From Lepidodermella squamata (taxonomy: Eukaryota > Animalia > Gastrotricha): a DNA stretch of 64,000 nt. Where the stretch lies: the NCBI GenBank assembly GCA_047495785.1, contig JBLDXI010000042.1:1860001-1924000 (forward strand). Direction: 5' to 3'. The notes below the pieces were generated by a model, which made no database searches, had not been told where the DNA came from, and saw nothing but the letters and a program-made list of their open reading frames with translations. The translations under genes and the position numbers were made by a program. Of the stretch, positions 1 through 64,000 are shown in pieces (within the stretch, counting starts at the first letter, position 1; every line of letters starts with the position of its first letter).

Positions 1-288
1 CTTAGGAAGGTCAGTGGAAATAGCTCAGGTTCGATAAATATCCCGAAATTCAATATCGATGTTTCAAGCTCGGAAATCGAACAAAGGTTAGAAGTCCAAG
101 TCTGGACAAGTTTTCAAGGTTCCCGGGACAGCCATAAAGGTTCTGTAAGGTCTGTGTAATTTGTATGAAATATACTGCGAAGAGTTTGAAAGGTTCACAA
201 AAAATCCTATTGAATTTGCTGAGACTTTAATATCAGAGGTTCAGAAAAGGTTCAATAAAGCGATTTGAGCTTCGAAATATAGTTAATT

Positions 289-828
289 TCAACCTCTATC
301 ACCTACCCCTGTTAGGTTGTAGTAATTCAGAACTTCAGCAGATGTTTCTTGAGCTGAACACGCTGTAAGGAACATGAGTGAGATTCGATTTAATTCGGCA
401 GCATCGTTTTGATTCCGCTGAATCTGGTGCATCAAGCCAGTCACTGTCTCCGAATCAATGCATTCGTCATCAATCAGATCCAAAGCAAGTTCATAGCCAG
501 GCAGCCAGTTCTCCAAGCCAGCGAATCTGTCGAGAGCTAATTCAAGTGATTTTGTACTAATCGGACCTGTGGCTAAAGGTCCCAGGTAGTTAATTGATAT
601 TAAAATTGTGATGATTTTCGTCCTTTTCGATGTCGATTTCGTGTTGAAGTGGGTTGAAGTCACAAATCGAGGCATTGGATCCCTTAATTCAGCAATTATT
701 TGAGCTGATGAGCTTAGATTCTTGATGACCGATTTCAGTTCAGCGATTCCAGCTGCTTCAGATTTCATAGCTGAAATAATTTCGAGAAAATTGAGGAAAA
801 TGGTGAAAAATCGTGATTTGAACTTCAT
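289..828 (-). CDS. 5' exon of a GABA-B-like class C GPCR (Venus flytrap start); the gene continues beyond the left edge
   Basis: IITILISINYLGPLATGPISTKSLELALDRF...YELALDLIDDEC aligns with the N-terminus of the receptor at 15937; GTAGGT donor near 306. Confidence 0.75.
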   Translation of the reverse strand: MKFKSRFFTIFLNFLEIISAMKSEAAGIAELKSVIKNLSSSAQIIAELRDPMPRFVTSTHFNTKSTSKRTKIITILISINYLGPLATGPISTKSLELALDRFAGLENWLPGYELALDLIDDECIDSETVTGLMHQIQRNQNDAAELNRISLMFLTACSAQETSAEVLNYYNLTGVGDRG

Positions 829-1182
829 TTTCGAAACATTTGAAATGAAGTCCGAACAAATTAATTCTATCGACCTTTTCCATCGATACCCTCGAGCTTC
901 CGGCTTTTATCTATGTTCGTTCATGATTTCCTTCCGGGAAATTTCTTCGCAGTAATGTTTCTATTTAAAGTTACATTTGACGTTGTTTTTCAAACGTTTA
1001 ATTTTGAATTAATTTTTCAAATATTTTCCTCTCATATTTAATTTGTTGTTTTTGACGTAAAAATTGTGCATCACCTGTTTTGTTTTTCATTCATTAAAGG
1101 ATCAATCGCGTGCCTGAAATTGCTCAAGCAATTTTTGATGTTTATTTCTCACTATTATTTTCAATTTTCGTTCGAAAAATAT

Positions 1183-4100
1183 ATGAGGTTGATAATCGCT
1201 GTTTTAGCAATCGGCTGTTTAGCCGTGGCTTGGGGCGATGCGCCAGAAATGGCCATGCCTGGGTTCCAGCCGCCGGATATGCCTAGTAATCAGGATGGTG
1301 GAATCGAAATTAAGCCGCAAATCAAGGATGCTGAATCGGTAATTTTCAATTCTTCCACAAATAGTCAATCATAATTTGTGCAGAGATAATTAGCCTTCAA
1401 ATATTCAAAAATTATTCAAATATTTGGATTCAGAGTATTAGGATTTCAGTAGTCCTCGCTAATTAATTTAGGCTCATTTAAAATTATTCCAATAAAATTT
1501 ATTTGGCTGAATTTATTTTTGCAATTTAAAAAATTCAAAAAATAATGAAAAATAATTTAAAAATTATATCTGAAGTCTCATTTTAATTTTCGATGTAGCT
1601 AAGGATTTTACCCAATTTTCCAGAATTTTTTGGATTTTCTAAAAATTACATGAATTATTCAACATTTAACCGGATTTTTCTCGATTTTTCCTGGATAGCA
1701 GTAAAAAATAACAGATTTTTTTTATATTTTTTCCTAAAATTCAGCTCACGAAGGAGGAGATTTTGGATAGGCTATCGAACAAATTTCGAGCCAGCATGCG
1801 CATTCCGCACGACGAGTGTCCGGACAATTTGCTGAACAGAATTTACAAGAAGCAAGACCGCGATACGCTTGCGTCGATGCTTATGCAAATTGCGCCCAAG
1901 CAATACTCGCAACAGCCACGCGTTAACGCCATCCCGCGAAGCGTTCGAGTGTGGCCGTCACGCCTCGTTCCTTACGCTTTCATCGACTATATGTGTAAGC
2001 TACAAAATTGAAATTTTCGAAATTCTCACAAAATCTTCAGAATTAATTAAATTGCATTTCAATGCAGCTAAGTGAAATTTACATTCCAATTCGAATTTTT
2101 TAATTTCCAAACTTTTTCAAAAAAAATTTGAAATTTTAATTTTAATTTTAAAATTCGAAAAAATGAAATTTATTCTAAAAATCTGTTGAAATTATTTAAT
2201 TTTTTTTCTTTTCCAGGGGAATCTGACCGAGATATCATCCGAAAAGCAATTTCTTGGTGGACGGAAAAGACCTGCGTGTTGTTCGAGGAACATACGCCTG
2301 AAGAGCTGAACAATTTCAACAACAGCATTTTGTTTACAAAATCGCCCAAGTGAGCTATGAACAATTCTCAAGTGATACCATCAAATTGTTCTTGCCTAAT
2401 AAAGCTTCCAACTGTGCCAGTCTGAAATTGGCATGTCAAAGTCTGGCGTTCAGAAAATTGTCCTAGGCGGTGATTGCATGCGCGTTGGTAAAGTTGCGCG
2501 TGAAATAGGTCACGCACTGGGATTGGTTTGTTGCTAATTATTTTTGTCCCAAATTATTGATAGCATATTTTTCAGGCTGATGAAACTGCTCGTCCTGATC
2601 GATTCAAATACGTCCGAGTCATTTACAAAAATATAATGAGGTTAAAAATTAAAATTTTAATTTTTTTGAAATTTCAATGATTTTCAATTTAATTTTTCTA
2701 CTAATTATTGGCACGTCTCTTTTTTCCAGGCTAATCGAAAATATCTCCGTAAAAATTTCGGAATTTTGAATTTTATTTTTTCAAAGTTCAAAGCCATTTT
2801 TAAATTTGGGACATTTTCTCTTTTTTTGCAGCGGCAAGCGGAGTTTTTTCGGCATTTTCCCTCACATTCGCGATGGCAACACGCCGTACGACTTTGAGTC
2901 GATCATGCACCCAGATTCGCTATGGCTCAGCTTCAACCCGGACGGCAAACGGCGAACAATTGAACCGAAAGATCCCGCCTTTTTGTACACAATGGGCCAA
3001 CGGCTTTACCTATCTTTCTTAGATGCTAAGCGCATCAACTGGCTTTACAATTGTCCAGGTTGGAAGTTCTTAGAAAAATTCAGAAATAGAATAAAAAATG
3101 CGTTGATTTTCTAAATTTGAAATTATTTTATTTCGGCCGCAATAAAATTGAAAAAAGCAGAGAAATATTATACGGACTAAAAAACAGAATTTACTGTTTC
3201 ATTTTTTCCAATTTTCAATATTCAAAATTTAAAATTTAAATTTAAAAGCTTAATTTGTTTTTTATTTTCTTCAAAATTTTCGACTCGGTTTATTATTTTA
3301 TTCTCTTTCGCAGCCAAAGTCTGCAACAGCAGTACGACGCGTCCTGTTTGCAAGAACGGTGGCTATGAGAATCCGTTCAACTGCGGCTGGTGCGTGTGCC
3401 CGAGAGGCATTGGCGGCCAATTTTGCGATGAAATCGCGCCTGTCATCAACGGATGTGGCGGTACAAAGGTTATCCAGAAGTGCAGCACTGGCGAGGCCAT
3501 CACGTCTCCTAATTACCCGGACAAGTATCCAGCTAACACCGAATGCTTTTGGAGAGTTCAAACTGTAAGTTGATCCAAAAAATATATTTTTGTGTTGAAT
3601 TTTTAAATTTTTAAATTTCAAATTGAAATTGAATTTTGCTATTACCTATGAAAAATATTAAATTCTATTTTTTTCAAATTAATCAATTAATTAACTAATT
3701 AATTATCTAACTAATTTATTTAATCAAATTTGGAGATTAAAAATTTGATTAAAAATTTCCTGATTAAAAATTCATTTGGATTTGAAAGCGCAAATTTTTA
3801 AATCAGTAAATTGCCCTTTTCGATGATTCATCATAAATTTTAATGTTCATATTTGAAATTTCATTTTCCAGGATGGCAATGGCTTGATTTTTGCCTTCGA
3901 ACGCCGTCCGGGTTTGACGTGCCAGCAATGGGAGGCAGTCTGCGATGACTACGTAGAAATTCGCTCAGAAGACTACACTAGGCCAGGACCAAAGTTCGCC
4001 CTCACTCCAATTTCACTCCACTTTTGATTTTTACTATTGAATTTCCGTTCAGGTTCTGCAGGTGCAGCTTGACATCGGGTCGAATCTATAAAACTCTAGC

Positions 4101-7100
4101 GAAAGAAGCTCTCGTCATTTTCCACTCACCATCCGGCCGTAACGACTCGACTGGCTTCAAGCTAGTGGTTATGTCACCCTGCGGATCCGTGACGGCTCTG
4201 ACGCAAACAAAAGAATGCCAAATGACGGAGACCGGGTACGACTATGAAGGCTCGGTTCGCAATACGGCGTCCGGCAAGGAGTGCCGAACTTGGTCGAAGC
4301 AGACTTCGTTCAGCCCGATTCGTTTCCCCAAGGCCGACATCCTAGCTTCGGGCAGGGCGTGCCGTAACCCTGGATCGCGCAATAGCACCTACTGCTTCAT
4401 CGATCGGGACTATCACAAGATTGAAGATTGCCGCTATATTCGCAGATGCCGTAAGTATTGTCTTGTTCCTCGCTTATTTTCGAATTTTTCAATTGTTGCT
4501 TTTCGAATCTCCTGATTCTTTGAAAAATTTCTCAACCTGAAGAGCCCATTTCCTAGGGTCAAAGGGTCAAAATTCTTCAACGACCAAAAAACCGAAATTC
4601 TCGGATCATGAACAAGCTCCGTATGGATTCGAAGTAACCATCAATTTTTGAATTTTTCAGAGCAATACATGCGATGCATTGATCCGAATACGGTGACTTT
4701 CAAAAAGTGCGAAGCTGCAGCCGATCAATGCAGCAACGGCCTTGTTCGGGTAAGTTTCGACCATTCCTGCTAGAAAAGAATTCTGGAGCTAATTGCTTTT
4801 CGTTAACAGCTTGAAGCTTTCGATGCGACGATCCCTCCCTTTTTGAACGACCATTCTGTCTGCGAAAATGCGGGTGCCAAATGCTGCTACCAAGATGTAG
4901 GTGATCTCTATCAAGTCAGTGGAGCCGAGTTCGAATGCCTACCTTCCCAAGTCGAGGTAAGTTCGATTCAGCCTAAATTCTAGCTCAGGTCTAACTACTA
5001 AGCTCAACAGCTGGGTACATTCTCCTCGAGCAGATCTTTCGGCAGCAACTACGCAACGGCTCGAAAATACTGTAAACAGGTTGGCTATCCTGAAATTGAA
5101 ATGTTTCCGTTTGATTTTGATATGCCTTATTCTTAGGATTCCTTCAAAAGATGCTTTGATGCTTATAACATGTTCCACTCGTGCCAGTTGGCCTCTGATG
5201 GATGCCCAGCAAACACGGTAACATATTTTCCCGTGAATCGGATGATTTCTTGAATACCTTTATCGCAGAGTCCGAGCGCTCAAACGTTCACCTCGTATGC
5301 AAAATGCCTTTTGTCTGTGAGTTTGGGTGTGTGTTAGTAATGGTAACAAGTTGTGATCGAAACAGGGTGTGAAAGCGTGCCACTCAACGACGCCGTCAGT
5401 CTACACGTGCATTCCTCAGGATGAGGCTTGCGAACCCGCTCAAACGGTTATTGCGTCCAAAATCTTACCAGGAAATTTGAATGTACCAATTTCAGGATTT
5501 TACGAAAATATTCGACCAATCACCGTATTTCGCGAAAAACTACGAAGATTGCATGACTTACGTAAGTTTTGTGAACATTTTGTTCAGTTTGCACTGAAAT
5601 TCGAATTTTCGAAGTCTGGCTACGTGAGATGCCAAGCTGGAGGGTCGTTTTCGTGCAAGCGAGCCAGTGACGGTAGGAAAATTCGAAAGCTACACGTTAT
5701 AACTTTTCGTTTTACTTGCCAGGCTGCAAGTCCGAGAATGAGAAGCAAGTTCCAGCCGGCCGAAACTTCATAACTGGCGAGTCGTGCATGGCTGCGGAAA
5801 AGAAGCTGTTCCTTGTGCAAAAGGCAACCCTCGAAGGAGCTGTCGACGCCGAAGGGATGTGCGCTTCTGTGAAAGGCCAGCTAGCCACTGTGAAAACGGC
5901 CGCCGAGCAGACATTTGTGAGGGATCTATTACGCACCAACAACGTACAACGTGCGTGGATTGGCCTCCTGGGGCCTGATAACAGCCTGGGCATCAATGTC
6001 GCGACTGGCTACAGCTGGATCGATGGCACCCCATATTCTTCGCTCGACAACAACGTTCGCCAGTGGGGTGGAACAGAGACTTCAGACGATCCTTCAGGTA
6101 TGCTCATGATCTCTAGTCCGACTTGGCCCCGCTCCCAGGGGGTAAATAGAGCATTTTTGAGCGAGCTCAAATTTGCCATAGTTCATAGTCCAAATTGCCA
6201 ATCCACACGCCTTGACATGATTTTACTTGTTTTCCCAGATAACTCGCCATGTGTGGTTTACGAACAGCAGAATGGGTTCAAGAACTACACATCAGATTAC
6301 TACTTGAACGACGACTCGTGCGACGCGCAAGTTACAGCAGCTGTCTGCGAAACCTTCTTGGAACCTAGCCCAGCAACACTCGGCTTTGTGCGATGTGACA
6401 ACCAAGGCGTTATAAGTTGTGTTGCCGCCTCAACCGGCTGCGCTGGCTCGACGCAAAATCCTCAGGACCAGCTTTTCCTAACCGAGGCGCAATGCATGGC
6501 CGCTGGAAAAGAATTCAGGTTGATTCTTGCCCTAGTGCCTACCCGCGATTTGGCTGTCTCAACCTGCTTGGAAGCCGGTGCCCAATTAGCGACGATTAAG
6601 GACCAACTGGACCTAATTAGACTGCGCCGAATGTTGTCGGCATCTGGTGCTGAGAACTTTTACGGTTGGACCGGAGGTTCTCGTTTGGCAGATGGGAATT
6701 ACTCGTGGCCTGATGGTAGTCGGCTACAAGCGTTGGAAGGATTCTGGGGCGATCAGCAACCTGACGCCAATGGGCCCTACATTGCTTTCGGTCCATACCA
6801 TAGTTTCGGCCAACAGATTGCCGATTATTATGCAGATGATAGCTCCGATGGCAATGCGGCTATATGCGAGACTTTCAGCTTCAAACCGGTTAGCCATTTC
6901 ATTTCCCTTTTCACCTGACTTTGAATCATGGTTTGTATTAAGCGTGGCTACGTTCGGTGTATTGATACCAACAATGCTGGCGCTGCTAGTTGCCGTCCGA
7001 GCTTGGTTGGTTGCCAAAGCCTGGTACAAATGCCATTGGACGTAGTTTACAAATCCAAGCAATCGTGCGAATCTGCGAAGAAAATGTTTTTCGTGATTGA

Positions 7101-7790
7101 GCGGCCTCTAGGCGACAAGATCATGAAGTAATTTGTTGTTTCATCGCCAGTCATAACATTACAGCATCGGTTGCCAGGGTAGAGCATCATTTTAGCATCC
7201 ATAGCAACTGTTGCCAAGGGGAGGCGTACATACTAAATAGCTCTAGTTTAGCGTCATTAGCATCAGCGTGAAAGGTTTCATAGCAACGGTTGCTAGGGAA
7301 ACACCTTGGACTGAATTTATCAGTTGCCTGGATGAAGCGTCGATTTCATTTCCATAGCAACCATTGCAATTTGATGAATTTTGCGAAATTGTTCAGGTAT
7401 TTCGATGCCGATCGTCTCTGTAAGCAGGGTGATGGCCAAGGCCGCATTGGCCAGCTTGCGACCGTCAAAACCGCCGCTGAACAGGACGATGTCCGCTTCG
7501 CCCTGCACGATGCCGATGTTACTACATCAGCCTGGGTTGGTCTCAAATACGTGACCAGCCAATACCAATGGATCGACGGCTCGTCATTCACCGCCTTCAA
7601 CCGCCAATGGGGCGGCGTTGTAGTTAACGGAGTCCAGCAGGACGAACCAAGCGGCTCGCTAGCTTGTGCTGCGTACAGTATGTACTCCAAATTCGGCCCG
7701 AACCCAGCCGATTTCTACCTCAACGACATTGACTGCATCGCTACGCCTCAAGATGCTCCAAGCGCTGTTGTCTGCGAGACTTACGTCTAA
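1183..7790 (+). CDS. Multi-exon secreted astacin-like (probably inactive) - EGF - CUB - kringle - Cys-rich modules - 3x C-type lectin protein
   Basis: Signal peptide MRLIIAVLAIGCLAVAWG; VWPSRLVPYAF; AISWWTEKTCV; REIGHALGL|ADETARPDR; YDFESIMHP; CKNGGYENPFNCGWCVCPRGIGGQFC (EGF); CGG...ITSPNYPDKYPANTECFW (CUB); YEGSVRNTASGKECRTW...CRNPG (kringle); AWIGL, WTGG and AWVGL lectin domains; AATAAA after the stop. Some central exon junctions are unverified, so it may be more than one gene. Confidence 0.8.
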
Positions 7791-7977
7791 ATTTCGTTTC
7801 AAATACTATAAATTGACTCAGAATTATTTTGCTCATGACTCTTCCGCTGGATGTGTTTTAATCCAGCTTTACGCTTAAATAAAACTTGCATACTATGAAT
7901 TGATTATTTGTGAATTTTAATCAGCTGGAGCTACGTTCACTCGTTTTTTTCAACCAATGTATTATTTTTCTCGCAAA

Positions 7978-8590
7978 ATGCTGAAACAGGTGGTAGTGAT
8001 TCTGCTTCTGATTACTACGGCCTGTCAATGTATGAACTACGATGACTGCCGAGCAACTTGTTCCAGTGACATGTGAGCCCTGAAAATATAGCCGGTGTCG
8101 CCTCTAATTCTAGTAATTTTGCTTAAGGTGGACTCTTCGAAGGTGTTTCATTGTTGGAAGGTGCCAAATTCCAATTCACGTCGAACTCTCTGGGTCGATT
8201 TACTGCCTTGGAAGCTATCGCTATCAGCACAAGCATTGTCCTAGGGGATGGTAAGCCCTTCAACATACCAGCTAAAGTAAAATACAGCGAGAACAATTGT
8301 TCAAAGGACCTGTATAGGAAATGATGACGATTGGGAATGCCTTGATATCGGTAAAATCGAACCTAGGCCGTATGATTTTCCAATCTATCGCGAGCCCATG
8401 CTGCCTAAGAACGAAGCTACTCTTTGCGAAAATAAAAGCGATTGCTCCGATGACCAGTAGGTTTTCCGAGCCCTTTGCAAACTGCCCCAAAATCCAAAAT
8501 GTCCCTTTTTATTGTAGGAAGTGTCTGCCTGTAATTTGGCTCCAATCTTACGGTGTTTGTGGCAAATGGTGCTCGTTATCTGAATGCTGA
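7978..8590 (+). CDS. Small secreted cysteine-rich protein (4 exons)
   Basis: MLKQVVVILLLITTACQCMNYDDCRATCSSD|MWTLRRCFIVGRC...CPRG|WTCIGNDDDWEC...CENKSDCSDD|QKCLPVIWLQSYGVCGKWCSLSEC*; three phase-consistent short introns. Confidence 0.7.
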
Positions 8591-8692
8591 ACCCAAAAAG
8601 AACATTAGGATGGCCTTGTGCAAATTATTTAATAGATAAATAAAGCGATAATAGCATGGTAAAGACTGAGTTCTAGGTTCCTTGTTTCAACG

Positions 8693-8956
8693 TTAGAACG
8701 AGTTAGCTGGGCAGCAGCATTTGATGAGTATGAACGACAGTACGATGATCGCCACTGGTATGATAGCCATCATCATGCCGATACAGGCGTTGTCGCACGC
8801 GTCTCGATTTGTCAACGTATAGAAAACCCATCGATCGGTTCGATTGGCGATTTCGAACGGCTGCTGGCGTGAAGTAGACTCAGCGCTATCACTAGAACAG
8901 CTCGCTAGTAATCCGTTGGCGAGAACGAGTATGAGTTTATCATTATTAGGAGTCAT
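8693..8956 (-). CDS. Micro single-pass membrane protein, paralog A
   Basis: Hydrophobic N-terminus, CDNACIGM, TM helix, KCCCPANSF tail; clear similarity to 9400-9630. Confidence 0.7.
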   Translation of the reverse strand: MTPNNDKLILVLANGLLASCSSDSAESTSRQQPFEIANRTDRWVFYTLTNRDACDNACIGMMMAIIPVAIIVLSFILIKCCCPANSF

Positions 8957-9399
8957 GATCAAGAAAACGTGAAATACAGGCTATGAGCCGCATATTCTGT
9001 GATTTCATCAAAATTTGCCGGCTCCGGAAATAACAAAAACCTAATATTATAATGTCAAACATATACTATGTGACGCGTGATGAATATTTATCCTTTATAC
9101 AGACCCGAGAGAGACAGGACTAACTTTTTTATGTAATTTTAGTAAAGGCGTATTGAACCTCAAATCTCAAAGGAATGGAAAAAATGACTAGTTCTGACAC
9201 TTTTCAGTCCTTGCTACTCTCTTGCAGCTCAGAAGCAGAATTTTGCGAAATTTGTGTAATTTTCTTACGAATATTGTTGACCTCAGAAATGTAGAAAATC
9301 GTCTCAGAGGGCTCGTAGCAAAGACATGGTTTTTTTTATTATTTACCCAATTTCAAAAACTGTCGATTTTCTTGTCTTTCGATTGTGTCCAATCGAATT

Positions 9400-9630
9400 C
9401 TAAAATGAAGAACCAGGGCAGCAGCATTTGATCATCATGAAAGACAGTACAATGATCGAAACTGGAACGATAGCCGCCAGCATTCCGAGACACGCGTTGT
9501 CGCATATAGTTTCGACGTGGGACCCGTGAGTCGTCCATTTTTCAACGTGATTCGGCGCCTCAAATAGCTGCGCGTTCGATATCGCCACAGGGAGCAGCCA
9601 TAGTACCAACAAATTACAAAATAATCGCAT
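9400..9630 (-). CDS. Micro single-pass membrane protein, paralog B
   Basis: MRLFCNLLVLWLLPVAISNA signal, CDNACLGM, TM helix, KCCCPGSSF tail. Confidence 0.75.
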   Translation of the reverse strand: MRLFCNLLVLWLLPVAISNAQLFEAPNHVEKWTTHGSHVETICDNACLGMLAAIVPVSIIVLSFMMIKCCCPGSSF

Positions 9631-9913
9631 GAAATGGGTTAAAACGTAAAGGAAGAATAAATCAGTAGATTTATGAAAAAAGGGGAAGTGAAAAACAAAG
9701 AAGCCACTATAGTTTGAAGTGAGGCGAAAAATAGCTTGCCCCACTCGAACTCAGCGCTAAATAATCGAAAAATCAATATCTTGACAACGAGAAGAATGCA
9801 ATCTCGGAAGCTCCATCTTTTTATTAAAAATCCAAAAATAAAGCCTAAAGTTATCACAATATTGAAACGATAGTGAAAAAATGGGGCTTGTTTTATCGTC
9901 TTTCTGATAATAA

Positions 9914-11656
9914 TCACTGCATACCGCAAACTTCGACATAATTGAGTTTATGAGACAACTGCGAAACTTTTTTATCATCGACTTTCAGCAATTTTCTCGG
10001 CTTCATCGTAAACATGCTGACGTTGAAGTATATCGCCAATTGCCAGCAAATTATCGCAAATTGGGTGAAATAGTCTATTACAACAAAGGCGAGAGATAGC
10101 GTGATGGCTGTTCGAGGTGAAATGATGTCCAGCGAGCTGTTGGCCATGAAAAATGGTACGAAAGCTAGCAGGGCTGAGTTGAAGGGCGCTGTGAGGCGAG
10201 ACTTTGACATGTTGACCACAATTAAGCGGCACGAGAGTTTCCCAATCGCCATGATGAAGACGATGAGAAAAGCGAGGGGATACGCTTCATAGACGCCGTT
10301 GCCTAGCAACCGGGCTGAGATAGCTAGGCCGATTGTTATAGCAGCTGGGGCCATGGCGCTAACGGCTCGGGCTGATGTCTCGTCACCGCGGCCTAAAATA
10401 GTAGCAAAATCTCATGAAGTTGATAAAAGGTAATTCAGAACATGTTTTTCCTTAAGTCTCTAAAAAATATGTGATTTAACATTCCAAGTGGGCCAGCCAT
10501 GTCATAATTTTTGAGTAATTTTCGAGAAAGGAAGATCAATCTGATTCAAATTTGAGCTATGCTCGCGTTCCCTCGGTTACCTTACATTCGTATTGGAATG
10601 AAGGCCTTTCATGATTTCCCTTATGGTTGCAGCACTGCTGATAGCTGAATCTCGTGGCTGCGGAACAGAAGCTCACTACGTTTCTTTATTCGATTGCTCA
10701 GCCTGTTATCTCTGTTTCAGTCGGCAAAGATTTGGGAAGATTCTAGCTGTAAAACCAGATGGTGACAATCCTTACTTCAAACTACCCGATGGGAGAGAGG
10801 TATCAAGCAATACCAAAATCATGGTCAAAATCCTGGGCTATGGGCTACCCCAAGCAATCCCCACAATTCGCAAAACGGATAACGCAAATTTATCCCCTAA
10901 TGATATGTTTACGAAATTTTGCTCCCATAGCAACATACCTGTAATATGCTTCCAAAAATGTGTGATGGAATCGATCCAAACATCAATGAAGAAGTAAGCA
11001 GCGTAAATAAAGTAGAAGACAACCGGCAGAGCTTGAAGCACGTAATTTGCCTCGAAAAACAACTGCCCAGTTGAAGCCTGTAGGCAAATCATGGCGATGT
11101 AAACCATTTGAACCTCGGTGCAGTCGAACAGGCCGAAAACGTAAGACCCGCCCGAGTAATGGGCCCGCCAGTAGAAGCTGTACTCGAAGAATGGGCTGAG
11201 GAGGCCGGCGATGAAGAGCAGGTTCAAATTTTCGCCGAACTTAAGAGCGACGAAAAACATTAGGACTGTCGCTGGGTCTGACAGACTGTCACAGCCGTGG
11301 TCGAAAAATTCGCCGAGTGGCGATGAAGTTTTCGTTCTTCTCGCTTGTTTTCCATCGATTACGTCGAAGGTTTGCCATAGGAAAATTCCTAAGGCGCTCA
11401 GGTAGAGTAGCCAATGTGGTATTTCGCTTTGTTTCGCATCAGGGCTGTAGCAAACCAAGGCCAAGCTGGGTAGGATAGCCCATAAAGCTCCGATTAATGA
11501 GACGAGGTTTGATGACAGCGTTTCAGGAACGAATCTCATAATGTAGTTCCAAAAGGGTGGCATTATTGTATTGTCGAGGAAGCTGCGGTCTTCGGCAACA
11601 TATCTGTGGCCGCGAATCGTTTCGAGCTGATCGCGATTCAAAGCAAGTAGCGCCAT
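9914..11656 (-). CDS. Choline/ethanolamine phosphotransferase (CEPT1/CHPT1/EPT family CDP-alcohol phosphotransferase), 2 exons
   Basis: DVIDGKQARRTKTSSPLGEFFDHGCD signature; phase-1 intron 10393-10938 joins the ORFs in frame (..HITG|RGDETSARAVSAMAP). Confidence 0.92.
10611..10997 (+). CDS. Possible nested antisense gene encoding a secreted Cys-containing protein
   Basis: 128-aa ORF with signal-like MISLMVAALLIAESRG, mostly inside the CEPT intron. Confidence 0.4.
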   Translation: MISLMVAALLIAESRGCGTEAHYVSLFDCSACYLCFSRQRFGKILAVKPDGDNPYFKLPDGREVSSNTKIMVKILGYGLPQAIPTIRKTDNANLSPNDMFTKFCSHSNIPVICFQKCVMESIQTSMKK

Positions 11657-13383
11657 TCTCCGAAATTGAATTCGCCTCCAAAGGTTATATCGACAAATAT
11701 GCTATAATTGAGTATATCATTGTACAAAATCCTACATGAAAAAGTAATAAAATTGAGGTTAACAGTTTGTATTTCGCTATTTACACAGGTGAGAAGCATT
11801 CTTAAGCCGCACGGTCTGTTTGAATATCATGACCTAGTCCGGGCAAAAAATGCAGTTGCACTACGCTACTTGCCAAACCAAATAATCCCCAATTTTTTGC
11901 AAAGAAATATTATGGGTAATTTTTGCCGCGAGAAACAGTTTACTCAGGTCTAAGGCTTGAGGCATAATACAGGACACAGTTCGCATTATAGTCAACCCGA
12001 ACGGCATGAGTCTTCTAAAAATTATTGAGAGCAATGATCGAAGTGTTAGAAGGGGAAAAGTGGAATAACAAAAACTTTAATCTCCAACTACTATTTCTCG
12101 AAAATTTGAATTTTGGAAATTCGGCAGCATTTTGATAGTAAACGATGCCTCTCAATGTGATTTTGTTAGTTTTCGGTCCAAAATTAGCGACATTTATTTT
12201 CATGGGAAAAATTCAGTAAATAGCTGGAAGCCGGCTGAAAGCGCCTTTCCTTACTCAGCTAACGAGCGTGACTAAGCTTAAAATACAAATTAATATACAA
12301 ATTCACCAATCGAGTCGACCAAAATATGGTTTCGATGGTTTTCTCTCCTAGATTCTTTATTATCATGCCTAAACGATTGATTTCACTAGTTAGAGTACTT
12401 TGCACTAAGCAAAGAATTATAAGTTACAAATTTTGCTAGATTTTCCCCCTGAGAGCTGGACCCAGTCAGACCACTGGGTGCATCCATATCGATCAAAGGA
12501 AGAGAAAGGCGAAAGGCACTACTATCGTGCTTTATCCTCAAAATTGGGTCCGACAAGCAGTAAGACCCATTAGTTCAGCAAAATGAACACAAGTCCACCT
12601 AAAAATACTGAAAATTGGGAACAATATGAAGTCTTAAATGGAAAATATAGGAGGAAGACGCCAAACTGCTCGAATCATCCTTGAATTTGATAAAGTATAT
12701 TAAAGACATTTTCATAAATTAGGAAAAAAATAGAGTAGAATGCTCGGATAAAAAATATATACATTTTCAGTCGAGAAATGAGTATGTTTCCAAATAATGT
12801 TTTTTTAATAGGAAATAAAAAATCAGGAGACGATGTGTCAAGGGCAGAGATGACTCGCGCCCCAATTTTGAGTGCTGTCATACAAAAAAAGTAGAATCTA
12901 GAATCGCGCTACTTGCGGTTTGCACCTGCAGCTCTGCGCACGATTCGGCTGAACAAGCATGTATAGGTGGCCTTCTTTTTTTTATTAGCCGTTCTATTCA
13001 GCGAAAATAATATATATATTGCTTTAGCAGTATGAGCGCTAGCGCGCGCGGCAAGCCCAACCGCAGCGCGAGTTGCAATATCAATGGCGGACGTGTCGCC
13101 CAGCAGCAGGCAGCGCCCGGCCATTTTCGCATTGCGTGCCGCTACGGCCTAGAATATTCATGATGCGAAAAAATAGTAATTATTTACGCACAGCTTTCGT
13201 GCACCCACTATTTTTACACGAATATATAATAGGTAAAAAGCTTTATTCGGTCTAATTTTCTAGGTCTGAAACTCGGGCGCCGGTGCAGTGCTGCGGCTGA
13301 CGTCAGAACAAGCTCAATTATTTATGACCTCATGAGCCGCGGGTAAATTTAGCATATAAATTAATCGATGCAAAAAAATCACG

Positions 13384-14851
13384 TTAATTTGAGAGCCAAC
13401 TTAAAACACAGTATAGTGATAAGTCATTGATATAGCCGTTTCGCCTTCCTGTCACGCCATTTCCATCGAATTCAGCATTTTGTTGATAAGCGAAATCCAC
13501 AAATTTCGACATTTTAAATGGATGAAAAACCAGCATTTTCTCTAAATCAAACGCTTCCCATGGTAGTAGTTTTCTTCTAATAAATCGATTTTCAAACTGC
13601 CAACCATATGGTGAGATGAAATTGAGCTCCTCAGGTGGAAGAACGCTGTTTAGAATCGTTGGTAAAGCGATTTCGTCGTATAGCTGGTGATCGAATGATA
13701 ATTCGAAGGCAGGTAGTAAGGATGGGAGATGTTTTATCGGAAAATAAGCGAAATCTCCGAAACTAGCCAAAACACGGCTAGCGCCACCAGTTGCTCTCCT
13801 TAAGTATTGGTCGTTGAAGTTCGTGTAATTTAGCAAATCCTATGAAGAAAAGACTCAAATTACTGTTGGACTTTGTTTCCAGGGCTTCGCCTGAAAGCGT
13901 TGCTAAGAAAACGCGTCTTTATCCCTTCCTTAGCAACCGTTGCTATGAAAAAGCGTCTGTAGTTAGAAAAACTCCCTTTCACATATCCATAGCAACGGTT
14001 GCTAAGGAAAAGTGTCACTTCATTTCAGAGAGGCTTCTCAGCTCAAAAGATCGACTTACATGATAGAACTTGGTTGAAGCGTGATGATAAACGTCCGGAA
14101 ATTTCCACCAGTTGTTTGTTGCTGTGCAATTTCCTGGCTGCAACTCGTAGTTTTCAACTGGATAATCGATAAATCGCAGCTCCGCACTGCTACAACTCTT
14201 CTTCGTGAACACGTCATAGACAACAAACCACGGGTAGGCGGAGGTTTTTTCGAAATCAAACTGACTGCTTTTATCGAAAATTCTCCACACATTTAATAAA
14301 GCATCGTCCTGGATGAGGAAAGTTCCTTTTATCTCATGCAAATTCACAGTAGTCCTGTCCAAGGCTATATTCACGCATTTCAACCGACCTTCGCCCAATC
14401 CTTTTTCGATGAAAGTCCGATTTTGCCCATAATCAATGTATCGTTCAGTGAAATTCACCGCGATTTCTTGCCCAAAATATGTCGATAATTGGTTGAAAAA
14501 CTCTGTTGAGTTGGAAATTCCGCAAAAATATATTTCTTTGAAGAATTTAGCGTATAGTTGTTGTAGTAAGGGCGCGACGTAGTAAGCATTATCCCAGTTG
14601 AAAGTTATGACAAGAATGAACTGGCCATCGGCTGCATAATCGCTAGGCGGCAACTTGTGACGTAGGTGGAGATGATCATTAGTAAAACGGCGGCAGATTT
14701 TGTCGAAAATGAGGTCTGACCTACTTTTGCTGGGCGGCTTTAATCGAATTTTCTGCAGCCCAGGTTGCTTAGCTAAGAAATGCGGGTAAAATAATGCGGG
14801 AAGGCATGTTGCTACAGAAATTATTAAGGCGGCTATTTTAAGCGTGAACAT
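13384..14851 (-). CDS. STELLO/DUF288-like type II membrane putative glycosyltransferase, 2 exons
   Basis: N-terminal anchor; ILVITFN, LYAKFFKEIYFCG, GTFLIQDDALLNVW, DFAYFP, DEIALPTIL, HPFKMS; intron ~13840-14059. Confidence 0.7.
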
Positions 14852-15057
14852 TTTAATTACAAGTGCGCGATGACCTAATAAGAGTTGCGCGAATTAAAGT
14901 GCGGTATAATAAGGATTGGCGCGCGTCCTGACCTCGCATATATTAGGCCATTCCGTGTCACTAAAAAAGTACCAATGCCATTTTCAATCAAAATCAACGA
15001 AATTATCAGCATCTCTTTTTTGAAATAATCTGCAATAGAAATGATTCTTTTATTTCA

Positions 15058-15537
15058 ATGTCTGAAACACAAAGTATAGCCTTAACTTCGAGCGCTGATG
15101 TAATCGTCGAATTGGAGGCTGAGGAGCTGAGTTCTGTGGAGATCAAACGGAGCAATTTGAAATACTGGGCCGTTTTACTATCGATTTTGTCAATTTTCTC
15201 GCCTCTTCTCTGCTGGTTTTGCGTTCCAGTCACGTATCAGGCCTGCCGAAGCGATAAGGCGAGGCTCAAGCCGCATTTCAACTACATATTAGCTGTTGCT
15301 CTATCATTTACATCACTGGTGTTGTTCATCGGCTGGTTCTTTGTAGCTCTTTTGTATTTCCTTAGCGATCCAAAGTCGAAATCCAAGATTACTCGGATGG
15401 GTGGTCTCGATAATGAAAGCCTTGATTGCTCGCCTTTTGATCCGCTTGAATGTGAAAAGCATGGCAATTCCTCATCAACCATCTTTGACAAGTGCTGTGC
15501 TGCTTATAATCTGCTTATAATTATCAGCAATAAATAG
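15058..15537 (+). CDS. Two-TM membrane protein of unknown function
   Basis: 159-aa ORF with two hydrophobic segments and a Cys-containing tail. Confidence 0.55.
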   Translation: MSETQSIALTSSADVIVELEAEELSSVEIKRSNLKYWAVLLSILSIFSPLLCWFCVPVTYQACRSDKARLKPHFNYILAVALSFTSLVLFIGWFFVALLYFLSDPKSKSKITRMGGLDNESLDCSPFDPLECEKHGNSSSTIFDKCCAAYNLLIIISNK

Positions 15538-15936
15538 TCGCTTCTGAACTGAAGGCATAATTGTTTATGTATATCCTAAATTGCGTCTTGAAATTCCCAA
15601 ATCATGATCTAATGTTTTTCTAAGAAACGATGAAAAATTCGAACCCGAAATCGTGTCAAATTTACCACGCATCCGTGTTATTTCATCGTTTTTTTCCCGC
15701 TCTGTTCCTTTCCTAAGAGCAATCAGCTTTAACAGATTTGCTCATTCTCACTCAACCGGATAACTATCACATTGATGTCTGCGTAACGGAAACATTAGTA
15801 CGGAATGGCGGCAAGAAAGCAGTTGGAAACAACCTCTGAAATGAAAGTTGAGTCTATAAAACGCTCAATGCCTTCCTGCTTTCTATTTCACTGCATCGCA
15901 ACCCATTAAATTTGAGTTCAGCAAAATCTTAAAACG

Positions 15937-18541
15937 ATGAGCGGGATTTTTTGTATTATGTTGATGACGTCTGCGTTTACTATGAATTTTGCTCTCGCTG
16001 TAGCTGCGAAACAAGAAATTATCCTTCCAATGAATGAAACAACTGCCAGGGAACAGCTTGTTCGTCTCGATGCTCAGCCACCCCCGCCGTATGCTGTTGC
16101 CTCCACCTACAACCTATCAACAATGAGGCATAGAAAGCTTATTACTATAATGGCGAGCGTTAGTTATGCGGGAGAAATGGCGACTGGCCCTATCGCTACT
16201 AAAGCTGTTGAGCTGGCCCTGGATAGATTGAAAAGCATGCCCAACTTCCTCGACAATTACGAACTCGCTGTAGAAATGTTTGACGATAAGGTAAGTACTT
16301 CAATTTTTCCAGCAGCCGCCTTAAATTTGAACCTCTAGTGCATGGACTATGTGACCATCGAGGAGTCATTCTCTCGAATGCGTGGTATAAAACCAGGCCT
16401 AAATCGCCTCCCGGTTTTTGCCAGCATGGCCTGTGACTCGGTCGGGATTCGAACTGTCGCAGAATCGGCTAAGTTCTTCGATCATTTCGCCCTGACCCTG
16501 TCAATGCTCTCGCCTGAAATGTACTATCAAAGGCAGCGTTTTGGTAACCACTTTGCCCTGGCCCAGCGATTTGAAGCTGGACACCTGGCAGCTGTTGAGT
16601 TCATCCGATCCATGGGCTGGCGAAGGGTGGCCATTGTTTCTGAGAGTTTCCTGCTGTACGACAGCCTTCAAAAATATCTACTGTCAATGCTTGAAACGAG
16701 AAATATATCGGTTATTCATCTAAGCAAGTCATCGCATGCTGCTGTATTTGACAACGATATGATTCCTGTATTTGAAGAATTGAAGGCACATGATGCGAGA
16801 ATTTTTCTGATGGACGCAGATCGAGCGTCGGGAAAAGCTTGTTGGCTGCATCGTTACGGCATGTACGGGCCTAGTTACGTTCCAATGTTCTGGTACTGGT
16901 CGGACAGCTTTCCTAATGGCTACGTGCCTGCAGAACAATCGGCATGGTGCACAATCGGTATGATTAACGAAGTGATGGCTAACGCTGTGATTTTTGGCGA
17001 CTCAACCCTAGTTGACGTAGTCGGGCCTCAGCATAGAGATAGTTCCGGTATTTCCGCGTCTCAATGGGATGAGGAGATGAAACGAAAAATAGTAAACCCA
17101 GAAACAAGTGGCTTCTGGGGTTACTATCGGTTCACAATTTACGATGTTGTCCTATTCATGGGTCTTCTCCTTAACAAAACTGAGGAGGGCCTTATCAATC
17201 AAAATCGAACTCTGTCAGATTTTGCTGATAACCGCGAAACGTACCCTGAATTGATCAGCATTATGAAGGATAGCATTTATTCAATCAACATGACTGGGAT
17301 GAAAGGTTCGTATTCCTTCGACCCCGTTACGAAAATGAATACGAGAGGATATGTCCCAATCACACTGAGTAGGTTTGACTCGCATCGAGAACGAAATGGA
17401 GTATTAGTCCTTGGACAGCCGCGAATTGTAGCAATCTACAACATTAGTTCCGCTGAGATTCAAATTTTCAATAATCGATTAAGGTGGACCACGAAAGATG
17501 GCGCAGCGCCTTTCGACTCGAAGCGCTACTTCGAACACCGCGCTGCTCAACTCGGAATGGATCAGTATATCACTTTGATGACCATGGCTAGCCTTACCCT
17601 AGTCTACCAGTTTGTATTCATTGGTATCAAAATATTCGCGGTCAAAACATCGCCTTCCTCATTCCGTCGATTCGTTAGGAAGCATTTATACTTGAAATCT
17701 ACGCCGAGATTAGATGGAAAGGTTTATGAGAGTGAAATTTGGCTGTTCAGTGGTAACTTCGTTATCACAGCCGGGCTTTTCACGCTCCCTTCTCCCACGG
17801 CTGGTTGGGACGCACTCGTGACCTGCAATACCAGGTTGTTTTGCTACGCTGTCGGGTTTTTCGTCACATTCGTTTCGATTACCATAAAATTCCAGGGCAT
17901 AGTCAATGCCCAGAGTAAGAGCCGTAACATTCTCAGTAGAGTAGTAACACTGGCTGAGATCCTATTGATGGCTGTCTGGATTTTTGCGCTGAGACCAATG
18001 AATCTAGCCAAGAAGGTCCTCCCCTTTTCTAGTAGTGACAGAACGATCTACCACCAGCCATTTTTGACCGAATGTCGGTTGGCTTTTGGCTCGAGTCCTA
18101 CTGCGATTGGCTTAGAAACGGCGATAATTTTATTAGTTGGTGTTGTTGCTCTAAAGCTGACTTTCCTTAGCTTTAAAATCAAAATGGTATGTATCAGAAT
18201 TGCCGTCAATCATTTGAGATTTGAGAAACTTGCCTTATTTTTGCAGAAGCGATTTTTCATCAGCAAAGGGGAGAAGAAACTATCTCTTGCATCTTTTTGC
18301 ATCGCGATTACAGCGGCTGCCACTGCTCTTCTTGGACTTCTGATACCGAGTAATTTGATTACCATCATGTCGTTAATTTCTATGGCCTTTGTTTGGTTCA
18401 CGACTTATACGTTCTCAAATTTGGTAACACTTCTAAATTTCCAACTTACTAATATTTCTATCATTTTTAAATTGATTATTACAGCTAGTGGATAAGAGGC
18501 GAACACCTGCTCCAACACCTGCTGGGTTTCGCAACGCTTGA
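15937..18541 (+). CDS. GABA-B-like class C GPCR (Venus flytrap + 7TM)
   Basis: Signal peptide; GWRRVAIV, ELKAHDARIF, ACWLHRYGMYGPSYV, YDVV, MTGMKGSYSFD; TM helices follow without a Cys-rich domain; introns 16291-16338, ~18187-18246, ~18424-18484. Confidence 0.85.
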
Positions 18542-18704
18542 TGGAATTTTTCGGGATTTCCAATGAGATTCTTCCGCCTCTGTGCTGTTGCAACGCGCTC
18601 AAGTTAATTCCAATGAAGTTAAGTCCTCGTCTTCGAGCCCTCATGCTTGGACCTCTAAAACTGCGTGTGAGGGGTTGGGGGCAAGACACCCCTAGCCTCT
18701 AGTG

Positions 18705-19770
18705 GCTGTCACAGAAAAGTGAATGTATACGTGAATGCACACCTTCGAGGACGCGTCGTGTCTGTTAATTGTTTACGCTCTTAAAGAAATTCCAAAAAAT
18801 GCATTGCCTTAATGCGAAAAGGCTCTCGCAGAAACGGGAATGCGTTGCAGATAAAACACGGCCTGTCTGAGACGGGGAACTCCCGTTGTCGTGGGTCTTG
18901 TTCCGTTCCGTCGGTCTTTCGGCCTGTCCGTCGTGAAGGAGGACGTGTTTGTAAGCTTAACAAATGTAGCCCTGCGAAAAGGATTTACGAGTGTCATTCA
19001 AAATGAGTCTTCGTCTGACTTTTTTGTTCCGTCGTATCAGTGTTTTGTGCTAATTTCGCACCGATCATTCATAAACGCGGGTCTGAGATCAGAGAAATGG
19101 TTCAACTGGGACTCGAGCATGTTCATGTTAAGGCAGTTTTCTGTGAGCGGACACAGGCCGAAGGAAAATTCTATGTTTACGCTTTCAAAACAATTTTTAG
19201 AAAATTCATTGTCTGAAGTGGCTCTCACAGAAATGAGTGGCTCTCACAGAAACGGGAATGCGTTGCAGAGAGAACGCGTCGTCTCTGTTCATTGTTTACG
19301 CTCTTAAAGAAATTTAGAAAAATTCAGTACATAGGAGGATGCGAAACTTTAATGTGTTTCGGAGAGAACGCGTCGTGTCTTTTCCTGCCGTATGTTCTGA
19401 AAGAAATGTCAAAAATGCAATGCTTTGACACGAATCGTGAAAGTGGCTTTTACAGAAAAGTGAATGTACATCATAGGACATGTCGTGTCTGTTCATTGTT
19501 TACGCTCTCAAAGAATTTGAAAAAATTCATTGCCTCTATGCGAAACGCGAAAGTTGTTCTTTCACGCTTTCAAAACAAAATTCAGAGCATTTATTGAACC
19601 AGAACGCGTCATGACTGTTCATGGCTTACTGTCTCAGAGAAGTTCTAAACAAACCCATTGCCTGGATGCGAAACCTGAAAGCAGCTTCTGCCATGAAACG
19701 TGAATGACGCGGTAGGACGCGTCGGTTCTGCTTATTAATTTAGGTCTCAAAGAAATTTAAAAAAATTCAA
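18705..19770. repeat. Degenerate ~110-125 bp tandem repeat array
   Basis: Recurrent ACGCGTCGTGTCTGTTCATTGTTTACGCTCT..AAGAAATT and GGCTCTC(A/G)CAGAAACGGGAATGCGTTGCAG units. Confidence 0.8.
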
Positions 19771-20096
19771 TTTCCGTGATTTCCATAAAGCCTAGTTCCA
19801 TGTATTCATACAACACAATAGCCAATCACGATTCAACTAAATAAAAACATGTTTACAAAGAGTTTTCTCCTTAATATCAGCTGGGGGCGTGGCATTTTCA
19901 ATATTTCGGCAATTAAATAATGGTCTAACCTTGCCTATAACCTTGGTGCTGCACAGCACGTTTTCCCAGGCTAATTGATTGTTATCAATGAAAGGCGCGA
20001 TAAATGAACGCGAACTTATCGCGAGAGCTACAGACCTCAAAAGAACAACCTCAATATTATTGTTCTTTTCATCTCGAACACTCTTGAATATAAAAA

Positions 20097-20547
20097 ATGA
20101 AGTCAATTCTTGCTATTACCTTGTCGTTATTCTGCGCTGTCGTTGCTGTTCAAGGCGTTTGCGATGGGCACAGCTGTGGCCTAATGGGCGAGCACTGCGA
20201 CCCGTCTGATCCTAACAAATCTGACCAATGCTGCCCGGGGCTGTAATATATTCAATTGGTGACATTGAGCAACCAAATTCAATTGTTGCTTTTTCAGGGT
20301 GTGTCAAAAGCAAATGAACGGTGGCGTTTGCCAGGGTAGCATGTTGCATCACCACATTTTGAACTGCATCTACGTTGGCCAGCCGTGCACTCAGGGCGAA
20401 GATCAGAAGCAATGCTGCCCGGGAAGGTAATTTCATTCCAAGTTCGGGCTATTCTTGCGTTTCAATCATGGTGTTTTTTCCTCCCAATACAGCACCTGTA
20501 CCATTCCTCAAGGCAAGAAGTCCCCTGTATGCGTCCGCCAATGCTGA
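20097..20547 (+). CDS. Secreted double inhibitor-cystine-knot (knottin) peptide, 3 exons, 109 aa
   Basis: Exons 20097-20242, 20298-20426, 20493-20547 give MKSILAITLSLFCAVVAVQG-VCDGHS-CGLMGEHCDPSDPNKSDQCCPGLVCQKQMNGGVC-QGSMLHHHILN-CIYVGQPCTQGEDQKQCCPGSTCTIPQGKKSPVC-VRQC*; AATAAA at ~20607. Confidence 0.88.
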
Positions 20548-21296
20548 AAGATGAACTGGCATAATCAATCTTACTAAACCTAACTTTATAGGCTATATTG
20601 CCCTAAAATAAACTTTCATGTTAAGTAAGTATCCATTGAAGCAACTGATATATGGCCCATATTCCTGTCATTTTCTCAGGACTTTAACTCTTTAAACGTG
20701 AGGACAGGACAGATCGCCACAATCTCAGGCTCTGAAAAGTGGTTGACGGAGATTCAATTCATTTTTAATTTCTCCTGCGCTACAATATCTATCGCAACCA
20801 AAACGAATGTTCTGCGTTCATTCTTATTTCTTATATATAAGGCTGCAATTACCGCTTTTGGGCTTGTATTTTGGGCACGGAAAACGGTAGCGCAACTCAG
20901 CATACACACTCGAACGGGGCGCGTTTATTGCAAGTGATAAACAATTACCGGCCGCTGCTGCAGCAAGGAAGAAAAAACAGTATGAGCACATTACGCCCGC
21001 AGCAGGCGCTGTCCATTACACAGCCAACGCACCGGTTGGCTACCTAATAAAAGCAATCGTCTGCTAGGCGGCATGCCGAAAAAACATTAATAAGGAGCAT
21101 CCTTATGCGCACTCTCTATGTATATACATTACGCGGTTTTTCGCCTCCAGAACAGGTATAAGATCAGTACTACGTACACACATTTTTAAGCACTCGACAG
21201 CAATACTAGAAAAAGCGATAAACGATACTGCTTTTCTGGAGCGAAAAAAACCTATTCCGACAGGCTAAATCTAAAACAGACGCACAGCTGTTCGCG

Positions 21297-23873
21297 ATGA
21301 GCAAATTTATCAAATTTATAAAAAACCTAACGTCTAATAACGAGCAACAAACGCCTGAACCGCCTTCGTTAGATAGCGGCAGCAAGGCGAGTGAAGACTC
21401 GGATGCGATGGAGAAAAACAAACAGCCTAATAACGCGGGTCAGGAGGCGAGAACAGCGGCGCCTGTGCCCGGCACTGCCAAACAATCGCCTGCTGCTGTA
21501 GATAAAAACCCGGCGAAAACGAAGGCGCTACTCAAAAAAACAATGGTAAGCACATTTTTTCACTATGAAAGTGTTGCTGACTGGGGAAGCTTATTCCCCC
21601 TCCCATGTGACCATCCCTAGAAAACATTTTGTTACCCGATAAAAATGAATCCCACCTTCAAAATATATCGGCAACAAATTCAAATTATTCGGATGGTTTA
21701 TCTTCAAATTTCCTGAATACGAGGTCAACCGTTAACCCGACTTTTCCTCAATCCGGTTTCATCACTTGACCTTGAAACTCTCCTTGAAACTCTAATCACC
21801 TATCATGATATCGGGTAGTTGGACTGGCGAACTGGTAAGGATAAGAAGAATCAACGCAAGGGTCTTCTCTTTAGTCTTTAGTCACCGCTGTAGATGGCAG
21901 TGTTGTGTTAGTCCCAACTATCCGCAGAGGTACCTCGCGCTCTGGCGTGAAGCATGAACAGACATTACGCGATGAATCCGCAATGCATTCATGTTTCTGT
22001 GAGAGCCCCTTTGTCTTTTAGCATCCTGGGTAATGTGTTTTACAAAAAATTCTTTGAGAGTGTCACGCGAAACAATGAACAGACATTACGCGTTCTGTCC
22101 GCAACGCATTCACGTCAGTTTCTGCGAGAGCCGCTTTTCCATTTAGCATCCAATCACTGCTTCATTTGAACATTTCTTTGAGAGCGTAAACCAGAGAGCG
22201 AAGTAGGACAAGCGAACTGGCAAAGATTAGGACAATCGACATGAGAGTCCCCTCTTCAGTCATTGATATAAATACCTGTACGGGCTAGCTAATATGTTGT
22301 GATGATCCCTATACTTAGCTTTCTGAATGAAAACAAGGTACCATTTGACCTCATTTTACCACAGCCTTGTACACTCAGGATCGATTTCAATTTCGAAATT
22401 CGCTGAATATTATTGGCGATTTTTTAATTTATTCCTAGTCATAAATATTCCTGTTCAATTTTTCATTTTTCAAAATACGTTTTTGCGAATTCCTGAGATC
22501 GTTCAAAATTATATTAGTGAAATCTGAGCCAAAGTACTCGACAATTATCGATTAAAGCACCATGCACATTCTTAAACGTAGAATTATACATTTATGTGGG
22601 GCTGTTTACGATCGAAAAGGAATAGCGCCTGGGATGGTGCCAATTTGTTCTCGTAAAACCTGCGCGGCAGTCTTGATAAAAGCACCCCTTGTTAGAAGAA
22701 TGGGTCTTGCGCCGGACCCAGTGGTTTTTTCGCTGTTAGCCAGATAAATTCTCCACCGATGCTAATTCCAGGGTGCCCTAATTATGCAATATTTATGGTT
22801 TATGTTTAGCGTATATTCGAATCTGCAGCTAAGGGTGATCTACCCGATATACGATCAGTGCTACAGGACAAAGAATGGCTCAAAATCTTAACGACTCGCA
22901 TCGATTGCGCGAATTTCAAACAAACAACGCCTCTTCATGTCGCAGCAGCAAACGGCAAAACAGATGTAGTAACAATCCTTATCGAAGACTACGGAATGGA
23001 TCCTTTTTCGCCAGATGGCAATGGTTTACTGCCTGATGAACTGCTAGAGAATTTCTACAAACAGCAAACTCAAGCTGCCGAGGAAAACTCAGAGCCGATT
23101 GAGGTGAAACGAATTTCAGCAGCTGAGCTGTTCTATAAGCGTCAAAAGGCAAGTCAATCGCTATCTTGTTATTACTTCTTGACTAATTCTTAATAATTTA
23201 GGATTTTTTTGAGGCTTGTTACGAAGGGAAGCTGGATGAGGTTAAGCGAATGTTAGTCGAGCCGAAATTCATCCTCTCCAGTTCGGATGACCTCAACCAA
23301 CTGCCACTAGAAACTTTCGCCAACATTCGAAGCTCTCATCTATTGTCAGCCCGTTACGACAGCAAAACGCACGGCCTAGGAACGATTTCTGATTTCTACC
23401 ATTGGGAAGAAGGCCAAAGCGCGTTGATGTTCACATGCTGCCGTAAAGGCGCTCCGAAAGTCGCTAAATTTCTGTTAGAAGCTGCCTTAGAACTCGAAAA
23501 GTCTCAAATTGTTCCGAATTTCACATTTGAAGATTTTGCGACTGGAATCGCAAAACCTGGCAATTGGTCTGTCCTTCACTCGTCGGCTTACTGGGGATTG
23601 GTAGATTGCCTGAAAAATCTGCTGAATTACGACATCTTCAACATTGAGATCAAGAGGAAATGGCTCGGGCTCGATAACTGGACCCCGCTAATGCTCGCGG
23701 CTGACCGGGGCAATGTTGCCGTAGTCGAGTTTCTAGTTCAAAAGGGCGCTTCGATGACCGCACGTCGCAGTGACAACAAAACAGCCCTGGAAATTGCGAA
23801 GGAACGCGAAAATGAGAAAACTGTTAATTTATTACTCAAACTTTACGCGGCACAGTTAGGATTTGATCTTTGA
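21297..23873 (+). CDS. Ankyrin-repeat protein, 3 exons
   Basis: TPLHVAAANGKTDVV, SALMFTCC, SVLHSSAYWG, TPLMLAADRGNVAVVEFLVQKGA; exons 21297-21545, 22810-23148, 23202-23873. Confidence 0.85.
21954..22195 (-). repeat. Two inverted copies of the 18.7-19.8 kb repeat unit inside the ankyrin intron
   Basis: ATGAACAGACATTACGCG and TTTCTG(T/C)GAGAGCC are reverse complements of the array unit; period ~122 bp. Confidence 0.75.
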
Positions 23874-24059
23874 AAATAAATATAATTTGATCTGGATTTT
23901 TCATCATGACTTGCGGTGTCATCTTCGAGGCGAGACGGCCTTTTTGCCTTAAATTTTGAGTACGCCCTCTTTCGCGGCGACGAATGGCGACGAATGATAT
24001 GCGGATTCTTTGACAGGTGGTTGTAATTTCCCGTAGAAACAAAAATGCTTTGTTCATTT

Positions 24060-26290
24060 TAGTCTTTACTATGTAGTCAGTATTCTGTTTTCGAAAAAAC
24101 AAGTTGTCCAACAAAGCGTTAATGTTTTTTCTTGTTTTTTTGAAAGAAGAATACTGACTAGTATCCTGTTTACAAGATAAGCTCATTTGCATAATTAATG
24201 GTACAAAAACATTTTTGTTTCTTCGGGAAATTTCTACGGGAACTACCAATCCCAGAATCCGCATATAAAAAATGTGTCTATGATGTTTCGTAGCAATATC
24301 TTATCGTTTATTGATCGTTTATTGATTGGATTAGAATTTCGCACACTGTAAGCAAAACGATGACGCCCTTATAGTGTGCGAAATTCTAATCCAATCAATA
24401 AACGATCAATAAACGATAAGATTACGCCATTTACGCCATTTACGCCATTTGTTTCTATTTCCGGCACACTGTTCTGGCGCGGGAGGCGCGATATATAAAA
24501 GAGGGGGAGATCGCACTGCCCCCCCTAACTATAGACCAATCAGTCTTACGTGTATTTTATGCAAAATTCAAGAGAAAATTATTAAAAAATCAATTTTGTT
24601 TTAATCAAAGAGAAACAACTTGATACCTGAGAATTAATACGGTTTTTTACCTAAACGCTCTTGTCAGCTTCAACTTCTAAATACTTGGATTAATGCGGTC
24701 GATTTGGGCAAGAGTGTTGATATTTTGTACCTAGATCTTTCAAAAGCTTTTGATACTGTACCTATTAAACTACTTTTAGATAAACTTGAGGAAATCAATA
24801 TTTGTGGAAAACTATCCTCTTGGCTTCGATCTTATCTCTGTGATCGTTACTTTCGCGTTAGGATTCGCTCAAATTTTTCTACGTGGTGTCCCCTAACATC
24901 TGGTGTCCCACAGGGATCAGTGCTGGGGCCTTTGTTATTTTTAATTTTTCTAATCTTTGTTGATGAGTGCCTTACTGATTCTCTGGCCAAGTACTTCGCC
25001 GACGACACGACATTATTTAAAATTATTGAATCTCAAGATGACTGTGAGAAACTGCAGGAAGATCTAAATAACATTTTTAGGTGGTTTGAACAGCATGGTC
25101 TCTCTATTAACTCGTCAAAGTGTTGCGTTTTACGTTGAAACTGTAAATTCAATTTTAATTATCGTATCGGTTCGCAAGAAATTGACATTGTTGATTTTAC
25201 TCGTGATTTAGGCATTATTGTTGACAAAAAATTAGACTTCAGAGTTCACTGCGATAACCTTAAAACAAAATGTCTTAGACTATGTGGATTGATTTGTAGA
25301 GCCTTTACTAATACTTCCTTCAGACTAGAAGCCTACCGAGTGTATGTCCTTCCTATAATCGATTACTGTTCATCCGTATATTCACCATACTTGCTAACTG
25401 TCATAGAATCACTAGAAAATAGAATCACTGCGCATTAAATGCATTACGCCATTTGTTTCTATTTCCGGCACAGTGTTCTGGCGCGGAAGGAGCGATATAG
25501 GAGTGACATTTGCGCATTTCCAAACAATGGGTAGTTCACCCAATTCGAGGGAATAATTGAAAATTAATGTCAACGGATAGGCCAAAGCAGGAGCTAAATT
25601 TTTTAGTTAAAATTGAGGAAGTAAATCTGTCCCCCCACCAAACTTTGGTTTCAAGGCAGAAAGTAAACTGCAGACTTTTTCTACCGAAAACTCTATGCTC
25701 TGAAGGCAATCATCTACCTGACGATAAACCCGTGAGTACGAGACATTTTGTTCTCTGAAATTAGCCGAGAAAGATGATCTAAAAAGGTCAGCTATGTCAC
25801 GGTCTTCATTTAGTTGTCACTTGCCATCAACCATATATCTAGGCAAGTCATCCTTTTCACGAAGCTTGTTGTTAGCGTATTCAAAAATCATTTTGCTGTC
25901 CCTAGATCTCAATAAATGAGATTCGTAATTTGCCTTTTTAGAGCGGAAACTTTCTCGACAAAGCTGCTCGGCCACACGATATTTCTGTTTGTTATGCTCA
26001 TTTTCGGAAACTTTCCACTCCTTGTAAAACCGATTTTTTCTATTATTTAGATGTCTAATCTCCCTATTAACGTAAGGCATACACTTTTTGCCGACAGACA
26101 TTTCGTTATCCACCTGGCGTAAAGGTGCAAATCTTCTAACATCGTTCAGCATGATGAAGAGAAATCTAGTGTACATCTCATCAACTGAACCCGACATTCC
26201 AAGTAAAAAGTCCCAATTGAATGTTTTCAGATATGCTGTAAATCACTCGAAGTCGCATTTCCGAATATTAAAAACAGAATTGACATGATT
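24060..26290 (-). mobile_element. Decayed CR1/L2-like LINE with its RT core (~24494-25420) inverted onto the + strand
   Basis: Minus: PYVNREIRHLNNRKNRFYKEWK...WKCANVTPI; plus: YKRGDR..NYRPISLT, YLDLSKAFDTV, GVPQGSVLGPLLF, YFADDT; stops and frameshifts. Confidence 0.85.
24298..24422. repeat. Perfect 50-bp inverted repeat (hairpin / mini foldback element)
   Basis: 24298-24347 is the exact reverse complement of 24373-24422. Confidence 0.9.
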
Positions 26291-27770
26291 TGAAGTAATC
26301 GGATCGGTTTGTGAGAGTGATTCTTGACTCTGGCGCAAGTTTCGCACGAGCGAACGAAGGTCCGTACGAAGTCGCGTTGTCGCGGCCACCAGTAATCTCT
26401 TGAGACCAACTAGAGCGTTTTCGCAATTCCAGGGTGCCCGGCGACCTTTTCGTCGTGTCGCGACTTGACGACTTCGAGACGCATGGACGCACGTAAATTT
26501 GATTCTCGTACATCAGGATCCCATTTGATAAGCTCAATCGAGTCACGTCGAGATTGATCGAGGCGCGTTTTCCGGCGAGGAAATTGCGAGCAGCAATGAC
26601 AAACTCATCCTTCTCCTGGGCATTGCGAATGCGGTCATGCCACGGGTTTTCCGAGTAAACAACCAAGCGAAGAGCCATGGATTTTCAAATTTTTTGATTG
26701 TAAAACAATGTTCAGCCGCTGTGAGGCTTCGAGAGTAGAACGCACAAGGATGAAGATGACCATCTGCCGCCACTAGAGAGAGAATGCAACCAACTGCGTA
26801 ATCGGACGCATCGGTTTCGACATTGAATGGCTTCCTTGGATCAGGGTGAATCAATACGGGCGCTTGCGTGAATCGCTTCTTCAATTCCATGAAGGCTTCT
26901 TCAGCTTGACGGCTCCAGACAAAGACCGAGTTTCTGCGCATCAATCGAGTCAGCGGTTTCGCTATCGAGGCAAAATCTCTAATAAATCGACGTCTTCCAT
27001 TCATCGCCTTCGCGGATTCTTAACAGGTTGTAGGCGTTCTTCAAATCTAGTCGAGTGAAAACGCCTTGCCAATGCGATCGAGTAATTGCGGTATCAACGG
27101 CAGCGGATATCGTATTTTCTTACTTACTCGATTTAGACCGCGATAATCAACAACTGGACGTAAACTGCCATCTTTTTTCGTCACATGATTGGGGGTGATG
27201 CTGATGACTTAGACGGGCGGATAAAATCCTTTGCCAAATTTTCTTGTGGATAGTTTCGAAGCACTTGCAGATCGGTTTCGGAGAGGCAGTAGATAGGGCC
27301 GAACGGAGGAGTTTTAACGGGTTCAATGTCGATACAGAAATCGTAAGAATGACGGGGCGGAAGCTTGTCGGCTTCTTTTTCATCGAAAACGTCGCTGAAT
27401 TCGTGGTATTTCTCGGGCAAATGCTGGGCAGTGGGAGCATTTCCAGTGTTTTTCGGAAGGTCTTCGTGAATGCTGCCCAAGAGTAACCGACCAGCAGTCG
27501 TATTTTCTTGACCATCACATTGGCAGTGTTGTTTGCATAATTCGACGTGTAATGAATAGTGTTCTTGTCCCAGTTGATGTACGGAAAAGTTTCAGCCAAG
27601 GCATGCCGAGAATCACGTTGTAATGCGGGCTCTCGATAACATCAAATTTGACCAGCTCTTTGTGGCCGGCAACTTCGAATAGCAGCGAAACAGTTTCCAG
27701 TTCAGCGATGTCAGTGCCAAGCGGCCGACCGTCAATGCGTTCGACGACGCTTTCGGGAAAATTTAATAAT
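26290..27770 (-). mobile_element. Internally deleted Ty3/Gypsy (Tf2/chromovirus-like) pol relic
   Basis: VILGMPWL (protease), YHEFSDVF..LPPRHSYD..PFGPIY (RT start), VETDASDYAVGCILS..CAFYSR (RNase H), GHPG..YWWP..CETC (integrase zinc finger). Confidence 0.9.
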
Positions 27771-27815
27771 ACAAACTGGATCAATACAGAAACAAAGATC
27801 TTTATATATGTCCAT

Positions 27816-27914
27816 GGAATAATCTGGAACATAGAAGGTTCCAGAACAGGAAGGTTCCAGAGCATGGAAGGTTCCAGAACTTGGAAGGTTTCAGAACAAA
27901 GAATGTTCTAGATC
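27816..27914. repeat. 16-17 bp minisatellite of heat-shock-element-like units (nGAAnnTTCnnGAAn)
   Basis: AGAAGGTTCCAGAAC, GGAAGGTTCCAGAGC, GGAAGGTTCCAGAAC, GGAAGGTTTCAGAAC, AGAATGTTCTAGATC. Confidence 0.75.
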
Positions 27915-28645
27915 CTGACAAGATCAATCCTATAATGAATAATATGTATGAGCCAGCGTTGAGGTGATCGAAATCGGCGTGAAATATCCAACCTTAGCCT
28001 TATATCCGGACTAAAAGCTTGGCGGAATGGCGGGGCAATAGCCGTTTTCCAACCATTGATGAAGATGCCATCTAATAGCAAAGTTGAAAAGCACCTTGAG
28101 ATGCTGAGTGGTAAGAAATCGAGGGCTTCGTCATTTTGACGATGCAGTCGAGTATTCTAATACTCAGACTCATGCTTTTTATTCATGTAAGCTGCATTTC
28201 GACAACTTGCATTTCGAAGCATTTGGCATTAGCATTAGACATCACCACGAGTTTGGCTTCCTTTGTTGATTAACGCAGTGTGCGATTATCAGAGGGATAT
28301 TGTGGGAACATTCCCTTGGAGTATGTTTTAGTGTAAAATCTTCAAAATTTCCGGAAAATCCATGAGATCGCACCAACGGGGCAACTTCGCCCATCACCAG
28401 TCACCAGTAAAAAACAAATCAGGCGGTTGCTAACCTCAAATTTATTATTGCTAACCCTAAAAATATGTTCCGCATTAACTTAGTGTAAGTTGTCGATAAA
28501 TAAATCACATTTCTCGATAAGCGGGAAATCGATCCGAGTGCATTCGTAACTACGACACAGAGCTATGAGCAGCAATGATATTGAAGTTACGGATGGATGA
28601 AAAATGTTCAATATCGAAAACAGGTTGACCTCTCGATATTGCAAT

Positions 28646-29400
28646 CTAAGCTTTAAAGCATTTGTCAACCGTGAAACCTGCAATTGTTGCGGAAGACAAT
28701 GATTGGCCATAGGTTATTGCGGTGGCTCTGCTTAAGCGTCCACAGCACGTAGCGAAAGAATCATACTGGGTACCGCCAGTCGGTAGTGTGTCACCCTGTC
28801 GTGATAAAAGAGAGTAAGAAACCTTAAGAGGAATACCAAAAAAATCTAACCGATACTGCTGTGAGTACGGCTGAATTAGTTTCACAAGACGAAGGGAAGC
28901 GCAAGCAGTAAGGGTTGGAGCCACTACCGCAGACTTTGTAAGGGGCTGTATCTGCTGTTGTGGGACTGAGGCAGGCCTGAACTTGCGCGGAATTGACAGC
29001 GAAAACGTCCCAGATCTGAGCACCTATCCCCGTACAGCAGGAATCGAAGCTGCTGTAGGTCTGCGCAAGGGTGCTGCCACCCAAAGCGCACGTTTTACTG
29101 TACGTACAATACCTGATGCCGTTAGCTTCTGTCAAAGCAACGCCAGTTCCGCCAACAGTAGCCACGCGGCAAGACATGAAACTCTGTCGTAATGAGAAGG
29201 TCTTTATAAATAGGAAATATTAAAAGATAGCTCACATCCGTGCAGGTCTGGCCACTCGTATCGCATTGGTTGATGGTTCGGCACGATTGGCCCGATTGGC
29301 AAACACCAGTCGCACAGTTTGTCGAAGCAGTCGTAGAGGCGGGGCAGGCGAACGACGCGTCAACGAGGAAAGACGCAATCAAAATAGCGTAATAGCGCAT
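28646..29400 (-). CDS. Secreted cysteine-rich protein, paralog A (3 exons)
   Basis: MRYYAILIASFLVDASFACPASTTASTNCATGVC...PYKVC...YCLRFPSSCETNS|..TLPTGGT..CC..FTVDKCFKA. Confidence 0.85.
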
Positions 29401-29660
29401 ACTGTATTGCTGATAAGGCTGAAAATGGTAAAAGGTTAGTTGTTGACTCGTCCTCCAATTGTTTACCAGTTTTATAACCTCGAGCCGTCTTGTCTGTTAC
29501 ATGAAAAAAGCGATAAATGGGTCTTCCGTGACTGCGCATGGACGTCCGCAAGTATTTTGTGAAGTGACAGTCCACTGAAGCGGTATAAATAGAACCCAAG
29601 TTTATCTCGAAATGTTCACTTTTCACTTCAATTTGAATCCTGTTAAGCTTTCAATAAAAA
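29401..29660. promoter_or_regulatory. Putative bidirectional promoter between the head-to-head paralogs
   Basis: 260-bp gap with TATAAAA on the minus strand (~29470-29476) and TATAAATA on the plus strand (~29584). Confidence 0.5.
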
Positions 29661-30419
29661 ATGATCGCCACCATTTTTGCAGTTTTAGCGTGCATCGCTA
29701 GCTCTGTCATCGCCTGCCCAGCGTCATCGACTGTCGCTGGAACAAATTGTGCAACGGGTGTTTGTCCTGCAAACACAGCATGCTATGCGGCCAACACTTG
29801 TGCCCTGGGGACACAGTCTTGTCAGACACCGACCGTAAGTAATACATGTAATATATGTAAAATCCGTTCAAGGCTACTTCTACTAGACATCATATGTCGC
29901 CTGCAGTGTTCTCACGATAGGAGCTTCTCCTGTCGCACAAACCCTCAAGTACTGCACTAGAACAGGAGCCTGTGCCTTTGGCGGTGTTGCGGCCACCCCG
30001 GCAGTTTCGACAACTACGTTCGACCTTTGTTGCTCAGGCATCAGCGCCGGAATAAACGATGCCATATCGGTCAACTCAACTCGTGTTTCGTATTGTGGCA
30101 TCATCAGTTCCATTTCCGATTCGAATCCTTACAAAGTCTGCGCCGGTGGGTATTGTTTGCGATTCCCATCCAGCTGCGAGACGAACAGCGTTGCGTTGTC
30201 AGGCACACCCGTACGTTTTCAACAGCTATCAGGTCACTCTCAATATCATTAGTATTTCTTTCACAGGCAGAAACACTTCCTAATGGAGGAACTGTATTCA
30301 GTACCTATGCTAAGTGCTGCGCCAACCTTGCCCAAGGATCTGCAGGTGTCACGTATGGCAATTCGCCTGCTGGGGCAACAACAGGAGCATTCACGGTCGA
30401 GAAATGCACGAAAGGATAA
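29661..30419 (+). CDS. Secreted cysteine-rich protein, paralog B (3 exons)
   Basis: MIATIFAVLACIASSVIACPASSTVAGTNCATGVC...PYKVC..YCLRFPSSCETNS|..TLPNGGT..CC..FTVEKCTKG. Confidence 0.85.
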
Positions 30420-31382
30420 AGAGGACACATCGTGGCATCGTTGCGTAATGCCAATATTTAATTAATATGAGGATATTGGCATTACTATTGTTAATCCATC
30501 TCTTTAAGACAAACTTGTATCATTTTTAGGAATGGCTTTACGGGAAATAATAAATAAGGGCTAGTTACGATCAGTTTCTTCATCCAAAATATTTACTATG
30601 TTGACGAAGTTACAGATCTTGGCATAGTCATCAAAGAACTCACACAAAAGAATCGATGAACTTCTTTTTCTTCACACGAGTCAGATGCATTAAACTGCGC
30701 GGCTTGTACATGTCGACCAGCAGGTCGATTTGCATCTGAATCTTTACATCCTCATCCTACCGCAGTCGCTTCATGAGCACACTAAATCCAGTTTTGGCAG
30801 CTTTGCGCTGAGCATGACAAGTTTAGGCGGGTTACGTCACTACCCCTTGAATTCCCCTGCTAGCCATCTTGGAGGGGAACGTGCTTCGCCCGTCCCCGAT
30901 TTTAACTATTCTCTCGAGAATAGCCCCAAGCTATTGAATGATATACGATACATATTTGAAACTTGTTTACATGTCGAGACGGCTGCGCTCAAAATTTGAC
31001 CCTGGCAAAGGGTGTGCTTCCAAATAAGTGCGACCTACGAACATGGGACATTCGCCGTTTGATAGAGCGCCTCGAGTTACCCATTATCCATGAAAATTCG
31101 CCACTGAACATGCTGCTAAATAAGACCCAGAAACGGGAAAGCGAAATTTCGAAATATAGATCGTTTGCTTTTAATCTCAGATTATACCGCGCGGTTTACT
31201 AGCAAAAAACGGTAGCTGATATCGACTAGCGGTTTTCACCCATCCCGGAGTCGAAAATTCATCGCTGTAAATCGCTGTAAATTTCTGCCAATGTATTTTG
31301 CTGTATTTCACTGGAAATGTTATGTTGAGTTACACCCGTTTACAAACGCAATTTTATTGATGCCTTCCACTCATTTACATCG

Positions 31383-32242
31383 GATATTCATACTCGACCT
31401 TTACAATGGTTTACAGCAGTGGTTCTCAAACTATTTTCGCTCCCGGTCAAAAATGGCGGCCGGCTGGCGACCTTTCAGGCCGCATTGCCTCTTGAACCCT
31501 CAACCGGCCGCTTGTTATGGTAAAATAGGACCTTCCCGGCCGCATGCCTCTATAATCGAGAATTGAAGTTTTCGAGTGCGCTTTTAAGCGGATTGTTTAT
31601 TAAATTAGGGTTTAAGCAGTGGTTCTTCACTGAATGTTTAAGCGACCCCTGATTGGTCATTCAAATGAAGTCGCTACCCATCACTCTCAAATGCTGACCC
31701 ATCACTCTCAAAAATTCGAAAAGTGAAAGATATTTTATGCAACATTTTGGCCTCCAAACTCTTAACCCGTGAATTATTTAACCTTTGCGAGCAAAGCGAG
31801 CTTTAGCTGACGATATTTTTCCAGAATTCCTTCTGAAAATTGGCTAAAAAGGCGTTAAAAGGGGATTTGAGTGTATCTCGCCGAGAGCCGCGAGCTGGGC
31901 TAGGCCGTAAGCGATTCGTGCAGTAGACACTTCGAAGGGGAATCTAGAGCTGCGTAATTGCCTTGCAGGCTGTTCGTGAACAAGTTGGTAATTGCGACCG
32001 GCGTCTGTAAACTTTACAGACGCCGGTCGATGCGCTGTAATTCGCTGTAAAAGCCTTGAAAGGTGGAAAAATTGAAATATTTGACAACTTGCACTTTATA
32101 GCAGTTTACAGAACCTTGAGGGCACTGTAAACCACTTAGAAGCGACGAATTGCAAAAACCTTTCCACCTCTCACGGCTTACAGCGAATTACAGCGCATCG
32201 ACCGGCGTCTTTAAACCATTGTAAAGGTCGAGTATGAATATC
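31383..32242. mobile_element. Non-autonomous TIR element with 31-bp perfect inverted ends and internal palindromes
   Basis: GATATTCATACTCGACCTTTACAATGGTTTA at 31383-31413 and its reverse complement at 32212-32242; many GCTGTAA/TTACAGC motifs. Confidence 0.7.
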
Positions 32243-33386
32243 AAAAAAATTTTGCATTAAATCACAATATATCACGATAAAGCAACACAATAAAGCAGCT
32301 CACATATGCAATTATCGTAAAAATTACGAAAAAAAGTATGCTCAAGAAATAATCACTTCAACTTCATAACAAGTTCAGTTATTTCCGACATCTCATTCAA
32401 CGACTTCTTCGGCGGCTTCTCCTTCGGCGGCTTCTTGGGCCTGCTTTTTCGGCAGTTTTTTGTGCAGAGGTTTGACCCACTGCGTGAGCGCCTTACTCAA
32501 TTTGTTCGGGGTCTCAAAGTCACTGCTGCAGTCGGCCTCATTTGGCATGGCGCCAAACAGGCCAAACACAAATTTCATGATTTCTAGCTGCGGTCCCGGT
32601 GGTAGGATCGATTGCCATGCGGCGTCCTCGCTCGGCACGAGCAGATGGTCGGCCAGTGTTCCGAGACCGGGGGCTAAGGGGGAAGAATGATCCCCCAGAG
32701 AGCTGCGACGAAACTCTGAAGGGGATAAGCTTACCCCCTTGGAGCTGAAAATTTTGGAATAATTGGCCCATTTTCAAGCCAGCAGAATCATAGTTTTCTA
32801 GTGGAATAGACGTCGAAAACTCAGCCTAGTTAAAGGTAAATCGGTAGGGGTAATCTTTTTCCACGAAGTAGCAAGCGACGATCACTTTGATCGCTTGAAA
32901 AATCAAGAAATCACTTTAAAATCGATAATCGATATTCGACAATCGATTAAGAGTTGCCAATATTAAGAAATAGACATCACCACTGGATTCCCCGCGAAAA
33001 GTTACCCTAGAAGACAAGGTTTCGCCGAGATTCCTTATTGTTATGATAATTTATAATGAAACAAAATTGTTCGTTTGTCTGCGTTCATGGCCCCATTAAA
33101 AATTGAAAAAAATAATATTTCATAAAAAACCTCTTTAAGCTGCTTTTTTCGATACATAATCCCCCTTAACAACCCGAAGAGTTAATTTCTGTATGCTGAT
33201 TCCGTTCGCTTTTTCAGAATTTTCATAAAGATCACCAATCTCGAGATGATTAAGGGGTGCAATAAATTTATTACTTTATTGCCGATCGCCCAATTTTTCT
33301 TCAAATCCCAGTGTGTAACATATATAATTATGCAGAATTTCGCGCTGAATCCAACGGTGATGTCAGTTGTAAGATCAGACGCATGG

Positions 33387-34808
33387 TTATCGAAAAAAGC
33401 TACCTTGTTTTAAGCGATTTTTACTATTATTTTTCGTTTTAACTTTACTACGGTTAAAGTTGGAGAAATTTAATTTTAAAATATTTTCCCATTTTGCCGC
33501 AAGATTGAATTGATTCACAAAAATACGACTCACCTCATATTGCCGAATCGACTTCGCATCGATGACTGGGGACAGAACCAGATGAACCATAAAGATCAGC
33601 GTCATCAGCGAAACGTGGTGGATGTCGTTTCTTGGCACGATGCCATCAAGAATCAAGGGGAGATAGAGCATGAGGACCAAGTGCTCCATTCCTTTTCCAA
33701 TCGGGGCGTAGTCGGTGCGTTTCACCGATGGCATGCGATGTTTCTTCAAGAACGGCTTGAAAGTTGAGATTTTAGTCATCAACGCTTTGTAAGACAATAA
33801 TTTCGCCTCGGTAATGAGCCATTTGAAGAGCAGTCGCAGTTCCTTGATGCAAATGCCCTGATTAAAATAAAATAAAATACTTATTAAATTTTTTAATTTG
33901 GAAGTAATAAAGATTAATTTTGAAACTAGCATCAAGCATTAAAATTAATTTTTTTATAACTTCTTACCTGAAGGAAAATGTGAAACGCATCGAAAAGGTG
34001 CTGCAGGAAACTGAATTTGCGAACGTTGAAGAGAGCACTGCGAAAATGAAGACAGAACAGGCTTCTCAATTTTTCGCGCTGAACCAAATTTTTAGTCCGC
34101 TCAATTTTTTGCAGTTGGGCCAAAACAATTCCACGCGTGCGGACGAATTTGTCGGCCTTTGAGACACCCTCTAAAATTTAATTAGTCACCAATCAAATTA
34201 ATTCTAATTATCTAAGACAGTACTTAATTATTTGCTTCCCGCTGATCATGCATTGGCTGCATAAAGATTTGATATGAACGGAGAAAGATCCATACAAGCC
34301 CAGAATTTCGTTACAGGCTTTCCCATCGCCGAGAACACCGAGAAATCGAACGCCCACTCGGACTTTGCAGCGTACCGAAGAGCGAGCAGCGGTTTTAGGC
34401 TGTTGACGTTCATTCTTCGAGTAAACTGCGGAGCAGGCCACCCCACCCCGTAAACCCCTCCCGGCGGGAGTGGTTTTCCAACCCCCTCCATCTCATGCGG
34501 TACCAAACTCTCAGCCAAACCATCCTCGACTACCAAAACTCAGGCTGTAAAACCTAGTTCTGCAGGCGGCTGCTTTATTATTGTTGAATTTTATTATGGG
34601 ACGCAATTTTGTGGCGCCATGCCAATGACTCAATTCTTCTGACTGTTTCGAAGCAAGGCGACCAATCACTCCGATCTGTCCGATCCATGAGCAACGCATA
34701 TTTGAAAATAAGAATGTTGATTTTACTCAGCATAGCATCAACGCGCACAGCAGCTGTTCGTCGGTCAAGACAGAGGAATGGTAGGGTAGCGAATCGCATT
34801 GAGATCAT
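33387..34808 (-). pseudogene. Decayed CMC-like (EnSpm/Mirage-type) transposase fragments
   Basis: LGDGKACNEILGLYGSFS..LCSQC and GICIKELRLLF...YLPLILDGIVP..D.H...LVLSPVI resemble the GD-x-N..SFS..CxxC and LPL..VP blocks of animal CMC transposases; fragmented. Confidence 0.55.
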
Positions 34809-34841
34809 GCTGACTTATCCAATCTATGGCGAAGAAAAATA

Positions 34842-36825
34842 CCGTATTTCTCGAAAATATACGACACACCTGTATATATCCCCGCTCCCTAATACAACCC
34901 GACGAAAAAATCGTTTGTTCATATTTAACCCAGGCCTCGAAATTGTACCACAGCTATTTTAATTTGGGCGAAGCATGCGTTGGAACAAAAGAAAAGCCTT
35001 ATTAATGACGCATTATCGTAATCAGTGATTAGCTATCGCGTAAGCAGCTTCGCAACGTCTGATCTTGGCACCATTCATAAGCCAGCAGAAAATGCCCATT
35101 CAGCATTCACTAGCTGAGACACAGAGTTTTATTTTAACATTTTCATATCCTTCTTAATCGTTTTAACCTTCTGGAATCGATGATGGCTGGCTCTCCTGAT
35201 CGTCTTCAAGATTCCGTCCAGGTGTCCGAAGAAGACAAGCGAAAGCGGCACCGCAAGTATTCCCTCGCATACAAAATTCGCGTGGCTGATCATGCAAAAG
35301 CAATCTCAGCAAACGATGCCTCGAGAGTCTTCAAGGTCGATCGTCGATGCGTCAAGGAATGGCTACAGCATCACCAACAGCTGCTGATTCTACAGTTCGC
35401 TGGCATGGAAAAGCGTCATCGTCTCCTTGGCGCCGGTCGACCGCTGGCCTACCCTAACCTCGATCAGGTTATGGAAGAATGGATAACCGAGCAACGCCTC
35501 GCCCGCCGTCCCGTCTCAAGGCGCAGCATTTTGCTGAAAGCAAAACAGCTCGATCCATCATTCAAAGGCAGCAACGGATGGCTCGATCGTTTCCTCAAAC
35601 GGTACGATTTCTGTTTAAGAAGGCGAACTACTCAATGCCAGAAAGTCCCGGAATCGTACATCGATAAGCTGGTCAAGTTTGTTCTCTACATTCGGCAAAT
35701 CCGAATCAACCATCGTTACTTGCCGCAAAACATCGTGGCAGCAGACGAAACAGCTGTATGGATGGACTGGCCATCTGGTACTACGATCGAGCGAACTGGT
35801 AGCAAGGAGGTCTCTGTGATCACTACTGGGCACGACAAGTCACGCATTACGGTAATGCTCACTGCTCGTTCTGACGGCACAAAGCTGAAACCGTTTGTTC
35901 TTCTTAACCGGAAGCGACCGGTAAAAGAGCTGGAACGTTTCAATTCAAAGATGGTCATCGCTTGCAAGGGTAAGTTCTGGAGATCAATGAAAATTTTAAT
36001 CTTTTGAATTTCATCAGGGACTGTTTGGATGAATGACAGCCTCACTGGTCTCTACTTGGACAAAGTGGTCGGGCGAGATGTCTTCGGAAATCGGCGTCTC
36101 ATGGTTTGGGATTCGTTCAGAAGTCACATCAGCGAGGCTACCAAGAAGAAGTGCGCTGGCATGAAGCTCGACCTCGCCATCGTTCCAGGCGGCTGTACGA
36201 AATTTGTCCAACCAGCTGACCTCTGCTGGAACCAGCCTTTCAAAGCTCACATGCGACAACTCTACACGGACTGGCTTTCAAGTCCAGCTGCACAGGACGT
36301 GACCAAAGGCGGCAACCCGAAAGCGCCTCCTCTCCCGCTCATCTGCGAGTGGATTCTGGCTTCTTGGGATGCTCTGCCCACCAGTCTTGTCCGTCGGTCG
36401 TTTTACTTCTGCGGAATCGCCAACGCACTCGATGGTTCCGAGGATGATCAGATCTCGTGCTTCAAGGATGGAAAGCCGTGCGCTGCTGGCCGAGAGCTAC
36501 TGGCTTCGAAGATGGCATCAAACGACACGTTCGATCAAGTCATCAGCCTGGATGATTTCAACGATGACGAAAGTGAACCTGACTTTTTTTTTATTGATAA
36601 TTGATTTTGTTGGTTGATCAAAAAATTGTTAACTTTTTCACTTTTTCACTGAATCGACAAATAAAACAATCTAAAAACGTCGTCTTAATACGAATTGCTC
36701 GCGGCTTTTTGTGATGATTCGCAATTAAACAGCACACCCGTATATATCCCCACTCCCTAATACAACCCGAATCAAAAATCATTTGTTCATAAATATAGCC
36801 CGCGGTAAATTTTCGAGAAATACGG
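34842..36825 (+). mobile_element. pogo-superfamily DNA transposon (DD35D, Passer-type), full length
   Basis: TIR CCGTATTTCTCGAAAAT at both ends, TA target duplication (34840-41, 36826-27), transposase inside. Confidence 0.95.
35180..36604 (+). CDS. pogo transposase (Brinker-like HTH, CENP-B HTH, DDE_1), 2 exons
   Basis: FKGSNGWLDRFLKR; ADET, VWDSFRSH, QPAD with 35 residues between D2 and D3; 48-nt intron 35970-36017 joins the ORFs in frame. Confidence 0.93.
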
Positions 36826-37625
36826 TATTACTGCGGGTGATGTATACAATGAGATACTTGAGAAGTTTTATGCGCCGATGTATAATATTACCGGTATCAT
36901 CATCGCTGGTTATCACTAAGATTAAATGACTATTGGGTAGGAAAAGTGATCAGAGCTTGATGCTTGAGTTAAACAAAAATCTTCTTAAACCGAAAAACAA
37001 GTGTTTCAGCCTCAAAGCAGAATATATGCAGTCAATTGTTTCCGTTCATACATGAGACATGCCGAAATTCTGCTACGGGTTCTTATTCTCGTAGACAACC
37101 GTGACTTTCTCGTTTTGCACTTGGGGCATCGGCACTTCACCCGATCGAGATCGACCTTCAAGTTCAGCGATGTAACTTGATAAGCTGCTTTAAAACGCGT
37201 TCCCTGGAAGTTTTTACAGCTGCGCATCATAGCAAGAAGAGGGATGGTAGAAATTAATTTAGTAGATAAAATTAGCTCAGTCGATGGATCGCCGTCCTGG
37301 TTGCTTCGTATTGGGGATTGCCTACAACAATGAGCTTTATGTAAATGTTTATCAAACCGTCGGAGCTTACCCTTGCTCTGCCATTCGATCTCTAAATGTT
37401 GGTGAATGCCGTAAAAGTATTGAAATAAAAAACTTGTGACAGTTTGACCTGAAAAGGAATTTTGAAAAATGAACAGGATTTATCGGTATATGTTTCTAAT
37501 ATATTATAGCGGTTAGTGCAAGTATATAATCCCGCTGAAAGAAAACAATGCATAAGGCTATGCGTAGGATGCAAAAATGAAACTTCTAAATATAATTTAG
37601 TTTTTCAGTTATTTCAATTCAGTTT

Positions 37626-38867
37626 TCAATCCAAGCTCCACGTTTCAGCAGATGATGATCCCGGATTATCGATGACTGAAGCAGGCACAGAATCAGCAGA
37701 TGATGGTCCCGGATTATCGATGACGGAAGCAGGCACAGAACCCAAAACTGGTGCAAGAGGCGTAATAACTGGTTCGGCAGCAGTTGACGGGCTTTCAACT
37801 TTCTTTACTTCGAATTTTGCGAGCGGTGTGCCCAAAGGCTCTAGTGTGGTGACGTTTATCTTGGTCATGGAAAAGCTGCCTTCACCGTCATCTTTTGATG
37901 GCTTGGCCCAGGCGGTAATGAGCCAACCTTCATGCTGCTCTATCTCGCGTTTGACATGTTTGTACACAGCCCACTCATCAAGAGTCAAGTCCCCGTCGAT
38001 TGACTGCTGTGGCAACAAGCTCCTTCCAAGTTGTGTGGAATGATGCACCGAAAAGCACAGGAGCTCATGTCCTGGGACGATAATCTTGATGCCGAGCAGA
38101 CTACTGATGGATTTCTTCCCCTCAAAAAGCCAGCAATAACAAGATGTTCCGTATCGGCCATCGCACGATAAGGATCGGCAAGATGTTCGGAAGTTCACTT
38201 TTGCAACTCGGATTTTATCAACTTTGACGTTGAATTGCGTAAAGACATCTACTGAAGTGTTTGCAGTGGCGGGCAAGGGCATTTCGACATAACGGAAGGT
38301 CTCAGCAGATTTCCCAATAATGCAGTCGGCTGTGAAAGTCGCCATTTCATTCCAGAGGCCTTCCCATTCAGGGTTTATAATTTCAACAAATCCTCCTAAG
38401 CGCCAGGTACCCCAGAAGGATGCTGATAGCTCACCAGCTTCCGTTTTTGAAAGAAAAACAACGAAGACCTCCGATGAGTTGGGTTTCCTGTATTCATAAA
38501 ATGAACATTAATATATGTGGTGATTGCTATTAAAGACTGTTTTGTACCCGATGAAAAGGCATCTTGAGTAGTAAAACTCGCGTTTCACTCTCTTCTCCTT
38601 CGAACCGTCGCGAGTCATTATTAGCGTTGCAGGCTTCTTCTCCTGTTTCTTTCCGTGCAAAAAGCGCCCGAATATTTTTACTGCGCCTATTTCAGCATTT
38701 CTCTTTGCCATTGAAGCCACGTCAACGATTTCAAACTCCTGCACCATTTCTGACACCTCCCGATACTTTCGGGCTTTCAATTTGCTGGCAATTGGACTGA
38801 GTCTGGAAAAGGAACAAATATTAAACAACATGGTATCTTTTGTGACTTGTTACCCTTCGTTCGGCAT
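37626..38867 (-). CDS. Putative OB-fold/zinc ssDNA-binding accessory gene of the Helitron-like element (3 exons)
   Basis: Exons 38867-38854, 38802-38548, 38487-37626 splice in frame; SFWGTWRLGGFVEIINP and SCRSLSCDG..SCYC cluster; duplicated 14-aa tail repeat. The OB-fold call is inference. Confidence 0.55.
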
Positions 38868-41800
38868 TCTTCAGAGGTTCAAGGTAATACAGAAAAGCGT
38901 CTAATACAATGGAAAGGAGTGAACCAGAGCATTCAACATATGAGACGTGTCATACAGAAAAGCCCCTCATCGTGTTGTTGCGTCAAACAATTGGGATGAC
39001 TACCCTCTAATAAATAATGTGGTACAGCAATTTCCCTGTGTCAAGTTTTCAGTACTTATTCAGCTGCAATAAAGGCCTTTTCTCCACGGCACATCTCAAA
39101 CGGGATACTGTTCTGGGCCAACCCGAGCGGCGACTCAGCCGACACCCATGACACCTACATGCGACTTAAGCCGGTGTAACGACGCCGACCTGTTTCCACC
39201 TCTGGCTCAAGGTTCAATCCCCCGATATTTATTACTGCATAGGAATCAGTCTTCGCGAAGTAGGATCCCGGAGCTGAGGTGTTTTCTACTTGTTTTCTAG
39301 GTCTGATAGGAATGGTGATTTTTATTCATCGATTGAAGGTGCCATGTACGAAAGATGTAAAAAGATGGAGCTGCCCAATCTGGAAATAAGAAGTTTCCAC
39401 CATAACCGTGCGGGATGAGTTATGACAGAAAAAAGGATGTGTTGATGCCAAAAATAAGGCAGTCAAAGTCATTAGTCGCGAGAAGGTGAAAATGTGTCCA
39501 AAACGAAACAGCTTCCTGGGAACAATCATGAACTCAATTAGATAACGATTGAAAGATGTAAAATGTCGTAATCGATGCAATGACTGGCTGTGATGAAAAT
39601 CAGTTGATGTCTTCAAATGAGCGAACTCCATTATTCTTTGAAGCCCACAGTTTCTCGGGTGGAACGGTTTCTAATTTTGTCTTCGTTGAATCTTGCGAAC
39701 TTCACAATTCGGAGAGCAAGCGTGCGGTTAGCTGCAAGATTCGATTCAGCAACTGCAACATTCATAATACTTTGCACTTCCCAAGGATAGAGAGGTCCCT
39801 GAATTGCTTTGTGGATGCGACGCTCAAAAGCCTTGCCGTCATCGTGGCAGGAGAAGCCAACAATCAAAGTGGCAACCATCCAGTTGTTATGCTTTCGCGT
39901 AAACACAGAACCGTTGCCATGGTTGTGCTCACTCAAACGTACATCAACCTTGCGTTTCGTTTCGCCGACATACGAAATTGCCGGTTTTCCTTGGGGGAAA
40001 ATGTGGTACACGAAACCGTTGCTTACTTGGCTGGGTAGCGCTTCATTGATGAAGAACGATGGGCCATCAACTTCAACTTCGAAGCTGTGAGAAAGATTGC
40101 GAGCCATCTGTTGAACCCGTTTTAGACTAGCTTCGTACCACCTGCTTGTTTTCAGAAGAACGGCATCGAGGTTTACTTTCAAGGTTTCGACGTCAGACGT
40201 GACAAATGTGACAAGATCTAGGGACGGGCATCTAGATAGGATAACCATCACTTGATCCCTCTGCCATAACTTGAAAGACGTGTCGCTACCTGAGATCTGA
40301 ACGGCGACGCCTGTTTCAGCGGTGGCTCCGAGCACGCGATGCGCTGTGCCACAAATGTTGTACCGCAAGGGGAATTGTATTCTACGAGCATGAGCGCCCT
40401 CTTTTCCCACAACGATTGGAATTCCGGCACGTCGAGCTATATCGATTGATGGCCACCCGCTTCGGTCCGCATTGATGCAGCGCTGTCCAGGCGGAACTAA
40501 AACAACCTTTAGCTTTGCATTAACAGCTGACATGTCATCAGGTAATCTGGTGATCATGCAAAGCTGACCTTGAGAGAACAGTTCGCTGTTGTACGTCATT
40601 CCCATCATTGCACCTTCGAACAAGACGAGTGTTCTAGGTTCCAGACAAAATCGATCGAGCTGTGAAACCATTCTTTTTTCTTTGAGTTGAACCCAAGAAT
40701 CCAAAGCCTGACTTTTAACTTCATCAATACAAGCTGCCCTCTGCGTCTTTATTGCAGGATCATTTTCCTTCCCGGAGAGATACTTAGAAACAACCTGGCG
40801 CTCGGCGCTGCGTTTACCAACAATGCGGAGTTTACCATCGGGAACTTCACTCCATTCCTTGACAAAGTGACATCGCTCTTCAACAGCTTGCAATATGAAT
40901 TGCCTATCCTCAAAATTGAGATGAGGCTTGCGGAAGACTTCGAGTATGCGCTGTAGCTGTGGGTCACCCGCTGCACGTACGTATGCGTTGAGTAGAATGA
41001 CGTCAAATGAGAATAAAACACTGGTTGAGAGCCAAAATGGACTGCCACCTATCGGATCGAGTTGGGCAGGGTCGCCAGTCGCTATCACCAGTTTCCCGCC
41101 CATTTTCAAGTCATTCGACATCAATTTTTGAGAGTGGCATCAAGTGTCGCGAATGTCTGGGCCGATATCAGGCCAATTTCTTCGAATACGATTACATCAG
41201 TACGCATGAGGACCGCTTGGCTAACTGGATTGTGTTCAAGCTTCTGCAAACAAACTCTAGCATTGGCGAGAGGATGCGCATCCTTGACTGGTAGATTGAA
41301 CAGCAAATGCATATGAGTTCCTCCAAGGGTTCTCGCACGTTCAGCAGTGAGAGCCGTTAGACAAACTTTGAGACCTCTCCCGATACCATAAAGTGCTGCA
41401 ATCAAAGCTAGATGCGTCTTACCAGAGCCCGGCGGGCCAACAAGAAGCAAGTGACGATAGTTGTCACGATCGGCGAAAATATTTCTGAGAGAAGAGACGA
41501 CTCTGTTGAGAGCGGTTGTTTGTTCCGCCACGGATTCGTCACTCTGACTGGCGGCAGGTCGGATTGTAGGGACCCAATGAAGAGGATTATCAGGCGTAGC
41601 TTCCATTAAAGAATCCAAAAGGGGGAGATCAACCTTTCCCTGAAGTTGAGCATAGCATGGTTGAACAAGATTTGTCTTTATTTGAAGTTCCGCCTTGTTA
41701 ATTGCTTCATTCGCTTCCCGCTTCAATGCAGCGTCGCAAACAGCAGGCGACCTGTGCTCAAGGTGTCCGCCTTGAAAGAAAAACCTGTGGAAAGCATTCA

Positions 41801-44800
41801 CTGCGGCGACGATGTAGTAGCTCAACTTTTTTGAAGAAACGGGTAGCCAAATGAGCTGGGTCTGAATTACTGCTCTAACAAGATTAGCAACTTCGAGGGG
41901 TGATGTTCCTTCAAGGTCATCGAATTTGACCAATCGAGCGTTGTGAAAGGTTACCCGCATGTCCGGAGACTTTATGATACTGTGCTCACAATCGAAACGC
42001 CCCATCGTCAAAACGACATGATACAAAAAGTTGAATTGATGAAGAGGCGTTATGTTGGGGAAGACGGGGATAGAAAGTCTTTTACCAGAGCGATGGAGAA
42101 AAATTGAATTTATTGCTTCATTCTTTCCATCAGCAAGCATTCGAAATAGTTGAAGCATTGGGGCCTTCGCGGGGTTGCTATCGTCCTTGGACATCAAAAT
42201 TTCGATACCCAACTGCACACTACAGTCTCTAATACGCACAGGACGTTTCATTCCATTGAAAAGAGGCGCGGAGTACAAGTCTGCCGACACTCGAAGCTTC
42301 TTGTTAAATGGATAGGGCACAAATATTCTGCTGTAGTCTCCCAATCGATCAAAAATGCGAGCTTCTGATGGGCAGATATTAAATTGCTCTGGTTTTCCCG
42401 TTGTCATATTGGATGACTCGTAATCTCGAATGTGATCAATTTGCTCATCGGTAAATTTTCGCCACTCTTCTAACTCCTCCCGGCCTTCATTAGGATCAAA
42501 ACCACCGGAAGTACCTGGCTGCAAACGTCCACGCCGGTTCACTATCCGGAAGCCACGCCTCAACTCCGGAGGGTGGGTGTCGATATGAACATGTAACACG
42601 TTTGTGTAAGTGTAGTCAAATCCTAAATTCACCCATATCACCTCTGTAGTCGCAACTTCCAGGGCATGGGTTTCTTTTTCTGCTCGCTTCTTACTTTCGT
42701 AAATAGCAGCGCCCGTCACTTTCTCGTTTTGCGTACGATGCACTTCGGTTATGACTTCCTTACCCAGTCCTGTTGATTTAAATGTGGATCGCGAACGACC
42801 CTCAACTTCCGCGTTGTACTTAACGAGATAAGCTGCTTGAAAACGTTTATCCGTTTTCTGGTAATTTGTGCAGCTGCGCATCATGACAGCAAGGACGGGG
42901 ATGGTAGGGATAAATTTTGTGTGCGCCTCATTGTTTCTCAGCGGATAATGCCAGCTTCCAGCTTTCATATTTTCGTCAAGCAGCTCCCACTTGCTACCAG
43001 CGAAAACGTCCGGAACGCGTCTAGCTAAGTTTAACTGCTCCAAGACGGCATAGGCCTCCTCGCTGTATATGCCACTGATTTCTTCGAAATAAGCTCGTTC
43101 AGTCGCTGGATGGCCACGAACCCGGCAAATAGGTTCACCTTCCTCATTTGTTCGTTTCAGGCACCTTTCACCTGCATTGAGACAGTCATGCCTTTTTAGT
43201 GGCGGCATCAATGCATGCAAATAGTCGAGGTCTTCACGGTCATCAGCTAAACCGTCAGCCAGCATATATCTGTCATCAGTGAAAAATTTCTCGCTGAAAA
43301 ATGTCGCAGGGTCTAGGCAAATTCTGTCAAGCATTTGCTCGTCAGTTTCATTTTCGATACTGATTCCTCCGTGTAGATGGGGCTTGTTTCCAAGTGAACC
43401 CGTTCCTGTAAAAAGTAATTAAAGAGGATGTAACCTATATTTTTCGACCATGTTACCTTGAAATTCCATTCTTGTGAAAAGGGTTTTCACCTTTCCCAAT
43501 ATATTCATCGGATTCTCCTCGATAAACTGACGAAGATAATGCAGAGTTCGTTCCCAAACACGTAACATTATGGTCAAGTTCCCTTCATACAGGTCCTTGA
43601 ACTTTGCCACATCGTAGTCGAACCGGAGAACATCAGTGAGCCTCATGTTGTAGTCTTCTAGCTTGATTGGCGAAGATGGAAGATTGAAGGCAATCAATAC
43701 GCATAGCCTTGACGATTTGCGCCAATCCGGGTGATCCTGTAAGAATTTTTCCTAATTCATGCAATAATTATAAATTATAAATCAAAATCTCACCGTAGTC
43801 GTTGGCAGTAACAGTAAAAAAGCCTGACCAGGGATTCTCGCTGATTGAGGCTGCAAGCTCCTTTACCTTTCGAGGAGAATCTATTTCATCGAACTGAAGG
43901 ATAGAGCCGTCAATTTCCACGCCATGCAACGCCCCGTCACAGATGCTCTCAAAGCCACGCTGATACATTAGGCCGCTGCTATTATGGTTGAGGTTTATAT
44001 TGACATTAATATCAAACAGCCAATGAGCAGAATCGAAGCGGCGAGAAGTCGCCAAATCACCATCTCGCATCCTGACAAGATTATGAGCTTTCAAACTCGC
44101 AACACCCGGTATATGTTTTGTTGCTGCGTAAAGATGGTAAGGAAGTGCTCCGAGGACGGCTCCTGAACGCGTCGCATAAAAAACAGATGGGATAAGGTTC
44201 GCCTCGGGTGAAAGTAAAGAAGTCGGCGGCGATTTGCCACAGTTCATGAGGCGTTCAAGCATAAAGGGTATCTGGTTACTCTGGTATTGAGCTATGCTTC
44301 GACGCAGCAGCTTCAAATGAGATGATATGATAAATTTGCTCGGTATATCCATATTGGGATTATGAATTGGGGCGGTGTCTGTTATGGAGAGATTATGATG
44401 CCGCGATCCTCATCAAAAATAACATCGCCAGTATAAGACATGCCGGTAAAATCGAGTTCCTCAGTCTGAGACGACTCGTTGTCACTAGCCTCTCCTTCGC
44501 TTGTTTCCTCTGGCTCAACATGAGTTGGAATCTGAGGAGCTCTCCTGATAGGCATACGTTCCGGAATCGGTACTGCTGTTGTTTTCCCGACATCGAGCGC
44601 CTTGTAGCAGCCGGCGCATATGCCAACGTCACAGTCAAACTTCCCACATATCAAGCCAGCGCTACATCTTAGAAATGACCGCTTTCCACATTGCATAGGA
44701 GGATTGCTTCGGGTCTTATAGACGCAGCATCGAACTGCATGATCGAGGGGAACAACCATGAGACCCCTATTAGGATCACCGTGTGCCTCGCAATGAGCGT

Positions 44801-47142
44801 GCTTTCGCGCTCCCAATGAGGACTGAACAACTTGGTTCATAAACTCTTCATCTCTTGGCCGTGAATAGATAGCATACATAACATTTCCAAGCACAACCTC
44901 CGATGGTCGCAGTTTCAAATAATAGGCACATCTTCCATTCTTCAGCTTCCACCAGCCACTGAAGTCATTACTCCACCGCATGACCGTCTCCACATGATTT
45001 TCCACTTTTAACGCAACGTAAACAAGATGACAACCAGCGACAGTCATGGGTAAGTCGGAGAACTGAATTTCGGAGGACGCTTCTGTTGTGTGACATATTA
45101 TGACGTCTGCACTTGAATCATGACTATCTAAACTACAGCCGTCGTTCGTAATAGCTCTCTTAGTATTCTCAGCTCCGCTTCTCGACGAGCGTCGCTCTGA
45201 GCAGTGAATGAGGTCTGCTCGGATCTCGAGAAGTTCACTTCCTGTGGAAAAAAGTTCTGTGTCTTTAATCATGGGTGCCAATTTATTTAAAATTGATGCT
45301 AATTTGTTCACAGGTGAAGTCTTTTCGCTGATGTCGAAGAGAGTTTGAATCAACTTGCGGTTAGCTTTAATAGGTAATTTCTGCTCGCTGGACCTCGTAA
45401 TGGATTCTAGGATTCGACGTAATTCGACAATGGAATTGGACTCAGTAGCAAGACTAGAAACAGTCATCCTGAACAACGAACGGCAATTCAATAATACGCT
45501 ACACAGTTGCGCGCTGATGTCTTCAGGTCGTTGAATAGATACAAGATACGGAGTCATTCCGAATTGGTCATTTCGATGAAATGGCGTAAGCATGAGACCC
45601 TGCAGCGATGTGAACTCCCTAGGCTCATCGGTGGCGGTGCTACCATCTGCTGAACCTACGCGCTCCTTGTTCTTGAGGGCCCAGCAAAAGTAAGTGTCCT
45701 CATTTTCAATGAAGTTTCCTCCTTGTTCACAAGATTTGATCATCTGCTCGATTTGTCCACGTTCCACCTGAAATTTCGACATTATGTGTGCTGTGTTATC
45801 AACCCCGATTTTCGCTGCGCAGGAAATCGCCACGTCAGGACGCTCATTAACTGCTAATAATTGAGAGGATAATCTATCGGCATTTTCATCCAGGTGAACA
45901 TTGGTTGTACCGGAGAGGGAGCAAGTACTGGAACCAAAATATCCTACGAATGCCTGGGATACAGGCCCTGAGCTCGTGAAATTCCCCACACGACCACCGC
46001 GAATAAAGTACGGCTGAATGTGTAGAGGCGCAGCAAAATCCGGCATTTTACTGTCAGCTGGTTTGAAACAGGGGTTTACAGCGGGATGAAGTAAACGCTG
46101 CATCATAGCTTTGGGTGAGTGATCCTCGCAAACCATGACGCAAAGGCCCAAGTTGGGATCGATCACCATTGAAGGGGAAACAGCCCATTTCCATTGAAAA
46201 TTGGGTTGGCAAGGCCAATCAGGTCTGGCGGAGTTGAACAGGCGAGAGTCCGAATTGAAAATTGCCTTTCCAATGATGAAGTGCAACAAATGATGGAACT
46301 GTATTCTTTTGCTGTAGCCTTGGTCGGGGAAAGTCCAACACCCTTGGCTACATTTCACTGTAGGAAAGGGCATCTTGTTTAGTGCTTGCCTGAAACCACC
46401 TGTGCGGACATAAATAAGGGTTTATAATATTATTACGAAGCAAATCTGATGTTACCTGGTGAACGAAGGACATTTGACTCGAATGCCCTAATCTCCACCG
46501 TTCTATCTTCAAAAATGGTTCCCAACCGTCAGGAGAGCTGCTGATAACTTCATTCCACATTTGCATCATTACGGGTGAGATGCAATGTTTCAACTCCTCA
46601 CGGAATCGCTCGTATCGCTTTGTGAAAAATATCGTTACTACCAGTGAAGGCCAAGCAGATTGAAAACTGAACTTATCTCGCACTGTCAGGAAATCATAGC
46701 AGCACTTGCAGATAGTTATTTCATTGTAACTCTTGCACTGCAATGCGCCCCAGCCTCTTCTCCCCTTTATTTCGTGGTGAATTGCAAGATTGATGTCGAA
46801 GTTGGGAATAGATTTTCGAAGGCAGTTTCGACAGTGCAGATTGGAAAGTTTTGCTGAGAACGATGCAATATTCAAAGATGTCGTTTTCCTCATTTTTCGG
46901 CGCTTTCGTGGGCTGCTGATCGATTCGCAAACACCAATACAACTTTCATAACTGGGCGGTGCTCCTTGTTCAGCCCGAATGAGATTTTCGCTGCCAGGTG
47001 GTTGTTCTTCTGTAGTAAAATCGGAAACGACGTTCGCAGACAAATTCTGCCCCGGAACTGCTTGAACTTCATTGTTGCAGTCCAAGATTGATGTGCTCTT
47101 GGACATGGCAGGGTTTTGGACGAATGGGATTTCGGTTTCAAC

Positions 47143-47555
47143 CAGGGTTGCACTTGTATAAACAGACTGTTTAAACACACGTGTTTAAACACATGTTTAA
47201 ACAGTATAAAGTCCAAGGAGTTTATACATATGTATAAAGTCACTACCAATTAATGCTATGATTTCCATAAAATCAGGCTTTCGGTGCCTTAGCTTCGAAG
47301 AATTTCTGGCTTTTCACGCAAAAACAATTTTTTTTCGCCTCATTTCGGTCAAGTTTGACCAAGTCTGATGTTTCTATACTGCGAAATGATGCTTTTTGAT
47401 AGAAATGACATGATTTATGGCTTGATTCCTTAGTATTCTTGACTAAAATCGATGTTTTCGCCCAGAGCTGTATTAAGTCCTGTTTAAACATGTTTAAACG
47501 TTTAAACGTTTAAACATGTAGAAAGTAGAGGCGATCTGTATTTAGTGCAACCCTG
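47143..47555. mobile_element. Non-autonomous hAT-type MITE, 413 bp
   Basis: TIR CAGGGTTGCACT / AGTGCAACCCTG; perfect 8-bp TSD GTTTCAAC (47135-47142, 47556-47563); subterminal GTTTAAAC arrays. Confidence 0.92.
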
Positions 47556-47558
47556 GTT

Positions 47559-48581
47559 TCAACGGAAGATTGGCAGTCGTTTGACGACAAGTTGCTCTGA
47601 TTGGCACTCTCGACTCTTTGAAGATCCAAAGTTGATGGTGGCATCAAACGAGTTGTCACGAGTAACCAAGACGTAATAGTGCTCCTCCGAGTGATTATGA
47701 ACCAGGCGAATGACACGTTCGCCTCTTCCGAACACGTGTATTTCTCCTCGATTACCAGTAGAGAAAAGCACGATTCTAACGTCGCAAGCATTTCCCATTG
47801 CCCAAATTGATAGCTCATTACCCCATTCACCTCCTTCTTTAGCCGGAATGCCAACGCGGCTCCTGAACTCTTTAGCCGTCAAAGAAGGAATTGGCTGGTT
47901 TCTAACAAATGCCTGCTCAACTTCGACAGCAGTTGGCTCCATGAAAATGTATTTTGTTCCAAATTTAGGCCGTCTCAGTTCTTGTTGAATCTTCCTTCTC
48001 ATTTCAAGGGAATTTCTGATTGACATATCACCAATGCTTTGCAGTCCTTTTACGCCAGCCAAAAATTGACATTCGCCGCCTCCGGCTACGCTGACGAGTA
48101 TGAAGTTGTTCAACTTGGCCAATTCCTTCGACCACTCCATATTCGACTCGATTTCAGAGGGTGGCATAGTGTAAACCTTGAACCTATCAGTGTCCTCCTC
48201 CATAGGGACCCCAATATCACCTAAAAATAGAAAATAGCATTTCGAACGTAATAATGCGAAGGGAAGCTGACTTGAATCGTTATCTTCCACTTCCGAGCTG
48301 GTTGAAAAATCGGCATCTTGAATTTCTATCATATCTCTCGAATCAAAAGTTGTTGCTCTGCTAGACTTATAGTGAGTTGGCTGCGAGGAAGCACAAGGGC
48401 AGTAATGCTGATTATGCTCATCGCAATGGCTTTGCCTTGTAACTCCTTTTTTACCGCAATCTTTCTTGCTGCAGTGCATAGTGCGTTTTTTCGGGGTTTT
48501 CCCACAACTGTTCTGCGGCTTCATGAATAGCTGATTTTGGTGATGAAGTTCAGTGAAAGAGTAATAGTTAATCAACCGCAA
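47559..48581 (-). CDS. OTU-family cysteine protease domain with upstream Cys/His-rich segment
   Basis: VAGGGECQFLAG (catalytic Cys), WGNELSIWAM..C.VRIVLF, EEHYYVL (catalytic His). Confidence 0.8.
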   Translation of the reverse strand: MRLINYYSFTELHHQNQLFMKPQNSCGKTPKKRTMHCSKKDCGKKGVTRQSHCDEHNQHYCPCASSQPTHYKSSRATTFDSRDMIEIQDADFSTSSEVEDNDSSQLPFALLRSKCYFLFLGDIGVPMEEDTDRFKVYTMPPSEIESNMEWSKELAKLNNFILVSVAGGGECQFLAGVKGLQSIGDMSIRNSLEMRRKIQQELRRPKFGTKYIFMEPTAVEVEQAFVRNQPIPSLTAKEFRSRVGIPAKEGGEWGNELSIWAMGNACDVRIVLFSTGNRGEIHVFGRGERVIRLVHNHSEEHYYVLVTRDNSFDATINFGSSKSRECQSEQLVVKRLPIFR

Positions 48582-50616
48582 ATTTCATACTAACGACATA
48601 AATAAAAAATTCCTATTTTAATTTGTTAACGCGAACACTTAACACACTTTTATTCACAAATTGTGCTGAAAAAATGTAATACACCACTGACAAGAACGAC
48701 GAACAATTTCTCCGACAAAATGGAATCAAAAGATAATGAGTAAAATATAGCTGCTTTTTTGCTCAAAAATATTCACATCTATGAATGGTCATTTTTCAGC
48801 TTACGTTCAGCCTTCGTTACTGTCATCTTCCGAAATGACAAACTCACTATTTTTCGGGAACTCGCTTTCGTATTTTCTATTGATTGAAGCATAGGAATAA
48901 GAGCGAAGCTGCAAAAACCTGTTAGGTAATTTAAGACATTTATTCATAAATATGAACCACAAAAACCCAGCGTGCCTTTTCATCCGCCTGATTCTTGAAC
49001 TTCTAAATCCTGCAGCAATCAAAACATGCGAATCTCCCAAAACCGAGCGGAGCAAGCTGAGAACACGAGCAACTGCTGTTTGAACATTTTCGTGTGGACT
49101 TGTTTCAATAAGAAACATGATATTATTTTGCCAAACACCGCAAGAACGGACGTGATTAAGGGAAGCACGGACGTCCCGTAGAAAGCTCACGGGCCGCTCT
49201 AAAACTCGGTTGTCCTTGGTTACTTTGACATCGCAAAGATCAGATCTACTTAGCGTAATATTATCAGGCAGCCAGCAGCCACGGCAGTTTACCGACGTCG
49301 AAACGTATGAATGGTAGCGATTGCATTTGAGAAACGATCGCTCCCAATTCCGAGTTATTAGCCATTGATATCGCTAATAAATGCTGCATGAGAAATGCGC
49401 ACACCTAACGGGATCTAATTCGAATTGATGAAAAGTTGGGACATAGACAATCGATTTGATCCCGGTACATTCTTAAATCGATTTGTGATAAATACGATAA
49501 TTACAACAGAAAATATCGATAATTTTGAAAAATTAAAATCGCGAGACGGAAATAATCTCTCGAGGAACTAGTTAACAGAAAGGCTATCAAAGTTCACCGC
49601 ACTCTATTCTGGACAGGAAAGGGCAATGTCATGAAAGCCTTTTCAAAACCACCGGCCGTTGCCAGTTGGCGGCAAATTTCCATCATTTTCCAAGAAATCA
49701 GTATTCAATCGTCCAGTAGTTCATAGTCTGGTTGGTATAGTGCTAAACAGAATAAGCGTTTTTAACGTCGCTAATATATAAGTAAAATTGGAATACCTCT
49801 TTCATCCACGATGCCCAGAAGAATCATTCCGAATGACATATTTCTGACATCATCTGCTATATTGCCCGTGATGATTTGTGCTAAGCGTTGAAACATAGCA
49901 CTCGGGGCAAGGTTAGCTAAAAAGGTAGCCACAATTTTGTTTTGCTGTCCGGAACGTAGCTCAAAATCATATATTCCATCTTCGTCCTTAAGAGAATTGA
50001 TGACTTCTTGGCTTGCGCAAATGCGAAGCTCGTACACATACATTGCCACCGGTCCACTCATGAGGTACAAAAATAGCCGGTAAAATGAGAACAAATGGAA
50101 TCTAAAAACTGCTGAAAATAGACGACTTGTCCCTTGTCCCATTATCTATTGCGTTTCATTGTTGTGTTATCAAATTTCCGCTTTATAGCTGCTACTTAAG
50201 TTTAGCTGAACATATATTACAACGCGTGTGCCATTTAATTAGTATTTAGGGTAAATAAAGTGTTTATAGGAACAGGTTCCATTACGCCAGCCATTCCCAA
50301 ACCGTGTCCCATGTCAAAATCGCGGATCTTTTTTAATAAAAAAAACACGGATTATCGACTATTGATGATCGATTTTAGTTCGACACTGATTTTTTTTCAG
50401 ATTGCCTATCAGATTCGCCACAATTTAAACTGTTACCTCAACAACTTATAACCTTATTTGTAAGCGTGAAAGAGTGAACAATCAAAAATTATAATAAATA
50501 TTCGTGAGATAGTTTAGGCTGCAATTATGGATGCAATTAGAAGTCGACCCTCTTTCAGAAAATACAGTTATCTCGAGGTCGAATGTTTAGTTCGGCACGC
50601 CTTTGCTGCGGAAAGT

Positions 50617-51177
50617 TCATTCTGAAAACAGAAAAACCGTTATTATTTTGAAAATCGAGCGGTTGATTTCGCGCACCTTGAGGTATCGATGGCGAGTACC
50701 CACAGAAAATGCTGGTGCAGCATCGATGAGTAGACTCATAGCCTCAAGCACAGAAATCGAAGCGGCGCCCAACACAGTAGCATTGTTCACGACGGTGCCG
50801 TCGGGACTAGCAGCTTGAGAAGAGCGGCGCGACGAAGTAGTGGAGCTAGCGAGGCTAGAGCGACGAGAGCCTGATCTAGAAATCGACGCCAGCGCCAGTC
50901 TCGCGACAACCTCGTCAAGGTTGGTTTCTAGTAAATTTGCAACCATTTTGAAATGCGGCGGTTCATTGGCACTGAGACGGAACGCCCTCGCTACCGCGGC
51001 GTCTTTGTTAGCCGTGAGCCAATCTTTGCTGTCAAAGTATTTAAACAGTAACGGAAAGTTGGCAGCTGTATAGGTGAAGCGATATTCGGCTATCGCCGCT
51101 TCTTGCAGTTCGGTTATTGAGGCCGCCTCCAGCTCGACGAGCCGAGTGTCGGTCTCGTAAGAGAGCTAGGCCTCCAT
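50617..51177 (-). pseudogene. ORF with PB1-like N-terminus interrupted by one in-frame TAG
   Basis: MEA*LSYETDTRLVELEAASITELQEAAIAEY...LLFKYFDSKDWLT reads in frame into ORF 50617-50946. Confidence 0.4.
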
Positions 51178-51312
51178 TATTTAAAAATTTCTCTAAAAAC
51201 AAACATGGAAACGATTTATTAAATGGAGGAAGACAATAGGAGATCATTTGTAGCGGTAAAAAAACTGGAGTTTGAGAACACCGTGAGATTTGAACGATGA
51301 GAACCATTTCGC

Positions 51313-53089
51313 ATGAAACGCCGTTTTGTCGATCGAGAAGAGTTTGCTAGAAAGGGTTTCCAGCTCTCCCAACACAACTTCCATCTCACCATAAGTTAGC
51401 AAAATTCGCTTCGAGGCGAATTAATTGAAAATAACTTTCAAATTTAAATCAAAATGTTATTAGGCGAGTCAGAGACTGGTGTATACATTGCATTGGCTGA
51501 ATACTTGGAGAAATGGGTTGCAACCGGTCATTTGCGCAAAGACAGAATCAACGAGATAAGATTTCAAATTGATGGTACAACGCGCAGAACATCTGTCGGC
51601 GAACCTTTAGTTCAAGCGACTATTTGCTTTGTTGCCAAGAAAAGAAAACCTGGCCTTGACGAAGAGTTCCTATTGGTTATTTACGAGGGTAAAGAATCCT
51701 ACGAGTCGGTAAGACATTACTTGACACCAATTATTGATGAACTGGTGAAATGGGCAACCGAAGGAGTTGAAGACGCCAAAGGAAACAAGTACAAAATAAA
51801 AATTATTCTTGTTTGCGATTACCCCATGCTTGTATGGATGCAAGCTTGCGGGCACCAAAGTTCTCATCATGGATGCATTTTTTGTACCGTCGACTTCAGA
51901 TTGGGCGATGGGAATGGAGAGCCTAGGCAGTTTCATTTGATAGAGCAAGAGCTATCACATTTGAATGCTCGCCAGAGAGAGGCTTTGGGTTGGCATGCAC
52001 TTCTACTCCCAATGTTCAAGCTACCGAGCTCAGCATTTGAAATCGCACCTTGTACGTTACATCTTGAAACTTGTATCACTGGATCGGCGTTAGAGGCGGT
52101 AAGAAAATGCATTTAATGCTAGCAGTAATTGATTTAATAATGCTAGATGCTGACTAAATTCAAGCGAGAGCACTTGACAAGTGCATATCGCAACATCGCG
52201 ATCATCCTTGAAAGAAGTTCGAAAAAACTGACAGTTCAACCATCAACGACAAATCCACAGAAAGTCAGCATAACTCGAGCGAACCATTACGCAACGACTA
52301 ATTTCAGTAACTAACATAATGAGTAATATGTGATTCAACTCTAGATGAACTTTTCAGTCTCTGAAATGGCTAGCGATGACGGGGAGTTTATTTCAGTACC
52401 TGGGACCCAGCTGGCACTTGGAAGTTATTCAGGGGCTTTATGGCCGGGATGTTGCTTTCTACAAGCGATGGCTTCTTGATAACCATCGCATACGGGTAAG
52501 AAACAATTGGACACTTGAGGAGATGCAGCTAAAAGCCATAGAGAAAGGTTTGGAAAGGGAGGTGAGTAGACTTGAGAAGATTTCAGACAGCGTCATCCTC
52601 CTAATTTCAAAAAACTTTCTAGAAAATTCAAGAGCTGCACAACTACATCTTAAACTGTGATGAGCTGCTCGGGTCTTGCAAACGCGTTTTCGAGCGCATT
52701 GATGGAATGGATTTGCGGGGAGACCCGGAGGAGGATTTTGTTGGATTCGAGAATTCATTTCGGCAAGTTGTCGGAAATCTCACGACATATGCTCACAGTA
52801 AAGAATATTGCTTTGGAACAAAATATAGCTTATGTTATGAATTATTTCAGTTACTGCGCACCACGTTTTGCCACTGTTAAGAAGAGGCATTAATTTGCGG
52901 TTGTTGTCAGCGGAATCGATTGAAATTCGACAGAAGCATTTAAAAAGAATGCTGTCTATGACCTGTCCCGCTCTTAAAGACTCTATCCCCCGCCAGCTAA
53001 TGAAACTTTTCGTGATGAGAACGAACCAATATTGGCGAGTATATAAAGCAAAAGAACCAAATAATGTACCACTGAGCGCGAAAGATTAA
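51313..53089 (+). CDS. RAG1-core/Transib-like DDE transposase, 6 exons, ~483 aa
   Basis: Exons 51313-51394, 51464-52098, 52147-52263, 52358-52561, 52623-52797, 52851-53089 (1452 nt, open). QIDG, EGKESYESV, VCDYPML, GCIFC, CTLHL, TTYAH|ITAHHV, LSAESIE. Confidence 0.75.
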
Positions 53090-54157
53090 ATAAAATTGAG
53101 ACTTGTGATAAGATTTCATTAACCGGAGTTTTAAAGCGACCGAAAGGCATGCGGAATTAGTGTGTTCATGATGGAATGTGAAATAAACAATGAAACGTGC
53201 TGACAAGCCGTATGTCACAACTGGCGCGAACAACTTCCAGGAACGTGAGGCAGCTGACGCAGGAAAACAATACAGCGGATTCAATCAGCGCGCTCGCGCA
53301 CAATTTTGACGCAAAATCATTGATAATATAAAATTATGAATTAATACAGAAAACACGCTATTCATGTAAAAATTAATTTTGAGACATTTTGAATTTTCGC
53401 GCTCCATATTAGGGTCCTGAGCCAACCAATCAGAATCCTCGACAAAATTGAACTTCAGCTGGTTCTACAATGAATGGAGCCTGTTTCGATTTCTGACGAA
53501 GAATACAAGCATGCACAGCGGGTTTGGGACAAATTTGACAGCAAAACTATGTTGGATTACCACCACCTTTATTTGAAGACTGACGTTTTGCTGCTTGCTG
53601 ATTGTTTTGAAACTTTCCGGGTGACTTGTCAGGGACATTACGGTCTGGATCCTGCTTGGTATTTGACAGCGCCTGGCTTATCTTGGGATGCAATGCTGAA
53701 GAAGACCGGAGTGAGCATTGAGCTCCTACAAGATGAAAAAACGCTGGAGTTCATAGAAAGAGGGCTGAGAGGCGGTATGAGTGTCATTGTCCACAGGCAT
53801 GAGGAAGCAAAGTACATGGCGAAATATGTGAAGAACAAAGAAAGCTCATACATTATCTACCTCGACGCAAACAATCTGTACGGCTGGGCGATGTCTCAGG
53901 CACTGCCAATTGGAGAATTCCAATGGTGTGACGTTAAAAACTTCAATAACGATGCGTCATCATGGAGCTGTTAGAGGATGATAAGTACGGGTACATCTTT
54001 GAAGTCGACCTTGACTACCCGGAACAGCTACACGATCTGCACAACGATTATCCATTCTGTGCTGAACAAATGACGTTTGAACCAAGCCCATTCATGAAGG
54101 ACATTTCCAACGAACTCTCGCTACCGAAACCTGGGAAAGTTGACAAACTAGTTTCTA

Positions 54158-55031
54158 CACAGTAAAAAAAAACTCGGTTCTCACCCAGTTGGAAAAACGG
54201 AATTTACCGTGCAGCGTTTACGGAACCCGGTAAAAACCAGATGACAACCGAGTTTTTGCTACTTTTCGCAGTTACCGACCTAGTACAACCCAGTAAGAAC
54301 CATGCATCGGTTATGTCGGTTATGAACCTGGTTTGTACCAACTTTGTACCGACTTCGACGCATTTTACAGAAAATATTTCTAAGTCCCTATTTCCATTGG
54401 ATCGCATGTTGAATTGCACTCCCCCTCGAAAATTGGGTAGGGTATGCAGTGGGCAACTTCATACAGCTGGCATACAGTTCGCAAACGCTAATTTGAACAA
54501 ATTCGAAAAATTCATGAAAAACTTAAGAGTCGCAATTAAGGTCATGTGTAGAAGTAGGAGCCGTGGTCTAGTGGTAACGCGCGCGCTGTACGATGCCAAA
54601 GTCCCAAGTTCGAGCCTCGCTGATGACGCAAGTTAACTTATAATTTAATTTGTTTAATATTCTTTCAAATATTGTTTCTAATCGATATTAGGCGTAATCT
54701 GGGTTACAGATGCCAATATCGATTAGAAAAATCGTTTTTTTATTTTTATCGATGATTTTTAATAATCGGGATGCCGATACTCAGTAAATACCGAGCCCAC
54801 AGCTATATCGATAAATACCCATCCGAAAGCTGAATGGGTTATTACCGTGTTTTTCGAAGCTCGGTTAGTTCCAGCCCAGTTTTAATCGTGTTCTATGGAA
54901 CCCGGTAAAACTCCAAAACCCAGTAATGACTGTATGTGCACAAGGTTTTTTCCCTTTTTGATTAACATGTAAACTGGATATTACTGGGTAACTTATTTGG
55001 CACGGTAAGCACCGAGTTTTTTTTTACTGTG
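54158..55031. mobile_element. Non-autonomous CACTA/EnSpm-like MITE, 874 bp
   Basis: TIR CACAGTAAAAAAAAACTCGGT at both ends, TA duplication; its removal restores KLVSNLKPKTSYVLHYRNL in polB. Confidence 0.9.
54556..54630 (+). other. tRNA-derived Pol III promoter-like segment (A and B boxes) inside the MITE
   Basis: TGGTCTAGTGG (54564-54574) and GTTCGAGCC (54608-54616) at tRNA spacing; no convincing cloverleaf. Confidence 0.55.
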
Positions 55032-56009
55032 TAACCTCAAACCGAAAACCAGTTATGTTTTACATTATAGAAACCTCAAACAAGCCCTGGAAAATGGCTT
55101 GGTATTGAGTAAGATACACAAAGTTCTGAAATTCAAACAGAGCAAATGGCTGGCCCCTTACATTGAATTCAACACTGAAATGCGAAAACAAGCCAAAACT
55201 GAAGTCGACAAAGATTTTTTTAAATTAATGAACAACGCTATATTTGGCAAAACATGTGAAAACCTCAGAAAACGGTCGGATGCTAGATTCGTAACGCGCG
55301 AAGACCAGTTACAAAAGCTGATTAATAAGCTAAATTTCAAAAGCGCTAAACTTATCTCTGATAATTTAATTTCAGTTAACATGGCAAAGACATCCATCGT
55401 ATATGATAGGAGCTGTCATGCAAAACTTCTGTTTACTGACACGGATTCTCTTTGCTACCACATCCAAACGGAAGATGTGTATCACGATTTGAAAGCTTAT
55501 GACCACCTAATGGATTTCTCAGATTATCCGAAAGATCATTTTTGTTACTCCGATAAAAATAAAAAAGTGATTGGTAAAATGAAAGATGAAAGCGTGGGCA
55601 AAAATATTGTTGAATTTATTGGAGTCCGGGCTAAAAACTATTGCATCGTCATGGAAGACATGAAAGAAATGAAGAAGGCTAAAGGCATTAAGAAAACTTG
55701 TGTCAAGCGCAACATAGCAGCAGATGACTACAGAAATTGCGTCTTAGAAAAGGTGCCATTGGCTGTGAAGTTCAATCAAATTCGTTCTTTTAACCACCGA
55801 GTTGTGTCGATTCAAAATACTAAAGTGGCAATAACGCCGTACGATGATAAACGGTGGGTATGTGCCGATGGCGTGGCAACGCTTGCCCATGGCCATTATA
55901 AGACGAGTAATGTAAATTGACGCCACAGACATTTCATTATTTATTATGTTTACTACATTCACTTTTATTCTTCGTATTATTCGTAATAAAACGCTTTCTC
56001 AACTTCAGC

Positions 56010-56134
56010 TTTCTCATTCCATATTTCAACTACCATAAATGCATGACGAATGATTCATTTTTCAAACGCCGGCAGTTTGAACTATGAAAAACCCGTTACA
56101 TGCATTTATGGTAGTTGAAATATGGAATGAGAAA
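56010..56134. repeat. Perfect 36-bp inverted repeat just downstream of polB
   Basis: 56010-56045 is the reverse complement of 56099-56134; inner TCAAAC/GTTTGA stem. Confidence 0.88.
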
Positions 56135-57369
56135 ATGACGAAGCGAGCCATGTTTGACGACAAATTAACAATCATTAAGACATTTCAAACGTGTTACAAT
56201 TGACGAAGCGCAAGACGAATTCGAAAAGGCCGAATGTTGACAAATATTTCAACTCATTACGTCACAGAGACTTTTCGAGGGATAGTCTGAAATTCAAATG
56301 CCGGCAATTTCAAGATCAGACTAGCACAACGAATTATCTCTTCTTGACAATAATGAAATCAAAATATAAGTTACCATACAGCAAAACGAAAATCACATTT
56401 CAGTAGCAAAACGAGACAGGGTCTCGTACCATTGTCTAGCATCATCACTTGATTTCAGCAAAGCAAATATATCAATGGAAAATTTCAGCATTTTTTCGAC
56501 ACCGACATTCAAATACATCAGATGCGGAAAATCTCTAAAGAGTTGGTACAAACGCAGGCATTTGTTTATCTACGACTTACTAGAGACATTGCGTTGATGG
56601 AGGACAGTTTTGGCTTCAACACAGAATGGTTGCAAAGCCTTTGCTACCAGTTTTTTTAAAGAATTTCGATTTATAAACAAACAAAGAGAAGCCGAAGTCA
56701 TATGCAGAATAAAGTGATTTCGAACGAAAATTCAAGAAATTAACAAATTTGGCTTTCAAATCAGATATTAATGCATCTTCCGTACGGGCATCAGGTAAAC
56801 ATGTCTCACAGCTGCCGGTTTGAGGGGCCGGTCGTTGTGGCTCGCAGCTTCGAAGAAATTGTAGCAAATCAAATTTCGCCGAAGGCTTAAGGAATTAAAC
56901 AAATTAAATATTTCATCCGAGGAAAAAAATGAAATAGTACTTACTGATCTGTTTTTTCTTTGCGTTTTAGAACTCCCTTCAGCGTTGTATTCGTTCGAGA
57001 GGATGCTTAAGATTTCAGTAATTTCGTCACTTTCCTCGGCAGACAACTCTAATTTCAGGCTTTAAAAGAAGCAGAAATCAAATATCACTTGACGAACAAT
57101 GTTTGTTTCAACTTACCGCATGGTTAGATAACACGTTGCTTTTCGCACAAAGCAATCCATTTTATTCACAATGCCCACTTCTTCGCTCATTTCAACAACT
57201 ATCTAGAGAAAAAACAAAAATGATATGAGAGGGTCAGGCAAATGGAAAATATAGGAAAACGTTGGCTCGTTACGCGCCGGCGCGACGATTGCAATAAAAC
57301 TAGAAAACAACGTGCCTTTTAAAATGCAAAACGAGCGAATGAGGCTGTCTATGAGCCAAGCCCGTCCCT

Positions 57370-57630
57370 GCGGCATGTCAGCCACGTGCTTTTCGTCCGG
57401 AATTTTCTAGAGGCTTCTATGCCATGTGCTCAGAGAGTTGACCCGGGAAAAAATTGTCGTTAATCGTTATGCCCGTCGCTTCGGCATGTCAGGCACGTGC
57501 GTTTTGTCCTGGATTACTCCTTTTTCTAGAGGCTTCAATTTGAGTTGACCCAGAAAACATTGTTTATCTGCCTGTTGACGATACTGTTAATGAGCTATTC
57601 CTGTCCCCGACATGTCTACCACGTGCTTTA
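57370..57630. repeat. Degenerate tandem repeat, 3 units of ~110-125 bp
   Basis: G(G/A)CATGTC...CACGTGC recurs three times; TTTTCTAGAGGCTTC and GAGTTGACCC recur twice. Confidence 0.65.
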
Positions 57631-60600
57631 AAAAATAAGTTATTTTTTATTGATGAGCAATGGACCTCGCACTGGGCGGCGTGTTGGCCTACTTTGTTCT
57701 TTTTTGTGTTGTTTCGTGCCACGGATTATACCAGCTTTGTCTTCTGTTGAGCTAGATTTTTTCTCAGAGTAATATTGCAGTGATAGATGAATTTCTTCTT
57801 TCGTATATTTGTGGATAATACTCAAGTTCTTCACTTTTTTGAAAATCATGAATGCAATTCTTTCGGGCATACATTTATTATTTAATTCTATTTTTTATCA
57901 CTTGTTTTCCAATGATCAATCATATTTTCCACAGAATTTTGATATGTTGCTGAAGATCGTCGCAGGAGACAGCAAGATTGCGGTTCTTGCCCACTACGAA
58001 GAAGGTGTTAGCAATATCGAACGTCTGAATATAAAAATCCGCAAGTTCTTCGGGAAAGCTTTGGGTAAAGAAGCGGAACTAGCGTTGAAGGACGGTAAGC
58101 ATGTCTTCATCATTCTCGAAGAGGAAAGAGGAAGACCTTGATGCGGTAGTGAAAGCTGCTGACGATGATCGTATTGTTCTCCACCTACAGGGAGTCCGTA
58201 AAGTCCTGATGACACTATATCAGTATATAGTATAGTACATTTTATATAGCAAGGCTAAAAATCAATAATCTGTCTTTTTATTGATCGGTTATAATAATAA
58301 TGTCAGTGTGAGAAATAGAAGAAAAGCCGAATTGAGCACTGTTTGAAGAGTACTGCGAGGCCGATCAGAGCGAATCCACTGCTGTCAGCAGAGAGAAACG
58401 AAGTGCTCTGAATACAACAAAAGCAAAAAATAAAGGAAAAAGGCGTTTTTTACTATTAAAGATAATGCTCTCGCCATTTCTTATGAATTCGCGGAATGAA
58501 AGATGCGCGCATGAGAATTTCAATGCGTATAATCGTGGTATGTATTCGCGCAGCGGGAAAAAAATTTGCGCGAGAATTGGCCATATATTTGTGTGGTATG
58601 ACATGAGTAAAAAGTTTATATCTGAACGGAGCTAACCGAGAATTACTAGTCGGACTGAGCCGGAGGCGAGTTGTGATATGAGTAAATCGAGTGCGGCGAT
58701 TTCAGATATGAACGATTTACGAATGTTATACCGTAAAATATCGAATTAGCTACTCGACCTATATTTTTGGGGATAACTATATGTTTATCAAAAACTCATT
58801 GCCGCGATTTTCTTCTTGTTTCTTAAAGATGAGACAGAAACTTCGAGAGCTTCCAGGCTTAATTGTTCAGGTCAGTCTTTTTTGGACCACAACCATGAAG
58901 GATAAACAAAGCGGGTTTCTGCCGTCGTTCGTCGTTCGTGGATCGCTTCTTAATCGAAAACTTGCTGCTTGATCTGACGACCTAACCAGTTTGACCTCAA
59001 ATTAGCGCTGACGCTAGGGATGGTAGGAATCATCGCTACCAGTTCAACTGAGTCAAAGACCAAATGGGGCGCTTGTTTCATTAACTTAGCCAGCTCTGCT
59101 GTCCTACTTCGCTCTCTGGGTTTGACTTTTTTACATAAGCAAATTCGCTTCGGAGGGTAATTTTCAAAGCTCATTATGCCGCTATTACGATCCATTTGAC
59201 GTTGAGTATTTCATCGCAGCACGCAAACAAGAGAAAGCAATTTTACCGCCCGCGATTTTTTGTATGCTTGAGTGTTGCAGTTTAGTGCCGTTTACGGTAA
59301 ATTATTTACCGCCACTAGAGAACAATGGCGAGATGGAGTTACCGTCAAATGGAGAGTTGTATCGAAACGATAGCGACGAGTTTAGCAGGAAGATTATTCC
59401 TGCTACAAGAGTAATTGGAAGAGTCTAACATGACGGAGCGAACGAAAAAGCATACAAAATTGTGGTATTAAGGTCGTATATGCCTAATAAATGAAAATCC
59501 ACCGGGTTGATTTTGAAAACCTACGGTACTCCGTTAGATCCCTCCACGAGTAATCGTTCTGAGACTTTTCAACCCGTTTCACCGTACCTTAAATCATTTA
59601 ATCAATTAAAACCAGTCTTGAGTGAACAATTGCCCGCAGGACACACAATTTTCCGAAGCTATTTGTTCTGCGAATGAAATATCAAGAATTCCCACGGTAT
59701 ATAGCCGTATTCTTCATTGCAAAGTAAAACAAACCAACAAATGCAGGTTTTTACCGCATTGAATTCTGGGAAACTGCGTTCAATTGTTGCAAAAGCTACG
59801 TACTCCAGTTCAAAAAGAATAAGTTCACATTTTACCCAGCATACTCCTTATTATTATATCCTAATCCATACAAAAGACGCCTTATCGATTTTTTCAGTGC
59901 GCTTGTTTTTTTTTAGCAAAATATGCAGATATGGTCTAAAGCGCTGCAGAAAATTTCGAGGTAGAAACCTGGCCCCTTGCGAACCGCACGGTAGAATTCC
60001 CTTTACAAAGAGATTAATGTTCTTTGTAGTAATTCTTATACTTTCACCGAAGGAAATTTGAAAATATGCGGTGAAAGTAACGGACGAAACCAATTTTCCT
60101 GACTTCACCAGCTATTTACATTAGGTTTGAAAGTATTTCTGTGATCATCAGGTGTTTTCACGGTAAAAATCGTTTAAACTTGACCATTCACGAAGGTGAG
60201 ATGCAACAAATGAGTTGACCGTGTACAATTAATTAATTCAAAGTGGAACGCTTGGAACCAAGTGGTATTTGGGACAAAAACTCATTCCATCCGACATTAG
60301 ATGTCTTATTTAATCGAATTTTAAAATTTCCTTCGGTGAAAATGTTAAGCTTATTAACAAAATCACTTTGGCTACCGTCATGACTAGAATAATATCGCTG
60401 TTTTCCGGTGAGAATTCGGTAAAAGCAACCTGGTTTTTCATGGTGTTCGCCTGGTTCGTACTTACATTATTATTATTATACGATCCAGAAAAAATGCTGT
60501 ATTATCGATTTTTCCTATGCTATATAATGTACTATGCTATATATTTATATTGCCTCTATGACTTTACGGACTCCCTGTAGTACCCAAACCGAAGCTGCCT

Positions 60601-61377
60601 TTGACGACAAAGCTTGAAGACGCAATGCTGAGCTTAACTTTAAGCGATCCATCTGAGATGGAATTCGCAGCTGGTAAACTCAATTCTACTTCGTCATCTT
60701 TTTCCATGGAGGTCACTCCGTCACTCCGGCACTCAGCTAATGGCGCTCGATCATTTTCAGCGAAATCGTCAACACTGAACACTGTAATTGTCAGTAAAAT
60801 GATAAAATTTATTGATCGTTGACTTTCGTCTTTTTTAGATTGACACTCCATTACCGAACAACGCATCGTCTGCGTTTCTTGTTCCCGATAATCCTGTCAA
60901 AGATCTGAAGTCACTATCCCTCAAGGTGAATTTCTCCTTGTTTGCTTCTTTGTCACTGTTTCATTTCCATTTTAGAATGATGATTTCCTGCTGAATCCAC
61001 AACAAAAAAGGCGAGATGAACTTGTTAATCGAATCAAAAGCTACTTTTCTGATCTGAGCGACGATCGGATAATTGACGCAGCAGTGTATACTTTCAAACA
61101 AATTGATGTGAGCATTTGTAAAGAAACAGTAAAACATTTTATGACACGTAAGTCGAAACCAACGAAAGAAACTGTGGAAAAATTTGAAAAATTGGTGAAT
61201 TACTTGAATGGGTGATTGAGTGCGCTTCGATTAAATGAGAGAGGTGAGAGATTGAAAAGTATTTTAGCTGGAAATCGTCACTGCTTCGCTTTTGCTCGAA
61301 CTACTACCATGAAACTAATGCCAATGAATTATTGCGATAATATTTATAGATATGCAATACTGCTGCCACATCTCAAA

Positions 61378-61830
61378 ATCTACTCAAAAATGATTTGCAC
61401 ATTTCAGGGCTATCGAATGAAATGTGACTCGTTGTATTAGTTATAGTTTTATTTGTCTTCTACGCAGGCCGTAAGAATAATGGAAAAATCGAAAAAACTC
61501 ATAAAAAAACCGTTTTCGATGGTGTGATTTCCTATTTCAAGTTGGGAAATCAAAAAATCCACTCGACTCGAAGCAATATACGCATTACAGGCTAACAAAT
61601 GATATATGACTCATTGGATTCCTAACAACTTTTTTCTTCAACATGGGTCGTTTAAAAATCGAAAAATGCGCGAAAATAGTGGTCTTTATTGCTTAAAATA
61701 TCATTTCGAGTTTTTTTTTTCGGAAATCCACTCGACTCAAATCAATTTTCAAATTACAGGCTATCGATAGATGTGTGACTCATTGGATTCCTAACAACTT
61801 TTTTCTTCAACATAGGTCGTTGAAAAATGC
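61378..61830. repeat. ~170-bp tandem repeat (2 good copies plus 1 diverged)
   Basis: AATCCACTCGACTC...TGACTCATTGGATTCCTAACAACTTTTTTCTTCAACAT at ~61556 and ~61726. Confidence 0.75.
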
Positions 61831-61964
61831 TGAATTTTACATGGAAATGCTTGTAAAGTGGCTAGTAAAGTCGCACAACATGGGCCGGCACAACATGTGG
61901 GACATATGTTGACATACGTATCATTTCTGTAAATCGCTTTTTATACGAGGATCGAGGATGGGTT

Positions 61965-62929
61965 TCAATGCGTTCGATGTGACAGCAAAACGCGGAACTC
62001 AAATGTTGCGCAAATGGCAAGTAAAGGTGTAGAGGAATAAGCGGGTGAAATTTGTGCGTTAACCGCTGTTTGGTTAAAACTGTATCTTAGGTATAGCAAA
62101 AGCTCATTCATCCACAATTTCATCGCGCCGCAAAAATAATCCTGAATAAAAATCATAATAATAGTTTACTGATGTCGATAACATTTTGTTGTGGTCTCGC
62201 CTGTGTCCGCGGTCAATTTTTACTTCGGTTTGCCTATTATTACCATAATTTTCCACAAGGCACTCCTGCCAGAACTCGGGCAGATAATACATGAGTTCTC
62301 GATTAGAGTCCGCCTTGAGCTGCACGGATTTCTCCGTCAGAATTCAGCAAACGGCCACTGCAGAAATTTGTTCTTCCATTGGTGCACAGAAATTTGTGTA
62401 ATGTTGTTGCAACCGTCTCTTACAATTCCAAGTACCCATGTGTCCATTTTGCCTGCACTACCTTGGATTCTGACCCTTCTTTTTCGTCTTCGTCTTTGAT
62501 ATCCTCACCTTGCTCGTACTCCTTCATCAAATAGTCGAATTGGGCATTCGTGACAAATAAATCAATGTCGTCATCGAAGGGGATAATATCCCCTTCTCTC
62601 ATGAAACCTTTCATCAAATAAATATCAATTTTCGCATGATTCTAATCGTCAAATAAATCCTTACCCAGTAATGTACCATAAGCTGGGACGATTTTAATTT
62701 CAAAATTTCTCAAAAAATCTCGTTGTAATCGGCTGAAAAATCTCGCTTGATCTTGCCGTTTAGCAGACCCCAGAAATAGACAGCTCAAATGCGGTGCATG
62801 ATTATCACGACCTTGCTTATCCCATTCCTTACCGTATTGCATCGATATGATTCCTGTGTTTCTGGAATAATAATTGTCCGTACAACTGGAGGCGGCCATC
62901 ACAATGCTAGCAATATAAGATGCAAGCAA
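61965..62929 (-). CDS. LicD/fukutin-related nucleotidyltransferase-fold protein (exon structure unresolved, possibly pseudogene)
   Basis: AYGTLLG|..REGDIIPFDDDIDL LicD signature; LPEFWQECLVENYG downstream. Confidence 0.7.
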
Positions 62930-64000
62930 GCAAGTATGGCAAGATATTTGAGCGATTTATAAAAGTGGACTACTTGCCTTTCATTAGCTTTCAATGGATA
63001 GATGCGACTGTTAACTTACAGGTGCGTGCATGGGATCTCAATGGTCAATAGCGACGAATCTATACCATTCACGTTATGCCGCCCATTGTGTAACGAATCT
63101 TCATTCCAAAGGAGCGGACGATTCACCTTTCAAGGGGTCGAGATCACAAAACTCATTTGCGCTCATTCAGGGATGAAATAATAGGTATCTTAGCAACAGT
63201 GTCTTAACTCGGGTGCTGCTTATCAACATCAAAAATGACTCATGAGAATGTTCTCGGTTCCTTGTGTAATGCCAGTGAAACTGTTTTTCCTGTGTTATTC
63301 TGTCCCAAAGTCGCGAAATCAATGAAATAAATAACCGCAATTGCCGTTAGCCAAACCTTTAGCTTCAAGACAGAATCCTTTCCTGCGGAAAAAAACGTCT
63401 TGGTTACGGTTTTTTTTACCCACGTTGCCGCTGGGTCGTTACTAGGCGCCCTGTTTTCTGGAGCATTCCCTAGACAAAGGAGCCTTGTTTGGGTTACAGA
63501 TCCTTTGAACTGATGTTTGAGTTGGTACAATTTTGTATTCAGCCAATTAAATTCAGAAATTCTTGTTTAAAATAAAGTGCCCGCCTGGGTGAAGACAAGG
63601 TTTCGGAACTCCAAAAATGCCAGTAGGAATGCGGGGTCGTTTTTATTCTGCACGAAGGATTAGCATTTTCACGTAGCTCAACTAAACGATGGAGATATGA
63701 GTTGGTCACCAATAAAAAATGTATTTTAGGTTAATCACGATATTAGAAGCTGGAAAGAAGGACAACTGAGAAATCAGAGTTATGACATCAATTCAACCAG
63801 CTCGAAATCATTTAGCTCGGCAAGTGCTGGCTAGTATTTTTTTCTTTCGAACGCTGCGCCACATTTAGTGCATATCATCAGATTGCCATTAGTTCGCCGC
63901 CAGCAATGATTTGCGGCGTAATACCCTCCTCCACGTGCTGGACCTGTCCACGCGCCTGGGCAGCCACTCATTGGCCAACTATATTTATATTAATTCACCT

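What the first reader, a model, noticed from the sequence alone, without database searches (positions are those of the whole stretch)
37626..48581. Large divergent Helitron-like module: OTU + HUH Rep + PIF1 helicase + GIY-YIG nuclease, with a separate SSB-like gene
Seen: six collinear minus-strand ORFs (plus OTU) rejoin, via short introns, single-base frameshifts and removal of one MITE, into a roughly 2,700-aa polyprotein. It carries the three rolling-circle Rep motifs (FFTVTAN; EFQG|TGSLGNKPHLH split by an intron; YLVKY), an SF1B helicase with an atypical FEE Walker B, and an in-frame C-terminal SLX1-like GIY-YIG domain. Known: Helitrons encode Rep-PIF1; Helentrons typically add an AP-endonuclease and sometimes OTU; some carry RPA-like genes. 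Inference: this is a separate lineage using GIY-YIG where Helentrons use APE, with about 1,100 aa of unassigned Cys-rich N-terminal sequence and its own ssDNA-binding protein. I cannot confirm it is undescribed.
Basis: partly seen in the sequence, partly recalled or inferred. Interest (0 to 1): 0.9.

Follow-up and report, generated by a model that had tools for sequence, protein, structure and literature searches.

The report
Helitron-like transposon with GIY-YIG nuclease
This is a decayed copy of a large rolling-circle (Helitron-type) transposon whose giant transposase also carries a GIY-YIG nuclease; the family is widespread in animals and marine metagenomes, and I found almost no description of it in the literature I could search.

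Summary
The sequence observation holds. On the minus strand, 48584-39634, seven collinear ORFs match single 2,467-2,814-aa proteins of other organisms in the order OTU, Cys-rich N-terminus, Rep, Pif1-like helicase, GIY-YIG.

- **Rep.** A confident model of a same-genome paralogue's Rep matches the Helraiser Helitron transposase alone (Z 14.5). The family profile aligns FxTxTCN, EFQ..PHxH and YLxKY with Helraiser's motifs.
- **Nuclease.** The GIY-YIG is SLX1-like and sits at the C-terminus in 47 of 55 full-length relatives, so it looks ancestral to the clade.
- **Distribution.** The family has 1,290 representative clusters, including proteins of Styela, Myxine and Cyprideis. This genome holds about a dozen diverged loci and 15,005-bp head-to-tail arrays.
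- **State of this copy.** It is broken by frameshifts near 43680 and 41130, both also present in independent contigs, and by a MITE. It has two real introns.

Not supported: nothing shows that the neighbouring gene binds ssDNA. Not done: a tree with HLE1 and HLE2 references, and the termini.

The only precedent found is one moss HLE2 family reported with a "captured" GIY-YIG. The scan's first readers noted the same kind of element three times elsewhere in this genome.

Verdict: a new variant of a known kind.

The parts
34355..50613 (-). Repeat-scale unit that holds the whole module. It is about 14.3 kb without the nested TE and is shared, with sharp ends, with an internally deleted copy at C20:3186387-3189077.
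   Evidence: blastn at 97-98% identity. The C20 copy joins window 50613-49550 to 37936-36826 and then to 34841-34355. Flanks are unrelated on both sides. It is not proven that these ends are the transposon termini.
47562..48584 (-). OTU-like cysteine-protease ORF (341 aa; homology region about 47667-48113).
   Evidence: It is 32-34% identical to paralogue ORFs, one of which hits Pfam OTU at 8.1e-5. It aligns to the N-terminal OTU regions of P0008, P0012, P0013 and P0160. It has no Pfam hit of its own.
47141..47557 (.). MITE inserted between the OTU ORF and the next coding block (TIR ACCAGGGTTGCACT, TSD about TTGAAA).
   Evidence: Many genomic copies at 80-99% identity. TIR and flanks read.
46351..47184 (-). 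Cys-rich N-terminal coding block 1.
   Evidence: Collinear matches to P0160 182-255, P0013 283-447 and P0012 446-607.
44385..46421 (-). Cys-rich N-terminal coding block 2 (679 aa), with no known domain.
   Evidence: Matches P0160 308-629 and P0012 635-1292. No Pfam family and no Atlas hit. It runs on into the Rep exon if the 2 nt at 44394 are absent, as in run X1's contig.
43794..44409 (-). Rep exon with motif 1 (FFTVTAN).
   Evidence: F and T of the consensus motif YFxTxTCN are nearly invariant in 113 sequences.
43737..43793 (-). Intron 1 (57 nt, GTGAG...TTACAG).
   Evidence: Sequence. After splicing the reading continues GSPGLAQIVKAM, which fits the family consensus. Paralogue C7 is interrupted at the same point, while C29 and C64a are continuous there.
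43457..43736 (-). Rep exon ending in EFQ. It carries a 1-nt frameshift at about 43690-43668.
   Evidence: The frame changes between GSPGLAQIVKAMRIDCLQSS and SSPIKLEDYN...MEFQ, judged against paralogues. The X1 contig shows no gap here.
43406..43456 (-). Intron 2 (51 nt, GTAAC...TTTTTACAG), which splits EFQ|G-TGSLGNKPHLH.
   Evidence: It is in frame, and paralogues read EFQSQGSLGNKCHVH without interruption.
41124..43405 (-). Exon holding, in order: the HUH motif (HLH), a Cys/His insert, the two-tyrosine motif YLVKY, a linker, and helicase domain 1A (GPPGSGKT, FEEIG).
   Evidence: H290/H292 and Y475/Y479 are nearly invariant. They align with Helraiser residues 592-595 and 698-746.
41125..41139 (-). 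1-nt frameshift between helicase motifs II and III.
   Evidence: Three paralogues read LDAVMKYVMGNDLKFGGK straight through. The X1 contig agrees with the window.
39634..41139 (-). Helicase C-terminal half plus an SLX1-like GIY-YIG nuclease (domain at about 39808-40017).
   Evidence: Pfam GIY-YIG 8.8e-8, 32.8 bits. Family profile against SLX1 structures E 6e-14. The residues VYHI...SYVGET...RLSEHN...FER are present.
37629..38507 (-). It has a conserved C-x4-C-DGRYG-x2-C-x-C knuckle. Its fold is unknown.
   Evidence: About 13 paralogous matches in the genome. Alignment A5. dN/dS 0.06-0.15. No match in Pfam, PDB, the Atlas or the protein database.
37015..37479 (-). Degenerate fragment of a related Rep (region of the Tyr motif), downstream of the accessory gene.
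   Evidence: Translation. The C20 counterpart of this fragment is 68% identical to window Rep residues 166-245.
34842..36825 (.). Nested, unrelated young TE. It is not part of the module.
   Evidence: It is absent from the C20 copy. Many 99-100% identical full and deleted copies occur across the genome.

Best explanation
The region is an inactivated copy of an autonomous rolling-circle transposon. It belongs to a distinct, widespread clade of Helitron-like elements.

**The protein.** The intact form encodes one giant protein of about 2,500-2,800 aa. In order it has an OTU protease (only in this subclade), a long Cys-rich N-terminus, a Helraiser-type HUH endonuclease with two catalytic tyrosines, a Pif1-family 5'-3' helicase, and a C-terminal SLX1-type GIY-YIG nuclease.

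**Inferred mechanism, by analogy with Helraiser.** Rep nicks one strand at the element's end and becomes covalently linked through a tyrosine. The helicase peels the strand off. The strand is circularised or transferred to a target. Read-through gives head-to-tail arrays.

**Role of the GIY-YIG (inference, untested).** It probably supplies a nick in duplex target or donor DNA, which is the role proposed for the AP-endonuclease of Helentrons.

**This copy.** It cannot make the protein. At least two frameshifts and a MITE interrupt it.
For: **Fold.** The AlphaFold model of the Rep region of same-genome paralogue C29 (113-sequence alignment, pLDDT 84.6, pTM 0.87) has one significant Foldseek hit, Helraiser 7lcc (E 2.8e-5). 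VIA-align gives Z 14.5, rmsd 4.1 over 331 residues (chain 367-792). Other HUH Reps score Z 5-5.7.

**Sequence.**
- The family Rep profile hits only Helraiser in the PDB (E 1.2e-5) and aligns motif 1, HUH and the YxxxY motif.
- Pfam Helitron_like_N is found in 11 of 19 full-length relatives, and at 36.8 bits (above the cut-off) in L049.
- PIF1 is found in 19 of 19 and GIY-YIG in 15 of 19.
- The family profile matches Pif1 structures at 5e-28, the Helraiser helicase at 6e-21 and SLX1 at 6e-14.

**Architecture.**
- The window's pieces are collinear with single ORFs of other organisms.
- L049 carries Rep and Hel-GIY without introns.
- GIY-YIG is present in 49 of 55 long relatives and is spread over the whole tree.

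**Transposon behaviour.**
- About a dozen diverged loci in this genome.
- Internally deleted derivatives that keep both ends: C20 against the window, and C60 against C64b.
- A sharp shared 3' end with a subterminal hairpin in the C60/C64b pair.
- Arrays with a 15,005-bp period that hold the whole gene.
- dN far below a saturated dS between paralogues.

**Decay.**
Against: - The window copy itself gets no Pfam Helitron_like_N or OTU hit.
- The structure was predicted for a paralogue that is 46-48% identical over the Rep region, not for the window's split Rep.
- Termini, target site and absence of target-site duplication are not established. I found no terminal inverted repeat or strong hairpin at the ends inferred for this copy. 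The 3' limit shared with C20 abuts a tRNA-like half, so it may not be a true end (my reading; one search finds a tRNA cluster just beyond).
- Tandem arrays can also arise by ordinary duplication.
- No RNA data and no evidence of recent movement: this sublineage has only one full and one deleted copy.
- The role of the GIY-YIG rests on analogy alone.
Confidence: 0.85

Rival explanations
1. It is an ordinary member of the described HLE2 group (Helitron2/Helentron). One sublineage replaced or acquired an endonuclease by gene capture, as reported for HelenSM92 of Sphagnum. On this reading nothing beyond a known subgroup is present.
For: - HELIANO found a GIY-YIG in an HLE2 family and lists OTU among the accessory domains of Helitron-like elements and Ssb-like_OB as almost exclusive to HLE2, with RPA upstream of RepHel (PMC11417382).
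- In this genome the accessory gene also lies upstream of the transposase in most paralogues.
- OTU is present.
Against: - DUF6570, which HELIANO proposes as the HLE2 marker, is absent from 19 of 19 relatives and from the window and C29 pieces.
- No AP-endonuclease domain appears anywhere.
- Helitron_like_N scores are marginal (16-37 bits), while this genome's canonical elements score up to 211 bits at 41 other loci.
- The GIY-YIG is nearly universal across a family of 1,290 clusters, not sporadic.
- No tree was built, so this rival is weakened but not excluded.
Confidence: 0.25
2. It is part of an integrated or episomal virus-like replicon that uses a RepHel protein, not a transposon.
For: - Relatives sit on stand-alone metagenomic contigs of 16-24 kb with several unannotated ORFs.
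- Three Tara Oceans contigs of about 20 kb are 99.8% identical.
Against: - No capsid, polymerase or packaging domains appear on those contigs.
- Apart from one weak match between an ORF downstream of the transposase in L051 and one in L052 (E 5e-12), only the RepHel-GIY protein is shared between them.
- The three Tara contigs are one collinear locus and are not circular.
- In this genome the copies are dispersed, decayed, tandem or internally deleted, as transposons are.
Confidence: 0.05
3. It is a family of host (domesticated) repair or replication genes combining a helicase with an SLX1-like nuclease, rather than a mobile element.
For: - Strong purifying selection between paralogues.
- Spliceosomal introns in the window copy.
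- RefSeq models such as Styela clava LOC120334012.
Against: - Many copies carry stops, frameshifts, truncations and nested TEs.
- Deletion derivatives keep the ends.
- The Rep active-site residues are conserved.
- Several diverged sublineages coexist in one genome.
Confidence: 0.03

Closest known systems
Helentrons / HLE2 (Helitron-like elements with Rep-Hel plus a C-terminal AP-endonuclease, often OTU and RPA-like genes)
   Same: The layout is Zn-rich N-terminus, HUH Rep, Pif1-like helicase, then an extra nuclease at the C-terminus. An OTU protease sits upstream, and a small accessory gene lies upstream in most paralogues. The elements are large (about 14-15 kb) and form head-to-tail arrays.
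   Different: The nuclease is an SLX1-type GIY-YIG, not an Exo_endo_phos AP-endonuclease. DUF6570, which HELIANO proposes as the HLE2 marker, is absent. Helitron_like_N scores are marginal. Short terminal inverted repeats and T-T insertion have not been shown. The transposase is far larger (2,200-2,800 aa).
Helraiser / canonical Helitron (HLE1), PDB 7lcc
   Same: The Rep fold is shared, including part of the region before the HUH core (Z 14.5). FxTxTCN, EFQ..PHxH and YLxKY align with Helraiser's own copies of these motifs. A Pif1-family helicase follows Rep.
   Different: About 14% identity in the Rep region. There is a Cys/His insert between the HUH and Tyr motifs. The helicase is no closer to Helraiser's (E 6e-21) than to bacterial or eukaryotic Pif1 (5e-28). 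No 5'-TC or CTRR-3' ends were seen. The C-terminal nuclease and the N-terminal OTU are additions.
HelenSM92 of Sphagnum magellanicum (HELIANO, PMC11417382)
   Same: It is the only published Helitron-like family I found that is reported to carry a GIY-YIG domain besides RepHel.
   Different: It was described as a capture in a single moss HLE2 family with TT target sites and short terminal inverted repeats. The family studied here occurs in animals and marine metagenomes, and its GIY-YIG is nearly universal.
SLX1 structure-specific endonuclease and the GIY-YIG endonuclease of Penelope-like retroelements
   Same: The GIY-YIG catalytic core is shared, and SLX1 structures are the best PDB matches. 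Like Penelope elements, this is a mobile element that has recruited a GIY-YIG nuclease.
   Different: Here the domain is fused to a RepHel DNA transposase, not to SLX1's C-terminal zinc-finger domain (RING/PHD-type, my recollection) or to a reverse transcriptase. I did not test its relation to the Penelope nuclease.

Membership tests
Helitron-like elements (RepHel rolling-circle transposons) | HUH motif and a two-tyrosine (YxxxY) motif in a Rep nuclease domain | tested here: met
   The window reads KPHLH and YLVKY. H290/H292 and Y475/Y479 are at least 90% conserved in 113 sequences. They align with Helraiser PHAH (592-595) and VKYLFKY (within 698-746).
Helitron-like elements (RepHel rolling-circle transposons) | Rep domain with the fold of a Helitron transposase | tested here: met
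   The model of paralogue C29 (pLDDT 84.6) has Helraiser 7lcc as its only significant Foldseek hit (E 2.8e-5). VIA gives Z 14.5 over 331 aa. This was tested on a paralogue 46-48% identical over the Rep region, not on the window's split Rep.
Helitron-like elements (RepHel rolling-circle transposons) | Pif1-family SF1B helicase C-terminal to Rep in the same protein | tested here: met
   Pfam PIF1 scores 25.1 bits in the window piece (just under the 25.9 cut-off), 6e-12 in C29, and hits 19 of 19 relatives. The family profile matches Pif1 structures at E 5e-28.
Helitron-like elements (RepHel rolling-circle transposons) | Pfam Helitron_like_N (PF14214) above the gathering score | tested here: inconclusive
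   The window has no hit. C29 scores 16 bits (E 0.015). L049 scores 36.8 bits against a cut-off of 28.9. Eleven of 19 relatives hit at E<1e-3. A whole-genome scan with PF14214 found 41 loci, none of them in this family.
Helitron-like elements (RepHel rolling-circle transposons) | Defined termini (TC...hairpin-CTRR, or short TIRs plus a hairpin), no target-site duplication, AT or TT target | tested here: inconclusive
   The window and C20 copies share sharp ends (5' TTCCGCAGCAAAGG..., 3' ...AAAGTCCGAGTG), but I found no TIR or hairpin. The C60/C64b pair shares a sharp 3' end...CATGTCCTAGCATGGTTTTTTTACTGGAT, with a subterminal GC hairpin. There are too few young copies, and no empty site was found.
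HLE2 / Helentron | C-terminal apurinic-apyrimidinic endonuclease (Exo_endo_phos) | tested here: not met
   No such Pfam hit in the window pieces, C29, L049 or 19 relatives. A GIY-YIG occupies that position.
HLE2 / Helentron | DUF6570 domain upstream of Rep (the HLE2 marker HELIANO proposes) | tested here: not met
   No DUF6570 hit at E<=1 in the window pieces, C29 or L049. None at E<=1e-3 in 19 relatives.
HLE2 / Helentron | Placement inside the HLE2 clade in a Rep+Hel phylogeny | not testable with these tools
   No HLE1 or HLE2 reference sequences could be obtained.
GIY-YIG nucleases, SLX1-like | GIY-YIG catalytic domain with the conserved Tyr, Tyr, Arg, His/Asn and Glu | tested here: met
   Pfam PF01541 scores 32.8 bits against 22.6 in the window ORF. 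The family profile matches SLX1 chains 4xlg and 7cq2 at E 6e-14 to 6e-13. The residues VYHI, SYVGET, RLSEHN and FER were read.
OTU cysteine proteases | OTU domain with catalytic Cys and His | tested here: inconclusive
   The window ORF has no Pfam hit. Paralogue C29 scores 23.6 bits against 23.3. P0012 hits at 7e-9. The window reads GGGECQF and a later HYY by eye. Catalytic competence is not shown.
RPA/SSB-type OB-fold ssDNA-binding proteins (for the neighbouring gene) | Recognisable OB fold or RPA/SSB family match | tested here: inconclusive
   No Pfam family at E<=1. No PDB hit for the four-sequence profile at E<=10. No Atlas hit. No homologue in the protein database.

The most novel reading that the evidence does not exclude
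This is a further major clade of eukaryotic Helitron-like transposons, beside HLE1, HLE2 and the Paramecium clade. It would be defined by a giant transposase with an ancestral C-terminal SLX1-type GIY-YIG nuclease. It is widespread in animals and marine plankton and has been missed because standard Helitron profiles barely detect it. The nuclease would give it an integration step that canonical Helitrons lack.
Probability: 0.45. Interest if true: 0.75.

Novelty: new variant of a known kind. Interest (0 to 1): 0.6.

Why it matters
Helitron-like elements are currently sorted into two clades, HLE1 and HLE2, with a Paramecium clade added in 2026 (PMC11417382, PMC13085455). The family here has these properties:
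- at least 1,290 clusters at 50% identity;
- members in a tunicate, a hagfish, an ostracod and many marine metagenomes;
- a nuclease different from any described for the group, kept at the same position across the family;
- it falls below or near the thresholds of the Pfam Helitron model, so it may be under-annotated or mis-annotated in genome annotations.

Public names for its members include 'GIY-YIG superfamily endonuclease', 'ATP-dependent DNA helicase' and 'uncharacterized protein'.

It would be a second, independent case of a rolling-circle transposase recruiting a duplex-DNA nuclease, which bears on how these elements integrate. It also offers intact single-ORF members for biochemistry.

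Tried and rejected
1. **Word-seeded protein search with the window's 765-aa Rep-Hel ORF.** No hit. The later exhaustive profile search found the family.
2. **First AlphaFold run with 12 paralogue pieces.** It failed (pLDDT 41.5) and was replaced by a 113-sequence alignment.
3. **The accessory gene as SSB or RPA.** Pfam, a PDB profile search, the Atlas and a database search were all blank. It is absent from L049, L051, L052 and the tandem unit. I reject the label as unsupported, not as disproved.
4. **The C20 copy as an empty site for an 11.6-kb insertion.** Rejected, because the junction cuts through the conserved part of the accessory gene. It is a deletion derivative.
5. **Terminal inverted repeats or hairpins at the inferred ends, and a terminus between the GIY-YIG stop and the accessory gene.** None found.
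6. **Three Tara Oceans contigs as independent insertions to define termini.** They are one collinear locus.
7. **An intron at the 41130 junction.** Only a frameshift fits.
8. **MITE removal as sufficient to fuse OTU in frame.** It is not.
9. **Reference HLE1 and HLE2 sequences for a tree.** Not obtainable.
10. **Taxon names for most relatives.** Not on record.
11. **RNA evidence.** No RNA run holds the stretch.

Full report
**Setting.** The window is G000:C42:1860001-1924000 of a 121-Mb eukaryotic assembly. Its introns are short and have GT-AG ends.

**1. What is in the sequence**

| Window coordinates | Content |
|---|---|
| 48584-47562 | OTU-like ORF |
| 47184-46351 | Cys-rich N-terminal block 1 |
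| 46421-44385 | Cys-rich N-terminal block 2 |
| 44409-43771 | Rep motif 1, FFTVTAN |
| 43751-43422 | ends in EFQ |
| 43418-41124 | HLH, YLVKY, GPPGSGKT, FEEIG |
| 41139-39634 | rest of the helicase, then GIY-YIG |

tblastn with three full-length relatives shows that all pieces are collinear with single proteins, from OTU to GIY-YIG. The relatives are P0160 (2,467 aa), P0013 (2,532 aa) and P0012 (2,814 aa).

The interruptions are as follows.
- **Two introns with good splice signals.** One is 43793-43737 (57 nt, GTGAG...TTACAG). The other is 43456-43406 (51 nt, GTAAC...TTTTTACAG). The second restores EFQ-GTGSLGNKPHLH. Paralogue C7 is interrupted at the same point as the first, apparently by an intron, while C29 and C64a are uninterrupted there.
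- **A 1-nt frameshift at 41125-41139.** Three paralogues read LDAVMKYVMGNDLKFGGK without a break at this point.
- **A frameshift inside exon 43736-43457, at about 43690-43668.** Only there does the reading pass from GSPGLAQIVKAM..., which fits the family, to ...LRVWERT...MEFQ.
- **A frame change at about 44394.**
- **A 417-bp MITE at 47141-47557**, with TIRs and many genomic copies.

Contigs of public run X1 cover 39600-45500. They show no gap at the first two frameshifts but lack 2 nt at 44394. With that natural variant, 46421-43771 is one 883-aa ORF. That break is therefore an assembly error or a polymorphism. The other two are supported by the second data set.

Removing the MITE leaves a TGA and a different frame, so OTU is not rejoined by that step alone.

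**2. Domains**

*GIY-YIG.* The domain passes Pfam's threshold in the window itself.

*Other window pieces.* The window's helicase piece is just below the PIF1 threshold. Its Rep and OTU pieces get no Pfam hit.

*Paralogues and relatives.*
- C29 is the best-preserved paralogue. It gives OTU at 8.1e-5, Helitron_like_N at E 0.015, PIF1 at 6e-12 and GIY-YIG at 3e-7.
- Metagenomic contig L049 carries a 1,562-aa Rep protein directly followed by a 767-aa Pif1+GIY-YIG protein, without introns. Its Rep region scores 36.8 bits on Helitron_like_N, above the cut-off.

*Size of the family.* A profile of the Rep region was searched against 1.84 billion representative proteins. It found 1,290 proteins at E<=1e-3 and 309 at E<=1e-30, many of them 2,200-2,800 aa long.

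*Domain content of 19 full-length relatives*:

| Pfam family | Relatives with a hit |
|---|---|
| PIF1 | 19 |
| GIY-YIG | 15 |
| Helitron_like_N | 11 |
| OTU | 1 |
| DUF6570 | 0 |
| AP-endonuclease | 0 |

*Family profile against PDB sequences*:

| Target | E-value |
|---|---|
| Pif1 helicases | 5e-28 |
| Helraiser helicase | 6e-21 |
| SLX1 nucleases | 6e-14 |

*Rep structure.* With a 113-sequence alignment, the Rep region of paralogue C29 folds confidently (pLDDT 84.6, pTM 0.87).
- Its only significant Foldseek match in the PDB is the Helraiser transposase.
- VIA-align gives Z 14.5 over 331 residues (rmsd 4.1, Helraiser 367-792).
- AAV, parvovirus, geminivirus and nanovirus Rep nucleases follow at Z 4.5-5.7.

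*Rep motifs.* The Rep profile detects Helraiser as the only real PDB hit by sequence. It aligns FlTlTCN with FITMTCN, EfQ..G.lPHvH with EFQKRGLPHAH, and rYlaKY with VKYLFKY. From my memory of the Helraiser work, the last two hold its catalytic histidines and tyrosines; I did not check this against the papers here. The two His and two Tyr are at least 90% conserved in the family, as is a Cys/His insert between them.

*Walker B.* The 'atypical' FEE form is the family norm.

**3. A transposon family, not a single oddity**

*Copies in this genome.* The genome holds about a dozen loci at roughly 35-48% protein identity to the window copy. OTU is found at six other loci.

*Selection.* Between paralogues dN is 0.16-0.58 and dS is saturated. 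The lineages therefore diverged under purifying selection.

*Phylogeny.* In a Rep tree (FastTree, 111 rows) the own-genome copies form one group next to Styela clava. The GIY-YIG occurs in both halves of the tree. OTU occurs only in the subclade that contains the window. Of 55 listed relatives of at least 2,200 aa, 49 have the GIY-YIG, and in 47 it lies in the last 250 residues.

*Hosts.* Named hosts are Cyprideis torosa, Myxine glutinosa and Styela clava. The rest are metagenome or Logan contigs, some from Tara Oceans.

*Signs of mobility.*
- **C20 copy.** C20:3186387-3189077 is an internally deleted copy, 97-98% identical. It joins window 50613-49550 to 37936-36826 and 34841-34355, with unrelated flanks. 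This sets a unit of about 14.3 kb. It also shows that 34842-36825 is a later insertion of another TE.
- **C60 against C64b.** C60 is a deleted derivative of C64b. The two share a sharp 3' end 414 nt after the GIY-YIG stop, with a subterminal GC hairpin.
- **Tandem arrays.** A related sublineage forms head-to-tail arrays with a period of 15,005 bp and about 97% identity. Each unit holds the whole gene.

**4. What is not established**

*Termini and target.* I found no inverted repeat or hairpin at the ends of the window unit. Its 3' limit in C20 abuts what looks like half a tRNA-Gln gene (my reading; ARAGORN did not call it), beside a cluster of three tRNA genes. It may therefore be a rearrangement or a transduced flank rather than a true end.

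*The 'SSB-like' gene.*
- It is a real gene. It has a conserved Cys knuckle and dN/dS of 0.06-0.15. It is linked to several loci.
- It lies 4-12 kb upstream in the four other full loci, directly before a 5'-truncated Rep at C4, and downstream only in the window.
- It is absent from the tandem unit and from relatives elsewhere.
- No search gives it an OB fold.

*Phylogeny with references.* I could not obtain HLE1 or HLE2 sequences, so no such tree was built. The case for a separate clade is indirect:
- marginal Helitron_like_N scores, against up to 211 bits at 41 canonical loci of the same genome, none of which belongs to this family;
- no DUF6570;
- a helicase no closer to Helraiser than to cellular Pif1.

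**5. Literature**

Full-text searches for Helitron or Helentron together with GIY-YIG or SLX1 gave one relevant case. HELIANO reports an HLE2 family of Sphagnum, HelenSM92, with a 'captured' GIY-YIG. It also lists OTU and RPA in both HLE groups, and Ssb-like_OB and DUF6570 as almost exclusive to HLE2 (PMC11417382).

A 2026 paper states that only HLE1 and HLE2 were known, and adds a Paramecium clade (PMC13085455).

Repbase could not be consulted.

First readers of this scan noted the same kind of element three times elsewhere in this genome.

**6. Verdict**

This is a decayed copy of a Helitron-like element from a widespread clade that carries a GIY-YIG nuclease. I rate it a new variant of a known kind.

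The proposed role of the nuclease, nicking duplex target or donor DNA, is an inference from its position and from the analogy with Helentron AP-endonucleases.

Noticed in passing
window 34842-36825: A young 1,984-bp TE is nested in the unit. It carries a 275-aa ORF at 35180-36007. The genome holds dozens of 99-100% identical full-length and internally deleted copies, so the family looks recently active.
   Followed up: partly
G000:C42:1249981-1340157 and C20:3102045-3172523 (loci L037, L046): Head-to-tail arrays of a related RepHel-GIY element. The period is 15,005 bp and neighbouring units are about 97% identical. C42 has at least six units and C20 at least three. Each unit holds the whole gene plus about 6 kb of other sequence.
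   Followed up: partly
window 30786-30897 (minus strand): A fragment about 90% similar to the subterminal 3' region of the C60/C64b sublineage. It includes the GC hairpin TCCCCTCC...GGAGGGGA and the same terminal CTGGAT. It is a solo 3' end, or the end of another copy, 3.5 kb beyond the unit.
   Followed up: partly
L039 9000-9650 (C20:3189000-3189650): The deleted C20 copy ends inside what looks like the 5' half of a tRNA-Gln(TTG) gene on the other strand. Beside it is a cluster of tRNA-Glu, tRNA-Leu and tRNA-Asn genes. A degenerate version of the anticodon arm lies inside the window unit's 3' end. This could be a 3' transduction or an insertion into a tRNA gene.
   Followed up: partly
window 47141-47557: A MITE family with TIR ACCAGGGTTGCACT and internal GTTTAAAC repeats. 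Many copies across the genome are 80-99% identical.
   Followed up: partly
window 50609-52000: Directly beyond the unit's 5' end lies another repeat, 99-100% identical to C6:237508-239730. It overlaps the stretch that another first-reader note calls RAG1/Transib-like.
   Followed up: no
window 37645-37740: A 48-bp tandem duplication (2 copies, 95% identical) lies in the C-terminal tail of the accessory gene. It produces the repeated SVPASVIDNPG peptide.
   Followed up: no
G000, 41 loci (e.g. C35:58086-58622, C15:2399564-2400121): The genome also holds canonical Helitron-like elements scoring up to 211 bits on PF14214. None is at a locus of the GIY-YIG family, so several Helitron-type lineages coexist here.
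   Followed up: no
L052, L053, L054 (Tara Oceans and other marine metagenome contigs): Three contigs of about 20 kb from different marine samples are 99.8-99.9% identical. They carry a 3,073-aa member of the family with the same unannotated neighbouring ORFs. They represent one locus of a widespread planktonic eukaryote.
   Followed up: partly

Follow-up and report, generated by a model that had tools for sequence, protein, structure and literature searches.

Features of the locus

The window is a 64,000-nucleotide stretch of Lepidodermella squamata DNA (G000:C42:1860001-1924000), and related copies were sought in a genome of 121 Mb, comprising 151 contigs. The locus under study is a truncated transposon copy with the remains of two divergent genes. 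The features are as follows, in window coordinates:

50608-53472, plus strand: truncated, internally deleted transposon copy, 98-99% identical to a copy on contig C6, with unrelated flanks on both sides
50609-51177, minus strand: what is left of the divergent partner gene, its exon 1, found by tblastn with the partner protein of the C4 copy
51313-51394, plus strand: 28-codon open reading frame (ORF) in the former intergenic/5' region, called exon 1 in the first-pass annotation
51418/51419, unstranded: junction of an 829-bp deletion, at which the C6 copy has 829 extra bp
51464-52098, plus strand: large catalytic exon, with the first Asp (QIDG), the second Asp (VCDYP), a CGH...C(2)C zinc motif (51847-51885) and an LH motif
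52147-52302, plus strand: exon in its ancestral extent, conserved to 52305-52308 in the C3, C4, C30 and C32 paralogs
52303-52304, plus strand: mutated splice donor of intron 3, TT in the window and GT in the C6 sister copy
52358-52561, plus strand: exon, 53-79% identical in paralogs, with TTTCAG as acceptor and GTGAGT as donor
52623-52797, plus strand: exon, 55-60% identical in paralogs, ending in TTYAH, whose His opens the H(4)H motif
52851-53089, plus strand: last exon, with the second His of H(4)H and the candidate catalytic Glu (the last E of SAESIE)
53423-53435, unstranded: subterminal motif CAACCAATCAGAA (reverse complement TTCTGATTGGTTG), with an inverted counterpart close to the C6 5' end
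53453-53472, unstranded: 3' terminal inverted repeat (TIR), ending in ...CTACAATG (fuller read ...GGTTCTACAATG), where similarity to C6 stops

Elsewhere in the window, long single-ORF host genes were found at 5716-6915 and 16342-18492 (C-type lectin and ANF-receptor domains), which point to an animal host, and an ORF at 35180-36004 (plus strand) encodes a Tc5/pogo-type transposase DNA-binding domain (PF03221, E 8.5e-15), belonging to an unrelated DNA transposon.

Gene frame and conserved motifs

The first-pass annotation had joined six segments (51313-51394, 51464-52098, 52147-52263, 52358-52561, 52623-52797 and 52851-53089) into one gene and had read it as an intact, young or domesticated RAG1/Transib-like recombinase. 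Joining these segments reproduced a single open frame, 483 codons long and interrupted by five GT-AG introns (69, 48, 94, 61 and 53 nt), and the His motif was indeed formed only on splicing, at the junction TTYAH/ITAHHV. Introns in the host genome here measure approximately 50-60 nt. All the motifs that had been listed were found: QIDG (51565-51576), VCDYP (51811-51825), GCIFC (51871-51885) and TLHL (52054-52065), with AHITAHH and SAESIE in the last exons. The frame thus carries the D, D, C(2)C, LH, H(4)H and E of a DDE transposase, in RAG1 order as proposed.

Comparison with genome paralogs upheld one part of this gene model and overturned another. Five coding blocks (51463-52107, 52147-52308, 52355-52567, 52626-52853 and 52841-53062) share 55-79% amino-acid identity with the paralogs; the short stretches between them are not conserved, and the gaps fall at the same places. 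On this protein-level conservation and the matching intron places, exon blocks 2-6 are genuine coding exons, well beyond chance. Exon 1, intron 1 and the intron-3 donor of the model did not stand. No match to 51313-51394 was present among the genome paralogs, and its counterpart in the intact C6 copy sits approximately 290 bp upstream of the real start codon; this segment did not belong to the ancestral gene. The apparent exon 1 and intron 1 exist because a deletion juxtaposed former upstream DNA with the surviving acceptor at 51463. An ATG-initiated ORF of 220 codons (51454-52116) also spans the large exon. The observed frame is real, yet it is not the ancestral gene.

Within the large exon, D40 (QIDG), D122 (CDYP), C58 and other residues were invariant in 11 genome paralogs, and C132, G133, H134, C141 and C144 were nearly so. 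The H(4)H motif is conserved, the C4 version reading AHITARH. In the last exon, H4, S19, E24 and K28 (HV...SAESIEIRQK) were invariant in alignment A2, which includes the Chapaev-type protein P0008; a Lys stands four residues after the candidate catalytic Glu. A non-significant alignment of the last exon with RAG1 (E 2.7) places these residues on AHVPE...EGNESGNK.

Defects of the window copy

With the 829-bp deletion at 51418/51419 the gene lost its start codon and its first two exons, A and B (approximately 163 codons); the deletion ends inside the intron that precedes the large exon. In C6, the corresponding 829 bp encode MDDIPIARVP... and ...VADIQAEKIVPSRSAYPIAKKLG...; their conservation in the C4 paralog is 39% and 53%, respectively. 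Both the deleted and the undeleted forms were present in one DNA sequencing run, so the deletion is not an assembly artefact. An isolated 225-bp piece on another contig (C12:928422-928634) is 98% identical to window positions 51189-51413, in the stretch separating the two divergent genes, and ends 5 bp from the deletion breakpoint.

Splice models were enumerated with the exon ends restricted to the conserved ones. None of them was both all-canonical and open, and the mutated donor was therefore identified: the window reads AAT/TTCAGT where C6 reads AAT/GTCAGT and C4 reads AAC/GTAAGC, and the change T>G at 52303 was seen in a contig of a DNA sequencing run. The conserved junction reads TTN/SLKW in C6 and C4. 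The nearest GT after the mutated donor, at 52307, shifts the frame. A GT at 52264 preserves the frame but loses VSITRANHYATTN (in C4, VNITRANHTATTN), dropping 13 conserved codons. This is the donor chosen in the first-pass annotation, which stops the exon at 52263; it is a cryptic site.

The left end, approximately 935 bp with the 5' TIR, is also missing from the window copy, similarity to C6 stopping at 50608. Five coding substitutions separate the window from C6. Three of them alter the protein, and two hit residues common to C6 and C4 (the Q of EEFQL, now L, and the N of PNWH, now S). The C-terminal tail differs from that of C6 by indels of 19 bp and 5 bp. Alleles specific to the window are T at 52303, G at 52410 and G at 52671.

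An intact element should combine both TIRs, a complete transposase frame and canonical, conserved splice sites; the window copy does not have this combination. The claim of intactness fails on the 5' deletion, the mutated donor, the missing left end and a stop in the partner gene (below), and the picture of a young or domesticated recombinase gives way to that of one among many transposon copies, deleted on its 5' side and mutated at a splice site. The window copy is defective, neither intact nor domesticated.

Related copies, termini and target duplication

Matches to the large exon numbered at least 55 in the genome, in subfamilies ranging from 100% down to approximately 25% identity. The segment 50608-53472 recurs on contig C6 (joined coordinates 8509-9320 and 10149-12238) at 98-99% identity, and the C6 copy reaches further left, to a CATTGTG terminus at 7574. 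Full-length transposase models were obtained for C6 (623 aa) and C4 (621 aa), each with six canonical GT-AG introns. The paralog family to which the C4 copy belongs is 64% identical and comprises three copies of 4910 bp (on C4, C30 and C3), which are 98.5-99.9% identical among themselves and have sharp boundaries.

The C4-family copies end in CATTGTGTTTGAGGTT and, reverse-complemented, CATTATGTTTTAGGTT (CATTGTG...CATAATG), forming an imperfect TIR of 16 bp. The reverse complement of the window 3' TIR, CATTGTAGAACC..., matches the C6 5' end, CATTGTGTGACC..., and the CATTGTG/CATTATG ends of the C4 family. Overall, the ends seen were CATTGTG..., CATTATG... and CATTGTA..., the 3' end in the window being ...CAATG. 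An inverted-repeat search of 50000-54000 returned no TIR pair, as expected with the 5' end missing. The first-pass annotation had found no RSS-like TIR nearby: a TIR is in fact present at the 3' end, and the ends do begin with CAT and are not RSS-like. The subterminal motif at 53423-53435 is a candidate transposase-binding site.

The flanks of the three C4-family copies are duplicated as AA/AA, TT/TT and AT/AT. The target duplication (TSD) was set at 2 bp because the two flanking bases repeat and the third differs in two of the three copies; it was seen only in this 64%-identical family, the window copy having lost its 5' end. A TSD of 5 bp, as would go with the RAG1/Transib reading, was thus not borne out. 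The C6 copy is flanked by GT on the left and AT on the right, with no 2-bp duplication, and its right end (at approximately position 2232) reads ...ACAATC where ...ACAATG is expected, being otherwise intact-looking. This oddity of end and flanks could reflect a terminal mutation or recombination between copies.

The intact sister copy (98-99%) and the young paralogous family elsewhere in the genome suggest that the lineage was recently active. At the right end of the window copy, part of a gene for a protein-primed type B DNA polymerase (PF03175, E 5e-6) begins where the transposon 3' end stops (53474-53971, plus strand, extending to approximately 54165). Because this fragment adjoins its right end, the element was probably inserted into a Polinton/Maverick-like element.

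Partner gene

The C4 partner protein aligned by tblastn with window positions 51165-50674 (33% over 208 aa, E 2e-23). The partner gene is kept between the C6 and C4 families (34% over 213 aa) and encodes a protein of approximately 280 aa with a Ser-rich middle, in which no Pfam domain was found. In the window, codon 4 of this gene is TAG (51166-51168) where C6 has AAG, giving MEA*LSYE instead of MEAKLSYE, and a variant at 51168 was seen in a DNA sequencing run. The last exon of the partner gene was lost with the left end of the window copy. The first-pass annotation had noted the absence of a RAG2-like kelch/PHD partner, and this stands: the sole partner is the divergent, Ser-rich protein described here.

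Expression

None of the sequencing runs recorded as RNA contained the stretch. A single run was guessed to be RNA; it gave short, low-depth, unspliced pieces with no intron-skipping joints, and at each of the four informative sites its allele was that of the C6 copy, never that of the window. RNA-seq support for the junctions, which the first-pass annotation had proposed to seek, is therefore nil, and the case for the junctions is a comparative one only.

Fold and sequence relationships

An AlphaFold model was obtained for the 215-aa large exon only, i.e. the N-terminal half of the catalytic domain (mean pLDDT 71, pTM 0.68). In the model, D40 lies on the first long strand (32-41) and D122 just past the fourth strand (112-121), as in the RNase H fold. 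Against solved structures, Foldseek placed only RAG1 or BbRAGL at ranks 1-38 (best E 9e-5) and HzTransib at rank 48. An independent all-against-representatives alignment gave VIA Z scores of 8.3 for RAG1, 6.8 for BbRAGL and 6.6 for HzTransib, followed by generic RNase H-like folds at 5.3. The RAG1 alignment extends over 186 residues, covering RAG1 546-807, and identity in the structural alignments to RAG1, BbRAGL and HzTransib was 10-15%. The match to RAG1, ProtoRAG and Transib structures that had been predicted was thus recovered, for the folded half only. The solved chains among the matches include no CACTA, Mirage or Chapaev transposase, and the PDB ranking therefore does not discriminate within the clade.

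The nearest predicted structures belonged to unnamed, DUF1280, Transposase_21 and DUF1258 clusters (TM by query 0.58-0.65), with no RAG1 cluster among the neighbours listed. Language-model neighbours were DUF1280 (top), RAG1 clusters at 0.95-0.96, and Transposase_21.

Sequence searches pointed elsewhere than RAG1. The Pfam RAG1 family (PF12940) matched none of the exon pieces in hmmscan up to E 10 and had no candidates in the whole genome. Profile A1 gave no RAG1 or Transib match among PDB sequences, only a spurious designed repeat protein; profile A2 reached RAG1 at E 2.7, which is not significant; and phmmer of P0008 against the PDB returned nothing. Of 11 family members, 7 matched Transposase_21 (Tnp2), with a best E of 3.7e-5, and 3 matched DUF1280, with a best E of 7.6e-4; all of these scores were below threshold. 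For the window exon, the scores were 16.5 bits for Transposase_21 (cut-off 28.6) and 13 for DUF1280 (cut-off 25), and no Pfam family was matched above its curated cut-off by the window subfamily. A DUF1280 search of the genome gave no match, as did its control.

Among 1.84 billion representative proteins, only nine matched at E<=0.001. The sole long match, P0008 (819 aa), is a distant relative and a DUF1280 protein (E 1.3e-20). Protein cluster look-ups returned only unnamed metagenomic fragments and one Exaiptasia protein. At separate loci of the same contig as the window (C42:58506-58910 and C42:1366028-1366432), long frames of 578 and 495 aa match Transposase_21 above the curated cut-off and are canonical Tnp2/CACTA-type elements.

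The RAG1/Transib identity proposed at first therefore stands in part: fold and motifs agree with it, and a special kinship to RAG1 does not follow, with PF12940 silent and weak matches going to Transposase_21 and DUF1280.

Interpretation of the locus

The segment 50608-53472 is very probably a dead copy of a DNA transposon from the CACTA-Mirage-Chapaev-Transib (CMCT) clade, a cut-and-paste element with two genes between its TIRs. An intact element of this kind would measure approximately 4.7-4.9 kb with 5'-CATTGTG...CAATG-3' ends, and would carry a partner gene of approximately 280 aa, read leftward, and a transposase gene of approximately 620 aa, read rightward in seven exons separated by six introns of approximately 50-60 nt. 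The transposase is predicted to be a DDE enzyme whose RNase H-like core is interrupted, after the second Asp and before the Glu, by an insertion with zinc-binding motifs (CxH...C(2)C, LH, H(4)H). It would bind the terminal and subterminal repeats, cut at the CA/TG ends, excise the element and reinsert it with a 2-bp stagger, and the partner protein may assist or regulate transposition. The window copy is presumably inert: having lost the left TIR, the partner frame, the start codon with approximately 163 codons and an intron donor, it is unable to encode the full enzyme or to move alone.

Three other readings were weighed against the dead copy. That the 483-codon spliced frame encodes an intact, young or domesticated RAG1-like recombinase gene draws on the openness of the frame across five GT-AG introns, the RAG1-matching fold and the kept D, D, C(2)C, H(4)H and E motifs. 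It is extremely improbable: the true N-terminal codons are deleted and the exon 1 that stands in for them is not conserved; the conserved donor is mutated and its replacement costs 13 conserved residues; three of the five coding differences from C6 alter the protein, two of them at residues shared by C6 and C4; and the locus belongs to a multi-copy element with TIRs whose partner gene here carries a stop and whose 5' TIR is gone. Slightly less remote, and still highly improbable, is a truncated copy that remains expressed, from the ATG at 51454 or through a cryptic splice, as an N-terminally truncated, repressor-type protein interfering with the full-length transposase. Repressor-type derivatives are known for other DNA transposons; here the ATG-initiated 220-codon ORF covers the large exon, the 52264 donor can keep the downstream frame open, and the divergent promoter region (51178-51418) is retained. 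Against it, the only run that may be RNA shows no splice joints and carries sister-copy alleles at every informative site, and the amino-acid changes look neutral.

A strict-sense member of the Transib superfamily (Transib, TransibSU, RAG-like) that has merely decayed in the window is also very unlikely. RAG1, BbRAGL and HzTransib are the best solved-structure matches, RAG1 clusters are among the language-model neighbours, and reverse-complementing the terminal heptamer CATTGTG gives CACAATG, the terminal heptamer of Transib. Nevertheless, PF12940 finds nothing in the exons or the genome, the profile searches of PDB sequences gave no significant RAG1 or Transib match, target sites are duplicated over 2 bp where 5 bp would be expected, and the shape neighbours come from clusters of DUF1280, Transposase_21 and DUF1258, none from RAG1. 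The structural ranking itself is non-discriminating for the reason given above. The dead CMCT-clade copy is consequently preferred.

A RAG1-like gene found intact in a non-deuterostome would be relevant to how V(D)J recombination arose. The RAG1 likeness seen at this locus reflects instead the clade-wide architecture of CACTA-Mirage-Chapaev-Transib transposases. The family is poorly represented among the 1.84 billion representative proteins and has apparently intact, near-identical copies elsewhere in the genome.

Comparison with known systems

DUF1280 corresponds to Chapaev, DUF1258 to Mirage and Transposase_21 to CACTA, and RAG1 was grouped with DUF1280 (Majorek et al., PMC3985635). The C(2)C and H(3-4)H motifs are clade-wide, and most members have CA..TG ends and TSDs of 2-5 bp (PMC12730594). 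The hallmarks of Chapaev are C(2)C, LH and H(4)H motifs, TSDs of 3-4 bp and invariant CAC...GTG ends (PMC4079192), and Chapaev has been described as a distant clade of the broad Transib superfamily (Kapitonov & Koonin 2015, PMC4411706). The motifs that define the CMCT clade (CACTA/EnSpm, Mirage, Chapaev, Transib and allies) in PMC12730594 were present in the element as GCIFC, TLHL, AHITAHH and SIE with an invariant E, together with 5'-CA..TG-3' termini and a short TSD (CATTGTG...CATAATG and 2 bp in the C4 family; ...CAATG at the window 3' end). The motif set does not single out RAG1/Transib, because it is common to the CACTA/EnSpm-Mirage-Chapaev-Transib clade (PMC12730594, PMC4079192).

The element resembles RAG1, BbRAGL and Transib in its RNase H-like core, its zinc-binding insertion and the order of its motifs. 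It differs from RAG1 and Transib in giving no significant sequence match, in its TSD (2 bp instead of 5 bp) and in its ends, which are not RSS-like (CACAATG/CACAGTG), the CA..TG dinucleotides alone being common; unlike ProtoRAG, it has no RAG2-like partner. Likeness to CACTA/EnSpm lies in Transposase_21, the commonest Pfam match of the family members (7/11), and to CACTA and Mirage in the shape neighbours (TM 0.58-0.64), the CA..TG ends and the short TSDs. The TSD of Mirage is 2 bp. However, the element has no CACTA terminus and neither a DUF4218 nor a Transpos_assoc domain, and its scores fall under the gathering threshold.

Chapaev is approached through the weak DUF1280 matches, through the relative P0008, itself a DUF1280 protein, and through DUF1280 clusters, which rank first among the language-model neighbours and near the top among the shape neighbours. 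In contrast to the 3-4 bp TSDs and CAC...GTG ends of Chapaev, the element family has 2 bp and CAT...ATG; its DUF1280 scores stay under the curated cut-off; and the N-terminal 160 aa of the C6 and C4 proteins are basic, without (by eye) the Cys-rich Chapa/RING region, whereas the N-terminus of P0008 is Cys-rich.

The family thus fits the CMCT clade but no named lineage cleanly, because of its 2-bp TSD, its CAT...ATG ends, an N-terminus that is not rich in Cys and a partner gene of its own. Tentatively, and with the balance leaning against it, the family, with a transposase of approximately 620 aa, CAT...ATG ends, a 2-bp TSD, its own partner and no Chapa, may represent an animal lineage, so far undescribed and still active, that branches off between Chapaev and Transib/RAG1. 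If so, such a lineage could help to reconstruct the origin of the RAG1 catalytic core and its zinc-binding insertion, and it is a candidate for biochemical comparison with Transib and RAG as to whether hairpins form, how long the stagger is and what the partner gene does.
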